64,000 nt of DNA from Sphyrna mokarran (taxonomy: Eukaryota), in contig JAGIQG010000009.1 in assembly GCA_024679065.1 (NCBI GenBank), forward strand, positions 96,720,001 to 96,784,000, given 5' to 3'. Positions 1-64,000 of this stretch are shown here, in pieces. The translations under genes and the position numbers were made by a program. The notes below the pieces were generated by a model. That model worked only from the letters and a program-made list of their open reading frames with translations, was not told the origin of the DNA and made no database searches. How positions within the stretch are numbered: position 1 is the stretch's first letter; each line of letters opens with the position of its first letter.

Positions 1-69
1 TAAGGGGCAATTTATCATGGCCAATCAACCTAATCCACACATTTTTAGAGTGTGGGAGGAAACCAGGTA

Positions 70-430
70 TCTCTCTATACCCATTTTACTTACGTAACTG
101 TCTAAATGCTTTTTAAAAGGCAAAATTGTACTCATCTCTATTAATATCTCTAGCAGCTTGTTCCAGACAGTCGCCCCCTCTGTATGAAAAAATTGCCCCT
201 CTGGATTCTTTTGTCTCTTTCCCCTGTCACCTTAAACTTATGTCCTCTAGTTTTAAACTCCCCTACCTTTGGGAAAAGATATTGACTATCTAGCTGATTT
301 GTGCCTCTTATCATTTTATAGACTTTCACAAGATCAACCCTCAACCTCCTACACTTAGCGAAAAGAGTCCCAGTCTATCCAACCTCAAGCTGTTAAGACC
401 TGGTAGCATCCTAGCAAATCTTTTCTGCAC
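70..430 (-). mobile_element. CR1 3' fragment
   Basis: DLVKVYKMIRG..LFP..TRGHKFKV ORF remnant. Confidence 0.8.
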
Positions 431-1173
431 TTTTTTTTAGTTGAATGTAAAACAAATCCATTATGTCCATAACAGACCCCACTGGCAAACGGTGGAAAGA
501 ATATAATTTGGTCTTGTTTAGATGTAGTTATGAGAATACACAGCACCTTGCAATAGCAAGCTGGTGTTACTGCTCCTGCTTTAACGAATATTAAATGCAC
601 AGTCAGGAACAACTTAAATTGTTATTTTTCATCGATCAATATTAATTAAATCATACATTTCAAAGTTTGCTATTATGACGTTTCTACTGTTTTTAGTCAT
701 ATGCAGGAATAAATAGTCACTGTCAAATCAAATTTCAGCATATAACGGAAAATTGTCAAAATAGTGAGATTGGTTCATCTGGTGTGTGTGTTGGTGATGT
801 CAGCATAGTGAGAAGATTCCTGTAGTCCCAATCTATTGGATATTTGATAAATGTGAACATTGGCATCAAAGAGATTTTCTCACTATGTTTCATAAAGTGT
901 TCAACATAATAGAAACATTTGCTTCATTTCCTGTCATCAGTAACAAGTTAAAGATAGTGAGATTAATTTTTCTGATGTTACATTTTAATAAAATTATTTT
1001 CGGGGCTCGTCCATCCAACACTGTTTCGGTGCCACAAACGAAAACAAAAAATGCTGGAAAATCTCAGCAGGTCTGACAGCATCTGTTGAAAGAAAAGAGC
1101 CAATGTTTCGAGTCTGGATGACTCTTAAAATGCTATTTTTTTAAACAATCTGAAGATAGCTGCCAATAGTTTG

Positions 1174-1176
<3 letters not shown>

Positions 1177-1238
<62 letters not shown>
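1177..1238 (+). repeat. (TG)31 microsatellite
   Basis: Perfect TG dinucleotide run. Confidence 0.97.
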
Positions 1239-1239
<1 letters not shown>

Positions 1240-1240
<1 letters not shown>

Positions 1241-1600
1241 CAGTTTGATTATTGTTGTCATATGCATTAGCATACAGTGAAAAGTATTGCCTCTTGCGCA
1301 GTATACAGATAAAGCATACCATTCATAGAGAAGGAAATGAGAGAGTGCAGAACGTAGTGTTACAGTCATGGCTAAGCTGTAGAGAAAGATCAACTTAATG
1401 TGACATAGGTCCATTCAAAAATCTGACAGCAGCAGGGAAGAAGTTGTTCTTGACTCGATCAGTATGTGACGTAAGACTTTTGTATCTTTTTCCCGACGGA
1501 ACAAGGTGGAAGAGAATGTCTCGGGTGCATGGGGGCCTTAATTATGCTGGCTGCTTTTCTGAGGCAGCGGGAAACGTAGACAGAATGTGTGTGGGTGTGT
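1240..1600 (-). mobile_element. Rex/Babar LINE 3' fragment
   Basis: Near-copy of 43680-44030. Confidence 0.65.
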
Positions 1601-1830
1601 GTTATGATTTATCCCATGGTAGGTCATTGAGGAATTCTTTCTTTAGAAAGTGTTGGTCTATATCAATAATTATGTCCTTGGATAAATACTTTACTTTGTG
1701 ACAAGTTAAAGATGGAACTCTATTGAACATGATCCCTTGTGTATGGTCCTGAAATATGTTTCACTTTGTGTGTGATTGTATTACACTTCATTCAAGTATT
1801 CACTGATAGAGCTTTATTTGTTTTCCCCAG

Positions 1831-1871
1831 GATACAAATGAAGAACAATCGATCTACACGCCTATGGAAAG
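1831..1871 (+). CDS. Gene D cytoplasmic micro-exon (DTNEEQSIYTPME; reading frame not certain)
   Basis: tttgttttccccAG acceptor, AG|GTACAT donor, 41 nt, Tyr motif SIYTPM; a second frame (IQMKNNRSTRLWK) is also open. Confidence 0.55.
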
Positions 1872-2711
1872 GTACATCTAGCCAGCAACCTCTTAAGTTT
1901 ACAATTAGCTTGCTGCTATCACTGTAAATTCAGTGCACTGCCATTAAATATGGCAGTACAATTACAATATTTAAATTTGGACAAGTACATGGTGAGGAAA
2001 GATTGAGAGGGATAATGGCCCATTTCCATTTAAAACTTTATTTATTAATGTCACAAGTGGGCTTACATTAACACTGCAATGAAGTTACTGTGAAAATCCC
2101 TATTCGCCATACTCCAGTGCCTGTGCGGGTGCATTGAGGGACAATTAAGCATGGCCAATGCACCTAACCAGCAAGTCTTTTCGACTGTGGGAGGAAACTT
2201 GAGCACCCAAGGAAACACATGGGGAGAACAAGCAAACTCTGCACAGACAGTGACCCAAGCCGGGAATTGAACCCGCGTCCCTGGTGCTGTGAATCAGCAG
2301 TGCTAACCTCTGTGCTGCCTTCCATATCGCTCTGACTTTATGATTCTCAGGAGTGGTAATGCCAGCTTGGTATTGGAAGGTGCTGGGAGCCTGTGTAACT
2401 ACATTGAAACAAGACTAAACCATATCATTTTCATTGTTTGTTGGTGGAGGTATGTTTTGGCTTTCAACTGGGACAAAGGTAATGGCTTATTTGTGAATAA
2501 AGGCCATGCTTGAGATGACTATTTGATGTTCCACTGTGAGAGAAACCAGTTACACTGCAATTTCCTTATTGTTTTGGGTGGTATTGAGCGAGTATGTGGC
2601 CTTCAGCGTATCTCCCTAACAACTGATCTTTGGGCTCAGAAGACACTAGCTCCCTGTCACACCACATTAAATCACATTGGGCGCTCCAGCGGGTATAGAT
2701 GCAATATAGCA

Positions 2712-3005
2712 TCATAGAATCCTACAACGCAGAAGGAGGCCACTTGGCCCATCGAGTCTGCACCACAATCCGACCCAGGTCCTATCCCCATGACCCAATG
2801 CATTTACCTTCGATAGCCCTCCTGACACTAGAGGGGCAATTTAGCATGGCCAATCCACTAACCTGCACATCTTTAGAGTAGGGGAGGAAACTGGAGCACC
2901 CGGAGGAAACCCACACAGACACGAGGAGAATGTGCAAACTCCACACAAATCGAACCCGAGTCCCTGGCAAAATGAGACAGCAGTGCTAACCACTGTGCCA
3001 CCATG
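2712..3005 (-). mobile_element. HE1/V-SINE (representative; about 25 copies, e.g. 2020-2315-, 4795-5105-, 5349-5672+, 6713-7030+, 11958-12302+, 13845-14125+, 16752-17090+, 17822-18065+, 26271-26585+, 37965-38270-, 41078-41355+, 49990-50285+, 53745-54056-, 59570-59865-, 61225-61480+)
   Basis: tRNA-like head ggcacagtggttagcactgctgcctcacagcgccagggacccgggttcaattcc and V-domain core ctgtgtggagtttgcacattctccc…gggtttcctccgggtgctccggtttcc. Confidence 0.85.
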
Positions 3006-4355
3006 CCTCATGAAATAACATCCATTCCATCACAATAATTTAAGGGTAGCTATCTCACTTGGTTTTCGTGCTGAGGATTCAAATCTGGAGGTAACAGGAG
3101 TGATATTTGTGATTTTCCCAGTGTCAGTCCCAGAGCAAAAACTCTTTTCCATCAAGACGAAAGTACCAGTATATTCAGCTTCTCATACACATATGAATGC
3201 CTATCTGCTCTGAGAAACTTAATGAGACTCAATTAAGGCAGGATCTGGTCCTTGTCAGAGACGTATTCATACCTAAGTTTGTGCTACAACAACAGCTTGT
3301 ATTTGTGCATGTAATAAAAATCCCAGCGTTGTTCACAGAAGTATTATGATGCAAAAATAAGACACCGAGTTTCTATCCTTCTGACATATTGCTGGGGTAA
3401 CAACAAAACCGAATGGGAAAGCAACACTGCATGCATTGTGTGTCTGTGGACAGATGTTACTCGAACATCCTAAAAGTGCAGATATCGGTGTGTCGGAGGG
3501 AGTGACAAACATAGAGGGACTTGTGAGGTTGAAATCAGTAAACTCGCTTCCCTGTCAACAAAGTAACGAGACAAAACTGATCAGATGTAGTTAGTGAATG
3601 TTTCGAATCACCCATCATCTCTGCTCAATAGAATTATGGAATAGTTATTATGGCTCAGAAAGAGGCCATTTAGTTTTGCCAGGAAGGGTGGTGGCATTGG
3701 GCAAGAGTGGACAAGGTACCTTTTCTTTTTACCTACACATGGTCGCTCCTCCTCTGGTAGATTGAATGGTTGGGTCTCCTGTGGTCTTGGCCCCTCCAGC
3801 ATTCTCTGTGATCACCCGATGGTCCTTCTGATTTAGTGGTGATGGATGGGGTTGCTGTTGACTAGGCCTAGGAATGGGTATCTAGATTGCCTGGCACATT
3901 TACCATCCTAAGTTTCGAGTGTTCAGTCCACTGTCAACCCAGCTTTACAAGAAAAATGTAGAAAACAAATATAATTTTCACATTAAATTCATTACAGTGT
4001 TAATGTAAGCCTACTTATACACTGGAATTTTACTGGCACGGCCACCCCAATTCCCGGGGCAGGCAAGGTTCGGAGACCAGTATTCTCCATTGCTCTTGGG
4101 CGATATTGTACAAACCTCCAGTGGATGTCCTGGTAAAATTCTGCACAGAGTTACAGAGCTTTACAGCATGGAAAATGGCCCTTTGGCTCAACTTGTCCGT
4201 GCCGCCCAATTTTTAACCACTGAATTAGTCCTACTGTGACGCTAATAAATAAACTTTAACAATTTTTTTTTCTGCTCTGTTTATAACACATGACTTTATT
4301 TCCTCTTCCCCCCCACCACCCCCCCCTCCCCCACCCCCCCGCCAAATCCTGACAG

Positions 4356-4393
4356 TCTGAAGACATTCAGCAATTCAACAAATAACCTGACTG
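4356..4393 (+). CDS. Gene D candidate micro-exon with GC donor (LKTFSNSTNNLT)
   Basis: Long pyrimidine tract plus cAG, G|GCAAGT donor, phase 2-1 bridges the 1831 and 6347 exons. Confidence 0.3.
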
Positions 4394-6346
4394 GCAAGTA
4401 ACTCAATAAGAATGAATTTAAATATGTGACATGGCTAGTGACAGATTGTGTTCATTAGAAGTATTACAAGTGTGCATTTTGTATGCTAAGATTTCTGTTT
4501 ATTATCAGCTGGTGGGAGACATTTGGAAGTAGGTATTCTTCTGTAAGTTCTCATGTATCAGTGTTACATTAAGGTTCTGCTCCAGTGTCAGCAAAATGCA
4601 TCAATCTGTGTCTTACATAACCACAGGAGGCCAAAGAGTGGTTTGCAGCTGAGGAAGACCCGTTATAGTGTAAACATTGTAAGCAGCACTAATTTGTGTG
4701 TGATTCCAACAAAAGCAGCGTGATAGTGATATAATTTGATGATTTTGGCCACAAACTCTGCTATTAATATGAGGAGAGAGTGGGTCAGTAGTCACAGAAT
4801 TATAGAATCCCTATAGTACAGCAAGGAGGCCATTTGGCCCATTGAATATGTACTAACCATAATCCCACCCATTCCCATAACACTCATTTGCCTGCTAATC
4901 CCCGACTCTGGTCAATTTAGCATGGCCAATCAACCAAACCCACTCATCTTTGGACTCTCGGAGCAAACCTGAGCACCTGGAGGAAATCCACGCAGACACG
5001 GGGAGAATGTGCAAACTCCACTTAGACAGTCACCCAAGCTGGGAATCAAACTTGGACTCCTGATTCTGTGAGGCAGCAGTGCTAAACACTGTGGCACCGT
5101 GCCACCTGCAGATGTTTGCTGCAGATCTACATTAGACCCATATTACCTCTGAGACAGGATGCAAATGACAGAAGCGTCCTTATTTATCCCTAGCATACAG
5201 TTGTTCCAGAGTTATATAAATTTTATCTATCTTTATGTATAGTTTCTGGTGAATGCTGCTTCCAGAGGCTTGTGACAATTTAATGATGTAGCTTGATCAC
5301 TGGTGAATGCTGATTGTGAGTGTATTAGACTGCTGCACTTGCTATTTGATGGCACAGTGGTTAGCACTGCTGCCTCACAGCGCTGAAAACCCATGTTCAA
5401 TTCCAGCCTCGGGTTACTGTCTGTGTGGAGTTTGCACATTCTCCCTGTGTCTACATGGGTTTTCTCTAGGTGCTCTGGTTTCCCACAATCCAAAGATGTA
5501 CAAAGTTAGGTTGATGACTGGCCATGGTAAATTGTCCCTTAGTGTCCTAAGAAGTGTAGGTCAGGGTAAGTAGCCCAATAAGTATGAGGAGTCATGGGGA
5601 TAGAGCCTGGGTATGAGTTGCTGCCCACTCGATGGGCCAGATGGCCGCCTCCTGCACTGCAGGGATGCTATGATGTTAACCCTTCAACTTCCATGATGTA
5701 ATCTAGCAATTAATGGTTTCTAGTGAATCTCAGTCAGACTTTGTAGAAATAGGTATCTGTCTGTCCCTTTAACTCGACTGTTGATGCTCTTGTTTCCAAA
5801 GTGAAACAGAGCAGAGTCCTACTTTGAAAGTTCATTCGACAATTGTGCTTTCCTGCAGTGATGAGGGAACACTGCATTGACAAATTGCCCAGCCATGTCT
5901 GTTTATCTAGATGAACTGCAAGAATTCTTGGTAAAATAGTAAGGAGTTAGTTATGTCAGCACTCTGCCTGGAACCATTGAATGAAACACATCCATGTACA
6001 CAAATATACAGAATTGACAAATTGGTAACTTACCTGTTTTTTTTTCTGGAATCGGGTTGTTTAGTGTCATTCTTACTAATAATGCAGTCGAGTTTAATAA
6101 CTCAGTTAGTATAATATAAGAGACACTGAGAGGCATGATTAGACATTATAGAAGCAGAGACAGAAACAGTCCATTTCACTCCGCTGTTCTGCTGTTCAGT
6201 GGCTGAAATGCGCCTTAAATGATTTTTTTTCTATCTATCAAATTATCTCGCACCAAACGTCAATCTATCGCTTTGAATATTGTGCTAAGTTTTATTGTAT
6301 GAAACTCCACTGACATTTTCCTTTCTGTTACATTTTGCACTTGTAG

Positions 6347-6381
6347 ATTCCCAAACTTGTCCGCTCATATCACAGGCTGAG
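6347..6381 (+). CDS. Gene D candidate micro-exon (DSQTCPLISQAE)
   Basis: ttttgcacttgtAG acceptor, GAG|GTAAGC donor, 35 nt phase 1-0. Confidence 0.55.
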
Positions 6382-7588
6382 GTAAGCAGCAACATAAATT
6401 GAATTACGATATTTAGTTTTAATGCAATTTGAGGCAAAATGCTCAGGTTTGAGGAGAACCTAATTCCACCAAAGAGTTGTGAATCTGGAATTCGCTACTC
6501 CAAAGGTGCGCTGTATGTTAGGACAGTAAGTAAATTTAAGGAGGAGTTAAACAGATTTTTAATTGGTGATGGGTTTAAGCGTTATGGGGAGAAGACAGGA
6601 AAGTGGGGATGAAAAGCATATCAGTCATGATTGAATGGCAGAGTAGACTTAATGGGCTGAATGACCTAATTTTGCTCCTATAGCTTATGAATTTATGAAT
6701 AGAGCACAATTTGGGGTGGCACGGTGTCAAATTGTTAGCACTGCTACCTCACAGTGCCAGGGACCTGTGTTCAATTCCAGCCTTGAGTCACTGTCTGAGC
6801 GGAGTTTGCATATTCTCCCCATGTATGGGTGGGTTTCCTCCAGGTGCTCCAGTTTCCTCCCAGAGTCCAAAGATGTTCAAATTAGATTGATTGGCCACGT
6901 AAAATTGACCCTATTGTCAAGGGGTTAGCAGAGTAAATGTGTGAGGTGTTGGGAATAAGGTCCGGATGGAATTATGGTTGGTGCAGGCTCAATAGGCCAA
7001 ATGGTCTCCTGCACTATAGGGATTCAATGGTAACTGATAGATGGATATATTTCAGAGATAGATATTTTAATAATTAACCGTGCAGATTGATTTCAACATA
7101 TGTGCTTTTAAGACTACAAAATATTGTTAACAGTTACAAAATGCAAGAAGGAACTTTTATTTGTAAGAAATCAGACTCATAGTCTTCAGTGTCTCTGCAA
7201 AAATTTAGCCTGATCTTATATGAGTTCACATAAGACTTTAGAGTTTGATTGCATATTCTGCTTATTTATTTTACTCAAGTCTCAAATTCTTAATCTCAAT
7301 TTAAAATGACAGATCTCATGCACAAATATCAACTAATCAAAAACCTTCCCCGTGCGGGGTTCCTGAAGCGTACATCTTGTCTGGCCAGTCTCAACTAATT
7401 GAATCTTTCTGTTTATACAGACTACTGCACTAGACCCTATACAATATGCCATGATAAAGATGGATCTTTTGAAAAAAGCACCTTCTTTGAATGCGATCAT
7501 GGAATGTAACAGTTCAGAGTGAGTCAATCTTTTCTCTTTACCCGACCTGTCACCTTTTTCGAATATGATTTTCTTCTGTTCCTCATAG

Positions 7589-7620
7589 CTTCCCAAAGAC
7601 AAGAAATCATTATTCCCTAG
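7589..7620 (+). CDS. Gene D candidate micro-exon (LPKDKKSLFPR)
   Basis: ttttcttctgttcctcatAG acceptor, weak AG|GTCTGC donor, phase 0-2 fits the chain. Confidence 0.35.
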
Positions 7621-8989
7621 GTCTGCAAGACACTCACAAACACATTTTAAGGAGTTAGAATTAGAATAGAATCTTAGACTTAAAATTCACCCAGGTCCTA
7701 CTCCCATACCCCCACATATTTACTCATTAATCTCTCTAACCTATGCATCACAGGACACTAAGGGGCAATTTTAGCATGGTCAATCAACCTAACACACACA
7801 TCTCTGGAGAAAACCGGAGCACCCGAAGAAAACCCACACAGACATGAGGAGGATGTGCAAACTCCACACCAACAGTGACCCAAACTGGGAATCGAGTTAA
7901 GCTCCTTTTAAATACAATTTGAGAAAATCTGCTCGATACACACTTCCTGTCAAAATACTGCGTTTTCTGTAATGGCGTTTATACTCAAACCCAAGCACAT
8001 GCGGTATTTTTAATTTCTGTAACAGTTTGTATTCAGGAAATGATGTACAGGAGTTAGTTTATTTTCATTTAATTCATTCGTGAGATGTGGATGTCACTGG
8101 CTGGCCAGCATTCATTGCCCATTCACAGTTGTCCTTGGAGGGCGGTTGCAGGTCAACCACATTGCTATGGATCTTGAGTCACATGTAAGAACAAACAATA
8201 AAGAAAATTATAGGATAGGAACAGGTCCTCTGGCCCTACAAGCCAGCACCGACTATGTTGCCCAACTGAACAAAAAACATGTATTTGTCAAGATGCCCCT
8301 TAAATGTCACTATCATATCTGCTTCTACTACATCCCCCAACAGCAAGTTCCAGGCACCCGCCACACTTTGTGTAAAAAAAAACTTGCCTCGTACATCTCC
8401 TTTAAACATGCCCCTCGCACCTTAACATATGCGCCCTAGTAATTGATTGTTCCACCCTGGGACAAAGCTTCTGACTATCCATGCCCCTTATAATCTTGTA
8501 GACTTCTATCAGTTCACTCCTCAACCTCCATCGTTCCAGTGAAAACAAACCAGTCAGATTGAGTAAGGATGACAGATTTCCTTCCCTAAAAAATAATAGT
8601 GAACCAGATGGGTTTTCCGACAGTTGATAATGGTTTCATGGTCAACTGTAAATTCTTAATTACAGGTTGATTTTCTTTCTGCTTGAATTCAGATGTACCA
8701 TCTGCTGTGGTAGGATTCAAACCTGGGTTCCCAAAACATTAGCTCAGTTTTTGATCAATAATCTAGCGATAATACCACTAGACAATTGCCAGGCCAGGTT
8801 GCTCACGTGTAGCAATCTGGCTTTTGCCAGATTAAAAAATAAAATGTAATTATATTCAGTTGGTCATGAGTTGGACCTATCATTGGTTGTGACAAAACAC
8901 ACCATCCAGATGTCCTCATCTTCACTTTGGCAGGACAAGCAAGAAAAGAGATTACGCAATGAACACCAGGAACCTGGGAAGTATTGAGG

Positions 8990-9905
8990 ACATTGGTGTG
9001 CATGTACATGGTCCCTTAAGGTAGCAGGACAGAAGAATGAAGTAGTTAAAAAGGTGTATGACACTTATTTGCCTTTATTAGTCGAGGCATACAGTTTAAG
9101 AACAGAGAGGTTATGCTGGAGCTAAATAAAATGTTAGTCACAGCTAGAGTATTGAGTGCAGTTCTGGAACGCACATTATCGAAGGAATGTGATAGCACTT
9201 GAAAGGGTGCAAAGGAAATTTACCAAGGTGTTGCCTGGGTTGGAGTGTTTTAGTTATGAAGAAAGATTGGATAGAACTATTTCCTTGAAGCAGAGGAGAC
9301 TCAAGGGGCACATGATTGAGATGTATAAAATTATGAAGGGCATAGATAGACAGGAAGAAACAACACAGAAACTAAGAGTAGGCCATTAGGCCCTTCAAGC
9401 CTGATCATTGCTGGTCCTCAAATTCAATACCCTAATCATGCTTTCTCCCCATATTTCTTTAGCCCCAAGGGCTATATCTTATTTCTTCTTCAAATCACAT
9501 CACATTTTGGCCTCAACTATATTCTGTGATAGTGAATTCCACAGATTCACCACTCCCTAGGTGAAGAAATTTCTCCTCACTTCAGTCTGAAAAGATTTAC
9601 TCCTTAATCTCAAATTATGACACCTAGTTCTGGAACTCCCCACTATCAGGAATTTTCCTTCTGAATTTGTCATGTCTAATCCTATTAGAATTTTAAATTT
9701 TCTATGGCATCCCCTCTCAGTCTTCTAAACTCCAATGAATATAATCCTAACTGACATAGTTTCTTCTCATGTGACAGACCTACCATCATAGGAATTAGCT
9801 TATTGAACCTACACTGCACTCCCTCTATAGCAAGGGCATCCTTTCTCTGGTAAGGACACCAAAACTGCACACACTGTTCCTGGTGTGGTCTCAGCAGTGT
9901 CCCAT
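8990..9905. mobile_element. Two CR1 fragments tail-to-tail (+ 8990-9355, - 9360-9905)
   Basis: QFWN.HYR..LERVQRKFT and LRPH.EQCVQFWCPY ORF remnants. Confidence 0.8.
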
Positions 9906-10208
9906 ACATGCTAAAGTAGCCTTGTATCCTCCACTGGGATATTGATAAGATCAGCTTTGGCTATGAATGCAGGTATGTATATTGTCCACATGCAGATTCA
10001 AACAATATGATTGAGTTTGTTCCCATAATATTAATAACCTTATAACTAGAATTTGTAACAATAGCTTATTAGAAAAGATTGAGTTTGAATTGAGTTTATA
10101 AAGTTCATTTGTTCATATCAAACTTACTTGAAGCTATGACATTAGAAGTATTTCTTAATAGGCATTATAACTCAAAGCACATAAAATTTTCCCTTTTTTC
10201 TTTGACAG

Positions 10209-10243
10209 ACATGATTATGGATATGACGAACTTAACATAACAG
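10209..10243 (+). CDS. Gene D cytoplasmic micro-exon (HDYGYDELNIT), YxxL motif
   Basis: cccttttttctttgacAG acceptor, CAG|GTAAAT donor, 35 nt phase 2-1. Confidence 0.65.
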
Positions 10244-10639
10244 GTAAATAATACATAAAAAAGAAAGTTTTTTTCGTAACTTGGGTGTTTTGCATTATTT
10301 AACCTGCCTCCTGAATTGAGGCAAACACCCACTCATTGAATATGACTTTACTCTCCTGAATGATTATAAGTATTCAAAACTTCTTGTTGGTACAAAATTT
10401 CAGTCTGGGCAATCTGGATAGTTTTACCTATTATATACTCAGGTTGATGTCCAGTTTTAATGAGCGCAATGAAATTAGACGTTGACCTCTCCCTACGTGT
10501 TTAAAGGCAGAAAACGGTCTGTAATTTGATTCTAGTTCTTAATTTAAGTTTGAGGCTTAAAATAACCAGATGTTGAAGTAAAAATATTCACCATGGAATG
10601 CTCATCGGAGGTTTGTCTAAGACGCTTTTTGGATCGTGA

Positions 10640-10845
10640 TGTGGAGATGCTGGCATTGGACTGGGGTGGGCGTAAGAAATCTCACAACACCAGGTTAAAG
10701 TTCAGCAGGTTCATTTGGAATCATGAGTTTTTGGAGGGCTGCTCCTTGATTAGGTGAGTTACCTGATGAAGGAGCAGTGCTGTGAAAGCTCATGATTCCA
10801 CATAAACCTATTGGACTTTAACCTGGTGTTGTGAGACTTCTTGTC
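10640..10845. mobile_element. Penelope-like terminal fragment forming an inverted repeat
   Basis: Arms 10675-10758 and 10759-10842 are reverse complements; contains CTGATGA…GAAA. Confidence 0.55.
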
Positions 10846-12904
10846 TTTGGGTGAGCTTGTACTGCACAACATTAACATATGGGTTATTAGCTCTGATTTT
10901 GCTGCCCTCAAAGAAACGTTCCAGATATAATGATCTCTGTGGTGTCCCCACATCATTCTGCATGTGGTGCTTAAATCAAAGTGATCTCCAGGCGTATATT
11001 AGCAGTGATATCAGTAACTAATCATGCTGAAGTATTCTCGCAGATGGCAATTCTGAAATATAAAATATCTGAATCCCCTCCCCATCTTTAAGTTAATAAT
11101 CCTGATAGCAAAGTAAATAATTAATGATTTGATTGTGGTTAAAAGGTAAAATTAAGACCAACACAGTTTTAAAAATATGTTTTTGAAATGTTTTTTATTT
11201 TGGAGAAATGTGAGGCTCTACCAGATTGTCAAATAGTTTAGCAACAAGTTAAAGCCTGACCATGCTCCGTTAAACAAGGAGTACATTTCTGAGAGATTTT
11301 TAGTTTCATTGTTTAATGAAAGTTCTTGCCAGTTCACTAATGCCCAATTGATTACAGCCTTAGTGTCCTGAGCAACACATTATCTGGAGAAGTGTACCAT
11401 CACTGGCAGTGATTATTCTGTATATGCAAAGTGTGCTGATGTTGTCAGTTTCAGTGAAATAACAATGGGGTTGATGAAGCCTAGCAATTTCTCGTCACTA
11501 GTAGAAAATGAACAACTTCTACATAATGCCTCTTTGTGAGTGGTAAATTTATTTTTGGGATGCATATAACGTTAACAGGATATTATCAAATCATGTCACT
11601 CTGTGAGGGTAAGAAGATAATGATAGCTTATATGGCAATGGTTGTCCCAAATTGGTGCTGGAGGAGTAATATCAAGATTTTGATCCAACCAGTATAAAAA
11701 TAACCCAAGTGTATTGTTTATTCTTTGATGGGAAGTGTGTGCTACTGGCAAGATCAGCATTTGTTGACCATCCTTGTAATTGAATGGCTTGTTTGGCCAT
11801 TTGAGAGAACAGTTAAGAGTCAACCACGTTACTGATGTGGATCTGGATTCATGTATTTGCCAAACTGGGTAAAGACACTAGATTTCCATCCCCATTAGAG
11901 AATCATATGGTTTGGTATTACAGCAGACAACTGTTCCACTGTCACTGTAACTGAGAGTAGCATTGTGGCTAACACTGCTACCTCACAGAACCAGAGACTC
12001 GGGTTAAATCCTGGCTTTGGGTGACTTATATGTGGTGTTTGCACATTCTCCCCAAAACCATGGGTTTCCTCCAGGTGCTCCAGTTTTTTCCACCAGGTGC
12101 TCCAGTTTTCTCCCACAGTCCAAAAATGAGTAGGTTCTGTACATTAGCTATGCTAAATTGCCTCATTGTGTTCCAAGATATCCATGTTAGGGGGGTTAGC
12201 AACATGGGTTTTCAGGGATATGGCCTGGGTGGGATGCTCTGTCAGAATCAGTGCAGACTCGATAGGCCAAATAGCCTCTTCTGTTTAGTAATTATTCTAT
12301 GATGTTAGATGTTCAGACTTAATGAATTGAATTTAAATTATATTAGTTTTCAAATTGGGATTTGGACCCATGTCCTTGGAGCATTAGACTGGATTACTAG
12401 TCTGGTGAGATTTGCCTAAATAATCACATCTGTCCTGGAGGGGAAATGAGAATCTCATGATCTTGCTACTATCAGAGAGAGACACAGCACAGAAGGAGTC
12501 CATTCAACATACTATGCCAGTGAGGATTCTTTGAAAGATCCATACAATTAATTCCATTCACCATTTATTTCCCAGCAACTTCAATGAACAAGTTAACAGT
12601 AAATGACCAGAAGAGAAACTCCTGGCATATTATTCAAAATGCACACTATTTTCATGTTAGGTTAAAGCAATAAGGATATGAAACAAATCCCGACAGGCTG
12701 AGTGGCCTCCTTCTCACTATGTGGTCTGCACTGACCCCCCCAACCCACCAGGCCCTATTCCTGTAACCCCACGTATTTACCCTGCGAATCCCCTGACAAT
12801 GGCGTAAATTTATCATGGCCAATTCACCTAACCTGCACATTTTTGGATTGTGAGAGGAAACCGGAGCGCCCAGAGGAAACCCAGGTAGATACGAAGAGAA
12901 TATG

Positions 12905-13310
12905 AGGGAGCTGGGACTGTTCTCCCTGGAGAGACGAAGGTTGAGAGGCGACCTGATAGAGGTTTACAAGATGTTGAGAGGAATAGATAGGGTGGACTCT
13001 CAGAGACTATTTCCCCGGGCTGAAATGGTCGCGACGAGAGGGCACAGATTTAAGGTGCAGGGAAGCAAGTACAGAGGAGATGCTAGGGGAAAGTTTTTCG
13101 CTCAGAGGGTGGTGAGTGAATGGAATCGGCTGCCATCGGTGGTGGTCGAGGCGAACTCGCTGGGGTCTTTTAAAAGACTTCTGGATGAGTATATGGGATC
13201 CAATGGGATTGGGGGTTATAGATAGGTCTATGGCTGGGTAGGTTTTTGATGTGTTCAACTTGTGGGCCGAAGGGCCTGTTTGTGCTGTAGTGTTCTATGT
13301 TCTATGTTTT
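12905..13310 (+). mobile_element. CR1 3' fragment inserted in a minus-strand HE1 SINE
   Basis: LGLFSLERRRLRGDLIEVYK ORF, GTTCTAT tail, TSD AATATG at 12899-12904 and 13311-13316. Confidence 0.9.
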
Positions 13311-13484
13311 AATATGCTAACTCCACACAGACAGTGACCCGAGGCTGGAATTGAATCCGGGTTCCTGGCACTGTGAGGCAGTAGTGCTAACCACTGTGCC
13401 ACCGTGCTGCACAATATTCCCAGATTTCTTTTGCAGGATTGAGATATGATGTGACTGACATGCACTTTTTGTTTCAATTCACAG

Positions 13485-13525
13485 CAAAACGTGATCCGCT
13501 TCCTGAGGACACCTCAGTGAATCAG
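13485..13525 (+). CDS. Gene D cytoplasmic micro-exon (AKRDPLPEDTSVNQ)
   Basis: tttttgtttcaattcacAG acceptor, CAG|GTAAGG donor, 41 nt phase 1-0. Confidence 0.65.
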
Positions 13526-15429
13526 GTAAGGAGCAATAGTGGTGCCCTGCATTTATACAAACCAAACTGATATTTAAGTTAATTAATATAATCCAATTAA
13601 AGTTAAAGATTAGCATCTAATTAATAGTTGGTGTTTCTACACAGAGCAGTTAGCAGTGAATGGGAATTCTAATAAAGGGTACGACCAGATTTATTTGGGA
13701 GTGAATCAGATTATTTTGTAGGCAACTGAGAGATATTGCTGAAAGTGAATTTTAAATCAAGTGGACTAAAGAGAGGTTACCTTTCATCACATAGTGACCT
13801 TGTGATGGGGTAGGAGAGGCAAGCACAATTAGAACATTTAACATGGGGTGGCACAGTGATCAGCACTGCTGCCTCACAGCGCCAGAGTCCCAAGTTTGAT
13901 TCCTGACTTGGGTCAGTGCCTGTGCGGAGTTTGCACATTTTCCCTGTGCCTGCATGAGTTTCCTCCCACAATCCCAAAGGTTAGTTGGATTGGCCATGCT
14001 CAGTTGCCCCTTAGTGTCAGGGGTACCAATTAGGGTAAATATTTGGGGTTATGGGGATAGAGGCTAGGTGGGATTGTGGTCAGTGCAGGCTTGATAGGCC
14101 CAATTGCCTCCTTCTGCACTGTATGATTATATTTTTTAAAATTACATTTTGATGAGACTGTATGAATGCTGGCTTGTGACTCATTGCTCGTGTTCCTACG
14201 CCTAGACAAGAAGTTCTGGGTTTGAGTTCCCATTAAAAGACATTGGGATAGGCACGTGAATAGGAAAGGTTTAGAGAGATATGGGCCCAACACAGGCAAA
14301 TGAGACTAGTTTGGTTTAGGAAATCTGGTCAGCGTTGAGCAGAAAGGCCTGTTGCAGTGCTATATATCTCTGTGACTCAGTGGTAATTATCCCTTCTCCT
14401 CCTAAACTACCACAGTGTAATAGATCCACAAAGGCAAAAATGCCTTCACAAAAGTCCCTTTATTTGCAAGCCTGACAGCAGCATACTGAGTGTTATCAGT
14501 TAACAGTCTACACTACGAGTTCCAGAAAAACTGACACGCCTAGTTAGGTACAAAGCATGCAACGCGCTGACTGGCCTATCAATCTGATCCTTAATCACAA
14601 AGTTCATATTCTAACAGGCCAACGTTAATTGCCTGATTAAAGTCATTCTTTGGATTGATTGTCTTTGGATTGTTCTTAGATTATGCACCACAGTGGTTTG
14701 CTGTTACTTTATGCTGTACTGCTGATCAGTAAACTCTCCCGTTCTTTCCTGCCTACAATCAAGCTTATTGGAAGGATTTATAGGCTGTTAATGAACTATG
14801 ACTCTCAATTCTGAGAGGGGAACTCGAACCAGAACTTCTGGTCTAGACATAGGAACACGAGCATTGAGTCACAAGACGGCATTCATATAGTCTCATCAAA
14901 ATGTAATTTTAAAAAATATAAGCACGTTGGCACAGGGGTTAGCACTGCTGCTAACCACTGTGCCTTGGGTGACTGTGTGGAGTTTACACATCTGTATGGG
15001 ATTTTTCCGGGTGCTTCAATTTACTCCCACACTCCAAAAATGTGCAGATTAGGTGGATTGGCAATGCTAAATTGCCCCTTAGTGTCAGAGCAGTGCCCAG
15101 GCGATTAGAAGTATAAATATATGGGCTGATGGGGTAATTGGATTGTTGTTGCTTCAGGCTCAATTGGCCAAAGTGCTTCTGCACTGTGGGATTCTATGAT
15201 TCAAACTTTCCCCAATTTAATATCAGCACACCAACTAAATTTGATACGGGTAAACATAGCAAATAGTGGCGCAATTTTCACCTTGTGGCTCCATCAGATA
15301 CCTATTAGAGTACCTTAAACTACTGAGAGGGAAGCTTCAAGGAAGTGTAGTCATGTGCAAGAGGGCTCTCTCCAGATTACTCAGCACATCAGGTTGTCTA
15401 TGTCTAAAACATAGGAAGTGAAGAGGGGT

Positions 15430-16293
15430 GTTATAGTTTACAGAGTGACTTGGACAAGTTGCAGAGCTGGGCCGAGAGGTGGCAAATGGAGTTTAATGTG
15501 GAAAAGTGTGAGGTAATGCACTTTGGCAGGAACAATAAATGTGTAGACTATAGGGCTAATGGTAGGGCTCTTAATAGTGTTGAGGAACAGAAGGATCTTG
15601 GTGTATGTGTCAATAGATCCTGAAAGTAGGCAGTCAAGTGGATAAAGTTGTTAAGAAGGCATATGGAGTCTTAGCTTTTATTGGTAGGGGGATTGAATTT
15701 AGGAGCCGCAGCGTCATGTTGCAACTGTACAAAACTCTAGTGCGGCCGCACTTGGAGTATTGTTTGCAGTTCTGGTCCCCACATTATAAGAAAGATGTGG
15801 AGGCATTGGAGAGGGTACAGAGGAGGTTTTCCAGGATGTTGCCTGGTATGGAGGGCAGGTCTTATGAAGAGAGGCTGAGGGATTTGAGGTTGTTTTCGTT
15901 AGAAAGGAGGCGGCTAAGAGGTGACCTTATTGAAACATATAAGATGATTAGAGGTTTAGATAGGGTGGACAGTGATAGCCTTTTTCCTAGGATGGAGAAA
16001 GCTAGCACGAGGGGACACAGCTTTAAATTAAGGGGTATGAGTTGTAGGACGGATATCAGAGGTAGGTTCTTTACTCAAAGAGTGATTAGGGAGTGGAATG
16101 CCCTGCCTGCAGCTGTTTTAGATGCGCCAAGTTTGGTGGCGTTTAAGAGGTTAGTTGATAAGTATATGGAAGAGAAGGGAATGGTTTAGTTTGGAGGGGC
16201 ATTGCTTTTATTTTGGTCGGCACAACATCGAAGGCCGAAGGGCCTGTTCTGTGCTGTAATGTTCTATGTTCTATGTTCTATGTTCTATGTTCT
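15430..16293 (+). mobile_element. CR1 LINE 3' fragment
   Basis: LYKTLVRPHLEYC.QFWSPH..LERRRLRGDLIE ORF; (GTTCTAT)n tail. Confidence 0.93.
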
Positions 16294-16440
16294 AATAATA
16301 TTTAACCAGTTTGCAATTCAGATAAGTTTTTTGATAGGTTGACTTTGGAAATTACAGAAAGGCATTTGATTAAGAAATTTTTACCAGTATTCATGCTGGA
16401 CTGTTTACCTGACTTGACGTTACCTTCTTAATTTCTGCAG

Positions 16441-16524
16441 GGAAATGCAGCAGATTCTGAACCATCAGCAGCAGAGATCGATGGATGTGAAAATGAAGAT
16501 CTGGAAACCAATGTTCAATGTTAA
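16441..16524 (+). CDS. Gene D terminal coding exon (GNAADSEPSAAEIDGCENEDLETNVQC*)
   Basis: ccttcttaatttctgcAG acceptor, phase 0, TAA at 16522-16524; in frame with the 13485 exon. Confidence 0.62.
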   Translation, partial: GNAADSEPSAAEIDGCENEDLETNVQC

Positions 16525-17099
16525 ACCTAGAGGCCTACAAAAAAATCCGATGTGAAATCGGGCTTTATTTTATCAGTTCCAATGTAATTTTATTTTTTAC
16601 ATAGGATGACATTCAGTCCTGTCACTTTGTGCCAATGTTAATACTCCATTAGAGTCTTCTTTCACCTTTCCTGAGCTGAATCTATCATTATAACCCATTA
16701 CTCACTTATCCCAACAAGGGTATCCAGCTTCTCCTTAAATGCCTCCTGGAGTGGGGCACAGTGGCACAATGGTTAGCATTGCTGCCTCACAGCTCCATGA
16801 GCTGGGTTCAATTCCTGGCTTGGGTCAGTGTCGGTGCGGAGTTTGCACGTTCTTTCTGTGTCTGCCAGGGTTTCATCTGGGTGCTCCGGTTTCCTGCCAA
16901 AGTCCCAAGATCTGCGGGATAGATCGAGTGGCCATGATAAAATTACCTCTCAGTGTGCCAAGATGCATAGGTTAGAGGGATAAGTGGGATAAATATATGG
17001 GGTGGCAGGGATATGGCCTGGGTGGGATTATTGCTGGTGCACACTAGATGGGCTGAATGGCCTGTTTCTGCATTGTAGAATTTCTATAATTTATCGTCT

Positions 17100-17600
17100 A
17101 CCTCGTGTGAGGCCTGTGGTAGCGAAATCCACACTCCACTTTAGTGCAGCACAAACAACACTCAAGAAACTTGACACCATCCAGAGGAAAAACGGCTAAC
17201 TTGATTGGCGCCATATCCACCATCATTCACACCCCTCACCACTGATGCACAGTGACAGCAGTGCGCACCATTACAAGATGCACTGCAGGATCTCACCAGG
17301 GCTCCTTGAACATCAGCTTCTAAACTCACCACCATCTACATGGACAACAATAGCGGATACCTAGGTGCGCCTACATCAGGATGTTCCCCTCAAAGCCACC
17401 CGCCATCCTGACTTGGAAATATTTCACCCGTTCTTTCATTGTCGATGGGTCAAAAATCCCAGAATTTTTCCCCTAACAGCACTGTGGATGAACCTAGATC
17501 ACATGGACTTCAGTGGTTTGAAAAGGCAGCTCATCACCACCTTCTTAAGGGCAATTAGGGATGGGCAAAAAATTTGGCCTAGCGACATTCAGTAATTGAA
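17100..17600 (+). mobile_element. LINE 3' fragment sharing its tail with the SacSINE1-like repeats (copies 30090-30525-, 31960-32450-)
   Basis: LKKLDTIQ..LIG..LHH..TVAA..TIYKMHC remnant; gcaattagggatgggc tail. Confidence 0.65.
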
Positions 17601-18140
17601 TAGCTTTCAAAAAATCTCACCACTTGCTGTGTAAAGAAGTTTCTCTTCAATTTCTTATTGGATTCATTCGTGAATATTATACTGACTGCCTCATTCCCGC
17701 AAAGGAAAACTTTGTCTTTATATTCACTCTGTCAGAACCTTTCATAAGTTCAAAGATTGTACTACATCACCACTCGGTCCAGGTATGTTTTATTTTTCTG
17801 TTTGTAAAACAAACCAAAAAAGGCTGCATGGTGGCACAGTGATTAGCATTGCTGCCTCACAGCACCAGGGACCCGGCTTTGATTTCCAGCTTAGGTCCCT
17901 GTCGCTGGAGTTTACACATTCTCCCTGTGTCTGTGTGGGTTTCCTCCGGGTGCTCCAGTTTTCTCCCACAGTCAGAAAGATGTGCCAGTTAGGCGCTGGA
18001 GTGTGTAACTTCATTGCAGTGTTAATGTAAGCCTACTTGTGACCAATAAATATACTTTACTTTAAAACTTCCCTTTATCAAGTAACTGTCACCTCATCAG
18101 AACATCCAAAGACCTTTACAGCCTCTGAACACAGCTTGTG

Positions 18141-18146
18141 AATAAA
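18141..18146 (+). terminator. Candidate polyadenylation signal of gene D
   Basis: AATAAA followed by T-rich sequence, downstream of the terminal exon. Confidence 0.3.
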
Positions 18147-19185
18147 AGCTCTTTATTTCTACTTTCCAAATCACTTGCACTCCCGATCAACATGATATTT
18201 GTAAATCAGTATTTTATTTGTAAAACATAAATGTTTTGTTAATGGATCCTTGTACATTTCGTCTTTTATGGAGAGCAATGGAGTTTTAAACCATCCACTA
18301 AATGGGGGAAAATAATATCCTGGGCAACATCCAAAAACAGACAATGTAAACCATTTTCCAGGTACACCAATTTAATAGTTTGATATAACACACTTAAACC
18401 ACTATCAGACTGCAAATTTCTCCCTTATATTCCAAGACTGGCTAGAATGTGGGTATTACAGCCCACCCGATATTGCTGTCTAATGACTGCACAATTGGGC
18501 AGAGGTACAGACAAAGGATCTGCTTTGGACATATTGCTTGACGCACTGGTCACACATCGGCTTACCCACACTTCAAATGTCCTTTTCACCAGTGCAAGGT
18601 CTGTTTGGAAGGTAGAAATTGGTAACTGAATTAGGTCAAACTCATGTCCTATCCATGGAAGAGTTGCAACTCAGAAGGAGGTCTTTCAGAGTTTGAACCT
18701 GCTCTCCACCTGAGTCTTGCACTTCCCATAAAAATCATAGAATCCCTACAATGCAGAAGGATGACCCATCAGCTAAGAATGGAACCTGAGATCATCTGAT
18801 GTAAATAAACGGAGATGAATTTGATAAAGAGAAACAAACTGAGTGTTAGAGATCTGAAAACATAAGGATTGCCGATCAGGGGAGTATTGGTTTGAACTAG
18901 TTACTCAACAATGCTATTTCTCCTCCTTACTCATTTCTTCAAACTTGTGGAGTTAGTCAGGATGTGCCTGCATCTGAAGCCATCTTTTCTAAGCAGCATT
19001 GAAAGGGTCCATTGAGTGTCACAAGAGGAGTAAATAATTATAGCTCCTCACTTGTACACAGGATGAGTAGAGGTCACTGTGCAGGTGATCAGTGACCTTG
19101 AGTTCTTGCGTCTGTCATATAGCCAGAGGCACTGAGAAGGTAGGTTTCAACCCACATTTTTGTCCCACCTTAGCCTCCTCTGCTC

Positions 19186-20420
19186 TTAAGAAAATAATGA
19201 TGTAGAAAATAATCCAAACCCATTGTATCTCCCCTTATAGTTCAAATGCTCAATCCCAAGAAGCATCCTGGTAAATATCCACAGTATCCCCTCTCGTGTA
19301 ATCGCACCCTTCCTATAATATTGCAATATTATAATGCGGTGACCAGACAGGCACACGATACTCCAACTGTGGCCTAACCAACATCTGTACAGCTCAAGCA
19401 TATCCTGCTTGCTCTTATACTCCATACTGATGAATACAAGTGTCCCAAATTCATTCTCAACCTGCTCTGCTGCTCTGTGAATAAGTACCTATCTGTTCCT
19501 CTGAGCTTCCTAGTGTCCTGCAATTCATTAACTACAGCCTTGTCTTGTTACTTCATCCAAAGTGCATCACCATGCACGTACCAGGGATAAATACCATCTG
19601 CCACTGCTCTGCCCATCTGACTAACCCATCACATCATGTAGGAAAATTACACCATCTCAAATCTATAACACAAATTTTTGGAGGCAAATTTTAAATTGAA
19701 TGAAAACAGAAAATACTGGAGAAACTCAGTTGGTCTGACAATATCTGTGGAGAGACTCAAGAGATTATGACCCAAAATGATGGCTCTATTCTCTCTCTCC
19801 ACAGATGTGCCAGACCTGCTGAGTTTCTCCAGCATTTTCTGTTTTGCTTCAAATTCCAGCATCTGCAGTAATTTGCCTTTATGTTAAGTTAGAGTCATAG
19901 AAGGTTCTAGCAATGGAAGCAGGCTCTTTGGCTTAACTTGTCCATGCAGCCCAATTTTTATGGTTAAGCTAATACCAATTGTCCACTTTTGGCCTATATC
20001 CCTCTATACCCATCTTACCTAAGTAAGTACCTAAACGTTTTTTAAAAGACAAAATTGTATCTGTCTCTACTTCTACCTCTGGCAGCTTGTTCCAGATGCT
20101 TACCATCCTCTGTGTGAAAATTTTTGTATCTCTCCCCTCTTACATTAAACCTATGCCCTCTAGTTTTAGACTCTCTATTTTTGGGAAAAGAGGTTGACTA
20201 TCTAGCTGATCTATGCCCCTCAATATTTTATAGACCTCTATAAGATCATCATTTAGCATCCTACACTCCAAGGAAAAAAAACCCAGCCTATCCAGCCTCT
20301 CTTTATTACTCAAACTATCAAGTGCCGGTAAAATCCTGGTAAATTGTTTCTGCATTTTTTCTAGTTTAATAATGTCCTTTATTATTCTATAATAAAGTGA
20401 CCAGAACTGTACACAGTACA
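19186..20420 (-). mobile_element. CR1 fragments (19186-19620, 19890-20420) flanking a Penelope-like palindrome
   Basis: YCVQFWSLYY..LGFFSLE..DLIEVYK remnants. Confidence 0.75.
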
Positions 20421-22564
20421 ACTGTTCAATTTCTGTACAGAAATCATGAACATGTTATTTTCAAAGAAACAAAATCAGATCTCATACTGTGCATAATTAT
20501 AAAAAAAAACTAAAGGTGCAATCAGTCCAATAGAAACAATATGAATAAAATTGCACAGTTAACGATTGTGATAGCAACACAGGAAATGTTTTAATTCTAC
20601 TTTTTATAGTTAAAAGGTCATCAAAGCGTTGTAAAAAAATCTTCCTGGTGGAAGGGAATGGCTTCTAGGTTGTGAAAGAGGCGCACTTTGCACTTTGCAT
20701 TCTCACTTAACAGCAGTGCTGAAGGAACAAGCAATAATTTGTATTGGTGACAGTGAAATTGTTAATGTTAACAGTGGTGTGAGCAACAAAAATAACATTT
20801 AACAGAATTAACATAGATCTAATTTTTGACTCTAATCAAATTATTCCCAAGAAGCTTGAGACAGGTGGTGTGAAGTTGAACTTGTAAAGATGTAAAAGAA
20901 TTGTAAAAACTCCTAGAGTAGAAAAAAACTTATGTGGTCCCTTTAAAAGCTGATTTTCTGTTCAAGAGTCGAATGTTTAAAGTACATAGAGTGCACAGAT
21001 TGCAACAATTGTAACTGGCACCAAGCGTCAGGGTTGCCATGGTAACAGTCTTTGCAGGCTGTTGCATTTTAATAGCCTATGAGGTTAAAGAAGACACTTA
21101 GTAATCAGGATACTATCAAATTGAATTTGCTGTTGTTAATGCCATCAGGTAAATAAGGTATAGGAAAATGCATAGGTAATCAAGAACATAAAAATAGGAA
21201 CTCAACTGCCCGCCTTCCGTTCAGTGACTTCAATTCTATTTGGTAGTTGAGTTCAATTAGTCAGTTCAGTGAAGTTGAACCTCTCAAAACCTGGAGAGGG
21301 CAACAGCAGATCTCTGCCATTTAAACAGACATCTCAAGAGAAATCTTAATCTATCGATCAGAAGGGTACCAAATCGGAGAGAGTTTACCAACAACAAGAT
21401 TGACAAAAGAATTCCAAAGGTTTTTCCAAAGCCACGAAATCAGTTGACATGTTTTTTTGAGAGTGACTAAGTTAGTGTTCATATTTGTGGGCATGATCCT
21501 TGTATTTATTTGAACAGCATTCCAGTCGGAGCTTAGTTTATGTTACTTGCTTAGTTAAAGTTTCCAGTCGGCTAAAAAAAAATGATTTGTTAATTATTTA
21601 CTTAAAGTGAGTGTCAGGTCTTTCTGTTAATGAACTTCAAAATGTTAATGAGGAACAGTTAACACCTTCCCAAACAAAAGTAACAGATTAAGAAGTGAGA
21701 CAAAGGAGATTAACCTCTGCATTGTAACACAGGAAGGAGGAACTCTGTGCTTGCAATGTAAATAATGAGAGGATACTAATTTAGTTACATCTTTAAAACA
21801 AGGTGATAAAATTGGATCCTGGTACATGAATATATATCATTATTGATACTATAGGTCAGATAATTGACAGTAATCTCAAGACAGCAATTCAAACTATGTT
21901 GGTGAGCACATTTTTCATGTATACCTACAGAGTATAAAGCCATCATCTATATAATGGATCACAGGGCAATGGGGTTTGTGGATAGCATGTGATTATATGG
22001 GTGAGCCCCACACACAATGGGTAAACAGCTCTGCAGAAAATAGCTTGTTGAATTCTGTCGACTGCGCATTGTGGTGAAAGCCACAAGCTGGCACCGAGCC
22101 TTGGTGAAACCTCACCCACCTACACATCCCAATAACATGGTAAATGTGGTTTATTGAATAGCTTTCTTAACATACCACCGGCTGGTTGTTCAAGAGCTCT
22201 GCACATAATATACTCAGACATTTCATTAGATTAGAGGAAGTTTTGATTTGCTTAATAACATACTGTGAACTGGTTGGTGGAAGTCTGCACTCATGTTTGA
22301 ATATTGCTCCAATGATAAATATAGTCGGAAGATATGGACCTGTTCTTATTAAACTCTTGCAGGTTTCACATGCAAATAATATCAATACTCTCAGTATGTA
22401 GCCTGATATCCCTCACTGTTGATCTTTTCTTTCCTGTCAGTTAGAGGTATTTGGGGATACAACAATACACAAGTCTTCATGCTGCAGATCAAGAGATCAC
22501 CGTACACACCATCCCCTTATGGTTATAGACTTTGGTAAAGCATCAAGGAACAAGCAATATTCAA

Positions 22565-23535
22565 TGTAGGTTAGGCCACATTTGGAATGCTGCATCCAAT
22601 TCTGGTCGCTGCACGCCCAGACGCTTATGGTGGCTCTGGAGAAAGTACAGAAAAGGTTCACCAGGATGTTGTCTGGTACGGAGGGTATTAGCTATGAGGA
22701 GAGATTGAATAAACTGGGATTGTTTTCCCAGGAAAGACAGAGATTGAGGGGTGACCTGATAGAAGTTTACAGAATTATGAGGGGCATAGATAAGGTGAAC
22801 AATTGGAGATTTTTTCCCAGGGCAGAAATGACAATTAAAGGGGGCACAAGTTCAAGGTAAGGGATGGGGGGAGAAAGGTTCAGTGGAGACGTGCAGGGTA
22901 AGTTTTTTTACCCTGAGGGTGGTGGGATCCTGGAATACACTGCCAAGTGAGATGGTTGAGGCAGATATATTCGTGACATTTTGTAGCATTACAGAACTTG
23001 ACAGTACAGAAGGAGGCCATTCGTCCATTGAGTCTGCATGATCACAATCCCAGCCAGTCTCTATCCCAATAACCCCATGCATTTATCCTAGCTAGTCCCC
23101 ATGGCATTACAGGGCAATTTAACATGGTCAATCCCCCTAATCTGCACACCTTTGGACACTGGAAGGAAACTGGAATACCCAGAGGAAACTCACGCAGACA
23201 CAGGGAGAATGTACGAACTCCCCACAGACAGTGATCCAAGCCAAGAGTTGAACCCTGGCATTGTGAGGCAGCAGTGCTAACCAGTCTGCTGCCCCAGAAC
23301 AAAGTAATCTGTGGTTGGATTCAAGCCCACAACTCTAGAAGGTCACACCAGATGATGACTAGAAGTCAAACATACAAACTTACTGTGCCATAAAGCCAAG
23401 ATTTATCTTGATAGGCACATGAACATTCAGGATATAGAGGGATACAGGTGGTTGGTTGAGATAGGATAATGTGATTAGAATAGGCATGGAGGGCTGAAGG
23501 GCCTGTTCCTGTGCTGTATTGTTCTTTGTTTTTTG
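22565..23535 (+). mobile_element. CR1 3' fragment interrupted by an HE1 SINE (22985-23295, -)
   Basis: ECCIQFWS..LEKVQKRFTRM..RLRGDLIEVY ORF. Confidence 0.8.
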
Positions 23536-25384
23536 TTCAAGTGGAAATTTTACTAAAATGAAATGAGTCCAGAGATAAAAATAGTTGATACTACCTTACG
23601 TGATCCGAAGCTTGGGCACTACCAAACTGCAGATTGGAGGGGTGGATAAGATTTGGGGTGTGGCAGGAAGATTATAGGCAGGGACTAGTGGAGCAATTTT
23701 GTTTTGGGAACTGATTTTTGTTAAGGAAATTCTGATGTTGAGAAGTCCACCATGAAACCACAAGTGGAGAAGTCCAGGAAAGCAGCATTTCACTTCACCA
23801 AGAAGCAGCAGACATTCACTCCCATATCCCTTCCCCAAAGGGTTAGTAGTCACACCAGTTTAAAAAAAAATCACATAAGCTGCAGTGACAAAATAAAAGG
23901 TATTTATAAAGTATTCACAGGTAAGCACCAATGCCTTAAGTCTGAGGGAATTCATTAAATCAGATATCTGGTGCTTGAGGAAAGGAACGATATCCGCAAG
24001 AGATCAACACAAAATGGGACAAGACTGATAACTTGTAACAGTGGTGAATTAAGTCAGCTCACATAATTGCATATATTTAGCAAGTGTGAGCCTATTGTGA
24101 TTGCTTTCAATATTTGTACCATATGCATGATGTAACCGTAATCAATAACTGTGTGTGGATAGAGATAACTCCTGTACCTTGATTGATGTATGCTATTTAA
24201 TTGTAACCAAATTTAAAAATATGGCTGCTTGTGTATTCCAGAATTCTGGACAATGGCTGGTTACCAACACTGACCTGTGGTTTTCCAGAGACCACACTAT
24301 ACAGCTTGATGAAAATAGCTATATAAGAGAAATCCATGATTTGGTCTGGTTACCCAGAGAGGAAAGTTGCAACCAATGACATCAAAATCCATAACAACCT
24401 TTGCCCCTCCTTCCCACCAATCCCACTTTTCTAAGTCCAAATAAACAAGAGCAAGATTTAGTGGCCTTCGAGTGTGCATAAGGTTGCTGCTCTTGTTAGC
24501 CGGTTAAAACCACACACAAACACATTGATAGAATCACAGAATTCCTATTTTACAGAGGATGCCATTCAGCCCATCAAGTCTGCAATGACCACAATTCCAC
24601 CAGGCCCTACACTCATAACCTACTTATTTACCTGACTAACCCCCTGATACAAAAGGGTAACTTAGCGCAGCTAATCCACCTAACCTGCACATCTCAGGTA
24701 AATATTGAGAAGTTCCTTGCTGGATATCTAAGCAGAATCACCTTGTGTCTTGCAAAGAGGGTAGGGGATGGGGTGCAGAGATTCTTCAGCACAGTACAAT
24801 AGAGGCCCAACTCACAGTGTTCTTGTTATTTGAATTAACGCTTTCAACCTACTATATTTCAATGCACAACTAGCTCTCCTTAAGCTTCTTACCTCTCTTT
24901 AAATTAATCCAGGTCTTCCCCTTTCGCAAAAAGTCCATCACCGATGTCTCTTCCCCCTTCAGTTGTAGATCTTCATCTCAGATTTTCATTCTGTTCATGA
25001 TATCTCAAAATATATCAATACCTACAACTTCATTGAACTCTCTAATCATCCCAATTTACATCACTATTTCAGCCTGGGTTATACGAATCAAACTATCCTG
25101 TTTAAAGACATCCATAATATCCCATGAGATTATAGTTATCATGTGATACTTCATTATCTGCAATAATGAACCAAAGGTAGGCAGGGATCATCCATTGTCT
25201 CGAAGCTGTGATCTACTCATGTGTAGAACAGTTCTGCTTTGTTATAACCCAAGTATATAGTAATGATACAGATCCTTTAATATATTTTTCTCCCACTTCC
25301 CTGCCATGGAGGAAAAATGACCATATTTGGCTAGTTTCTTATTCTTAATTTATTCTGAAGGCATGGTGATGCCCTTCATCTACA

Positions 25385-25925
25385 TAACCATAGAAATGTA
25401 GGAAGTAGAAGCAGGAGTAGGCCATTTGACTCTTTGAGCCTGCTTCGCAATTTATTTTGATCATGGCTGATCATCAAATTCAATATCCTAATCCTCCTTT
25501 TCCACCATGTCCCTTGATCCCTTTACCCCTATGTAGTCACACAATGTTTTGGCTTCAACTACTTTCTGTGCTAGTGAATTAAATACATTCACCACTCTCT
25601 GGGTGAAGACATTTTCTGTCCTTCATCCTCAAACTATAACCCCTAGTTTGGACTCCTCCACCATTGCAAATCTTCCTTCCGAATTTACACTGTGTAATTC
25701 CATTAGAATTTTATGAGCTTCTATAAGATCCCCTCTCACTCTTCTAAACTCCAGTGAATATAATCCTAACCAACTTAGTGTCTCCTCATATGACAGACTT
25801 GCCATCCCAGGAATCAGCCTGGTAAACCTTTACTATACTCCCTCTCTAGCAAGAACATCTGGTAAGGATGTCAAAAATGCACACAATATTCCAGGTGTGG
25901 CCTCATCAATGCCTCATGCAATTTC
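25385..25925 (-). mobile_element. CR1 3' fragment
   Basis: Nucleotide similarity to 9360-9905. Confidence 0.7.
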
Positions 25926-26102
25926 AACTGTAACATCAGATATGGTGGACATTCTGCCAAGAGCCAGTCTTAAAGACAACATCATCCCATGTTGTTTCTG
26001 ATTTCCTATTGGGCATCAGGTTCTGAATTCTTTGGAACACTTGGACTCAGCATCAACAGCTTTGAAGCTGGACGGGTCAACCTTCACCTGGACTTGAGTG
26101 TT

Positions 26103-26159
26103 TCAGAGTCTATCGCTCCATCTTGGTTGTTTTTTTCTCCACAGTCTCCGTGTGGGCAA
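26103..26159 (-). CDS. Gene A terminal coding exon (LPTRRLWRKKQPRWSDRL*)
   Basis: ctcatttgtttgtgcAG acceptor, phase 0, stop TGA at 26105-26103. Confidence 0.6.
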   Translation of the reverse strand: MPTRRLWRKKQPRWSDRL

Positions 26160-27055
26160 CTGCACAAACAAATGAGATGTCATGTTAAGGAGCATTAGTG
26201 AGACCGCTTCACACTACATTCAGGTGGAATATTTTTGATAATGTTGATCCCAGAAGTTTAAAGTCACTGTGAGGCAGCATGGCAGCACAGTGGTTAGCAC
26301 TGCTGCCTCAAAGCGCTTGGGATCCAAGTTCAATTCTGGCCTCGGTCATGGTGTGTGGGGAGTTTGCACATTCTCCTCTTTTCTGCATAGCTTTCCTCTG
26401 GGTTCTCCAATTTTTTCCCAATGGTCCAAACATGACCTCAGGTTAGGTTGTTTGACCATGTTAAATTGCCCTTTAGTGTTGGAGGGGTTAGCAGGGTAAA
26501 TACATGAGGATAGAGCTTGGGTGGGATTGTTGTCCTGGGCTTGATGGGCTGAATGGCCTCCTTCTGCATTGTAGGAATTTTATGATTTGATTTATTTATG
26601 TCAAGTAGATTTATATTAATACTGCAATAAAGTTACTATGGCAATCCACTAATCTCCACACTCCAGCACCTGTTTGGGTATACTGAGGGACAATTTAGAA
26701 TGGTCAATGCACCTAATCAGCATTTTTTTTTGGACCTGAATTCATAGGTCTGAAGGGAAGGAACCCCAATCTACGATATAGCTGACAGAGAATGGAGCTT
26801 TCTCAAGCACCCACCCAATTCCCCAGTCAATAGATACAGATTGTGGCACTCCCTGTTTAGCTGTAAAGTCAAGGCTTCACTCGGGAACATCTTACTGCAA
26901 TCCCCCATTCCCATCCGCCTCCTCCCCCCTCCCCCAAAGCATTAACATCTCACACATACAATAATCTAACCATTTGAAATCTGTGAGATTGTCTTGTGTT
27001 AACATCCCACTATGCAACATTAAATCAAACATATTAAAACCGCTGTGCTACAAAC

Positions 27056-27096
27056 CTTATTCAATGCCCCAACTGAAGAACAAATCTTTTGAATAT
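27056..27096 (-). CDS. Gene A cytoplasmic exon 1 (DIQKICSSVGALNK)
   Basis: tttgcAG acceptor, AAG|GTTTGT donor, 41 nt phase 1-0, in frame with the TM exon. Confidence 0.65.
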
Positions 27097-28303
27097 CTGC
27101 AAATATAATTAATGAAATGTTATTAAATAAGGTAAATATTGTTGCTTTATAGCTATGTAGTGCTTGTCTTTGACTTGAGGCCATGGAGCCAATAAGGAAA
27201 ATAGTCAAAAAGTACAATCACTTTCACCCTTGTATTCCAAAACTCTCTGTATTCCACAAAATCACATGACTTGTAAAGTGAAACGCCTTATATATTTAAG
27301 TAGCGTTCAACAATTCCCTACTTTGCACCGAAAAGCAGAAATTCGCCTTGGGTACATCACGTGAAAAAATCCTGGAAAATCTCAGCAGCTCTGACAGCAT
27401 CTGTGGAGAGAGAACACAGCTATTGTTTCTAGTCCAGTGACACTTCATCTGCTGTGACAAAGAGTCATCCAGACTCAAAACATTGGCTCTATTCTCTCCT
27501 CATAGGTGCTGTCAGAGCTCCTGAGATTTTCCAACGTTAGCTGTTGTTGTTTCACATTCCAGCGTCTGCAGTATTTTGCTTTTGCCCTGATGATTTCAGG
27601 TCATTTCTCTGTTACGTCAGGCAGCTGATCCCTCGAATACAATGCCTTTAATGAACAGCCAATCTAAAGCCACTCACTCTGCATCACCCTCCAATAATCT
27701 CTGCCCCTAACATTCTCAATGTGACTCAGACAGATTGCAATGTGCATGATGGAAGAGTTACACAGAAACAACAGCCTTCTTTCAAGGGACCAACTGGAAT
27801 CCATCATTCATATTGAATGATGTGGAGATGTCAATGTTGGATTGGGGTGGGCACAGTAAGAATTCTCACAACCCCCACATTCAAGACCAACAAGTTTATT
27901 TGGAATCCTGAGCTTTCAGAACCTCGGCTCCATCATCAGGAAAATTGAGAGGTAGGTTTTACAAATGCAGCATACATGTGCAAAGATGCAATTGCAACAT
28001 AACTGATAGAGAAGAATATAGACAGCTTCATTTACTGGTGGGGCAGTTCCATGCTGAAATGTCACCTGAATTATGTTTGAAGAGTTAGTCTAAAAGATTT
28101 TTTTTTATCTTATTGTAAATGTCAATCCACTTATTTTTATGGACATAATTTCTTCTCTGTCTTAGTGATGAAGGAATATCGGACAATACGCTGATATACT
28201 ACCCAATGCGCAACGGTCTGCTCCATTTTCGCAAAATTCAAAGAAAATGTTAGCAAATTCTAAACATTGATATATTTACTGCAAAGATATTAAATAATCT
28301 CAC

Positions 28304-28390
28304 CCCTCATTCTCCAGAAGGAAATAGCAATGATCACTGTCATAATGACCAGTCCTCTGACAATAAGCTGAACTGTAATTATCATTGAAC
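28304..28390 (-). CDS. ncr3: Gene A transmembrane exon (SMIITVQLIVRGLVIMTVIIAISFWRMR) with intramembrane Arg
   Basis: Acceptor tttttgttttgttctccattAG, donor G|GTGAGA, 87 nt phase 1-1; hydrophobic run containing Arg, as in NKp30 (LLLRAG). Confidence 0.85.
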
Positions 28391-29227
28391 CTAATGGAGA
28401 ACAAAACAAAAATTGGTTATCTTATCACCCCTCGTGTTTATCTCTCATTGTTTATGCTATTTTTGATTCACGGGATGTAGGCATCATTGGCTGGGCCATT
28501 ATTGTCCATCCCCAGTTGCCTTTTCCGAGGGCATTTCAGGGTCAACCACGTTGATGTGGGTTTGGAGTCACATGTTGGGCAGGATGGCAGATCCTGGTGA
28601 ACCAGATGACTCTTTCCAACAAGGGACAGATTCCAGATTTTCAGGAACAGTGGTGAGTCGAATGGTCGTCCCCAGTGTGTTAGACTGGTGCAGGGATAAT
28701 ACCATCCCACCCACTGCCTCATCTAACACAAAATGGGCAATAATCAATTAGCACATGGAAAGTAGGCAGCCAAGTCAACACACTTGACATATGAAAATGG
28801 TTGGGATTATATCCACATTAAAAACAACAGGCTGTATTATTTGGCAGCAAGCTTCATATTCCTTTCAATCTTTGGTATTTTCTGCCCACTGGGCTAAATT
28901 AAATGGACCTGAATTACATAATTGAGATAAGCAATCACTTCCATGTTGGCCACTTTTAAACACTGGTCAATAGATGGTGTTTTTCAAGCTCAACCAATGT
29001 CACATGTTAGGGTGACCTTTCAAAAGTCAGTGCAGATTCAATAAGCGAAACGGCTTCTTCTGCACTGCAGGCGTTCTATCAGTTCGATGCTTCTAACATC
29101 TTTGGAATATACGGGTTCGCTTTAATTGGATCTATACTAGTTGCCTCAACAAATTCATATGTAAACGAGATCTACAATCTGAATAAAGTGTTTTCGATTG
29201 GTGAATGGTTTATATTTCTGGCCTTAC

Positions 29228-29302
29228 GGCTTTGAGCTTTAACAACAGCAGAATACTCTGTTCTACATCTGCCATAATTAAAGACCATTCCCCGACCTTC
29301 TG
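29228..29302 (-). CDS. Gene A candidate stalk exon (TEGRGMVFNYGRCRTEYSAVVKAQS), one Cys
   Basis: Pyrimidine tract plus NAGNAG acceptor, donor C|GTAAGG, 75 nt open in phase 1-1, lies between the last V exon and the TM exon. Confidence 0.45.
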
Positions 29303-29359
29303 CTTTCGAGAGAAAACCAGACAGAGCTGCAGATCAGTTATTTTTTTTTGTTTAAGTAT

Positions 29360-29960
29360 TAAAGTTTTAAAATTTGTTTACTACTGTCATAGGTAAGCTT
29401 ACATTAACACTGCAATGAAGTTATTGTGAAAATCCCCTAGTCGTCACGGTCTGGCGCCTGTTCGGGTATGCTGAGGGAAAATTTAGCATGGCCAATCCAC
29501 CTAAGCAACATACCTTTTGAACCATGGGGGGAAAATCAGAGCATCTAGAGGAAACCCATACAGGCACGGGGAGAACGTACAAACTCCCCACAGACAGTGA
29601 CCCCAGCCAGGAATTGAACTTGGATCCCTGGCATTGTGAGATAGCAGTGCACAGTGATGCTGCCTCACAGCTCTATGGACAATGGATTCGATTCCCGGAT
29701 TGGATCACTGACTGTGTGGGGTCTGCACATTAGCCCCATGTTTACAAGGGTTTCCGTTGGGTGCTCCGGTTTACTCCCACAGTCCAAAGATTTGTGGGTT
29801 TGGTTCATTGGCCATGATAAATAGCCCATTAGTGTCCCATTGATTAGAGGGATTCACAGGGTAAATATGTGGGGTTATGAAGATAGGGCCTGGGTGGAAT
29901 TGTTCTTGGTGCAGATTCAATGAGCTGAATGGCCTCCTTCTGCACTGTAGGGTTTCAATG
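29360..29960. mobile_element. Head-to-head HE1 SINE pair in a gene A intron
   Basis: Minus copy 29360-29650 abuts plus copy 29650-29960. Confidence 0.75.
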
Positions 29961-30614
29961 CTTCCTATTGTTCTTTTAGCTATGTCCTGGGTGTCACTGG
30001 CTAGATCAGTATTTATTTTCCTTAGCCCTCTTCTATACTGAATCATTTCTATATTCCTATGGATTCAATTCCAATTTGAGTTGCTTTTTTCAGTCCAAGT
30101 CCTAATTAGCCTTGAGAAAGTGGTGGTGAGCCACCTTCTTCTACCTCTGCAGTGCCCCTGGTGTAGGTACAGCCACAATGCTGTTAGAGAGGAGATTCTA
30201 GGATTTTGACCCAGCAACAGTAAAGGAACGGTCTATATATTCCCAACTCAGGATGGTGTGTGTATTGGAGGGGAATCTTCAACGGGTGGTGGTGTTCCTC
30301 TGCACCTATTGTCCTGTTTTGAAAGGGGTTAGAGGTCGAAGTGTGGAAGGTAGTGCCTGAGGAGCCTTGGTGAGTTGCTGCATTGCATCTTGTAGATGGT
30401 ACGCATGACTGCCACTGTGTGTAGGTGGTGGAGGCGTGAATGTTTGTGGATGGGGTGCCAGTCAAGCAAGGCTGCTTTGTCCTGGGTGGTTTTGAGCTTC
30501 TTGATTGAATGGCATTCATCCAATCAAGTGAAGTGTATAAATAGTATAAGAGATGATGAGATCTATGAGGAAAAGTCCTGAAGAAGAATTGGACAGGCTC
30601 AAACTAATGGATAA

Positions 30615-30850
30615 AAGCAAAATAATGCGGATGCTGGAATCTGAAGCCAGAAGAAAAAATGCTGGAAAATCTCAGCAGATCTGGCAGCATCTGCGAGGAG
30701 AGAAAAGAGCTGACGTTTTGAGTCCAGATGACCCTTTATCAAAGCTCGAAACTAACCCCTTTTTTTCTCCAGGTGCTACCAAACCTGCAGAAATTTGCAG
30801 ACATTTTCAGATTACATTTCAGATTCTCGCTACCTGCCATATTTTGCTTT
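30615..30850. repeat. Palindromic Penelope-derived short repeat (copies ~1040-1130, 19700-19880, 27365-27585, 42560-42685, 45575-45770, 49785-49975)
   Basis: aaatgctggaaaatctcagcag.tctggcagcatctg … cagatgctgccagacctgctgagattttccagcattt inverted arms. Confidence 0.6.
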
Positions 30851-31456
30851 TACGCTCAAAGTTATCTTGCTTGTGTTGCACCTCATCAAGTCAAATTTAA
30901 TCCCAGTCAGTATCCCAGTTATTTGTATGATTATATTCCCTCTTCAATGGGGCTAAGATGTAAATTCACAATTGGAATATACCACATTGACATCAATTTG
31001 GATGGGATTCAGTCGGAGATGAAATCAGTTCATTATAGGGTCTGATCATCCAACCATTAGTCACATTTAAAAGAAGGATTCTTTCTTAGAGTTACATATC
31101 CAATGAGCAGAGTGGATGGGGTTAACTCTTAATCCATCCTCGCACTTGCTCTGAAAAGCAACTCAAATTCAAATTGAATGCATAAAACAATGGTAGAGTG
31201 CAGAAAGGGATATTTCAGTTCATTCCATCCTCACCTATCCAAAGACACCCTGGTGCGCTTTCTGACCCCATCCTCCTGCACACAGTCCATAACCCTGCAG
31301 CTTTCAACACTTAAGGTGCAGATCCAATTCATGGTCCTAACAAAAGAGGCATAGAAGATTCAAGCCAACAAGAGCAGGCATTGTATTTCATCTCAGTTTT
31401 GATCCTGCTCCTGATCTTCACCAAAATCTTAACACACATAAAAATGAATCACTTAC

Positions 31457-31798
31457 TTCTCACAATGAGAAGGGTTCCACCACCATATTCCACACCCAGT
31501 AGCATCATCACCACTTCACAGTAATACATCCCGGAATCCTTCAGTCTTACATCCTTGATGAGAATGGAGGCATCTCTGGCACTTCCAAAATGCTCACTGG
31601 CTCTGTAGATCCGCCCTCTGTATGAAGCTGTCCCGTTGGAAACTTCAGTTCCATTCCTTGTGTCTCTGTACCAGCTATAAGAGCCTATCGCCTTGGAGAT
31701 GTTGGCTGTGTAGTCACAGGGCAGGAGCACTGTCTGCCCTTCCTCAGCCAGAATAGTGGGCAGCTTTTGTTCAACTGCAAACATCTCAGCTTCAATTC
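31457..31798 (-). CDS. ncr3: Gene A IgV exon (4th, membrane-proximal)
   Basis: 342-bp phase 1-1 exon, donor A|GTAAGT; EVSNGT..YRGR..IKDVRLKDSGMYYC..YGGGTLLIV; most NKp30-like and most divergent of the four. Confidence 0.93.
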
Positions 31799-33406
31799 CT
31801 GCAAACGAGAAAAGTTCAGGTTATTTGCTTTGAGGTTGTGGCTTTGACAGTCAGTCCAGTGAGTAAATATCTCAATCCATAATTATACAATCATAGTCAA
31901 TGAACTTTGGAAAAAGTGAAAGGCGTTGTGAGCAACTAAACATTGCAGCATTTTTTTAAATTCTGTCATGGCCAATGTCGTTCTTGCTGGCCGGGCCAGA
32001 GTTTTCTGCCCATCACTAATTGCCATAAGGAAGGTGATGGTGACTTGCCTTTTTGAACCTCTGCAGTCAATTAGGTGGACGTACAACTGCAGTGCTGTCC
32101 GGGAGCTAGTTCTGGGATTTTGCCCTAAGCAACTATAAAAGAACAGTGATATCTTTCCGTTCAGGGTGGTGGGTGACTGACAGGGAAACATCAGGAGGTG
32201 GTGTTCCCACATCTCTGCCGCCCTTGCCCTTCTAGATGTTGGAACAGAAGTATGAGTTTGCAAGAAGCTTTAGTGAGTTGCTGCAGTGTATCTGGTAGAT
32301 GGTACACATGGCTGGCAAGGTACATTAATGGTGGTGAATAGATGTTGAAGATGATGGATGGGGTGCCAATTAAGTGGGTTGCTTTGTCCTGGATGGTAGA
32401 GTTGCTTGAGCCTTGTTGGAACTACACTCATTCATGTAAGTGGAGAGTATCAAAGGTTTTACTGGTGATAAAACTATCTTCTTGTTTTGAATCATCAGCA
32501 ACTCAGATTTACTAGACAGATCTTGATTATTTTAAATGATTAAAATTTCTCATCACTGGAGTTGAGAATTAGGAACATAGGAAATAGAAGCAGAAATAGG
32601 CCATTTGGCCCTTCAAGCCCGTTCTGCCGATTCTTATTTTTTATTCAGTTGTGGGACAGGGACATTGCTGGCCGGTCAGCATTGATTGGCCATCCCTAGT
32701 TGCCCGGGAACTGAATGGCTTGCTCACCATTTCAAAGGGCAGTTGACAGTCAATCACATTGCTGGGCCTCTGGAATCACATGTAGGCCAGACCGAGTAAG
32801 GACAAGAGATTTCCTCCTCTGAATTAGTGGATGGGTTTTTCCGATAATCAACAATAGTTTGATGGTCATCGGTATTCCAGATTTTTTTATTGATTTCAAA
32901 TTCCACCAGCTGCCATGGTGGGATTTGAACCCGTGGCCCCAGAATATTAGCTGAGTTTCTGGATTAATATTCAAGCAGTAATACAACCATCAACTCCCAA
33001 CACATTTCATGATCATGACTGATCATCAAATTCAACATCTGATTCCACCTTCACCATATATCCCTTGATCCCTCTAGCCCCAAGAACTATATTTATATTT
33101 CTTCTTGAAACTGGCTTCAATTATTTTCGAATTTCACAATCTGGATTTACTGCATCAAAGCCACTAGAGTGATAGCCTCATGGAACATTAGAATACAGCA
33201 AGAGGCCCTTCGGCCCAGTGTGTTGTGCTGGCCATCAAGAGCCCATTGATTTTAATCCAATTTTCCTGCAGTTACTATCTAGTCAAGTATGCTTTGACTT
33301 TACAACTGCTCATCTAAATGCTTCTGGCCAAGGTTCAGTCAGAGATAAGGCCACAGCTCTAAAGGTTTGAATGTCCCAGATCAATGCATGCAGTCGAATA
33401 GCATAC

Positions 33407-33748
33407 TTTTCACAATGAGATGTGTTCTTGCACCATATTTCACACCCAGTTGCAATATCACCACTTCACAGTAATACACTCCGGAATCCTTCACTGTCAC
33501 ATCCTTGATGAGGATAGAGGCATTGCCAGCATTCCCAAAATCCTCACTGATCCTGTAGATCCTCCCTCCGTATGAAGCTGTCTCATTGGAAACTTCAGTT
33601 CCATTCCTTGTGTCTCTGTACCAGCTATAAGAGCCTATCGCCTTAGACACATTGGCTGTGTAGTCACAGGGCAGGAGCACTGTCTGCCCTTCCTCAGCCA
33701 GAACAGTGGGCAGCTTTTGTACAACTGCAAACATCTCAGCTTCAATTC
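33407..33748 (-). CDS. ncr3: Gene A IgV exon (3rd)
   Basis: 342-bp phase 1-1 exon, AG/GT boundaries, intact IgV motifs; G-strand reads GART instead of GxGT. Confidence 0.92.
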
Positions 33749-35325
33749 CTGCAAACGAGAAAAGTTCAGGTTACTTGTTTTGTGGTTGTGACTTTGTCCA
33801 GTGAGAAAATATCTCAATGTTTCCTTCATTGTACAACTGGTTTCAGTGAACCATCTGGCAAACACTGCAAGGAATCGAGAACAACTGGAAACTGGACAAT
33901 TTTTTAAAAATCTTTTCATGGGCAATGGGGCATCACTGTCAATGCCTGCATTTGTTACCCATTCCTAATTGCCCTGGGACGTTTTAGAGGGCTGTGAAGT
34001 GTTAGCCCACATTGAGATAACATGCAGACCAGGCTGTATAAGAGCGTCTTTCCCCAAAATCACAGATGGGTTTATCCAACAACCCATCATAGGTTCCCAG
34101 TCACCATTACTGGGACTAGCTTCATATTTCAGATTTTATTAAAAATTGAATCCGTACCACAAAAGCTGTCATGGTGGGAATAGAAATTGGTGTCATAGAG
34201 ATTTATAGCACGGAAACAGGTCCTCTGGCCCAACTTGTCCATGCCACCTACTTTTAACCACTAAGTTTTTAACCACTAACCCAATTAAGTGGGTTGCTTT
34301 GTCCTGGATGGTCAAATTGTTTGAGTCTTGTTGGAGCTACACTCAACCACCTAACTTTAAAGTATCGAAGGTGTTACTGATGGTGAAACTATCCTCTTGT
34401 TTTGAATCCTCAGCAAATAGGTTTACTTCTAGACAGAACTTGATTATTTTAAATGATTAAAATTTCTCATCAATGGAGTTGAGAATTAGGAACGTAGAAA
34501 ATAGAAGCAGAAATAGGCCATTTGGCCATTCAAGCCCGTTCTGCCGATTCTTATTTTTATATTCATTTGTGGGACAGGGACATTGCTGGCCGCTGAGCAT
34601 TGATTGGCCATCCCTAGTTGCCCGGGAACTGAATGGCTCGCTCGGTCATTTCAAAGGGCAGTTGACAGTCAATCACATTGCTGGGCCTCTGGAATCACAT
34701 GTAGGCCAGAGCGAGTAAGGGCAGGAGATTTCCTTCCCTGAATTAGTGAATCGGCTTTTCCGCAATCAACAATGGTTTCATGGTCGTCGATATTCCAGAT
34801 ATTTTGTATTGAATTCAAATTCCACCAGCTGCAATGATGGGATTTGAACCCGTGGCCCCAGAACATTAGCTGAGTTTCTGGATTAATAGTCGAGCAATAA
34901 TACTACCATCAACTCCCAACTTATTTCATGATCATGGCTGATCATCAAATGCAGCATCTGATTCCACCTTCACCCCATATCCCTTGATCCCTTCAGCTCT
35001 AAGAGTTATATCTATATTTCTTCTTGAAATTGGCCTCAACTATTTTTGAATTTCACAATCTGGATTTACTGCATCAAAGTCATTCTGTGATAGCCTCGTG
35101 GAACATTAGAACACAGCAAGAGGCCCTTCAGCCCAGCGTATCTGTGCTGACCATCAAGAGCCCATTGATTTTAATCCAATTTTCCTGCAGTTACTTCCTA
35201 GTCAAGTATGCTTTGATTTTTCAACTGCTCATCTAAATGCTTCTGGCCAAGGTTCAGTCAGAGATAAGGCCACAGCTCTAAAAATTTGAATGTCCCATAT
35301 CAATGCATGCAGTCGAATAGCATAC

Positions 35326-35667
35326 TTTTCACAGTGAGATGTGTTCCTGCACCATATTTCACACCCAGTTGCAACATCACCACTTCACAGTAATACACTC
35401 CGGAATCCTTCACTGTCACATCTTTGATGAGGATAGAGGCATCGCCGGCATTCCCAAAATCCTCACTGATCCTGTAGATCCTCCCTCTGTATGAAGCTGT
35501 CTCATTGGAAACTTCAGTTCCATTCCTTGTGTCTCTGTACCAGCTATAAGAGCCTATCGCCTTAGACACATTGGCTGTGTAGTCACAGGGAAGGAGCACT
35601 GTCTGCCCTTCCTCAGCCAGAGCAGTGGGCAGCTTTTGTACAACTGCAAACATCTCAGCTTCAATTC
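35326..35667 (-). CDS. ncr3: Gene A IgV exon (2nd)
   Basis: 342-bp phase 1-1 exon, AG/GT boundaries, canonical Cys-Trp-Cys, DSGVYYC and GAGT motifs. Confidence 0.92.
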
Positions 35668-36555
35668 CTGCAAACGAGAAAAGTTCAGGTTACTTGTTTT
35701 GTGGTTGTGACTTTGTCCAGTGAGTAAATATCTCAATGTTTCCTTCATTGTACAACTGGTTTCAGTGAACCACCTGGCAAACACAGCAAGGAATTGAGAA
35801 CAACTGGAAACTGGACAATTTTTTAAGAAATCTTTTCATGGGCAATGGGGCATCACTATCAATGCCTGCATTTGTTACCCATCCCTAATTGCCCTGGGAT
35901 GTTTTAGAGGGCAGTGAAGGGTTAGCCACATTAACATAACCAGGCTGTATAAGAGCGTCTTTCCCCAAAATCACAGATGGGCTTAGCTAACAATCCATCA
36001 TAGGTTCCCAGTCACCATTACTGAGACTAGCTTCATATTTCAGATTTTATTAAAAATTGAATCCGTACTGCAAAAGCTGTGATGATGGGAATAGAAATTG
36101 GTGTCATAGAGATTTACAGCATGGAAACAGATCCACCATCAACTCCCAACACATTTCATGATCACGGCTGATCATCAAATTCAACATCTGATTCCACCTT
36201 CACCCTATATCTCTTGATCCCTTCAGCTCTAAGAGTTATATCTATATTTCTTCTTGAAATTGGCCTCAACTACTTTTGAATTTCACAATCTGGATTTACT
36301 GCATCAAATTCATTCTGTGGTAGCCTCATGGAACATTAGGACGCAGCAAGAGGCCCTTTGGTCCAGCGTATCTGTGCTGACCATCAAGAGCCCATTGATT
36401 TTAATCCAATTTTCCTGCAGTTACTTCCTAGCCAAGAATGCTTTGACTTTACAACTGCTCATCTAAATGCTTCTGGCCAAGGTTCAGTCAGAGATAAGGC
36501 CACAGCTCTAAAAATTTGAATGTCCCATATCAATGCATGCAGTCGAATAGCATAC

Positions 36556-36897
36556 TTTTCACGGTGAGATGTGTTCCTGCACCATATTTCACACCCAGTT
36601 GCAACATCACCACTTCACAGTAATACACTCTGGAATCCTTCACTGTCACATCTTTGATGAGGATAGAGGCATCGCCGGCATTCCCAAAATCCTCACTGAT
36701 CCTGTAGATCCTCCCTCTGTATGAAGCTGTCTCATTGGAAACTTCAGTTCCATTCCTTGTGTCTCTGTACCAGCTATAAGAGCCTATCGCCTTAGAGACA
36801 TTGGCTGTGTAGTCACAGGGCAGGAGCACTGTCTGCCCTTCCTCAGCCAGAATAGTGGGCAGCTTTTGTACAACTGCAAACATCTCAGCTTCAATTC
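36556..36897 (-). CDS. ncr3: Gene A IgV exon (1st, N-terminal), NKp30-like VJ-type domain
   Basis: Acceptor cttttctcgtttgcAG, donor A|GTATGC; LPC..AIGSYSWYRD..GTEVSNET..YRGR..IKDV..DSRVYYC..YGAGT matches the NKp30 pattern (LPC/AIGSVTWFRD/GKEVRNGT/FRGR/IRDVR/YVC/GNGT). Confidence 0.92.
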
Positions 36898-37349
36898 CTG
36901 CAAACGAGAAAAGTTCAGGTTACTTGTTTTGTGGTTGTGACTTTGTCCAGTGAGTAAATATCTCCATGTTTCCTTAATTATACAATGGGATTCAGTGTGC
37001 CACCTGGCTAACACAGCAAGGAATTAAGAACAACTGGAAACTGGACAATGTTCCTTTTAATTTTTTTTCATGGGCAATGGGACAACACTGTCAATGCCTG
37101 CATTTGTTACCCATCCCTAATTGCCCTGGGACATTTTAGAGGGCTATGAAGGGTTAGCCACATTAAGATAACATGCAGACCAGGGTGTATAAGTGCGTAT
37201 TTCCCCAAAATCACATTAGTGAGACAGATGGGTTTATCCAACAATCCATCAAATGTTCCCAATCACCATTGCTGAGACTAGCTTTATATTTCAGATTTTA
37301 TTAATTGAATCCTAGTGCAGAAGCTGTCATGGTGGGAGTAGAAATTGGT

Positions 37350-37850
37350 GTCATAGAGGTTTACAGCATAGAAACCGGTCTTCTGGTCCAACTTGTCCAT
37401 GCTGCTAGTTTTTTACCACTAAGCTAGTCCTAATTGCCCACATTTGGTCCATATCCCTCTACACCCACCTTACCCATAACTGTCTAAAGCTTCTTAAAAG
37501 ACAAAATTGTACCACATCTACTACTACTTCTGGCAGCTTATTCCAGACACTCACTACCCTCTGAGTGCAAGAGTTGCCTCTCCAGACCCTTTTGGAATTC
37601 TTCCCTCTCACCTGAAGTCTATGCCCTCTAATTTTTAGACTCCCTGAGCTTTGGGGAAAGATGATGACTATCTCCCTTATCTATGCTCTCATTTTTTAAT
37701 AGACCTCTATAAGATCACCTCAGCTCCCGAGGCTCCAGGGAAAAAAAGAATCAGTCTATCCAGCCCTTCCTTATAATGAAACCATAAGTCCGGTAACATC
37801 CTAGTAAATCTCTTCTGTGTGCTTTCTAGTTTAATAATATCCTTTCTATG
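37350..37850 (-). mobile_element. CR1 3' fragment in gene A intron 1
   Basis: Similar to 19890-20380 and 70-430. Confidence 0.75.
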
Positions 37851-38847
37851 TGCTTAGAGCATTAACCTGCGCCACTGGATAATAAATCCATCAGCACTAT
37901 GATTATTTTCAGTGACTTTTTATTTGGTTGCAAAAAATAGACTTTATTTCTAAAATATCTGAAAGAGATCATAGAATCCTTATAGTGCAGAAGGAGGCCA
38001 TTCAGCCCATTGACTGTCCAACAGAGCATCTTGCCTAGGCTCACCCTTGTCTCATTCCCTTAACCTCACTAAACTACATATATTTGGAAACTAGGGGTAT
38101 GTCTAATCCATCTAACCTATACACCTTTTCACTGTGGCACAAATCTGGAGCACCTGAAAGAGACCCACAAGACATGGGGAGAACATACAAACTCCACACA
38201 GATAATCACTCAAGGTTGGAAGTGAACCCAGCCCCTGGCACTGTCAGCCTTACTAACCACTATGGCACTGACAAACTTTTCAAAATGGCATCACAGAGAG
38301 TGCAATAATATCGAAGTTCCCTACATAGAGTAAGTTGCACGCTGAGGTGCCTCAATGTAACCTAAAGAAACATTACAAGTATTTCAAAATGGTTATTACT
38401 AGTGGTGCACTTGTATTTATGTTTTCTATATTGATTAAGTTGCTATCTGAGGTGCTTCAATACAATTCTGATACATGTAATGTTCAATTCCAGTCATACA
38501 ATCCTAAGGGATCTGTACAATTCACCTGCCTTCAGTGCACTCTGACTGAAAAATCATAGATAGTCGCCATCCCTTTTTGCATCTATATGGTGGCAGCCCC
38601 AAAGCTTTGGTGCATCTCTGGGGATACTGTTCTGGGCATGGCAAAATGCGAGTCTGCAAGACTCAGTTGGGAATAGCTCTTTGTACTGGAAAACACGTTT
38701 TGGCCAGACTAAAGGGTTTCTTTCAATGAGTAGATAATCCTGGTCGATCCATCAACATCTCCTTCTTGACAAAATATCTCAAAATGATAACTGGAAGTAT
38801 TTAGCAGATCTACGTATAAGACTGGAATAAATGAAGATTGTACTCAC

Positions 38848-38890
38848 CAGAAAGAGGAATTAGTATGCACATGATGTGGATTGGATTCAT
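38848..38890 (-). CDS. ncr3: Gene A exon 1: leader peptide MNPIHIMCILIPLS(G) of NKp30/NCR3-like receptor
   Basis: ATG at 38890, 43-nt hydrophobic leader ending G|GTGAGT (phase 1); splices in frame to the GA-ATT-GAA-GCT-GAG-ATG start of the V exons; same 43-nt length as the leaders at 43181 and 63297. Confidence 0.85.
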
Positions 38891-41800
38891 GCCTGTTACA
38901 GTAATGAGATTTGAAAACCTGGTGAAATGAAACAGCATGGTCAATAGAAAAGGAATAACATTCTAGCCATGAAGAGGAAAACCATTCAAATGTGGCCTCT
39001 GCTTGAACATACATTAACAGAGAAACATGAGATCCACTGGTTGTGAAACCATGCCTAATGGACAGAACAGACGGAAGAGAATTTAAAGTCTATCTTGAAT
39101 TACCGTCAGTCCACAAACAATAATTTTGGTCTCGCTTGTTAATTGAGGAACTAATATGCGAAAACAAGGTTTCTAAAAGTAGGACAACGTTGAACCACTT
39201 ATCCATCTGCTGTGCATGTAAACGCACAAATGGGGGTGGATTTTCACCATCAACCGTTGCTTTGCGGGGAGATTAATTTTAACTTTGGGTGAGAATGTGA
39301 AATGGACTTTGTCAATGTGACCTTTTATAACCTCCACCTGCAGTGCTATATGTTTGCAATGTCAATCCGTACCTTAACCTGAACAGCAAATCTAACCAAA
39401 TCTAATCGAATTCTTTGGGCGATGAGAGGGTATCTATTGTTCCTTCTGGAATTGTCTGGCTAAAACTGAAGGACTGACGTCCCCTAAAGACAGGAATAAA
39501 CTCAACCGCCTTCTTCGACCCGGCGATTAAAACTGGACACCTTATTCTGGATAGAGAACCAGAGTTTACCCTACATTAAATTACAAACGAAATAATATGT
39601 TGTCGATTTCACTGGATAACAGAAGTTGTAATAGAATTAAGAACTGTTCTTACTGAAAGAGTGGTGTTCATTGCGGAATGTTTTTGCACACTTGCAGTTG
39701 GGTGCTGGCGGGCAGGGGTTGGAGGAGGTGTTATTTGTATGTTAAGGTATGAAGTCTGGTTACTTATCAGGGGAAGTGTTTCAAATGGCGTTGACTTTTC
39801 AATATGTAATTGTGACTTTTCAGAAAGTAACTCACACAGGCCTGTAGTTAAGAATGCTGGTGCGATACTTAAGACGGGATACGGCAAGAATTTGGCACTT
39901 TATCAGCGACAGATCAGTGTTCTTGCTCCTTAACTGAACGGTTCTGCGTGAGACTGGATGGAATTGGTGACGTGCTTGTCTGGGATCACTCCTGCAACGG
40001 AATGAATTGAACATTCCCAATATTCGCAAAGCCCGGTTTAGTTGCGAATCAAACCCGGGTGCCTGGCACTGTGAGACAATATTGTTAACTGCTGTGCCAC
40101 CGTACGACCTGGACCCAGCAACTGGAGTCGCACCAAGTCCAGTTGAGTCTGCAAAGTTCTCCATAGTAGCAGCTATCCAAATTTGAGAGAATTCTCCCAT
40201 GGATTAATGAAGCAAAGACCTAAGAGTCAGGCACAGTGAATAATTCGGAAAAGAAAATGTTCCAAGCTCTCAAACACAATTTCTGTTCATGTCCCAGAGA
40301 TAACCTCATGGTCTTACTCTGCCAGAACTGTGATACCTTGCCTGTTCCCATCAAGCAGATATCGATTAGTTGGCTCAATGTTCCCCGTCTTTCTGCTTTC
40401 GTTTTTCTTCAGGGATCTGCCCACCGTTTTATTTTCTCTTGAATTATTTTTTAAGCTTTAAAACACACTGATGCTCCAGGTGCGCAGCCGCAGGCTCCAG
40501 CAGCAACGCCACATTCATTTGCAAACTAAATTTATAAATGTTTCAGGGACGTGCAACACAGTGTGGCTTCAGTGACACCGACTCCGGCTATCTATCTTCG
40601 GGACATCCGATACGTGACACCTACCGCTAAAACCATCCTGCCAATTAAACAGGAAATCTACATGTCCTTGCTCACGAAGACGGGTTTTTTTTTGCAGTAG
40701 TTCGCTTTATTTTAGTTAACTATTACTTTCAGCCGTTAGCTGAAGGAATTTGCAAGCTGAGTAATTACCAGTTATTTCAACGTCTGAAGCTTGTGCATAG
40801 TCTACATCTTTTGCCCATGTCTCCATGTGTTTTCTCCCTGTGCTCCGGTTTCCTCTGAAGAGGTGCTGATTAGATACATTGACCCGAACAGGCGCCGGAA
40901 TGTGCCGATTCGGGGAATTACACACTAACTTCATTGCAGTGTAAGTAAGTAAGCCTTACTTGTGACTACTGAATATACTTTTTAACTTTTAAGACAACCA
41001 TTGCGGAGAGTAGCCTTTATTCACATTTTCATTAATCAATTTCACCAAAAATTCGTTGCGGTTGTAATAGAAACATTGGGTGATTAGTTCTGCTGCCTCA
41101 GAGCGCCAGGGACACATGTTCGATTCTCGGCTTGGGTCACTGTATGTACATTCTCCCCGTGTCTATGTGGGTTTCCGCTGGATTCTCCAGTTTTCTCCCA
41201 CCTCAGTCCGAAAGACATGCTGGTTAGATGAATTGGTCTTGCTAAATTTTCACTCAGTGTACATGAACGGATGCAGGAATGTGGCTACCAGGAGATTTTC
41301 ACAATACCTTGTAGTGTTAATGTAATCCTACTTGTGACACTAATAGATAAACTTAAACATCAAAACTAGGAGCAGGGGTAAGCCATTTGGCCTTCCTAGC
41401 CTCTTCCACAATTTTGTGCTAATATGGCCGATATTAACACCATATTGCTGCTCTCTTTCCCTACTCCTTGACGCCCTTTGAATTTAGAAATCTATCCATT
41501 CCCTTGTAAACTATCTTAAATGAATTGGGTTACACAGATATCTACGGAAGAGAATTTATGTTCACACTCTCTAAGGGAAGAAGTTTCTCTTCATCTCAAT
41601 CTGAAGTGGACCACCCCATATCCTAAGATTGTGGTCCTTGTCTCGATCCCACACCAAACAGAGAAACCGACCACTGCTACCAGTCTGCCCAGAACTGTCT
41701 GAATTTTATCTTTCTCAATCTATGTTATGCCCTTCTCCAGTAATTAGAGCATTGGCCTGGGCTTCTACACTACCAGACTTGTCACATCATCATTTGGCAG

Positions 41801-42319
41801 CATCAACACTGAGTCTCATGATTGAGTTGAAACCTGCAGCAACTTTTGTGAGAATCAACATCCAAACAAGGCAGTTTTGGTGAACATGAAATTGAACATG
41901 AAATTGGTCCTGACAGGGGAACAAAGGGAAGCCATTCAGTCCATCGAGCCTGTTCCATCAATCAATCTGATGACGGATATCATGTATGACTCTGGGAATG
42001 ACTCTGGGACTAATTTTAATGTTGGGGTGATTTAAAACACAACTTAAAAGCAGAACTTCCCTTCCAATGATTTGAACAGAAAAAGAAACACCACATGTTG
42101 AGCATTATGGGAAAGTAATTGGCTTTCCCCTGTTTTGTAGCACACAGCAGGTGAAACTTTTAGAATGATGCACAATTCTGATGTTCACTCACATGCAGCC
42201 CAATGACTTGGATGACATGCAACATTTTTTTTCCATTCCTTGTTCTAGATTACCAGCATTTGACTTGTTCTCCTGATTCTTGGGAAATATTAACAGGCAC
42301 AATTTCATAGTATTAATTT

Positions 42320-43180
42320 GGGAGAAAGAAAATTTTCCCAAGTTCCCTAATTCAAAATCCTTTTGTCTGTTTGATTCATTCAGCTATTTGGATAAAGCAA
42401 TTGTCCACACAATAAGCTCTGCATTTCTATAATTAAACTGCTGTCCCAAATGGTACATATGTCCTTACGAGTTTCTTTGAATCTGTAATTCAGAAGCCGG
42501 CCAGTATGAGGACTTGAAATGCTCAAAGCTGCATGAACGCTAAGAATGTCTGAACTAAGATAAATGCCAAATACTGCGGATGCTGGAATCTGTTGAAGGG
42601 TTATCCAGACCCGAGACATTGACTCTATTCTCTTTCCACTGATGCTGTCAGACCTGCTGAGATTTTTCTCGTATTTTCCAAAGAATGTCTGAACGTTTGT
42701 TGTGCCCGGAAAGCAAGAGAGAAAAACATCAGATATTTTACATTATTGTAGGCAGATGCGTATTGGTATTATGGCTGGCACTGTAAACCAGAGACTTAGG
42801 TAATATTCTGTGGATCAGAGTTCAAATCCCCCAACTTCAGATGGTGAAGTTTGAATTCTATAAAAATCTAGAATTAATAGTCTATTGATGACAATGAAAT
42901 CATTGTCAATTGTCAGGAAAATCCAACTTCACTAAAATCTTTTAGGGAAGGAAATCTTGTTTGGCCTATATGAGCCTTCAAAGCCACAGCAATGTGTTTG
43001 ACTCTTAAATGCCCTTGTGGTTAGGCAATAACTGCTGGCCCAGCGACAACCACATCCCATGAATAAATAAAAACATTGCATCACATCCTGTCAGTTTGAT
43101 TGGCATATGTTTTTGATCTTCTCCCATCAGTCCCACGAATAAGTGATCAATAATTTAACTACATTTACACAGCAGCTAGC
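42320..43180 (+). promoter_or_regulatory. Gene B promoter region (conserved blocks, interrupted by repeats)
   Basis: Blocks 42330-42545 and 43073-43180 align by eye with 62915-63140 and 63170-63296 upstream of gene C. Confidence 0.6.
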
Positions 43181-43223
43181 ATGTGGTCCAGCCTTGAGCT
43201 TTGTATTCTGATTCTTCTCTTGA
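43181..43223 (+). CDS. ncr3: Gene B exon 1: leader MWSSLELCILILLL(T)
   Basis: gctagcATG start, hydrophobic, 43 nt, donor A|GTAAGT, in frame with the V exon at 48572 (…LLLTASA|EKVTV signal cleavage). Confidence 0.88.
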
Positions 43224-43669
43224 GTAAGTACCTACCTTAATTCACAGACCAGGGTATGAGTGGCAGATTCCCTTCGCTCAGACAGTCAATGATAATTTGG
43301 CAGTCACCATTGCTGAGATTAGTTTTCAATTCCTGATTTGATTTGAATCCATGTGGCCACACATTAGCCTGCTGCTCTGGATTACTCGAATAATGGCACG
43401 ACCACTTCACCTCTGTCTCCCCAAATTAGTGTACTAATCTTGTGCAATGATAGACAGCCAGTTGATTTTCTCCAGAAAGTTAAGTACTATACTTTTTATT
43501 ATCAATATTGGTGATCTGTAAACATCCATTATCCATCCCTAATTGTCCTTCAGAAGGTGGCAGTGAGGTGCCTCCTTGAACTGTTACAGTCTGTGTGGTG
43601 TAACCAGGCCATACCAGATTAAATACTGGATTAAATGCCACGGCATGCGATTTGACAGAAACATAGCCT

Positions 43670-44480
43670 TTTGATTTGATTTATTATTGTCATTTGAAAA
43701 GTGACAATACAATGAAACGTATTGTTTCTTGTGCATTATACGGGCAAAACATACCGTTCATATGGAAGGGAATGAGAGAGTGCAGAATGTAGTGTTACAG
43801 TCATAGCTATCGTACAGAGAAAGAACAACTTAATGCAAGGTAGGTCCATTCAAAAGTCTAATGGTAGCAGGAAAGAAGCTGTTCTTGAGTTGGTTGGTAC
43901 ATGACCTCAAATTTTCTTTTCCATCTTCTTCCCAACAGAAGAAGGCGGAAGACAGAATGTCCACAGTGTGTGGAATCCTTAGTTATGCTGGCTGCTTTGC
44001 CGAGATAGCAGGAAGCGTAGACAGAGTCAGTGATGGGAAGCTGGTTTGTGTAATGGATTGGACTACATTTACAACATCTTGTAGATTCTTCTGATCTTGG
44101 AGAGAGCAGGAGTCATACCAATCTGTGAAATGCCAGAAAGAATAATTTCAATGGTGCATCTGTAAACGTTGGTGAGAGTCCTAGCTGACATTTCAAATTT
44201 CCTTATTCTTCTGAGAAATTTGAGGCATTGGTACCTTTCTTAGCGTTTGGTATAGTGTTGGCATGAGGGGAAAAGGACAGGTTGTTGAGATCTGGAGACC
44301 TAAAACCCTGATGTTCTGGATCATTTCTACTTCATCCACATTGATGTAGACAGGGGCATGTTCTCCATTACGCTTCCTGAAGTGGAGGACAATTTCCAAT
44401 TGTTAATATTTAAGGAGAGATTATTATTGTCACTCCAATTCACCAGATTCTCTATCTTATTACTGTGTTCTGTCAACAAC
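43670..44480 (-). mobile_element. Rex1/Babar-type LINE 3' fragment
   Basis: EIVLHFRKR..HAPVYIN.DEVEMIQNIRVLGLQI resembles Rex/Babar KELIVDFRK..LYING..VE.V..FKFLG; shorter copy at 1240-1600. Confidence 0.7.
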
Positions 44481-44655
44481 ACTCGTGATCATGTTAAGCT
44501 TATTTGATGCACTGAAGCACATTGTGCTGGATCCATGGAAATAATAATGCCTTGCTAATCTTTGGCAATTATGTAAATGGCAAGGTCGGGCCATTCATTT
44601 AACACACTGCTTTTTTGTTTGCTTTCCTCCATTTAAATGGAAATCAAAATACCGG

Positions 44656-45100
44656 GTGTTGCCTGGTATGGAGGGCAGGTCTTATGAAGAGAGGCTGAGG
44701 GATTTGAGGTTGTTTTCGTTAGAAAGAAGGCGACTAAGAGGAGACCTTATTGAAACATATAAGATGATTAGAGGTTTAGATAGGGTGGACAGTGATAGCC
44801 TTTTTCCTAGGATGGAGAAAGCTTTCACGAGGGGACATAGCTTTAAAATAAGGGGTGGTAGTTATAGGATGGATGTCAGAGATAGGTTCTTTACCCAGAG
44901 GGTGGTAAGTGTATGGAATGCCCTGCCTGCTGCAGTTGTAGATGCGCCACATTTGGTGGCGTTTAAGAGGTTAGTAGATAAGTTTATGGATGAAAAGGGA
45001 ATGGTTTAGGTTAGAGGGTCATTGCTTTTTGTTAATTGGTCTGCGCAACATTGAAAGCCGAAGGGCCTGTTCTGCGCTGTAATGTTCTATGTTCTATGTT
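44656..45100 (+). mobile_element. CR1 3' fragment, near-identical to 15838-16270
   Basis: ORF LPGMEGRSYEERLRDLRLFSLERRR; GTTCTAT tail. Confidence 0.9.
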
Positions 45101-45803
45101 GTACGGGGTACCATACGACTTTGCCTGGGCTGTTGAAACTTAAATTTATCCCTATGACAGCTAAAGTTGAGAGAAAACTTCATAATAGCTTAGTAAAAGT
45201 AGAATGAAATGGATGAATTATAGCTGTGGTACACTTAGTACAGTCCGTTAACTTTGTGACTGAACAGTTTAAGAATTATATTTTGGAGGCTTGCATTTTG
45301 GTTTCCCCCTGTTAAAAGCGTACACTTGACACCAACTTCATGAGAATCCATGGTTAACAGTGGTGCAGAGGATATCCATTGGAACTGTTTTTACCCCGGT
45401 GCTTTCTCCACATAATTCCAAAAGACACGTTAATTGTTAAACTTCAAATAGATTATCACTTGGATTGCACTCGATTTTCCTGCAGAAGGATTGTATGGTG
45501 TTTAGCTTCTTGTTGAATTCGTTATTCAATATTTAATGCAATTTGATATTCACCAAAATATATTTTGACTGTACAAAAGCAAACTACTGCAGATGCTGAA
45601 ATCCAAAACCAAAAGAGAAAATCTCAGCAGATCTGGCAGAATCGAATCCAGATCCCAACTTTGACAAAGAGTCATCTGGATTAGAAACGTCAGCTCCTTT
45701 CTCTCCTTACAGATGCTTCCAGACCCGCTGAGATTTTCCAGCACTTTTTCTTTTGGTCTTTTTTATATTTCGACTATAAGTGGGCAACACAGTGACACAA
45801 TGG

Positions 45804-47212
45804 CAAATGTTGTCCCTTTGTTCAAAAAGTGGAGTAGGGACCATCCTGGAAATTATAGACCGGTGAGCCTGACTTCTGTTGTGGGCAAAGTCTTGGAAAG
45901 AATTATAAGGGATAGGATTTATAAGCATCTAGAGAGAAATAAATTGATTAGGGATAGTCAGCACGGTTTTGTGAAGGGTAGGTCGTGCCTCACAAACCTT
46001 ATTGAGTTTTTTGAGGAGGTGACCAAAGAGGTAGATAAGGGTAAGGCAGTTGATGTAGTGTATATGGATTTTAGCAAAGTGTTTGATAAGGTTCCCCATG
46101 GTAGGCTACTGCAGAAAGTGCAGATGCATGGGATTGAAGGTGATTTAGCAGTTTGGATTGGGAATTGGCTAGCTGATAGAAGACAGAGGGTGGTGGTTGA
46201 TGGGAAATATTCAACCTGGAGTGCAGTTACAAGTGGTGTACCTCAAGGATCTGTTTTGGGGCCACTGCTGTTTGTCATTTTTATAAATGACCTAGATGAG
46301 GGTGTAGAGGGTTGGATTAGTAAATTTGCTGACGATACCAAAGTGGGGGGAGTTGTAGACAGCGAGGATAGATGTTACAGTTTGCAGAGGGACATAGATA
46401 GGTTGCAGAGCTGGGCCGTGAGGTGGCAAATGGAATTCAATACGGATAAGTGTGAGGTGATTCACTTTGGTAGGAATAACAGGCATATGAAATATAGGGC
46501 TAATGGAAGGACCCTTAATAGTGTTGTCGAGTAGAGGGATCTTGGGGTACAAGTACATAGCTCTTTGAAAGTTGGCACCCAGGTTGATAAAGTTGTTAAG
46601 AAGGCGTACGGTGTGTTAGCTTTTATTGGTAGAGGGATTGAATTTAGGAGCCGTGAGGTTATGTTACAACTGTACAAAACTCTGGTGCGCGCACTTGGAG
46701 TATTGCGTACAGTTCTGGTCGCCGCATTATAAGAAAGATGTGGAAGCATTGGAAAGGGTGCAGAGGAGGTTTACCAGGAGGTTTGCTGGTATGGTGGGAA
46801 GGCCTTATGAGGAAAGGCTGAGGGACCTGAGGTTACTTTCATTAGAGAGAAGAAGGTTACACGGTGACCTAATTGAGGCGTATAAGATGATCAAGGGATT
46901 GGATAGAGTGGATAGTGAGAGCCTTTTTCCTCGGATGGTGATGACCAACACGAGGGGACATAACTTTAAATTAAGAGGTGGTAGTTATAGGACGGATGTC
47001 AGAGGCAGGTTCTTTACACAGAGGGTGGTGAGGGCGTGGAATGCCCTGCCTGCAGCAGTTGTGGACTCGCCTACTTTGGGGGCATTCAAATGTTCGGTGG
47101 ATAGGCATATGGATGATATTGGAATAGTTTAGGTTAGAGGGTCCACTGGCTGGCGCAACATCGAGGGCCGAAGGGCCTGTACTGCGCTGTAATGTTCTAT
47201 GTTCTATGTTCT
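45804..47212 (+). mobile_element. CR1 (HER1-like) LINE, 5'-truncated, RT domain; inserted in an HE1 SINE
   Basis: NYRPVSLTS, QHGFVKGRSC, GVPQGSVLGP, FADDTK motifs; (GTTCTAT)n tail; TSD ACAATGG at 45797-45803 and 47213-47219; in-frame stop and frameshift. Confidence 0.95.
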
Positions 47213-47624
47213 ACAATGGTTAGCATTGCTGTCTCACAGTGCCAGAGACCTAGGTTCAATTCCAGGCTCGGGTCACTGTCTGTGTGAAACTTTCACGTTC
47301 TCCCTGTGTCTGCGTGGATTTTCCCTGGATGCTCTGGTTTCTTCCCATAGTCCAAAAGTAGGTTGGTTGGCCATGCTAAGTTGCCCCTTGAGTTAAGGGA
47401 GTTAGTAGTGTAAAACTGTGGGATTACAGGAATGGGACCTGGGTGGGATTATGGTTGGTACAGACTCGACGGGCCGAAAGGCCTCTTTCTGTCATATCTA
47501 TGATATGATTCCATGAAATCAGCTTAGTTGCTTGAATCCTCCAACCTCAGCAAAATAATCATGAATTTCCCTTTACTTCAAAAAGTAAAATTCTAAATGA
47601 AATTTCCTGTTCTGCTATTCTAAC

Positions 47625-48397
47625 CTGTTAGCAAATGAGAGGTTATCCACTTTGGTAGAAATAATAATAGGAGGGATTATTATTTAAAGCGTGAAAAACT
47701 GCAGCATGCTACAGTGCAGAGGGACCTGGGGGTCCTTGTGCACAACCACAAAAACCCAGTCTACAGGTGCAGCAGGTGATCAAGAAGGCAAATGGAATGT
47801 TGGCTTTTATTGCGAGGGGAATAGAATATAAAAGCAGGGAGATCTTGCTGTAATGGTACTAGTGAGGCCGCAACTGGAGTATTGTATGCAGTTTTGGCCC
47901 CTGTATTTGCGAAAGGATACATTGGCCTTGGAGGGAATACAGAGAAGGTTCACCAGGCTGAGGGAGTTAACTTATGAAGAGAGATTGAATAGAGAAGATT
48001 GAGGAGGGATCTTATAGAGACATATAAGATAATGAAGGGGTTAGGTAAGGTAGAGGTGGAGAGATTCTTCCTGCTTAGAAAGGATAGCAGAATTAGAGGG
48101 CACAGCCTCAAAATAAGGGAGGCCAGTTTAGAACTGAGTTGAGGAGGAACTTCTTCATTCAAAAAGTGGTGATTATCTGGAATTCTCTGCCCATTGAAGT
48201 GGTGGAGGCTACCTTGTTGAATATATTTAAGTCACGGGTAGATAGATTTCTGATAGTCAAGGGAATTGAGGGTTATGGGGAGAAAGCGGGAAAGTGGATC
48301 TGATTCACTTCAAATCAACCATGATCTTGTAGAATGGCGGGGCAGGCTCGAAGGGCTAGATGGCCTACTCCTGCTCCTGTTTCTTATGTTCTTATGT
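47625..48397 (+). mobile_element. CR1 3' fragment (degenerate)
   Basis: Homology to CR1 ORF2 C-terminus, GTTCTTAT tail; absent from the duplicate unit at ~50400. Confidence 0.85.
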
Positions 48398-48571
48398 AAT
48401 ACAGAAGTTATTTTAGTCGGCCAGTGTCTACAGAAGGGAAGAATGTAGACAGGCGCTCATGAGGATTGTGTCGTCTGGATTCCAATGTTTAATTTAGGAG
48501 CGGGTTTGCAAACACGTCTGAAGACAGCGTGAGATTCTGGCTTCATTGTCAAACATTTTACTCTCTTACAG

Positions 48572-48910
48572 CAGCGAGTGCTGAGAAAGTCACAGTTATA
48601 CAGAGCCCGGTGTCCCTTAATGTAACCGAGGGGGAGACAGCAATGCTGTACTGCACGCTCGAAGGATTACGTGGAGTCGGTGTCTACACGTGGCACAGGG
48701 ACAGTAAAAATGGAAGTGAGCTTTCTAACAGTACAGCAGAATATAGAGGCCGGGTCTTTGGACCAAATATAGAGGAATCGGTCGGAAAGAGGGGTGCTTC
48801 GGTTCAATTAATAAACGTGACATTGAGCGATGCGGCGACCTATTATTGCAAAGTGGAATTTATAATAATGGGTGAATATTATGGGCTAGGAACAACACTG
48901 ATTGTGACAG
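48572..48910 (+). CDS. ncr3: Gene B IgV exon 1, NKp30-like
   Basis: ctctcttacAG acceptor, G|GTAAGC donor, 339 nt; VIQSP..LYC..GVYTWHRD..GSELSNST.EYRGRV..DAATYYC..YGLGTTLIV. Confidence 0.92.
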
Positions 48911-50580
48911 GTAAGCATCTTAATCGCTACTATGTTAAGAAAGTAATGAGGTAGATTAGCATGTTGCCTGCTGCAATCTTCAGAACAGATAGAGCAAAGA
49001 CAGTGACACAGACTTCAATGTTGTGGGCAGACGTCGAAAGAACATCTGCCTTCTCAGAGCCCGGCAACATCTGTCTTTGTGATGGTTCAATTTGTTCAAA
49101 TATATCCACTGGCGCAGCACAGGAACAGGTGTCGGATTCGATCCTCAGGTCCTTCGAGTTTACAACAATAAAATCAAAGCTGAACTGTTACATGAAGTGC
49201 ATTAATCCCCTTCAATGCGCTCCACACGGGACAAGCAGCCACCTCGCTCCCGCCCCCCGCCAGCGCCGAAGCTATTAAACCCGCTAAGAACTGAATATAA
49301 TTCCCACCCTTCCCCCCACACTCCCATTTCGCCTGACCTCCATACACTTAAATTTATCCCTATGATAGCTAAACTTTAGACAGAGAAAACTTTACAATAT
49401 CTTAGCAAAAATAGAACAAATGGACGAATTACAGCTCTGGTACACTTTGTATAGTCCTTTAATTTTGTGACTGAACATTTTAAGAATTATATTTTGGAGG
49501 CTTGCATTTTGTTTTTTTTTCCCCTGTTAAAAACATGCACTTGACATCAACTTCATGAGAATCTATAGTTAACAGCGGTGCAGAGGATATCCGTTTGAAC
49601 GGCTTTTGCCCCCGTGCTTTCTGCACTTAATTCCAAAAGACACGTTAATTGCTACAACTTCAAATAGATTATCATTTGGAGTGCAATCGATTTTACTGCA
49701 GAAGGTGTTTAACGCGTCTTGTTGAATTCCTTGTACAATATATAATGCAATTTGATAATCACCAAAATATATTTTGACTGTACAGAAGCAAATTACTGCG
49801 GGTGCTGGAATCCAAAACCAAAAGAGAAAATCTCAGCAGATCTGGCAGAATCGAACCCAGATCCCAGCTTTGACAAAGAGTCATCTGGATTAGAAACGTC
49901 AGCTCTTTTCTTTCCTTAGGAGATGCTGCCAGACCTGCTGAGATTTCCCAGCATTTTTTCTTTGGTTTCTTTATATTTCGACTATAAGTGGGCAGCACAG
50001 TGGCACAGTGGTTAGCACTGCTGTCTTACAGTGCCAGGGACCCGGGTTCAATTCCAGGCTCGGCTCACCGTCTGTGTGAAGCTTTCACGTCCTCCCCGTG
50101 ACTGCGTGGGTTTCCCCCGGATGCTCCGGCTTCCTCCCATAGTCTAAAGAAATGCGGGTTTAGGTTGGTTAGCCTGAGTTAGCAAGGTCAAACCATGTGG
50201 TCACGGGAACTGTGGGTGAAATTGTGGTCGGTGCAGAATGGATGGGCCGAATGACCTCCTTTTGTCATATCAATGATATGATTCTTTGAAATCGGTTTAG
50301 TTGCTTGAATCCTCCAAACCTCAGCAAAATAATTACGAATTTCCCTTCTCTATTTCAAAAAGTAAAATTCTAAATGAAATTTCCTATTCTGCTCTTCTAA
50401 TGGAGAAGTTAGCGTTTCATTTTTGTTGGCCAATGTCTGCAAAAGGGAAGAGTTTAGGCAGGCGCTCCTGAGGATTGTATCATTGGGATTCCAATGGTAA
50501 GTTTCGGAGCGGGTTTGTACACACCTCGGAACGCAGCGTGGGTTCCCGGCTTCATTGTGAAACATTTTACTGTCTTACAG

Positions 50581-50919
50581 CAGCGAGTGCTCAGAAGGTC
50601 ACAGTTGTTCAAAGCCCGGTGTCCCTTAATGTAACGGAAGGGGAGACAGCGGTGCTATACTGCACGCTCGAAGGATTACGTGGAGTCGGTGTCTACATGT
50701 GGTACAGGAACAGTAAAAATGGAAGTGAGCTTTCTAACAGTACACCAGAATACAGAGGCCGGGTCATTGGACCAAATAGGGAAAAATCGGGCGGAAGGAG
50801 GAATGCCTCGATTCAGTTAACCAACGTAAAATTCAGCGATGCGGCGACTTATTGTTGCAAAGTGGGACTGGGAACAGCAGGTGAATATTATGGGCTAGGA
50901 ACAACACTGATTGTGACAG
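50581..50919 (+). CDS. ncr3: Gene B IgV exon 2, NKp30-like
   Basis: tgtcttacAG acceptor, G|GTAAGC donor, 339 nt; paralog of the exon at 48572; YYC motif changed to YCC. Confidence 0.9.
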
Positions 50920-52099
50920 GTAAGCATCTTAATCGCTGTTATGTTAAGAAAATAATTAGCCAAAATGGTGAAGTATGTTAACATATTGCCTGCTGCAATC
51001 TTCAGAATAGACAAGAGCAAAGATAGTGATACAGACTTCAAGGTTAGGGGCATCGAAGGAACATCTACCTTCTCAGAGCCCGGTAATATCTATCTTTGTA
51101 AGGTTCCATTCGAGCAAATATATTCACTGGCGCAGCACAAGAACAGATGTAGTATTGACCCTGAGGTCCTTCAAGTTTATAACAACAAGATCAAAGCTGA
51201 ACTGTCATATGAAGTGCACTAATCCTGTTCAATGCGCTCCATATGGGACAAGCAATCCCTCAGCACCGAATCTATTAAACCCGCTAAGAACTGTATACAA
51301 TTCCCTCACCTTCTCCACTCCCCACCAATCCCATTTGGCCTGATCTCCATACACTATATCCCTATTCTACTCAATCTCACCTCTCATCCCAGGAAGCATT
51401 CTTGGGAAGTAAGTAATTCCAATTTCGATTCGGTCTCAGTTTACAGACCACTGCTTTCTGAGCAGTGGGCGACCTAATATTTCCCAGTTGGGTTAGTTAT
51501 GCCTGCTATGAAAATAAAGGGTACCCCACAAATAGTCCGATCAGAATGTTTGAGGAATACTTGTTAGATATTCACAGGGTTTGTGTTGCAGAGTTTGTCT
51601 TCATCACCAATCTGAAATCCACAGTGTTTATCACCTATCCTAAAGAGGATTTCCATGTTCTGATGAGAATGGCATCTTGTAATGATATGCTACTTACTTA
51701 AATTAATTAACTTTGATATTTATACAGCAATGTGGCGTCAGTCTTCGAGTGTCGGCGTGAAGTCACTCGAAGCAACAAATCCGATTAGACATTTGGCTGA
51801 TCTAATTAACTCTCCGGTGGCAATAGAAATTCACCCATTTGAGAAGATTCCTAACGGAATCATTCAGTTAATTTTATAATGTGGTCGCCTTCGTTATTGT
51901 AAGCAAACGCAGCAATAATTTTTTGCACAGTTTAGTCACTCACGCGTTAGTTAATCAGCTAAACAATTTTGCTGATTTGATTGAGACAAACATTCCTTAG
52001 GGATGAAATTCCGCCTCTGGTGGCTTCTGATACTGGAATCCATCTACAGAGGTAGATGGAAAGCCTCTGGCTAGCAAGACACCTTTGGGGCAGCGCCAA

Positions 52100-52315
52100 G
52101 GAGCTGAAGTGGCAAATGGAGTTTAATGTGGAAAAGTGTGAGGTAATGCACTTTGGCAGGAACAATAAATGTGTAGAGTATAGGGCTAATGGTAGGCTCT
52201 TAATAGTGTGAGGAACAGAAGGATCTTGGTGTATGTGTCAATAGATCCCTGAAAGTAGGCAGTCAAGTGGATAAAGTTGTTAAGAAGGCTATGGAGTCTT
52301 GCTTTTTTGGTAGGG
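52100..52315 (+). mobile_element. CR1 fragment near-identical to 15470-15690, running into a G/T-only tract
   Basis: gtggcaaatggagtttaatgtggaaaagtgtgagg… matches 15478 onward. Confidence 0.8.
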
Positions 52316-52819
52316 GGTTGTTTGGGTTGTTGTGTTTGTGGGTTGGGTTTGTGTGGTTTGGTTTGGTGTGGGGTTGGGGGGTGGGGTTTGGTGTTGTGGT
52401 TGGGGGGTTTGGGGGTGGGTTTGGTTGTTTTGTGGGGGGGTGGGTTTGTTGTTGTGTCTCCTTCTGCTCCTAAGTTTTATGTGCCTCTACCAAGCTAATG
52501 GTGTAGGAATGGGAACTTTGCAAAAGGCAAAACAGAAATCCAAGGATTTTCGCTGCCCGCTTAATCCGAGTTAAGAGATGTGTCAGTTTAAGTCTATTTG
52601 ATTAATTATAAATACCATCCCCGCCCCCATCGCAGTATTCTATTGTCTGCTCCAGTACCCTCGCCCCCAGGACCAGTTCAATCAACCCTATTCGGGGCAT
52701 CATTTAGTTTCTCTGTTTAATTCTTGCCTGGTTAAATTAGTATGTAATCTACATAGTTAATGTGGGAGTGAAGATGACGTGGAAGAAGCAAAAAATAAAT
52801 GACGTTTGCTTTCTTATAG

Positions 52820-52951
52820 GAGCAGAGAGCCGGATTCAAAAACCGGATAATTCTATGGATGCATCGACGGCCCTGTTTATAACAAAGACGTTGTTTGTAT
52901 TGCTCCTGTTCTCGACAACTATTGTCATATATTACCGAAAAAAAAACAAAG
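52820..52951 (+). CDS. ncr3: Gene B stalk+TM exon (GAESRIQKPDNSMDASTALFITKTLFVLLLFSTTIVIYYRKKNK) with intramembrane Lys
   Basis: ttgctttcttatAG acceptor, G|GTGCAT donor, 132 nt phase 1-1; hydrophobic stretch with Lys, ending YY plus a basic stop-transfer sequence like NKp30 (…TVYYQGK). Confidence 0.85.
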
Positions 52952-54134
52952 GTGCATGTTGTTTCTATGTGTAATCTCAATCCGTTCACAGTACTAACGG
53001 ATCGGCCGCGTTTTTATTTAAAGAACTATGCATCAATTTCATTTTGGAACGGTGTACAATTCCAAGGTGCAAACTCAAGAATTGCAAATTATTTAATTAA
53101 GGCAATTTGTTTCCGTCCACGAGCGTGGCTGGTTAGAAATATTGACTAAATTTCACAGTCCCAATTCCGCAATGCATTCAGATAACGAAGTGAACCCAAT
53201 GAAAATGCAAGCTTATTACTCTTCAGGCGACGTAATACATAGAATCTCCGCAATTAACTTCTAATAACTAAACGAAATGCTCAATTTCATCTTTCCATTA
53301 TAAGATTGACCGTTAATTAATTACACTGAAAATATAATGCTGTCTAAATTTGTAATTTCGCTTTCATCAGTGGAATTTATCAATTATCATAAAAAGAGTT
53401 CATTTACATCCTTGTCCTGTTGTTCTAATGAGCAGGATCAGTTTTCAGACGTGAAAGATTTAAGTTCAATGTTAATTTATTGTCACAAGTAGGCTTACCT
53501 GAACTGAAGTTACTGTGAACACCCCCTAGTCCCCACATTCCGATGCCTGCTTGGGAAGTGAAGAAGAATTTAACATAGTCGATGCATCTAACTAGCATGT
53601 CTTACCTACTGTGGGAGGAAAGCAAAGCATCTGGAGGAAACCGTGCAGAAATGGGGAGAATAGACAGAGTCACAGTATGTGGCCCAAGCCAGGAATCGAA
53701 CCTGGATTCCTGGTTCTGTGAGGCAACAGTGCTAACCACTCTTTTCACAGAATCCTACAGTACAAAAGGAGGCCATTCGACTCATCGAGTTTGCATCGAC
53801 CACAAGACCACCCGAGCCCTATTCCCATAACCTATACATTTACCCCAGCTAATCCCGCTAACACTAAAGGGCAATGTAGCATGGTCAATCCATCTAACCC
53901 GCACATCTTTGGACGGTGTGGGGAAACCGGAGCACCCGGAGGAAAGTCACGCAGATATGGGGAGAATGTGCAAACTCCACACAGACAGTGCCCGCAATCC
54001 AGGAATCCAGGTCCCTGGCGCTGTGAGGCAGCAGTGCTAACCACTGTGCTACCGTACTCCGCTAAGGCGTTCTGAAAAGGGGATTTTTTTTTCATTCATT
54101 TAACTTGCATAATTCCTTTAGCTCTACATATCAG

Positions 54135-54208
54135 GTATCAGAAGGCCCGAAGGTCCATGGTTGGAGTCAGTGTCACTGAAGACGAATTGCGTATTCATAA
54201 AGTGTTGA
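54135..54208 (+). CDS. Gene B candidate terminal cytoplasmic exon (GIRRPEGPWLESVSLKTNCVFIKC*; or EGPKVHGWSQCH* from the acceptor at 54142)
   Basis: Acceptor AG at 54133-54134 or 54140-54141, open in phase 1, AATAAA at ~54310. Confidence 0.45.
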
Positions 54209-54524
54209 TAAATGCTGTTTTCGTTTGCAAATGAATGTGAATTTGCTGCTGGAACTTGCGACTGTGTATTGCCGCTCTTGTTTTAAAGTTTTGAAAATAA
54301 TTTAATGAAAATAAAATACCTGGCACATGCCTGGAAGCTTAAAGGAAAACTAAACCAGAAAGGTTCAGAACATTTTGCCATCTCATCGCCATTCACGCTG
54401 TAAAACAGGCAAGGTAACTTTTCAGTGTAATACGAGACGAAAATTAACATTCTAATCAAACAGAGATTGTGCCCTAACAGGCAATCAATGCACTGGGTCC
54501 AGTTTATACCTCAATGGTAAATTG

Positions 54525-55225
54525 AGAATATAAGAACAAAAGAACTAGGAGCAGGAATCGGCCATTCTGGCCCCTTGAGCCTGCTCTGCTATTCAACAAG
54601 ATCATGGCTGATCTTTTCTTGGGCTCAGCCCCACTTACCGACCCACTCATCATAACTCTTAATTCCTTTACTGTTCAAAAATTTATCTATCCTTGCCTTA
54701 AAAATATTGAATGAGGCAGCCTCAACCGCTTCACTGGGTAGGAAATTCCACAGGTTCATAACCGTTGGTGTGAAGAAGTTCCTCAGTCCTAAATCTGCTT
54801 CCCCTTATTTTGAGGCTATGCCCCCTAGTTCTAGTTTCACCCGCCAATGGAAGCAATTTCCCTGCTTCTATCTTACCTATTCCCTTCATAATTTTATATG
54901 TTTCTATGAGATCTGCCTTATTCTTCTGAATTGCAATGACTAAAACCACAGTCTACTCAGTCTCTCCCCATAAGTCAACTCTCTCATTTCTGGAATCAAC
55001 CTAGTGAATCACTTCTACACCCACTCCAGTGCCAGTATATCTTTTCTCAAGTGAGGAGACCAAAACTGTACACAGTATTCCAGGTTTGGTCTCACCAACA
55101 CCTTATATAGCTGCAATATAATCCCGCTGTTTTTAAATTCCATCCTTCTAGCAATGAAGGACAAAATTAAGTTTGCTTTCTTAATTATCTGCTGCACCTG
55201 CAAATCAACTCCTTGAGATTCCTTG
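54525..55225 (-). mobile_element. CR1 3' fragment
   Basis: LYKVLVRPNLEYCVQFWSPHL..DLIETYKIMKG ORFs. Confidence 0.85.
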
Positions 55226-55289
55226 AGAATGAACCTCATATTGCCTTATCTGAAGATGCCTGTTAACAAACCGATACCTTTAAGATATG

Positions 55290-55640
55290 TGTGCCATCAA
55301 CACCTGCTTTCACCTCGTCAACATCCCCTGGTGTCACCCCTGCCTCTGCTTCCTCATTCATTCTTTCTGTGTCTGCACTGTTGTCTATACAAACACAGGA
55401 TTAGCTGATCTCTTGAAATCTACCCACCACGCTGCTGCCAGTGTTTTAACTCGCAGGCAAATGCCGCTGTACTATCGTCTCTGCGCTCGCTTCATCGGCT
55501 CGCATTCAAGCGATACGTTGGTTTTAAGGTTCTTATCCTTGTTTTCAATTGCCTTAATGAGCTTGCCTTTTCCCATACCATTGAACAACACCAGTCGAGA
55601 TATTTGTTCACCTCTCATTCTGGCCTATTGCGAATTCCCA
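55290..55640 (+). mobile_element. Old L2-like LINE 3' remnant
   Basis: AAASVLTR…LHRL…GFKVLILVF-like degenerate L2 C-terminus. Confidence 0.4.
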
Positions 55641-57025
55641 GTTAGAATTGCTTCACAATTAGTGTTTCTTCGGTTCTGACTCTTTAATTGCCTCAGATCC
55701 AAGCTGCGGCATTCCCATTTTATATCTCTCCATCTATTCACTGGGCTTGCTGTCAATCTGTTACGAGGGGAGTTCAGCCTGTGAGTAAGGATGGCATTCT
55801 TCAGTTATAAAGCTCATTAGTGAGACTATGACCGGAATTCTCCCTTCCCACCAGCCACTGGAATTTTAGCGGGCGGGCTGAGGAGAATGTGAAATGTTAT
55901 TGACCATCGGACGGGAATTTTCAGCCTTTTGACCAGAGCCACTGGAGAATTCTGCCCTACAGTGATCAGAGTAGAACTCCTTGTTTAAGAAAGGATGTAA
56001 ATGCAATGTAGGCAGTTCAGAGGGGTTTTAACCAGGGTGACAGTTGGAATGAATGAATTTTCTTTTATGAGAAAAGTTTGGACGCACGGGGCTTGTTTTC
56101 ACTGAAGTTTAGAAGAGTGAGAGATGATTTCATTGAATGTTATAGAGTCACAGAGGTTTACAACATGGAAACCGGCCCTTAAGCCCAACTTGTCCATGCC
56201 GCGCTTTCTTTTTTAAAACTCCTAAACTAATCCCAATCGCCCGCAATTGGCCCATAGCCCTTTGTACCCATCATACCTATGTAACTGTTTAAATGCTACA
56301 AAATTGTATCCGCCTCTACTACTTTCTTTGGCAACTTGTTCCAGGCACTCACCACCCTCTATGTGAAAAAGTTACCCAACTGGACACTTTTGTATCTCTC
56401 CCCTCTCATCTTAAACCAAGCCCTCTAGTTTTAGTTATACTATCCTGAAATGTGACTAAATGGATGTGGAAAAGTTGTTTCCTCTTGTGGGTGAGTCAGA
56501 AGAAAGGTAGACTGTTTAAAAATGAAGAGTTTCACAGATGAAGCAGAGATGAGGGTTTTTTTTTTATTCTCTAAGGGAGTTATGTGACTATGGAAACTCT
56601 TTGCCTCACAAGAAAGTGGAGACAGGGTTTCTCAATAACGTGAAGGCAGCGGTGGAAGGAGTTGTGTTAGTCAAGAGAATCAAAGATTATCTGGGGGTCG
56701 TTAGAGAATGTGAAACTCAATAAAAATAGAAGAGCCATGATCTTATTGAATGGGAGAGCAAGCTGGAGGAGCCGAGTGGCCTGCTTAGACTCCTATTTCG
56801 AAGGTTTGCATGTCTTCAACACAATCCTTACAATTTTCCCCTTCCAGCAAGATTTCAGTTACCTGACCTAACATCTCCTTCAGTGTTCAATGCATCGTTT
56901 GCTCTGTAACATTTCCCTGAAGGTTTTTCTTGAAGGTTTTCCCTAAAGATGTAATAACATCAAAGATGCAACATTGTTTTTATTAGAAGGATACATTGCA
57001 GAAAACTTCCGTTTTGTTTCCTCAG

Positions 57026-57069
57026 GCGGCTGTCTTGAAGCTAACTTACTTTATTGCAATAAAACTTGA
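57026..57069 (+). CDS. Gene B alternative candidate terminal exon (GGCLEANLLYCNKT*)
   Basis: Strong acceptor ttccgttttgtttcctcAG|G, open in phase 1 to TGA. Confidence 0.35.
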
Positions 57070-57499
57070 GAAGAATGAGAATGAAGAAGTTAGCCATCAT
57101 ATTTAAACAAAAACTCCATCATTTTCACACGAGAAAGGGTTCAAAAATGTTGCCATAGTTTGTGAACTTTAAAATATTCGAGATACTTCTTCAAGGCACA
57201 GACTTGCTTCATACTGGGGATAGAGAGGGTAAAATATTTGCACAATTCTTTTTTCCTTCTCCCCAAACTCAATTTTCACTTCCATCTGTTCGGGAATACA
57301 GTCGGTGAGACAGATCCTCAAAATGAAACCTGAAAATAATAGCAACTTTAAAGAAAAACTTTCCCCATGGCAGAGGGCATGAGTACAACGTGAGGATAAA
57401 TGGTTTAGAGAAGACCTGAGGGAGAAAATGTGTCATCCAGATGCGGTGGGAATATGGGAATGTGGTGCGTGAGAGGATGGTGAAGGCAGGTACTCCCGC

Positions 57500-58325
57500 C
57501 AGTGGCGGATTAACTACCACCGGGACCCCTAGGCTGAGTTTTAGTAAGGCCTCCTGACCTTGCCCCCGCCTCACCCTTCGTTGAAGAGAATAAAGTGACG
57601 TTAAATGACGTTAGATAACTTATACCGTTGTACTATGTATAATGCATACATATATAATATCATAAAGTTGTATGAATCAATTACAGCCCTTTTATTCATT
57701 TATTTTTCATTTTCTTTACATTTGTACTTTAAAAAGCTTCCGTGTTTTTTTTTCGCTTACAAAAGTATCGATAACAGCAGGTAGATCAACAGATCGAAGC
57801 ATGTCTGATTCAATGTCCATGAGTGCCAGAGGACCAAGTTTCTCATCACTCATTATTGAACCAAATAGATTTTGATCCTCTTCAGTGTTGAAAATGAACT
57901 TTCACCTGAACAGTTAGTGATCATTAAGGACAGATAAACTCTAAAGCAAAAGTACGTACTTGGATGCACCTCTTGCAGTCAATCTCTTGGCAGAGCTTGA
58001 TACATCCCAGTGATAGCGACATCATCATCGGATTATCCTTGAAGGTACTTCTGAAAGTGGACGAGCATGAGAAACTCTTTGCTGCATTTATTTTGAATTT
58101 ATTTGCATGTATATAAGTCGGGAGGGGAGACGGATGAAGCTCCTCTATTTATAGATATTTGTTATATTAATTCACCCATGGGTATAGTTATGAAAATTTA
58201 TTCACTCTTAAAAGGGTTAAACCATTTTTTTTTACTCTCCGCCTCTCCACACTACCCCCCCCCCCCCCCTCCCTTCCGGGCCCCTAGGTTTAAACCTACT
58301 CAACCTAATGGTTAATCTGCTACTA
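57500..58325 (-). mobile_element. Internally deleted hAT (Tip100-like) DNA transposon, 826 bp
   Basis: TIRs CAGTGGCGGATTAAC / GTTAATCTGCTACTA, 8-bp TSD actcccgc/actcttgc; minus-strand remnant LSLMITNCSGESSFSTLKRIK…MSDEKLGPLALMDIESDMLRSVDL of the hAT C-terminal dimerization domain; inserted in a CR1 3' fragment. Confidence 0.85.
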
Positions 58326-61300
58326 ACTCTTGCTATATTTAAGAAGCATCAGGACGAGCACTTAATTAGCCAAGGCATGGCGGACTGTGGATCACGTGCT
58401 GGGAAATGATCATAGAATCATCATTTGGCCCATCAAGCCTGCACGACCACAATCCCAACTAGGCCCTATCCCCTTAATACCTTGCATTTACCCTGGCAGT
58501 TTCATTAACACTAACATGGTGGGCCAAAAGTCCTGATGCTGTGCTGTGTGTCTCTATGATTACAATAACACAATCACAAGATCATAGAGTAGAATTGTAG
58601 AATGCCTACAGTGCAAAAGTCAGCCATTCGACCCACTGAATCTGCACTGACTTGGAACCTGCATATCTTGGGAAACTATTGAACAATTTAGCGCAGCTAA
58701 TGCATCTAACCTGCACATCTCTGGAGTATGGGACAGAATCTGTGCACCTGGAGGAAACACAAGCAGACAGAGGGTGAACATGCAAACTCCACACAGACAA
58801 AACTTCAATTAATCTTGGGTACCTGACACTATCAGAACAGCAGTGCTAACCAGCAAAGTGCTTCATGTTTAAAGAGGATTTTCCCAGGTCATGTTCAATG
58901 TTTCTGTCCTGATTTTTATGAAATAAACTCACTGGTTATCTTCTCTGTTGCAAAACACACTTTAATGAATTTCAGTCCAAATCAGTATTTTTATTTATTG
59001 TAAATACATTTCAGTTTCTTATCGCTCACACAAGCTGAAAAGTCTCAAGCATGTTTGACAATTGCAATGCAGTTGCAAGACAAAATAGACAGACAAAAAT
59101 GACAGTCACATTTCCATGTTTGTATGCGCAGAAGCATCAAATAACATCCAGCAAGACCACGAAGTATTAAAACAAATGTGGTTGGAACAAACTGACCTGT
59201 AACTCGCATAATTAGAGGACAAAATAAATGAATATGACCAGCTTCTGGCTGTCAAATCGGGCTTGGAGAGGAGAGACATGTCCTCACAACTATGATGCCA
59301 CTCACAATTTTGCAAGCTGGCGCTTTTACCTCTGATGAGTCCACAGCCAATTTGTACACACGCAGCCCAGTTATAATCCTTTGGTATTCTGTTTCTTCTT
59401 GTGGTGCTTTTGTCTTCATACTGACGATTTAGAACATCTTCTCTTACGCCGCCTATGTATTTGGTAGCTACATGCACCACAATAATATGATCCTTCCCCC
59501 TCCCACTGCATGCTCCTCTTAAATCTGAGCAAATATCCTGGACCCTAGCGCCGGACAGTCAACACAGCTTTTAAAGTTTATTTATTAATGTCACAGTAGG
59601 CACAGTAGGCTTACATTAATACTGCAATGAAGTTACATTGAAAATCCCATAATCACCACACTCTGGTGCCTATTCAGGTACGCTGAGGAAGAATTTAACA
59701 TGGCCAAGCACATAATCAGCAAGTCTTTTGGGCTGTGGGAGGAAACCAAAGCACCCGGTGGAAACCCATTCAGATAGAGGGAGAACGTGCAGCTTCTGCA
59801 CAGACAGTGACCCAAGCCAGGAATCGAACCCGGGCTCCTGGCACTATGAGGCAGCCGTGCCACTGCCTGCACACTCACTCTTTGCTGCAGAACAAACGGT
59901 CAATCTTTCTCACTATAGTGCCCTTCACTATAACTGCATTCCTGTTTCCTCCCACAAACCCTCTTCCCAACTGCCAACTGCATTTCACTGGTTTCCTGTA
60001 ACAACAACAGTATCATGGCCAGTCTGCTCATCCAATTTGCAGTCTTCACTTTCATCCACACAGATTGTCAACACCTACAATCTGTTCGACATGTACAATG
60101 TCTGATGTACTCCAGTACACTCTACTTGGTCTCGTTCCCCACCTCACTCATGGCTATATCCTCCTGTCCTTCACCACTGACCAAAACAAACATTTATTCC
60201 AAGAATTCTGACTGTCTTTTGGGACAATGTGTTATATTACTTCTCCCCTTCCCTTATGTTGGACGAGTCTGTTGTTCGAATTCCATATCAATAATTCTGA
60301 CCTGGAAATCTGCACTCTCTGCACTATTGTCAATGCTTGTCACATTGGCATTCATAACTACCCACATTCCCCAGCTACAATGTAACATCTGTCATGCATT
60401 TTTACTTATATTATTCCATTAATTTAGTTATTTTTTTAATTTCGTGCTAGTTAGGTGTATTGGTCGTGCTAAATTCTCCCTCAACATACCCTAACAGGCC
60501 TAGAATGTAGCGACTAGTGGATGTTCACAGTAACTTCACTGCAGTTAATCTAAGCCCATTTGAGATACTAACACATAAACTTAAAAAAGCTTAATTCGCT
60601 TATAGACTACATTGCACTGCACAAATTAAATGCGAGTACCACTGACAACTACAGGTTATACGTATTCCAATTAAAAAAGAATACGTTTTGGGTGTTTATT
60701 TCAAGGATTTTATTTTAATTTGAATGTTTTAATTGCTTTTATTTATAGATCGACTCTAACTCCTATGCGCTAAATTGGTTACTAACTCACTGTCGCCGAC
60801 ACGAATCATTAACTGGCCAATCAACTTATGTTCTATTTACTATAGTATTTCCTACAGGCATTTAAACCTTAAGAATAGAAAACGCTTAACCACTCTTCGA
60901 TATGGACTAAACCACTGGCTTCTTCTCCAACCAATCTAATCGCTCCTTTTCTCTAATGCTGCCAAATGCTTTCAATTTCCCATTGTTTTTGCACTTTCAC
61001 TGCCTCTCTATGTGCTGTTTTTAATGCGTCGCTGTCCTGTTCAGCAGCTGCTGTGATTCTCTCACTGCCTCTCAGCTCTCTGGCTCCAATCTCCCATCGC
61101 CCCTCCACTCACGCTGTTTTTGCCCCACTTTCACTGACTTTCCACCTTCTGTTTTCAATGTCCCACTGACCCTCCACATGCACCCCGCCCTGCCCTCCCT
61201 CCCCCCTCCCCTTCTATGAATTTAGGTCAGTGGTTAGTACTGCTGCCTCACAATACCAAGGATCCGGGTTCGATTCCCAGCTTGGCCACTGTTTGTGTGG

Positions 61301-62534
61301 AGAATGCACATCCTCCACTCTCCAAAGATGTGTAGGTTAGGTTGCTTGGCCATGCTAAATTGTTCTTTAGATTCAGGGGGTTACTAGCGTTATGGGGATA
61401 GAGCCTGGGTGGGATTGTTGTTGTTGCAGCCTCCATGGGCTGAACGACCTCCTTTGGCACTGTAGGGATTCTATAATTCTACTTCCCAGTCCTTTGGCCC
61501 ACCACTATCTCCTACTGTATTTGTACATTCTGCTTTTCAAACTAACATTATCTTTGACCTCCTTTGTTGAGGTAGACTTTGTCTCTTTCTCCTGGTCATC
61601 ATTTTTTGATTGGAATTAACTCGTGCTAAACATTTTGGAACAATTACTTGTTAACAGTTATTATCTTTGGAACAGTTATTTGTTATTTGCCACTCCTCAT
61701 CTTGACCTGAATCTTAGCTTGTTTATCCATTTCACATAAATAGCTTTTCCCTCAATTCATTATAATTGTCCTCATTTAAGTTGAAGACACAGGTTATAGA
61801 CATGGCATTCACCCTCAAACTTTATCTGGAATTCTATCATATTGTGGTCATTACTCCCTAGGGGATGTTTAGCCACACCATCCCTTATAAATCCTTCTTC
61901 ATTACACAAATAACATCACTGCATCCAGTCTGTAGTACCCCGTCCTTATCGTGTACGGTTTTTGCGTTTCGCCAGTACGTAGAACATTAGTCTGGGCATT
62001 TAGATTACAGGTCTGTCACATGCAATTGGGCAGCAATACCTCGAGCCTGCTGGTCGAGTTTAAAATCTGCGTAACTCTGTTATGTGAGAATGAATATTGA
62101 AATAGAGCAGTAGCGAACATGAAGTCAAATGGGAAAGTCCTGATAGAGGCACATGGGAGCAAAAGGAAGCAAGTTAGCCCCTCGAGATTCAATGGAATTC
62201 AATTCCTACACCGATGAAGAGTATCATATATTTGGAAGAGAATAATTTTACTGTTGGAAGCGTTATAAAATGGGTCTTAGCCAGGCTTTGCCTGCAAGTG
62301 ATTTGAACAGCAAGAAAAGCTGGGTGTTGTGTATAGTGGGCATCCAAATGTCTTCCATCTGCTTTGTACCCACCGCCAGTTAAAACATCCCGATCAGAAT
62401 GATTCACAAACCCAGAGTTACTCACAAAGAAGTAAATTACGTGTAATACCAAGAATCCTTTTCATCTTCCTTGTTCCAAGTCACCACGTTCTCCTGATCC
62501 TTCGGAAACATTAATAGGCATCATGCTATTTTTT

Positions 62535-62885
62535 TCATTCATTCGTGAGATATGGGCTGGCTGGCTGGCATTTATTCCCCATCCCTAGTTGACCGAGGGC
62601 AGTTGAGAGTCAACAACATTGCTGTGGCTCTGGACTCACATGTAGGCCAGACCAGGTTAGAATGGCAGATTTCTTTCTTAAAGGACATTAATGAATCAGA
62701 TGGTTTTTTCCGACAATCAACAATCCATTCAGTCATGAGCAGATTTTGAATTCCAGTTTTATTTTACATTGGTTCAAATTCAAATTCCACCTTCTGCTGT
62801 GGTAGGATTCGAACCCCCAATCTCCATAACAATAGCCGAGCTACATGATTCATAGCTTAGCGATGGAACCATCAGGACATCGCCT
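62535..62885 (-). mobile_element. SacSINE1-like DeuSINE (other copies ~8070-8790, 11720-11890, 28465-28620, 32640-32985, 34555-34905, 42765-43070+)
   Basis: gggcagttgagagtcaa.cacattgctgtgg.tctgga.tcacatgtaggccagacc…ggcagatttc core, tRNA-like head. Confidence 0.7.
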
Positions 62886-62909
62886 CCCCCTGTCATTACT
62901 TTTATTACG

Positions 62910-63296
62910 AGGAAGAATGTTTCCCCAAGTCCCTAATCCGCAAACTCTTTGGTCCGTAACTAATTCAGTCTCGTTCTTTGAATAAAGTTGTTAAAACACA
63001 CAAAGCTTTGCGGTTCCGCAATTTTGCAAATACCCCTAATGGTATGCATTTCCTACTCACTTTCTTTGAAACTATAGTTCAAAAACCGGCCAGCTTGAGA
63101 CCCTGAAAACCTCAAAGCAGTGGAAACACGAACTAAGCCTGAGAGAAAAGTAATCTTCATCTGATATTTTCCATTGCGTCACATCCAGTCGGTTTCATTG
63201 ACATAAGTATCTATTTAAAAAAAAATGAGCTGTGACCTTTACCTCAGTCCCACAATAAACTGTGAATAATTTCGTTTCATTCAAGCAGTAGCTAGC
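62910..63296 (+). promoter_or_regulatory. Gene C promoter region, paralogous to the gene B promoter
   Basis: Shared motifs ttccc.aagt.cctaat, tttctttgaa.ct.ta.ttca.aa.ccggccag, cattgc.tcacatcc.gtc.gttt.attg.cata, cagtcccac, gctagcATG. Confidence 0.6.
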
Positions 63297-63339
63297 ATGG
63301 TTTCTAGTTTCGAGTTCTGCATCCTGGTCCTTGGAATGG
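63297..63339 (+). CDS. Gene C exon 1: leader MVSSFEFCILVLGM(G) of a further NCR3-like paralog extending beyond the window
   Basis: gctagcATG context, 43 nt, donor G|GTAAGT, similar to the gene B leader; upstream sequence homologous to the gene B promoter. Confidence 0.78.
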
Positions 63340-64000
63340 GTAAGTACTTTCTGAATTCACATTTTGGTATAAAGCTGAACATATCACGCTTTAACATGTT
63401 ATCACATTGGCACAGAATAATCCATGCTCCCCAGGCGGTTTATTCCAGGCAGGATTGTCCCTTCTTCAGTTACCTTCTTTTATTTCATTCAATGTGGATG
63501 GGGCAGCAATACACAAGCTCCCCTTATTACCCTGTAAGTACAAGTGTTCAGAGCTCGGCTGGAATGGTCTCCTCTTGAGTTCCAAGCTGGCGTCCCCCCA
63601 CCCCATCACTCCAATAGATCTAATCTGACATGATGGGATATTGACTACGCAACAACTTCCGAGACCGATTGAACTTCGTTGGCATCAGTCCATCTATCTA
63701 TGCCAGCAAAGGCTTTTTAAAAAGTTGTTTCACCAAATGTGGGCAATATGTTGTCCAGCTGCAGTCTCATGTATGATACATTAAACCAGGGAGAGGGTTC
63801 TCAACCACAGTCAATAGAAGCTTCACAGCCACCTTTACTGAGAGCATCCATCTGAACTCATTTATCCAGCATCCCAGTTTGGGCCTCTGGATTACCAGAC
63901 TGGTAGCATTACCATTGCGCCGCCGTCTCCCTTAAATGATATTATGGATATTTGGTGCTGTGATAGATAACTATCACCAATTGAATCCCACTCTTAACTA

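What the first reader, a model, noticed from the sequence alone, without database searches (positions are those of the whole stretch)
26103..38890. Four-domain NKp30/NCR3-like receptor gene: one leader, four tandem phase-1 IgV exons, Arg-TM
Seen in the sequence: a single 43-nt leader (38890-38848), four 342-bp VJ-type IgV exons with intact AG/GT ends, then an Arg-containing TM exon and two tail exons. I found no leader or TM exon between the V exons. Established: mammalian NKp30 (NCR3) has one IgV and pairs with CD3zeta/FcRgamma through a TM Arg. Inference: this is a multivalent, ~556-aa activating NK-type receptor. Because every V exon is phase 1-1, any subset can be spliced in frame (up to 15 non-empty combinations), so it could also act as a splice-diversified receptor cassette rather than four separate genes.
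Basis: partly seen in the sequence, partly recalled or inferred. Interest (0 to 1): 0.85.

Follow-up and report, generated by a model that had tools for sequence, protein, structure and literature searches.

The report
Shark NKp30-like gene, four V exons
This is a shark immune-receptor gene of the NKp30 family whose binding-domain exon has been copied to four in a row behind a single start exon, a layout also seen in predicted genes of other sharks and rays, though whether all four copies reach the protein is untested.

Summary
On the minus strand there is one 43-nt leader, four 342-nt phase 1-1 V-set exons with AG/GT ends, one TM exon with an Arg, and no second leader or TM between them. The V domains are NKp30-like. 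Human NCR3 is the best solved match by sequence (E 4e-15) and by fold.

The array is real duplication, not an assembly artefact, because unit flanks differ by 5-13%. V4 is the older copy (dS about 0.21). V1-V3 are recent (dS 0.04-0.05).

It is not unique. RefSeq models in other sharks, rays and frogs carry 2-5 tandem NKp30-like V domains. The closest relative, great white shark LOC121291272, is modelled with 2 V plus the same Arg-TM, and the basking-shark one with 1 V.

A four-domain protein is plausible but unshown. No RNA run was listed. The V1-V3 donors (GTATGC) are weak and unrelated to V4's flank.

The "splice-diversified" reading is weak: V1-V3 are 95-98% identical in protein, so the combinations mainly change the number of domains.

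By exon arithmetic the full model is 531 aa, not about 556.

The parts
38848..38890 (-). Leader exon, 43 nt, ends in phase 1. It reads MNPIHIMCILIPLS and has the donor CTG|GTGAGT.
   Evidence: Read. Of the 5 phase-1 leader candidates in 39500-25800, it is the only one upstream of the V exons and outside a repeat. No second copy was found.
36556..36897 (-). V exon 1, 342 nt, phase 1-1. It carries Arg in place of the usual small residue in the D-x-G-x-Y-x-C motif (DSRVYYC).
   Evidence: (V-set E 1.2e-15).
35326..35667 (-). V exon 2, 342 nt, phase 1-1. All canonical V and J-like motifs are intact.
   Evidence: V-set E 2.2e-16; best solved match is human NCR3, E 4.4e-15. AF2 pLDDT 92.7; the top 4 Foldseek hits are NKp30.
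33407..33748 (-). V exon 3, 342 nt, phase 1-1. The J-like G-x-G motif reads G-A-R.
   Evidence: (V-set E 7e-16).
31457..31798 (-). V exon 4, 342 nt, phase 1-1. It is the older, more divergent copy and the only one with a consensus-like donor (GAA|GTAAGT).
   Evidence: V-set E 3.1e-14; dS about 0.21 against V1-V3.
28304..28390 (-). Transmembrane exon, 87 nt, phase 1-1, with an Arg in the hydrophobic stretch (IVRGLVIMTVIIAISFWRMR).
   Evidence: Read. Hydrophobicity scan. Over 20 residues it is 65% identical to the TM of Carcharodon LOC121291272 and 70% identical to that of Cetorhinus LOC144695539, with the Arg kept in both.
27056..27096 (-). Predicted tail exon 1, 41 nt, phase 1 to 0, with a weak donor (AAG|GTTTGT). 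Unverified.
   Evidence: Read. Donor score 1.49 (recalled matrix). No counterpart is visible in the lamniform models.
26103..26159 (-). Predicted last coding exon, 18 codons plus TGA. Similarity to the lamniform tail continues past the stop.
   Evidence: Read. The tblastn match to the Cetorhinus tail has E 1.3 and is not significant.
32366..37375 (-). Three tandem duplication units carrying V1, V2 and V3: about 37375-36135, 36134-34281 and 34223-32366. The unit edges lie in transposon-tail sequence. Units 2 and 3 hold an extra segment of about 620-690 bp that unit 1 lacks.
   Evidence: Self-BLAST (92.6%, 92.4% and 90.6% identity). Spacings of 1230, 1919 and 1950. Divergence profile.

Best explanation
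This is a cartilaginous-fish member of the NKp30/NCR3 receptor family of the activating type: a charged Arg in the TM and a short tail without tyrosine. Its single V exon has been multiplied within the gene.

An older duplication gave V4 and the ancestor of V1-V3. Two recent unequal exchanges between transposon tails then gave V1, V2 and V3.

Transcription starts at the one leader. All four V exons share the same acceptor, are 342 nt long and are in phase 1-1, so ordinary splicing can string them in series. The result would be an ectodomain of more than one NKp30-like V domain, up to four, on one Arg-TM anchor that recruits an ITAM adaptor.

V4, which has the strong donor, is probably always included. 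V1-V3, which have weak GTATGC donors, probably behave as cassette exons, so products with 1 to 4 V domains may coexist.

Shown here: the gene anatomy, the family identity, the duplication history, and constraint over the older split.

Inferred: which exons are spliced in, the adaptor pairing, and the ligand.
For: Anatomy.

Family identity:
- NCR3 is the best solved match by sequence, E 4.4e-15 against 7.8e-9 for the next kind of protein.
- NCR3 is also the best match by fold: ranks 1-4, TM-score 0.80-0.83.

Real duplication: unit flanks differ by 4.8-13% and show indels, while the exons differ by 1.8-3.2%. Fisher P is 3e-7 to 1e-4.

Older split under constraint:
- V4 against V2 has 21 non-synonymous and 15 synonymous changes, dN/dS 0.39, binomial P 0.011.
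- Of the 16 fixed residue differences, 8 arose on the V4 branch, 5 on the V1-V3 stem and 3 are ambiguous. The V1-V3 lineage therefore did not drift like a dead exon. P is 0.002 against a neutral stem paired with a V4 held at a dN/dS of 0.2.

Multi-V relatives:
- Of 31 relatives examined, 17 have 2 or more V stretches.
- Among them is the closest relative, Carcharodon LOC121291272, with 2 V plus the Arg-TM. Its V-V junction has the same form...TVR-R-IDAEKF.
- In the tree, a first-V type and a second-V type are each shared by three ray species (support 100/100). A membrane-proximal V type is shared by Heterodontus and Scyliorhinus (98/95). Tandem V domains have therefore been kept over long times.
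- Carcharodon LOC121291130 isoforms X2 and X4 differ by exactly 114 aa, which is one V exon.

Same window: the neighbouring plus-strand gene also has one leader, two 339-nt V exons and one TM.
Against: - There is no transcript evidence of any kind.
- The V1-V3 donors score 0.62 bits against 4.28 for V4 and 6.54 for the leader. That matrix is recalled, approximate vertebrate frequencies.
- Downstream of the exon, V1-V3 and V4 share no detectable similarity: score 14 against a shuffled maximum of 15.
- V1 and V3 each carry an Arg at a canonical small-residue position.
- Among V1-V3, purifying selection is not detectable: 9 nucleotides in residue-changing codons against 4 synonymous, P 0.36.
- Their low exon divergence could be gene conversion rather than selection. 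Exon dS of 0.04-0.05 is about the same as the first 100 nt of the intron.
- The basking-shark relative is modelled with one V.
- Public multi-V models are automated predictions. At least one, Scyliorhinus LOC119975537, looks like two complete V-TM units merged.
Confidence: 0.6

Rival explanations
1. The gene makes a single-V receptor. Only V4, or only one V exon, reaches the mature mRNA. V1-V3 are recent duplicate exons that are skipped, or that end transcripts by read-through, where the frame stops 8 codons past the donor. They have not yet decayed.
For: - V4 alone has a consensus-like donor, and the V1-V3 donors are weak.
- V1-V3's downstream flank is unrelated to V4's.
- V1 has DSRVYYC and V3 has G-A-R in the J-like motif.
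- No significant constraint is seen among V1-V3 (P 0.36).
- At 2-3% divergence an open 342-nt frame is expected by chance.
- The basking-shark relative has 1 V.
- Mammalian NKp30 has one V (PMC6514059 passages).
Against: - The V1-V3 stem did not evolve faster than V4: 5 against 8 fixed changes.
- All four acceptors are identical.
- Multi-V models are frequent in the family, and some V-type pairings are conserved across species.
- The great white relative is modelled with 2 V.
Confidence: 0.28
2. The array is a regulated, splice-diversified cassette. Cells choose among up to 15 V-exon combinations to diversify recognition.
For: - All four exons are phase 1-1 and 342 nt, so any subset stays in frame.
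- One paralogue in great white shark has predicted isoforms with and without one V exon.
Against: - V1-V3 are 95-98% identical in protein. They differ at 8 of 113 codons in residue, so the combinations change the number of domains far more than the specificity.
- Nothing seen would enforce a choice: the exons are multiples of 3 nt, the introns are 888-1608 nt, and the acceptors are identical.
- I made no search for competing RNA pairings, so their absence is not shown.
Confidence: 0.09
3. The tandem copies are an assembly artefact, that is, a falsely expanded repeat.
For: None from the calls. It cannot be excluded directly because no reads could be laid.
Against: - The units differ by 4.8-13% in their flanks, by indels, and by a segment of about 620-690 bp present in units 2 and 3 only. 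False expansions are near-identical.
- A second multi-V gene lies in the same window.
Confidence: 0.03

Closest known systems
Human NKp30 (NCR3), solved structures 3NOI, 3PV6, 6YJP and 9FWW
   Same: - Single-exon V domain with a J-like G-x-G-T-x-L-x-V end.
- Best solved match by sequence (E 4.4e-15) and by fold (36-38% identity, TM-score 0.80-0.83).
- Arg in the TM and a short tail without a signalling motif (PMC6514059 passages).
   Different: - Human NKp30 has one Ig domain. This gene has four V exons.
- Ligand and adaptor are untested here.
- Orthology with mammalian NCR3, as opposed to family membership, is not shown.
Carcharodon carcharias LOC121291272 (XP model, 388 aa) and Cetorhinus maximus LOC144695539 (XP_078422539, 213 aa)
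   Same: - These are the closest proteins found, 70-75% identical over the V domain.
- They form the sister clade of the four window V domains, with support 100/98.
- They have the same Arg-TM motif, IVRG...FWR.R.
- The great white model joins two V domains through the same kind of junction codon.
   Different: - They have 2 V and 1 V against 4 V exons here.
- The V copies group by species, so the duplications, or their homogenisation, happened separately in each lineage.
- The lamniform stalk is 9 residues longer, and their tail runs on where this gene has a stop.
- Their loci could not be fetched.
Multi-V NKp30-like gene models in other elasmobranchs and in frogs: Heterodontus francisci XP_067865773 (3 V), Mobula hypostoma XP_062903898 (5 V), Hemitrygon akajei (3 V), Scyliorhinus canicula LOC119975535 (2 V), Xenopus tropicalis NCR3 entries (2 V), Bombina bombina (3 V)
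   Same: Tandem NKp30-like V domains sit behind one leader and are joined head to tail with short linkers.
   Different: - Most of them have an uncharged TM and a long tail with tyrosine motifs, which is an inhibitory look.
- In several, the V domains of one protein are old and divergent (44-72% identical). Here three of the four are near-identical.
- They are named 'turtle homolog', 'polymeric immunoglobulin receptor-like' or 'uncharacterized', not NCR3.
Nurse shark NCR3 family (Kinlein et al. 2021, Immunogenetics 73:333; entries QTT61898 and QTT61904)
   Same: It is the same family in a shark. The two entries seen match V2 at E 2.2e-16 and 3.7e-15.
   Different: - The two entries seen have one V each.
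- The paper itself is not held, so I cannot say whether it reports multi-V forms. What I know of its content is recalled.
Polymeric immunoglobulin receptor and other multi-V-domain receptors
   Same: They have a chain of V-type domains on one TM anchor. Automated pipelines give some of the relatives this name.
   Different: pIgR matches far more weakly (E about 1e-6). Its domains are not of the VJ type and the family is different.

Membership tests
NKp30 / NCR3 family | V-set Ig domain encoded with its J-like segment in one exon (G-x-G-T-x-L-x-V end) | tested here: met
   All four exons are Pfam V-set. The J-like motif is intact in V1, V2 and V4. V3 reads G-A-R-T-H-L-I-V.
NKp30 / NCR3 family | Closest to NKp30 among proteins of known structure, by sequence and by fold | tested here: met
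   phmmer: the four NCR3 chains come first at E 4.4e-15 to 6.1e-15, and the next kind (IgNAR V) is at 7.8e-9. Foldseek on an AF2 model of pLDDT 92.7: ranks 1-4 are NKp30.
NKp30 / NCR3 family | Groups with proteins annotated as NCR3 in cartilaginous fish and other vertebrates | tested here: inconclusive
   Nurse shark, elephant shark, lungfish and frog proteins named NCR3 are among the hits and sit in the tree. The tree has no outgroup and only 114 columns, so it cannot show that the family is one clade or that this gene is the orthologue of mammalian NCR3.
NKp30 / NCR3 family | Arg in the TM and a short tail without a signalling motif (adaptor-dependent activating form) | tested here: met
   The TM exon reads IVRGLVIM..., and the Arg is kept in both closest relatives. 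The predicted tail has no tyrosine but is unverified. Adaptor binding is not testable here.
NKp30 / NCR3 family | One extracellular Ig domain (the mammalian architecture) | tested here: not met
   Four V exons lie between one leader and one TM. How many are in the protein is unknown.
NKp30 / NCR3 family | Linkage to the MHC (class III region) | not tested
Open frames of 95 aa or more in the window are V exons or repeat-derived. No MHC marker gene was seen.
NKp30 / NCR3 family | Binds B7-H6 or a B7-H6-like ligand | not testable with these tools
   No test was possible.
Mutually exclusive or combinatorial exon-cassette arrays (Dscam-type) | A mechanism that enforces or regulates exon choice: competing RNA pairings, steric limits, or frame-based decay | tested here: not met
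   The exons are 342 nt, a multiple of 3, so there is no frame penalty. The introns are 888, 1577 and 1608 nt, so there is no steric limit (coordinates). RNA pairings were not searched.

The most novel reading that the evidence does not exclude
Copy number of the V exon acts as a fast-evolving dial on an activating NK-type receptor. Unequal exchange between transposon tails adds or removes whole NKp30-like V domains, and weak donors make the new copies optional. One gene would then yield receptors with one to four near-identical binding domains. Their different reach and avidity for a B7-H6-like ligand would arise independently in each shark lineage.
Probability: 0.3. Interest if true: 0.6.

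Novelty: new member of a known kind. Interest (0 to 1): 0.4.

Why it matters
NKp30 is treated as the one NK receptor conserved from sharks to humans, and it is described as a single-V molecule. This locus, together with the public gene models found here, shows that in sharks, rays and frogs the family often carries several V domains in tandem.

In this gene the V domains are gained at the level of single exons, in an activating member of the family. If transcripts confirm multi-V products, the gene offers a simple natural system for asking how domain number affects ligand binding and signalling in an ancient receptor-ligand pair.

If only one V is used, the locus is a snapshot of exon birth and death and nothing more.

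Tried and rejected
RNA evidence. The look-up of sequencing runs on 31400-37000 listed no run. Its cap is one call, so read laying could not be used at all.

I could not count V exons or compare donors in the great white and basking shark genes.

Protein search with one V exon. The search for homologous proteins found no candidate in its length range of 62-198 aa. Relatives appeared only with the search that has no length limit and with longer database proteins as queries. No protein of the window's own genome was returned.

Literature.
- Seven searches found no open paper describing NKp30-like genes with several V domains in cartilaginous fish.
- The three most relevant papers are not held: Flajnik 2012, Kinlein 2021, and Ohta and Flajnik 2015. 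I therefore make no claim that such genes are not in print.
- Of PMC10751288, PMC12227049, PMC10450919, PMC12619710, PMC3964593 and PMC6514059 I saw only the passages returned by find.
- Supplements were not opened.

Rejected readings.
- Four separate genes: rejected because there is no second leader or TM.
- Assembly artefact: rejected on the divergence between units.
- tRNA genes and short tandem repeats in 25000-40000: none found.
- The tblastn extension of the lamniform stalk into the intron after V4 runs through a stop. I took it as chance.

Tree.
- Of the 31 proteins, I left out P0160 and P0087.
- I also left out any matched stretch shorter than 80 residues, which removed the partial second V of Stegostoma P0009.
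- The root is at the midpoint only.
- The sample of relatives is biased towards multi-domain proteins, because summed scores rank them higher.

Donor scores. These use base frequencies recalled from memory and are only a rough ranking.

Joined model. I built, translated and searched no joined model, and the 531-aa figure is a sum of exon lengths.

Full report
WHAT IS THERE

- A 43-nt leader at 38890-38848, with an ATG, a hydrophobic core and the donor CTG|GTGAGT.
- Four exons of exactly 342 nt: 36897-36556, 35667-35326, 33748-33407 and 31798-31457. Each is open in phase 1-1 and preceded by the same acceptor, TCTCGTTTGCAG.
- An 87-nt exon at 28390-28304 that encodes a hydrophobic stretch with an Arg.

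Two further small exons (27096-27056 and 26159-26103) keep the frame and end at a TGA, but they are predictions only. Summing the exon lengths gives 531 codons before the stop, not about 556. I did not build or search the joined model; each exon was searched on its own.

ONE LEADER, ONE ANCHOR

- A scan of 39500-25800 for phase-1 ATG-to-GT exons with a hydrophobic core gave 5 candidates.
- A scan of 38848-25800 for 19-residue hydrophobic windows gave 5. None lies between V1 and V4, and two are the TM exon.
- Local alignment of the leader and of the TM exon against the introns and the rest of the window never clearly beat shuffled controls.

The four V exons therefore cannot be four complete genes.

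FAMILY

- All four exons are Pfam V-set, E 2e-16 to 3e-14.
- Among solved structures, V2 matches human NCR3 (NKp30) best: four NCR3 chains at E 4.4e-15 to 6.1e-15. The next kind, shark IgNAR V, is at 7.8e-9.
- An AlphaFold model of V2 (pLDDT 92.7, from a 15-row alignment) finds NKp30 at Foldseek ranks 1-4, with TM-score 0.80-0.83 and 36-38% identity, ahead of SIRP-alpha.
- Human NKp30 has one IgV domain and a TM Arg that pairs with CD3-zeta or FcR-gamma (passages of PMC6514059).

The gene is a member of the NKp30-like family. Orthology with mammalian NCR3 is not shown.

DUPLICATION HISTORY

Self-comparison shows three tandem units carrying V1, V2 and V3, at 92.6%, 92.4% and 90.6% identity. Their edges lie in transposon-tail sequence, and units 2 and 3 share an extra segment that unit 1 lacks.

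V4 is alike only over the exon and its upstream flank. BLAST aligns about 45-95 nt of that flank, and a more sensitive local alignment aligns about 225 nt (score 79 against a shuffled maximum of 16). Downstream of the donor there is no similarity (score 14 against 15).

The unit flanks differ by 4.8-13%, against 1.8-3.2% in the exons (Fisher P 3e-7 to 1e-4). That degree of difference rules out a falsely expanded assembly.

It does not by itself prove selection. Synonymous divergence among V1-V3 (0.04-0.05) is about the same as in the first 100 nt of the intron, so local gene conversion is an equal explanation.

SELECTION

- Among V1-V3, 9 variable nucleotides lie in residue-changing codons and 4 are synonymous. 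This is not different from neutral (P 0.36).
- Between V4 and V2 there are 21 non-synonymous and 15 synonymous changes: dN/dS 0.39, dS 0.22, P 0.011.
- With the lamniform proteins as outgroup, of the 16 fixed residue differences 8 arose on the V4 branch, 5 on the V1-V3 stem and 3 are ambiguous. A stem drifting neutrally beside a constrained V4 is unlikely (P 0.002).

Two V-exon lineages were thus both kept in working order while sharing one leader and one anchor.

Against this, V1 has an Arg in the D-x-G-x-Y-x-C motif and V3 has one in the J-like G-x-G motif. The basking-shark protein has a Glu at that same J position, so the position is not strictly fixed.

RELATIVES

A search of 1.84 billion representative proteins with V2 gave 1030 hits at E up to 0.001. 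The best are shark and ray models (names).

- Heterodontus francisci XP_067865773: 3 V.
- Mobula hypostoma XP_062903898: 5 V.
- Scyliorhinus canicula LOC119975535: 2 V.
- Cetorhinus maximus LOC144695539: 1 V plus an Arg-TM.
- Carcharodon carcharias LOC121291272: 2 V plus an Arg-TM. It has the same IVRG motif and a V-to-V junction of the same form as predicted here.

Of the 31 relatives whose domains I counted, 17 have two or more V stretches. That sample favours multi-domain proteins. At least one model, Scyliorhinus LOC119975537, looks like two whole V-TM units merged.

In a tree of 60 V domains (114 columns, midpoint root, two proteins and short stretches left out):

- The four window V domains form one clade (99/92), sister to the lamniform Arg-TM genes (100/98).
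- The two great white V domains pair with each other. Copies therefore arose, or were homogenised, separately in each lineage.
- In rays, a first-V type and a second-V type are each shared by three species (100/100).
- A membrane-proximal V type is shared by Heterodontus and Scyliorhinus (98/95).

This is hard to explain unless tandem V domains are really part of the proteins.

Great white LOC121291130 isoforms X2 and X4 differ by exactly 114 residues, one V exon. Exon skipping is thus at least modelled in the family.

In this same window the plus-strand neighbour has one leader (43181-43223), two 339-nt V exons (48572-48910 and 50581-50919) and one TM with a Lys. This agrees with an earlier first-reader note.

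HOW IT MOST LIKELY WORKS

Nothing in the anatomy forces a choice between the V exons. They are multiples of three, the introns are 888-1608 nt, and the acceptors are identical. By default, splicing should join the exons in series.

The weak point is the donor of V1-V3, AAA|GTATGC. On a recalled, approximate matrix it scores 0.62 bits, against 4.28 for V4 and 6.54 for the leader.

I therefore expect V4 to be constitutive and V1-V3 to be included only in part, giving products with one to four V domains on an Arg-TM anchor that needs an ITAM adaptor. This is inference.

Because V1-V3 are 95-98% identical in protein, the combinations would change the number of domains and the reach of the ectodomain far more than what is recognised.

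WHAT COULD NOT BE DONE

- No sequencing run was listed for the stretch, so no reads were laid.
- The key shark NCR3 papers are not held.
- Seven literature searches found no open description of multi-V NKp30 in cartilaginous fish, which is not proof that none exists.

VERDICT

The family assignment and the activating-type anchor are supported.

The four-domain protein is plausible but unshown. I put about 0.6 on more than one V reaching the protein in at least some transcripts, and about 0.3 on four V being the main form.

The layout is a further member of a kind already present in public annotation, made notable by its very recent exon triplication in an activating member of the family.

Noticed in passing
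window 43181-52950, + strand: A second NKp30-like gene lies head to head with this one. It has one 43-nt leader (43181-43223), two 339-nt phase 1-1 V exons (48572-48910 and 50581-50919) with identical GTAAGC donors, and a TM near 52870 with a Lys. Its V domains pair with each other in the tree (100/99) and belong to a different clade from this gene's, one that includes nurse shark NCR3 QTT61898.
   Followed up: partly
window 45665-46531, + strand, and neighbouring open frames (44548-45006, 46620-47129, 15617-16186): A reverse-transcriptase open frame (Pfam RVT_1, E 1.5e-35) lies inside the long first intron of the plus-strand gene. Related repeat-derived open frames sharing the motif LFSLERRRLRGDLIE are scattered through the window. 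The same repeat's tail forms the edges of the V1-V3 duplication units.
   Followed up: partly
window 26009-26147, - strand: Weak similarity to the tail of the basking-shark relative continues past this gene's TGA and then shifts frame. The tail here may have been shortened by a stop relative to the lamniform genes. The match is not significant (E 1.3).
   Followed up: partly
window 31457-31798 against 35326-35667: The differences between V4 and V2 are uneven: 10 in the first 171 nt and 26 in the last 171 nt. The roughly 50 nt before the acceptor are almost identical. Either the 5' half was homogenised by gene conversion or the N-terminal half is under stronger constraint.
   Followed up: partly
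protein P0155 (Carcharodon LOC121291130 isoform X2), residues about 122-135: The junction between the first and second V carries a repeated 7-residue stretch (GTELTVR twice). It may be a small genomic duplication or an alternative donor in the model.
   Followed up: no
protein P0019 (Scyliorhinus LOC119975537) and protein P0013 (Leptodactylus fuscus NCR3): These public models contain a TM-like stretch between V domains. They probably merge neighbouring genes, a reminder that not every multi-V model is a real protein.
   Followed up: no
   Followed up: no

Follow-up and report, generated by a model that had tools for sequence, protein, structure and literature searches.

Human NKp30 (NCR3) is a single-copy, one-domain activating receptor. 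Kinlein et al. 2021 treat shark NCR3 genes and may already cover ITIM-bearing, Lys-bearing or multi-V subtypes. Siglec-14/5, in which gene conversion is known, SIRP-beta/alpha and skate MDIR are paired-receptor systems comparable to the locus described below.

In PMC1440944, KIR2DS/KIR2DL and NKG2C/NKG2A appear as adjoining activating and inhibitory genes with similar ectodomains. The inhibitory counterparts of KIR and NKG2C are older there, Lys having been gained independently. In paired systems of this kind, an inhibitory ancestor gains a transmembrane (TM) Lys and loses its ITIM, and the ectodomain is homogenised by conversion.

Gene B of Sphyrna mokarran lies in a window of 64,000 nucleotides (96,720,001-96,784,000, forward strand, contig JAGIQG010000009.1, assembly GCA_024679065.1), and coordinates below, unless marked otherwise, are window positions on the + strand. 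Like human NKp30 (PDB 3NOI, 3PV6), it has a VJ-type Ig exon without rearrangement, MHC linkage, a basic TM residue and a tail in which no signalling motif was found. On the other hand, human NKp30 has one V and a TM Arg, whereas gene B has two V exons, a TM Lys and an adjoining, ITIM-bearing near-twin, gene C. As the V number and the TM residue vary across shark members, gene B is a variant rather than a human-type orthologue. From its sequence, gene B is an intact member of the NCR3/NKp30 family; it carries two IgV exons and a TM Lys, has no ITIM exon and is probably the activating partner of the predicted-inhibitory gene C. The informative comparison is with the adjoining gene C, which the original prediction overlooked, rather than with gene A, the other NKp30-like gene that it considered.

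Exon structure and continuity of gene B

The leader exon (43181-43223; 14 codons plus one base, phase 1, donor GTAAGT) is homologous to the leader region of gene C. It is followed by two open 339-bp IgV exons with AG/GT boundaries, V1 (48572-48910) and V2 (50581-50919), and by a 132-bp stalk and TM exon (52820-52951, donor GTGCAT) with the Lys codon AAG at 52885-52887. Every junction is phase 1. The original prediction, a leader at 43181 ahead of two V exons and a TM exon that encodes the peptide given for it, with Lys rather than Arg, is borne out with all parts intact. In both V exons, a G-x-G-T J motif and a V-set match lie within the one exon, as in the non-rearranging VJ type. No leader-like exon ahead of V2 was found in the 1.67-kb V1-V2 intron.

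Over their 339 nt, V1 and V2 show 43 differences, and their proteins have 89 of 112 residues in common; they diverge most around the D-E strands and the FG loop, while their acceptors are near-identical. V2, modelled at pLDDT 87.6 and closest in fold to NKp30, keeps 7 of the 7 family-invariant residues, has a divergent FG loop, and through a Tyr-to-Cys change carries an extra, unpaired Cys immediately ahead of the second canonical one.

Ahead of the TM exon lies a real and abnormal low-complexity G/T tract (52318-52458; no A and one C in 141 nt), which has no counterpart outside microsatellites in the DNA examined. It sits in a gene B-specific LINE insertion (52085-52484), as 52084 and 52485 map to the adjacent gene C positions 68767 and 68766 (extended coordinates). 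An assembly mis-join is unlikely, as these flanks are contiguous in the paralog and the B and C introns show collinearity on either side of the tract. The same collinearity assigns the TM exon to gene B and not, as had been raised, to another gene across the tract.

Downstream, last-intron blocks homologous to gene C (52959-53435) stop before its tail exons. DNA alignment of 52952-63290 revealed no homologue of those tail exons, with scores lower than those of shuffles, nor did masked BLAST, tblastn or a motif scan of that interval, and tblastn with the tails of five relatives for a gene B last exon returned noise only. An acceptor scan alone gave two candidate short last exons (56848-57070; acceptors before 56848 and 57026, AATAAA at 57058), neither of which codes for an ITIM. 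If the TM donor were read through, the protein would gain seven residues before a stop at 52972-52974. Gene B may be truncated or silent.

Gene C and relatives of the same subtype

Genes B and C are in tandem. Gene C begins within the window (63297-64000, leader 63297-63339) and continues beyond it, in extended coordinates, with a V exon at 66253-66591, an uncharged TM exon at 70381-70518, and tail exons at 72133-72173, 75969-76082 (LQYSTL) and about 77510-77550 (TVYNTV). It is of the same subtype as gene B, with one V (86% amino-acid identity to B-V1), Ala at the Lys column and an ITIM tail. The traits of paired receptors found here are adjoining paralogs and similar ectodomains, with a basic TM and no ITIM found in B, and an uncharged TM with an ITIM in C.

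In the tree, B-V1, B-V2 and C-V cluster (support 93/86) within a subtype clade (100/97) that holds four other sharks. Records of white shark (XP_041069022.1), horn shark (P0005) and catshark (XP_038673433.1) fall in the V clade of gene B with 63-71% identity to V1, and their TM exons match that of gene B at 21/43, 23/43 and 13/38 aligned residues, respectively. Each combines a single V with Ala in the Lys column and an ITIM-type tail, making them gene C-like rather than B-like. Among the five other TMs of the subtype, gene C included, four have Ala in the Lys column, and VQY/LQY ITIM-type tails are present on all four.

The bamboo shark record XP_043533794.1 (P0001) belongs to the subtype of gene B and resembles it in having two V domains, a basic residue in the TM and a short, ITIM-less tail, although that residue is Arg, one column C-terminal to the Lys of gene B. 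Its two V domains are mutual sisters (100/100), and a common origin with the gene B pair is rejected (AU p=0.003). The two-V form is likely convergent with that of gene B, while concerted evolution could also give this tree. Since only five subtype relatives were found in databases, the inhibitory-to-activating direction rests on three outgroup species, and the charged TM of the bamboo shark record leaves room for a charged-TM ancestor.

Duplication and probable gene conversion of the V exons

By self-BLAST, the tandem duplication consists of unit 1 (45138-49348), which holds V1 and its intron flanks and is broken up by LINE fragments, and unit 2 (49346-51355), which holds V2 and its intron flanks. 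Intron segments 45138-45803 and 47213-47623 pair with 49346-50011 (87%) and 50005-50400 (79%), respectively, and the V-containing segment 48410-49348 pairs with 50419-51355 (82%). Trees agree with the earlier claim that the V exons of genes A and B were duplicated separately; one origin of their multi-V state is ruled out (AU p=7.8e-5).

Identity between genes B and C is 58% in the leader, 65% in the TM exon and 66-70% in four intron blocks, as against 93.6% in the middle of V1, which points to gene conversion. The inferred tract common to B-V1 and the gene C V exon spans 48459-48870 by mosaic test (0/1000 permutations) and simulation. B-V1 differs from C-V at 30 nt and from its own duplicate V2 at 43 nt, a pattern absent in simulations without conversion (0/3000 at each of three omega values). 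Derived residues are common to B-V1 and C-V where V2 keeps the outgroup state, most clearly V77 and I80 (5 of 5 outgroup domains); 7 of the 15 V2-only residue differences are changes in V2 itself. Monophyly of B-V1 and B-V2 is marginally rejected at the protein level (AU p=0.049). These patterns point to homogenisation of the B and C ectodomains by gene conversion, in either direction.

Weighing family, adaptor and function

The original prediction of an NKp30-like gene holds, as both V domains are closest to NKp30 in sequence and fold and the gene is linked to the MHC: each of the 53 matches to MHC class I is on the contig of gene B, the nearest 0.92 Mb away (a class II beta search, with 0 matches, was uninformative). 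The best PDB sequence match of V1 is human NKp30 (E 3.8e-10). SIRP-beta is a Lys/DAP12 paired receptor, and gene B could be a SIRP-beta-like receptor, as the SIRP-beta-1-like names of 2 of its 4 closest records have it and as SIRP alpha/beta sequence scores trail NKp30 by only 2-3 bits. However, the fold match is better for NKp30 (TM-score 0.80, rmsd 2.6) than for SIRP (0.68-0.74, rmsd 4.3-4.7), so that, with these models, NKp30 is the closest solved relative by a margin small in sequence and clearer in fold. The SIRP family has a V followed by two C1 domains and lies outside the MHC, whereas gene B is MHC-linked and no C1 exon was seen between V2 and TM; its neighbours, moreover, cluster with a record from nurse shark that bears the name NCR3. 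A SIRP-beta-like identity is thus very improbable. A closer contender keeps the NCR3 assignment and departs from the paired reading in the adaptor alone: gene B would couple, like human NKp30, to FcRgamma/CD3zeta, with Lys as a tolerated stand-in for Arg at equal depth. The Lys is the ninth of a 25-residue stretch, with 8 uncharged residues before and 16 after it. That following run lies within the 14-16 counted in six family TMs with Arg, and two other TMs with Lys have 15; the Lys thus lies at the same distance from the cytoplasmic end as the family Arg, which weakens the DAP12 step. A TM Lys is also present in a further NCR3-like gene of this genome and in a sawshark record. Asp-bearing TM exons of CD3zeta and FcRgamma are present in this genome. 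PF07213/PF02189 searches for DAP10/DAP12, a method insensitive on split exons, gave 0 matches at normal thresholds, and five weak matches at E up to 10 are not adaptor exons. A predicted complex of the gene B TM exon and a dimer of FcRgamma TMs scored 0.14 (mark 0.34), which speaks neither for nor against such pairing. On the other hand, the run before the basic residue, counted by eye, is 8, 6 and 6 in Lys TMs versus 2-7 (median 3) in Arg TMs, and the ninth position is like position 9 in KIR; in a crude 23-residue window the Lys is also at 9, but the family Arg spreads over 3-10, so this measure does not discriminate. Arg-to-Lys replacement substantially reduced FcalphaRI assembly with Fcgamma, and type I DAP12 partners use Lys, according to PMC1440944. 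DAP12 is slightly favoured as the predicted adaptor, and FcRgamma/CD3zeta coupling is a less probable but serious candidate.

Gene B could otherwise be a decaying copy, with V duplications across the cluster arising near-neutrally by unequal crossing over and the loss of its tail as a mark of pseudogenisation. The failure of the searches to give a last exon and the Tyr-to-Cys change in V2 fit this, as do altered conserved residues in some recent gene A V copies, and conversion from gene C could keep V1 intact without selection. However, frameshifting indels number 15 in 1193 aligned intron bases and 0 in V1 or V2 (P ~0.014 under a neutral model), V2 would stay open by chance in ~4%, and dN/dS between V1 and V2 is 0.113/0.234, with dS inflated by gene conversion. 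With the invariant residues of V2, the leader, the TM exon and the splice sites also retained, decay is rather unlikely, and there is weak support for both V exons being maintained. The shared phase 1 of the junctions would allow one-V splice forms, and the V exons might mostly be used one at a time, as L-V1-TM or L-V2-TM, so that a single gene would yield two one-domain receptors of differing specificity. The near-identical acceptors, the divergence around the D-E strands and FG loop and a TM-skipping isoform annotated in a white shark relative (P0004) are in line with such use. But sequence inspection shows nothing in the 1.67-kb intron that would impose mutual exclusion, all three V domains are retained in three isoform models from horn shark, and the bamboo shark model joins its two. 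Alternative use is unlikely, if somewhat less so than decay.

A putative activating-inhibitory pair

In the preferred reading of genes B and C as a pair, an ancestor with one V, an Ala TM and an ITIM tail would have duplicated long ago. Gene B would then have acquired its Lys and shed the ITIM exons, with the duplication of its V exon coming later, and gene conversion since then would keep the membrane-distal V1 close to the V of gene C. Gene B would bind the same ligand as gene C or a related one and signal via an ITAM adaptor held by the Lys, while gene C would recruit phosphatases. V2 would serve as a spacer or as a second, divergent binding site. KIR and NKG2 pairs belong to other protein families, and their opposite signalling and adaptor binding are proven, whereas those of the B/C pair are predicted.

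A broader scenario is tentative. The ITIM-bearing shark NKp30 subtype may have twice independently given rise to an activating twin with two V exons, a charged TM and no ITIM, once with Lys in gene B and once with Arg, a residue further on, in bamboo shark. In gene B this would go with a switch to DAP12 and with conversion matching the outer V to the inhibitory partner, amounting to KIR-like evolution inside the shark MHC, on the one NK receptor common to sharks and mammals. If shark NKp30 relatives do form activating-inhibitory pairs homogenised by conversion, KIR paired-receptor logic would already be at work on this MHC-linked family in the oldest lineage that has adaptive immunity, and the inhibitory state may be old in the family. 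The pair would offer a direct test: the same ligand, opposite signals and one residue (Ala or Lys) setting adaptor use.

V-exon number in other cartilaginous fish

Comparison of V-exon number across sharks, as originally proposed, turned up multi-V models among database relatives in five other cartilaginous fish, so that multiple V exons are not rare. Multi-V forms and TM lysines, taken alone, are common in the cartilaginous-fish NKp30 family and less notable. Three V exons near 107.6 Mb were dropped as a single multi-V gene, as separate TM exons lie between them. In gene A, some recent V copies are changed at otherwise conserved residues.

Structure and integrity of gene B

Gene B is the NKp30-like gene on the + strand comprising a leader exon (43181-43223), IgV exons V1 (48572-48910) and V2 (50581-50919), and a TM exon (52820-52951). 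As originally predicted, the leader precedes two V exons and a TM exon with a Lys; the splice sites are canonical and in phase 1, and the four exons together keep one frame open over 284 codons. Between V1 and V2 there are 43 differences in 339 nt, and their duplication took in intron flanks that are 79-87% identical by BLAST, with no second leader within the duplicated unit.

The TM exon could have belonged to another gene, because a suspect G/T tract of 141 nt (0 A, 1 C) lies near it. This tract, probably poor sequence, sits inside a LINE fragment, which up to the tract shares 96% identity with other LINE copies. The insertion flanks, 52084 and 52485, map to adjoining intron bases (68767 and 68766, in coordinates extended beyond the window) of gene C, the next NKp30-like gene, and the TM exon therefore belongs to gene B.

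Aligned introns carry 15 frameshifting indels per 1193 bases, so about 4 would be expected in the V1/V2 exon pair, where none is found (P about 0.014); V2 alone would remain open by chance with P about 0.04. Judged from sequence, V1 and V2 both look maintained, and the indel pattern shows use of both exons without showing selection for two domains per chain. Gene B is a real, intact gene of a known family. Separately, an inverted homologous block of 320 bp (66%) occurs 3′ of its TM exon (54099-54416) and upstream of gene A (40334-40649), with no further copies in the DNA examined.

Family assignment

V1 and V2 both match Pfam V-set, and their best PDB sequence match is human NKp30 (E 3.8e-10 and 9.8e-10), with SIRP scores close behind. 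For the AlphaFold model of V2 (pLDDT 87.6), the best predicted fold match is also NKp30 (TM 0.80, rmsd 2.6), SIRP being poorer (rmsd 4.3-4.7). Every one of the genome's 53 MHC class I matches falls on the contig of the window, between 85.8 and 95.8 Mb, and the nearest is 0.92 Mb away from gene B. On the same contig, a search with V1 picks up 21 related V exons. In the literature, NCR3 is an MHC-linked, non-rearranging VJ gene with eight nurse shark accessions (PMC12227049), and human NKp30 has a single IgV and a TM Arg, with CD3zeta and FcRgamma as partners (PMC6514059, PMC5371597; see also PMC10751288, PMC12272517, PMC3972465, PMC10450919). The names assigned automatically to shark and ray NCR3-family models P0001, P0002, P0009, P0010, and P0014 (SIRP-beta-like, pIgR-like, turtle-like) are misleading and hide the size of the family in databases.

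Multiple V exons and the TM Lys recur

Gene A, the other multi-V NKp30-like gene (28304-38890, - strand), has a leader (38890-38848), four 342-bp V exons (36897-36556, 35667-35326, 33748-33407, and 31798-31457), and an Arg TM exon (28390-28304). Its V exons make up a separate clade (100/99) whose sister is a one-V record, and those of gene B fall in another subtype clade (100/97). A single origin of the two multi-V states is rejected (AU p=7.8e-5), upholding the proposal that the duplications were independent. Changes at otherwise conserved residues appear in the three newest V copies of gene A; its V1 has Gly-to-Arg in the D-x-x-x-Y-Y-C motif, and its V3 has Gly-to-Arg in the J motif and also Arg-to-Gly.

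The multi-V state is recurrent in the family, not special. Database gene models filed under unrelated names have 5 and 2 V exons in devil ray, 3 in horn shark, and 2 each in catshark, sawshark, and bamboo shark, and 15-21 kb upstream of the window there is an NCR3-like gene with four V exons (C1548:96698881-96706430). Its TM carries a central Glu that P0010 and P0034, two horn shark records, also have; such an acidic residue is unusual in a TM of the NCR3 family. Nor is the TM Lys unique to gene B, since it also occurs in a sawshark relative (P0158) and, conserved with it, in an NCR3-like gene of this genome at 107.597 Mb (C1548:107597329-107598909, - strand). Both headline features are real in gene B but common in the family, and the better finding is a likely activating/inhibitory pair of genes B and C with probable gene conversion.

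Gene C and the predicted activating/inhibitory contrast

Gene C starts at 63297 and extends beyond the window. It has one V exon (C-V), 86% identical in amino acids to V1 of gene B, an uncharged TM, a tail exon carrying LQYSTL, which fits the ITIM consensus, and a further exon carrying TVYNTV. Intron homology of gene B to gene C stops at 53435, before the tail exons, and no homologue of these exons is found in 52952-63290. White shark, horn shark, and catshark subtype records resemble gene C, with one V, Ala at the Lys column of gene B, and VQY-type motifs. Because four of the five other subtype TMs combine Ala with an ITIM tail, gene B is by parsimony the putatively derived form. The fifth relative, from bamboo shark, joins two V domains to a short tail and has Arg one column off the Lys; this form is probably a parallel invention, as its V pair groups apart from that of gene B (AU p=0.003). 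Homolog searches found no subtype relatives beyond these five.

A literature search found no published account of paired or converted shark NCR3 genes. Kinlein et al. 2021 reportedly described eight divergent MHC-linked shark NCR3 subtypes and may already include forms with an ITIM or with several V exons, so the novelty of the pair is provisional. A decayed copy of the ITIM-type tail exon lies some 10 kb 3′ of gene C (86271-86400, extended coordinates), with the motif Tyr lost, a stop, and a frameshift.

Probable gene conversion between V1 and C-V

Genes B and C are 58% identical in the leader, 65% in the TM, and 66-70% in four intron blocks, and to judge from this divergence they are old paralogs; V1 and V2 introns are 87-90% identical. 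V1 nevertheless differs from C-V at only 30 nt (dS 0.14), versus 43 nt from V2 (dS 0.23). V1 is a mosaic: it is 93.6% identical to C-V over a 173-nt middle part, and informative sites shift from agreement with C-V to agreement with V2 near 48870. The mosaic score was matched in 0 of 1000 permutations, and when evolution without conversion was simulated on the intron tree, the order with V1 closer to C-V arose in 0 of 3000 runs for each of three omega values. Two points count against conversion: 7 of the 15 residues differing in V2 only are V2's own changes, and the protein test of V1+V2 monophyly is marginal (p=0.049). The remaining 8 lean to derived states common to V1 and C-V, about six of them clearly.

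Adaptor choice and proposed mechanism

According to PMC1440944, type I receptors that partner DAP12 use a TM Lys, and exchanging Arg for Lys substantially reduced FcalphaRI-Fcgamma assembly. The TM of gene B gives a mixed picture on adaptor type. Its Lys, position nine of 25, is followed by 16 uncharged residues, within the 14-16 of six Arg-bearing family TMs; by eye, 8 uncharged residues precede it, versus 2-7 in the Arg TMs. TM exons of CD3zeta (C335:17364945-17365031) and FcRgamma (C446:11045007-11045090) are present in this genome and retain the conserved Cys and Asp. In our judgement DAP12 is somewhat the likelier adaptor, and FcRgamma/CD3zeta is a plausible second choice. For an old Lys-type adaptor link, the 107.597 Mb gene is a better candidate than gene B.

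The sequence shows the anatomy and family of gene B, its contrast with gene C, and the V1 mosaic. Beyond this, we propose that gene B would be expressed with both V domains, join an ITAM adaptor via its TM Lys, and activate; gene C would inhibit, and V1 and C-V would recognise the same or a related ligand. The inhibitory counterparts of KIR and NKG2C are older, according to PMC1440944, and by analogy one may speculate that gene B could counter a pathogen ligand exploiting gene C.

On the same contig, two V genes near 96.26-96.29 Mb (96245001-96315000) are matched by close paralogs in inverted orientation at 96.84-96.87 Mb (96844826-96873577), the groupings being supported at 100/98 and 100/97. 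Further activating/inhibitory pairs may exist, because the TM of one gene at 96.29 Mb contains Arg and that of the 96.26 Mb gene is uncharged.
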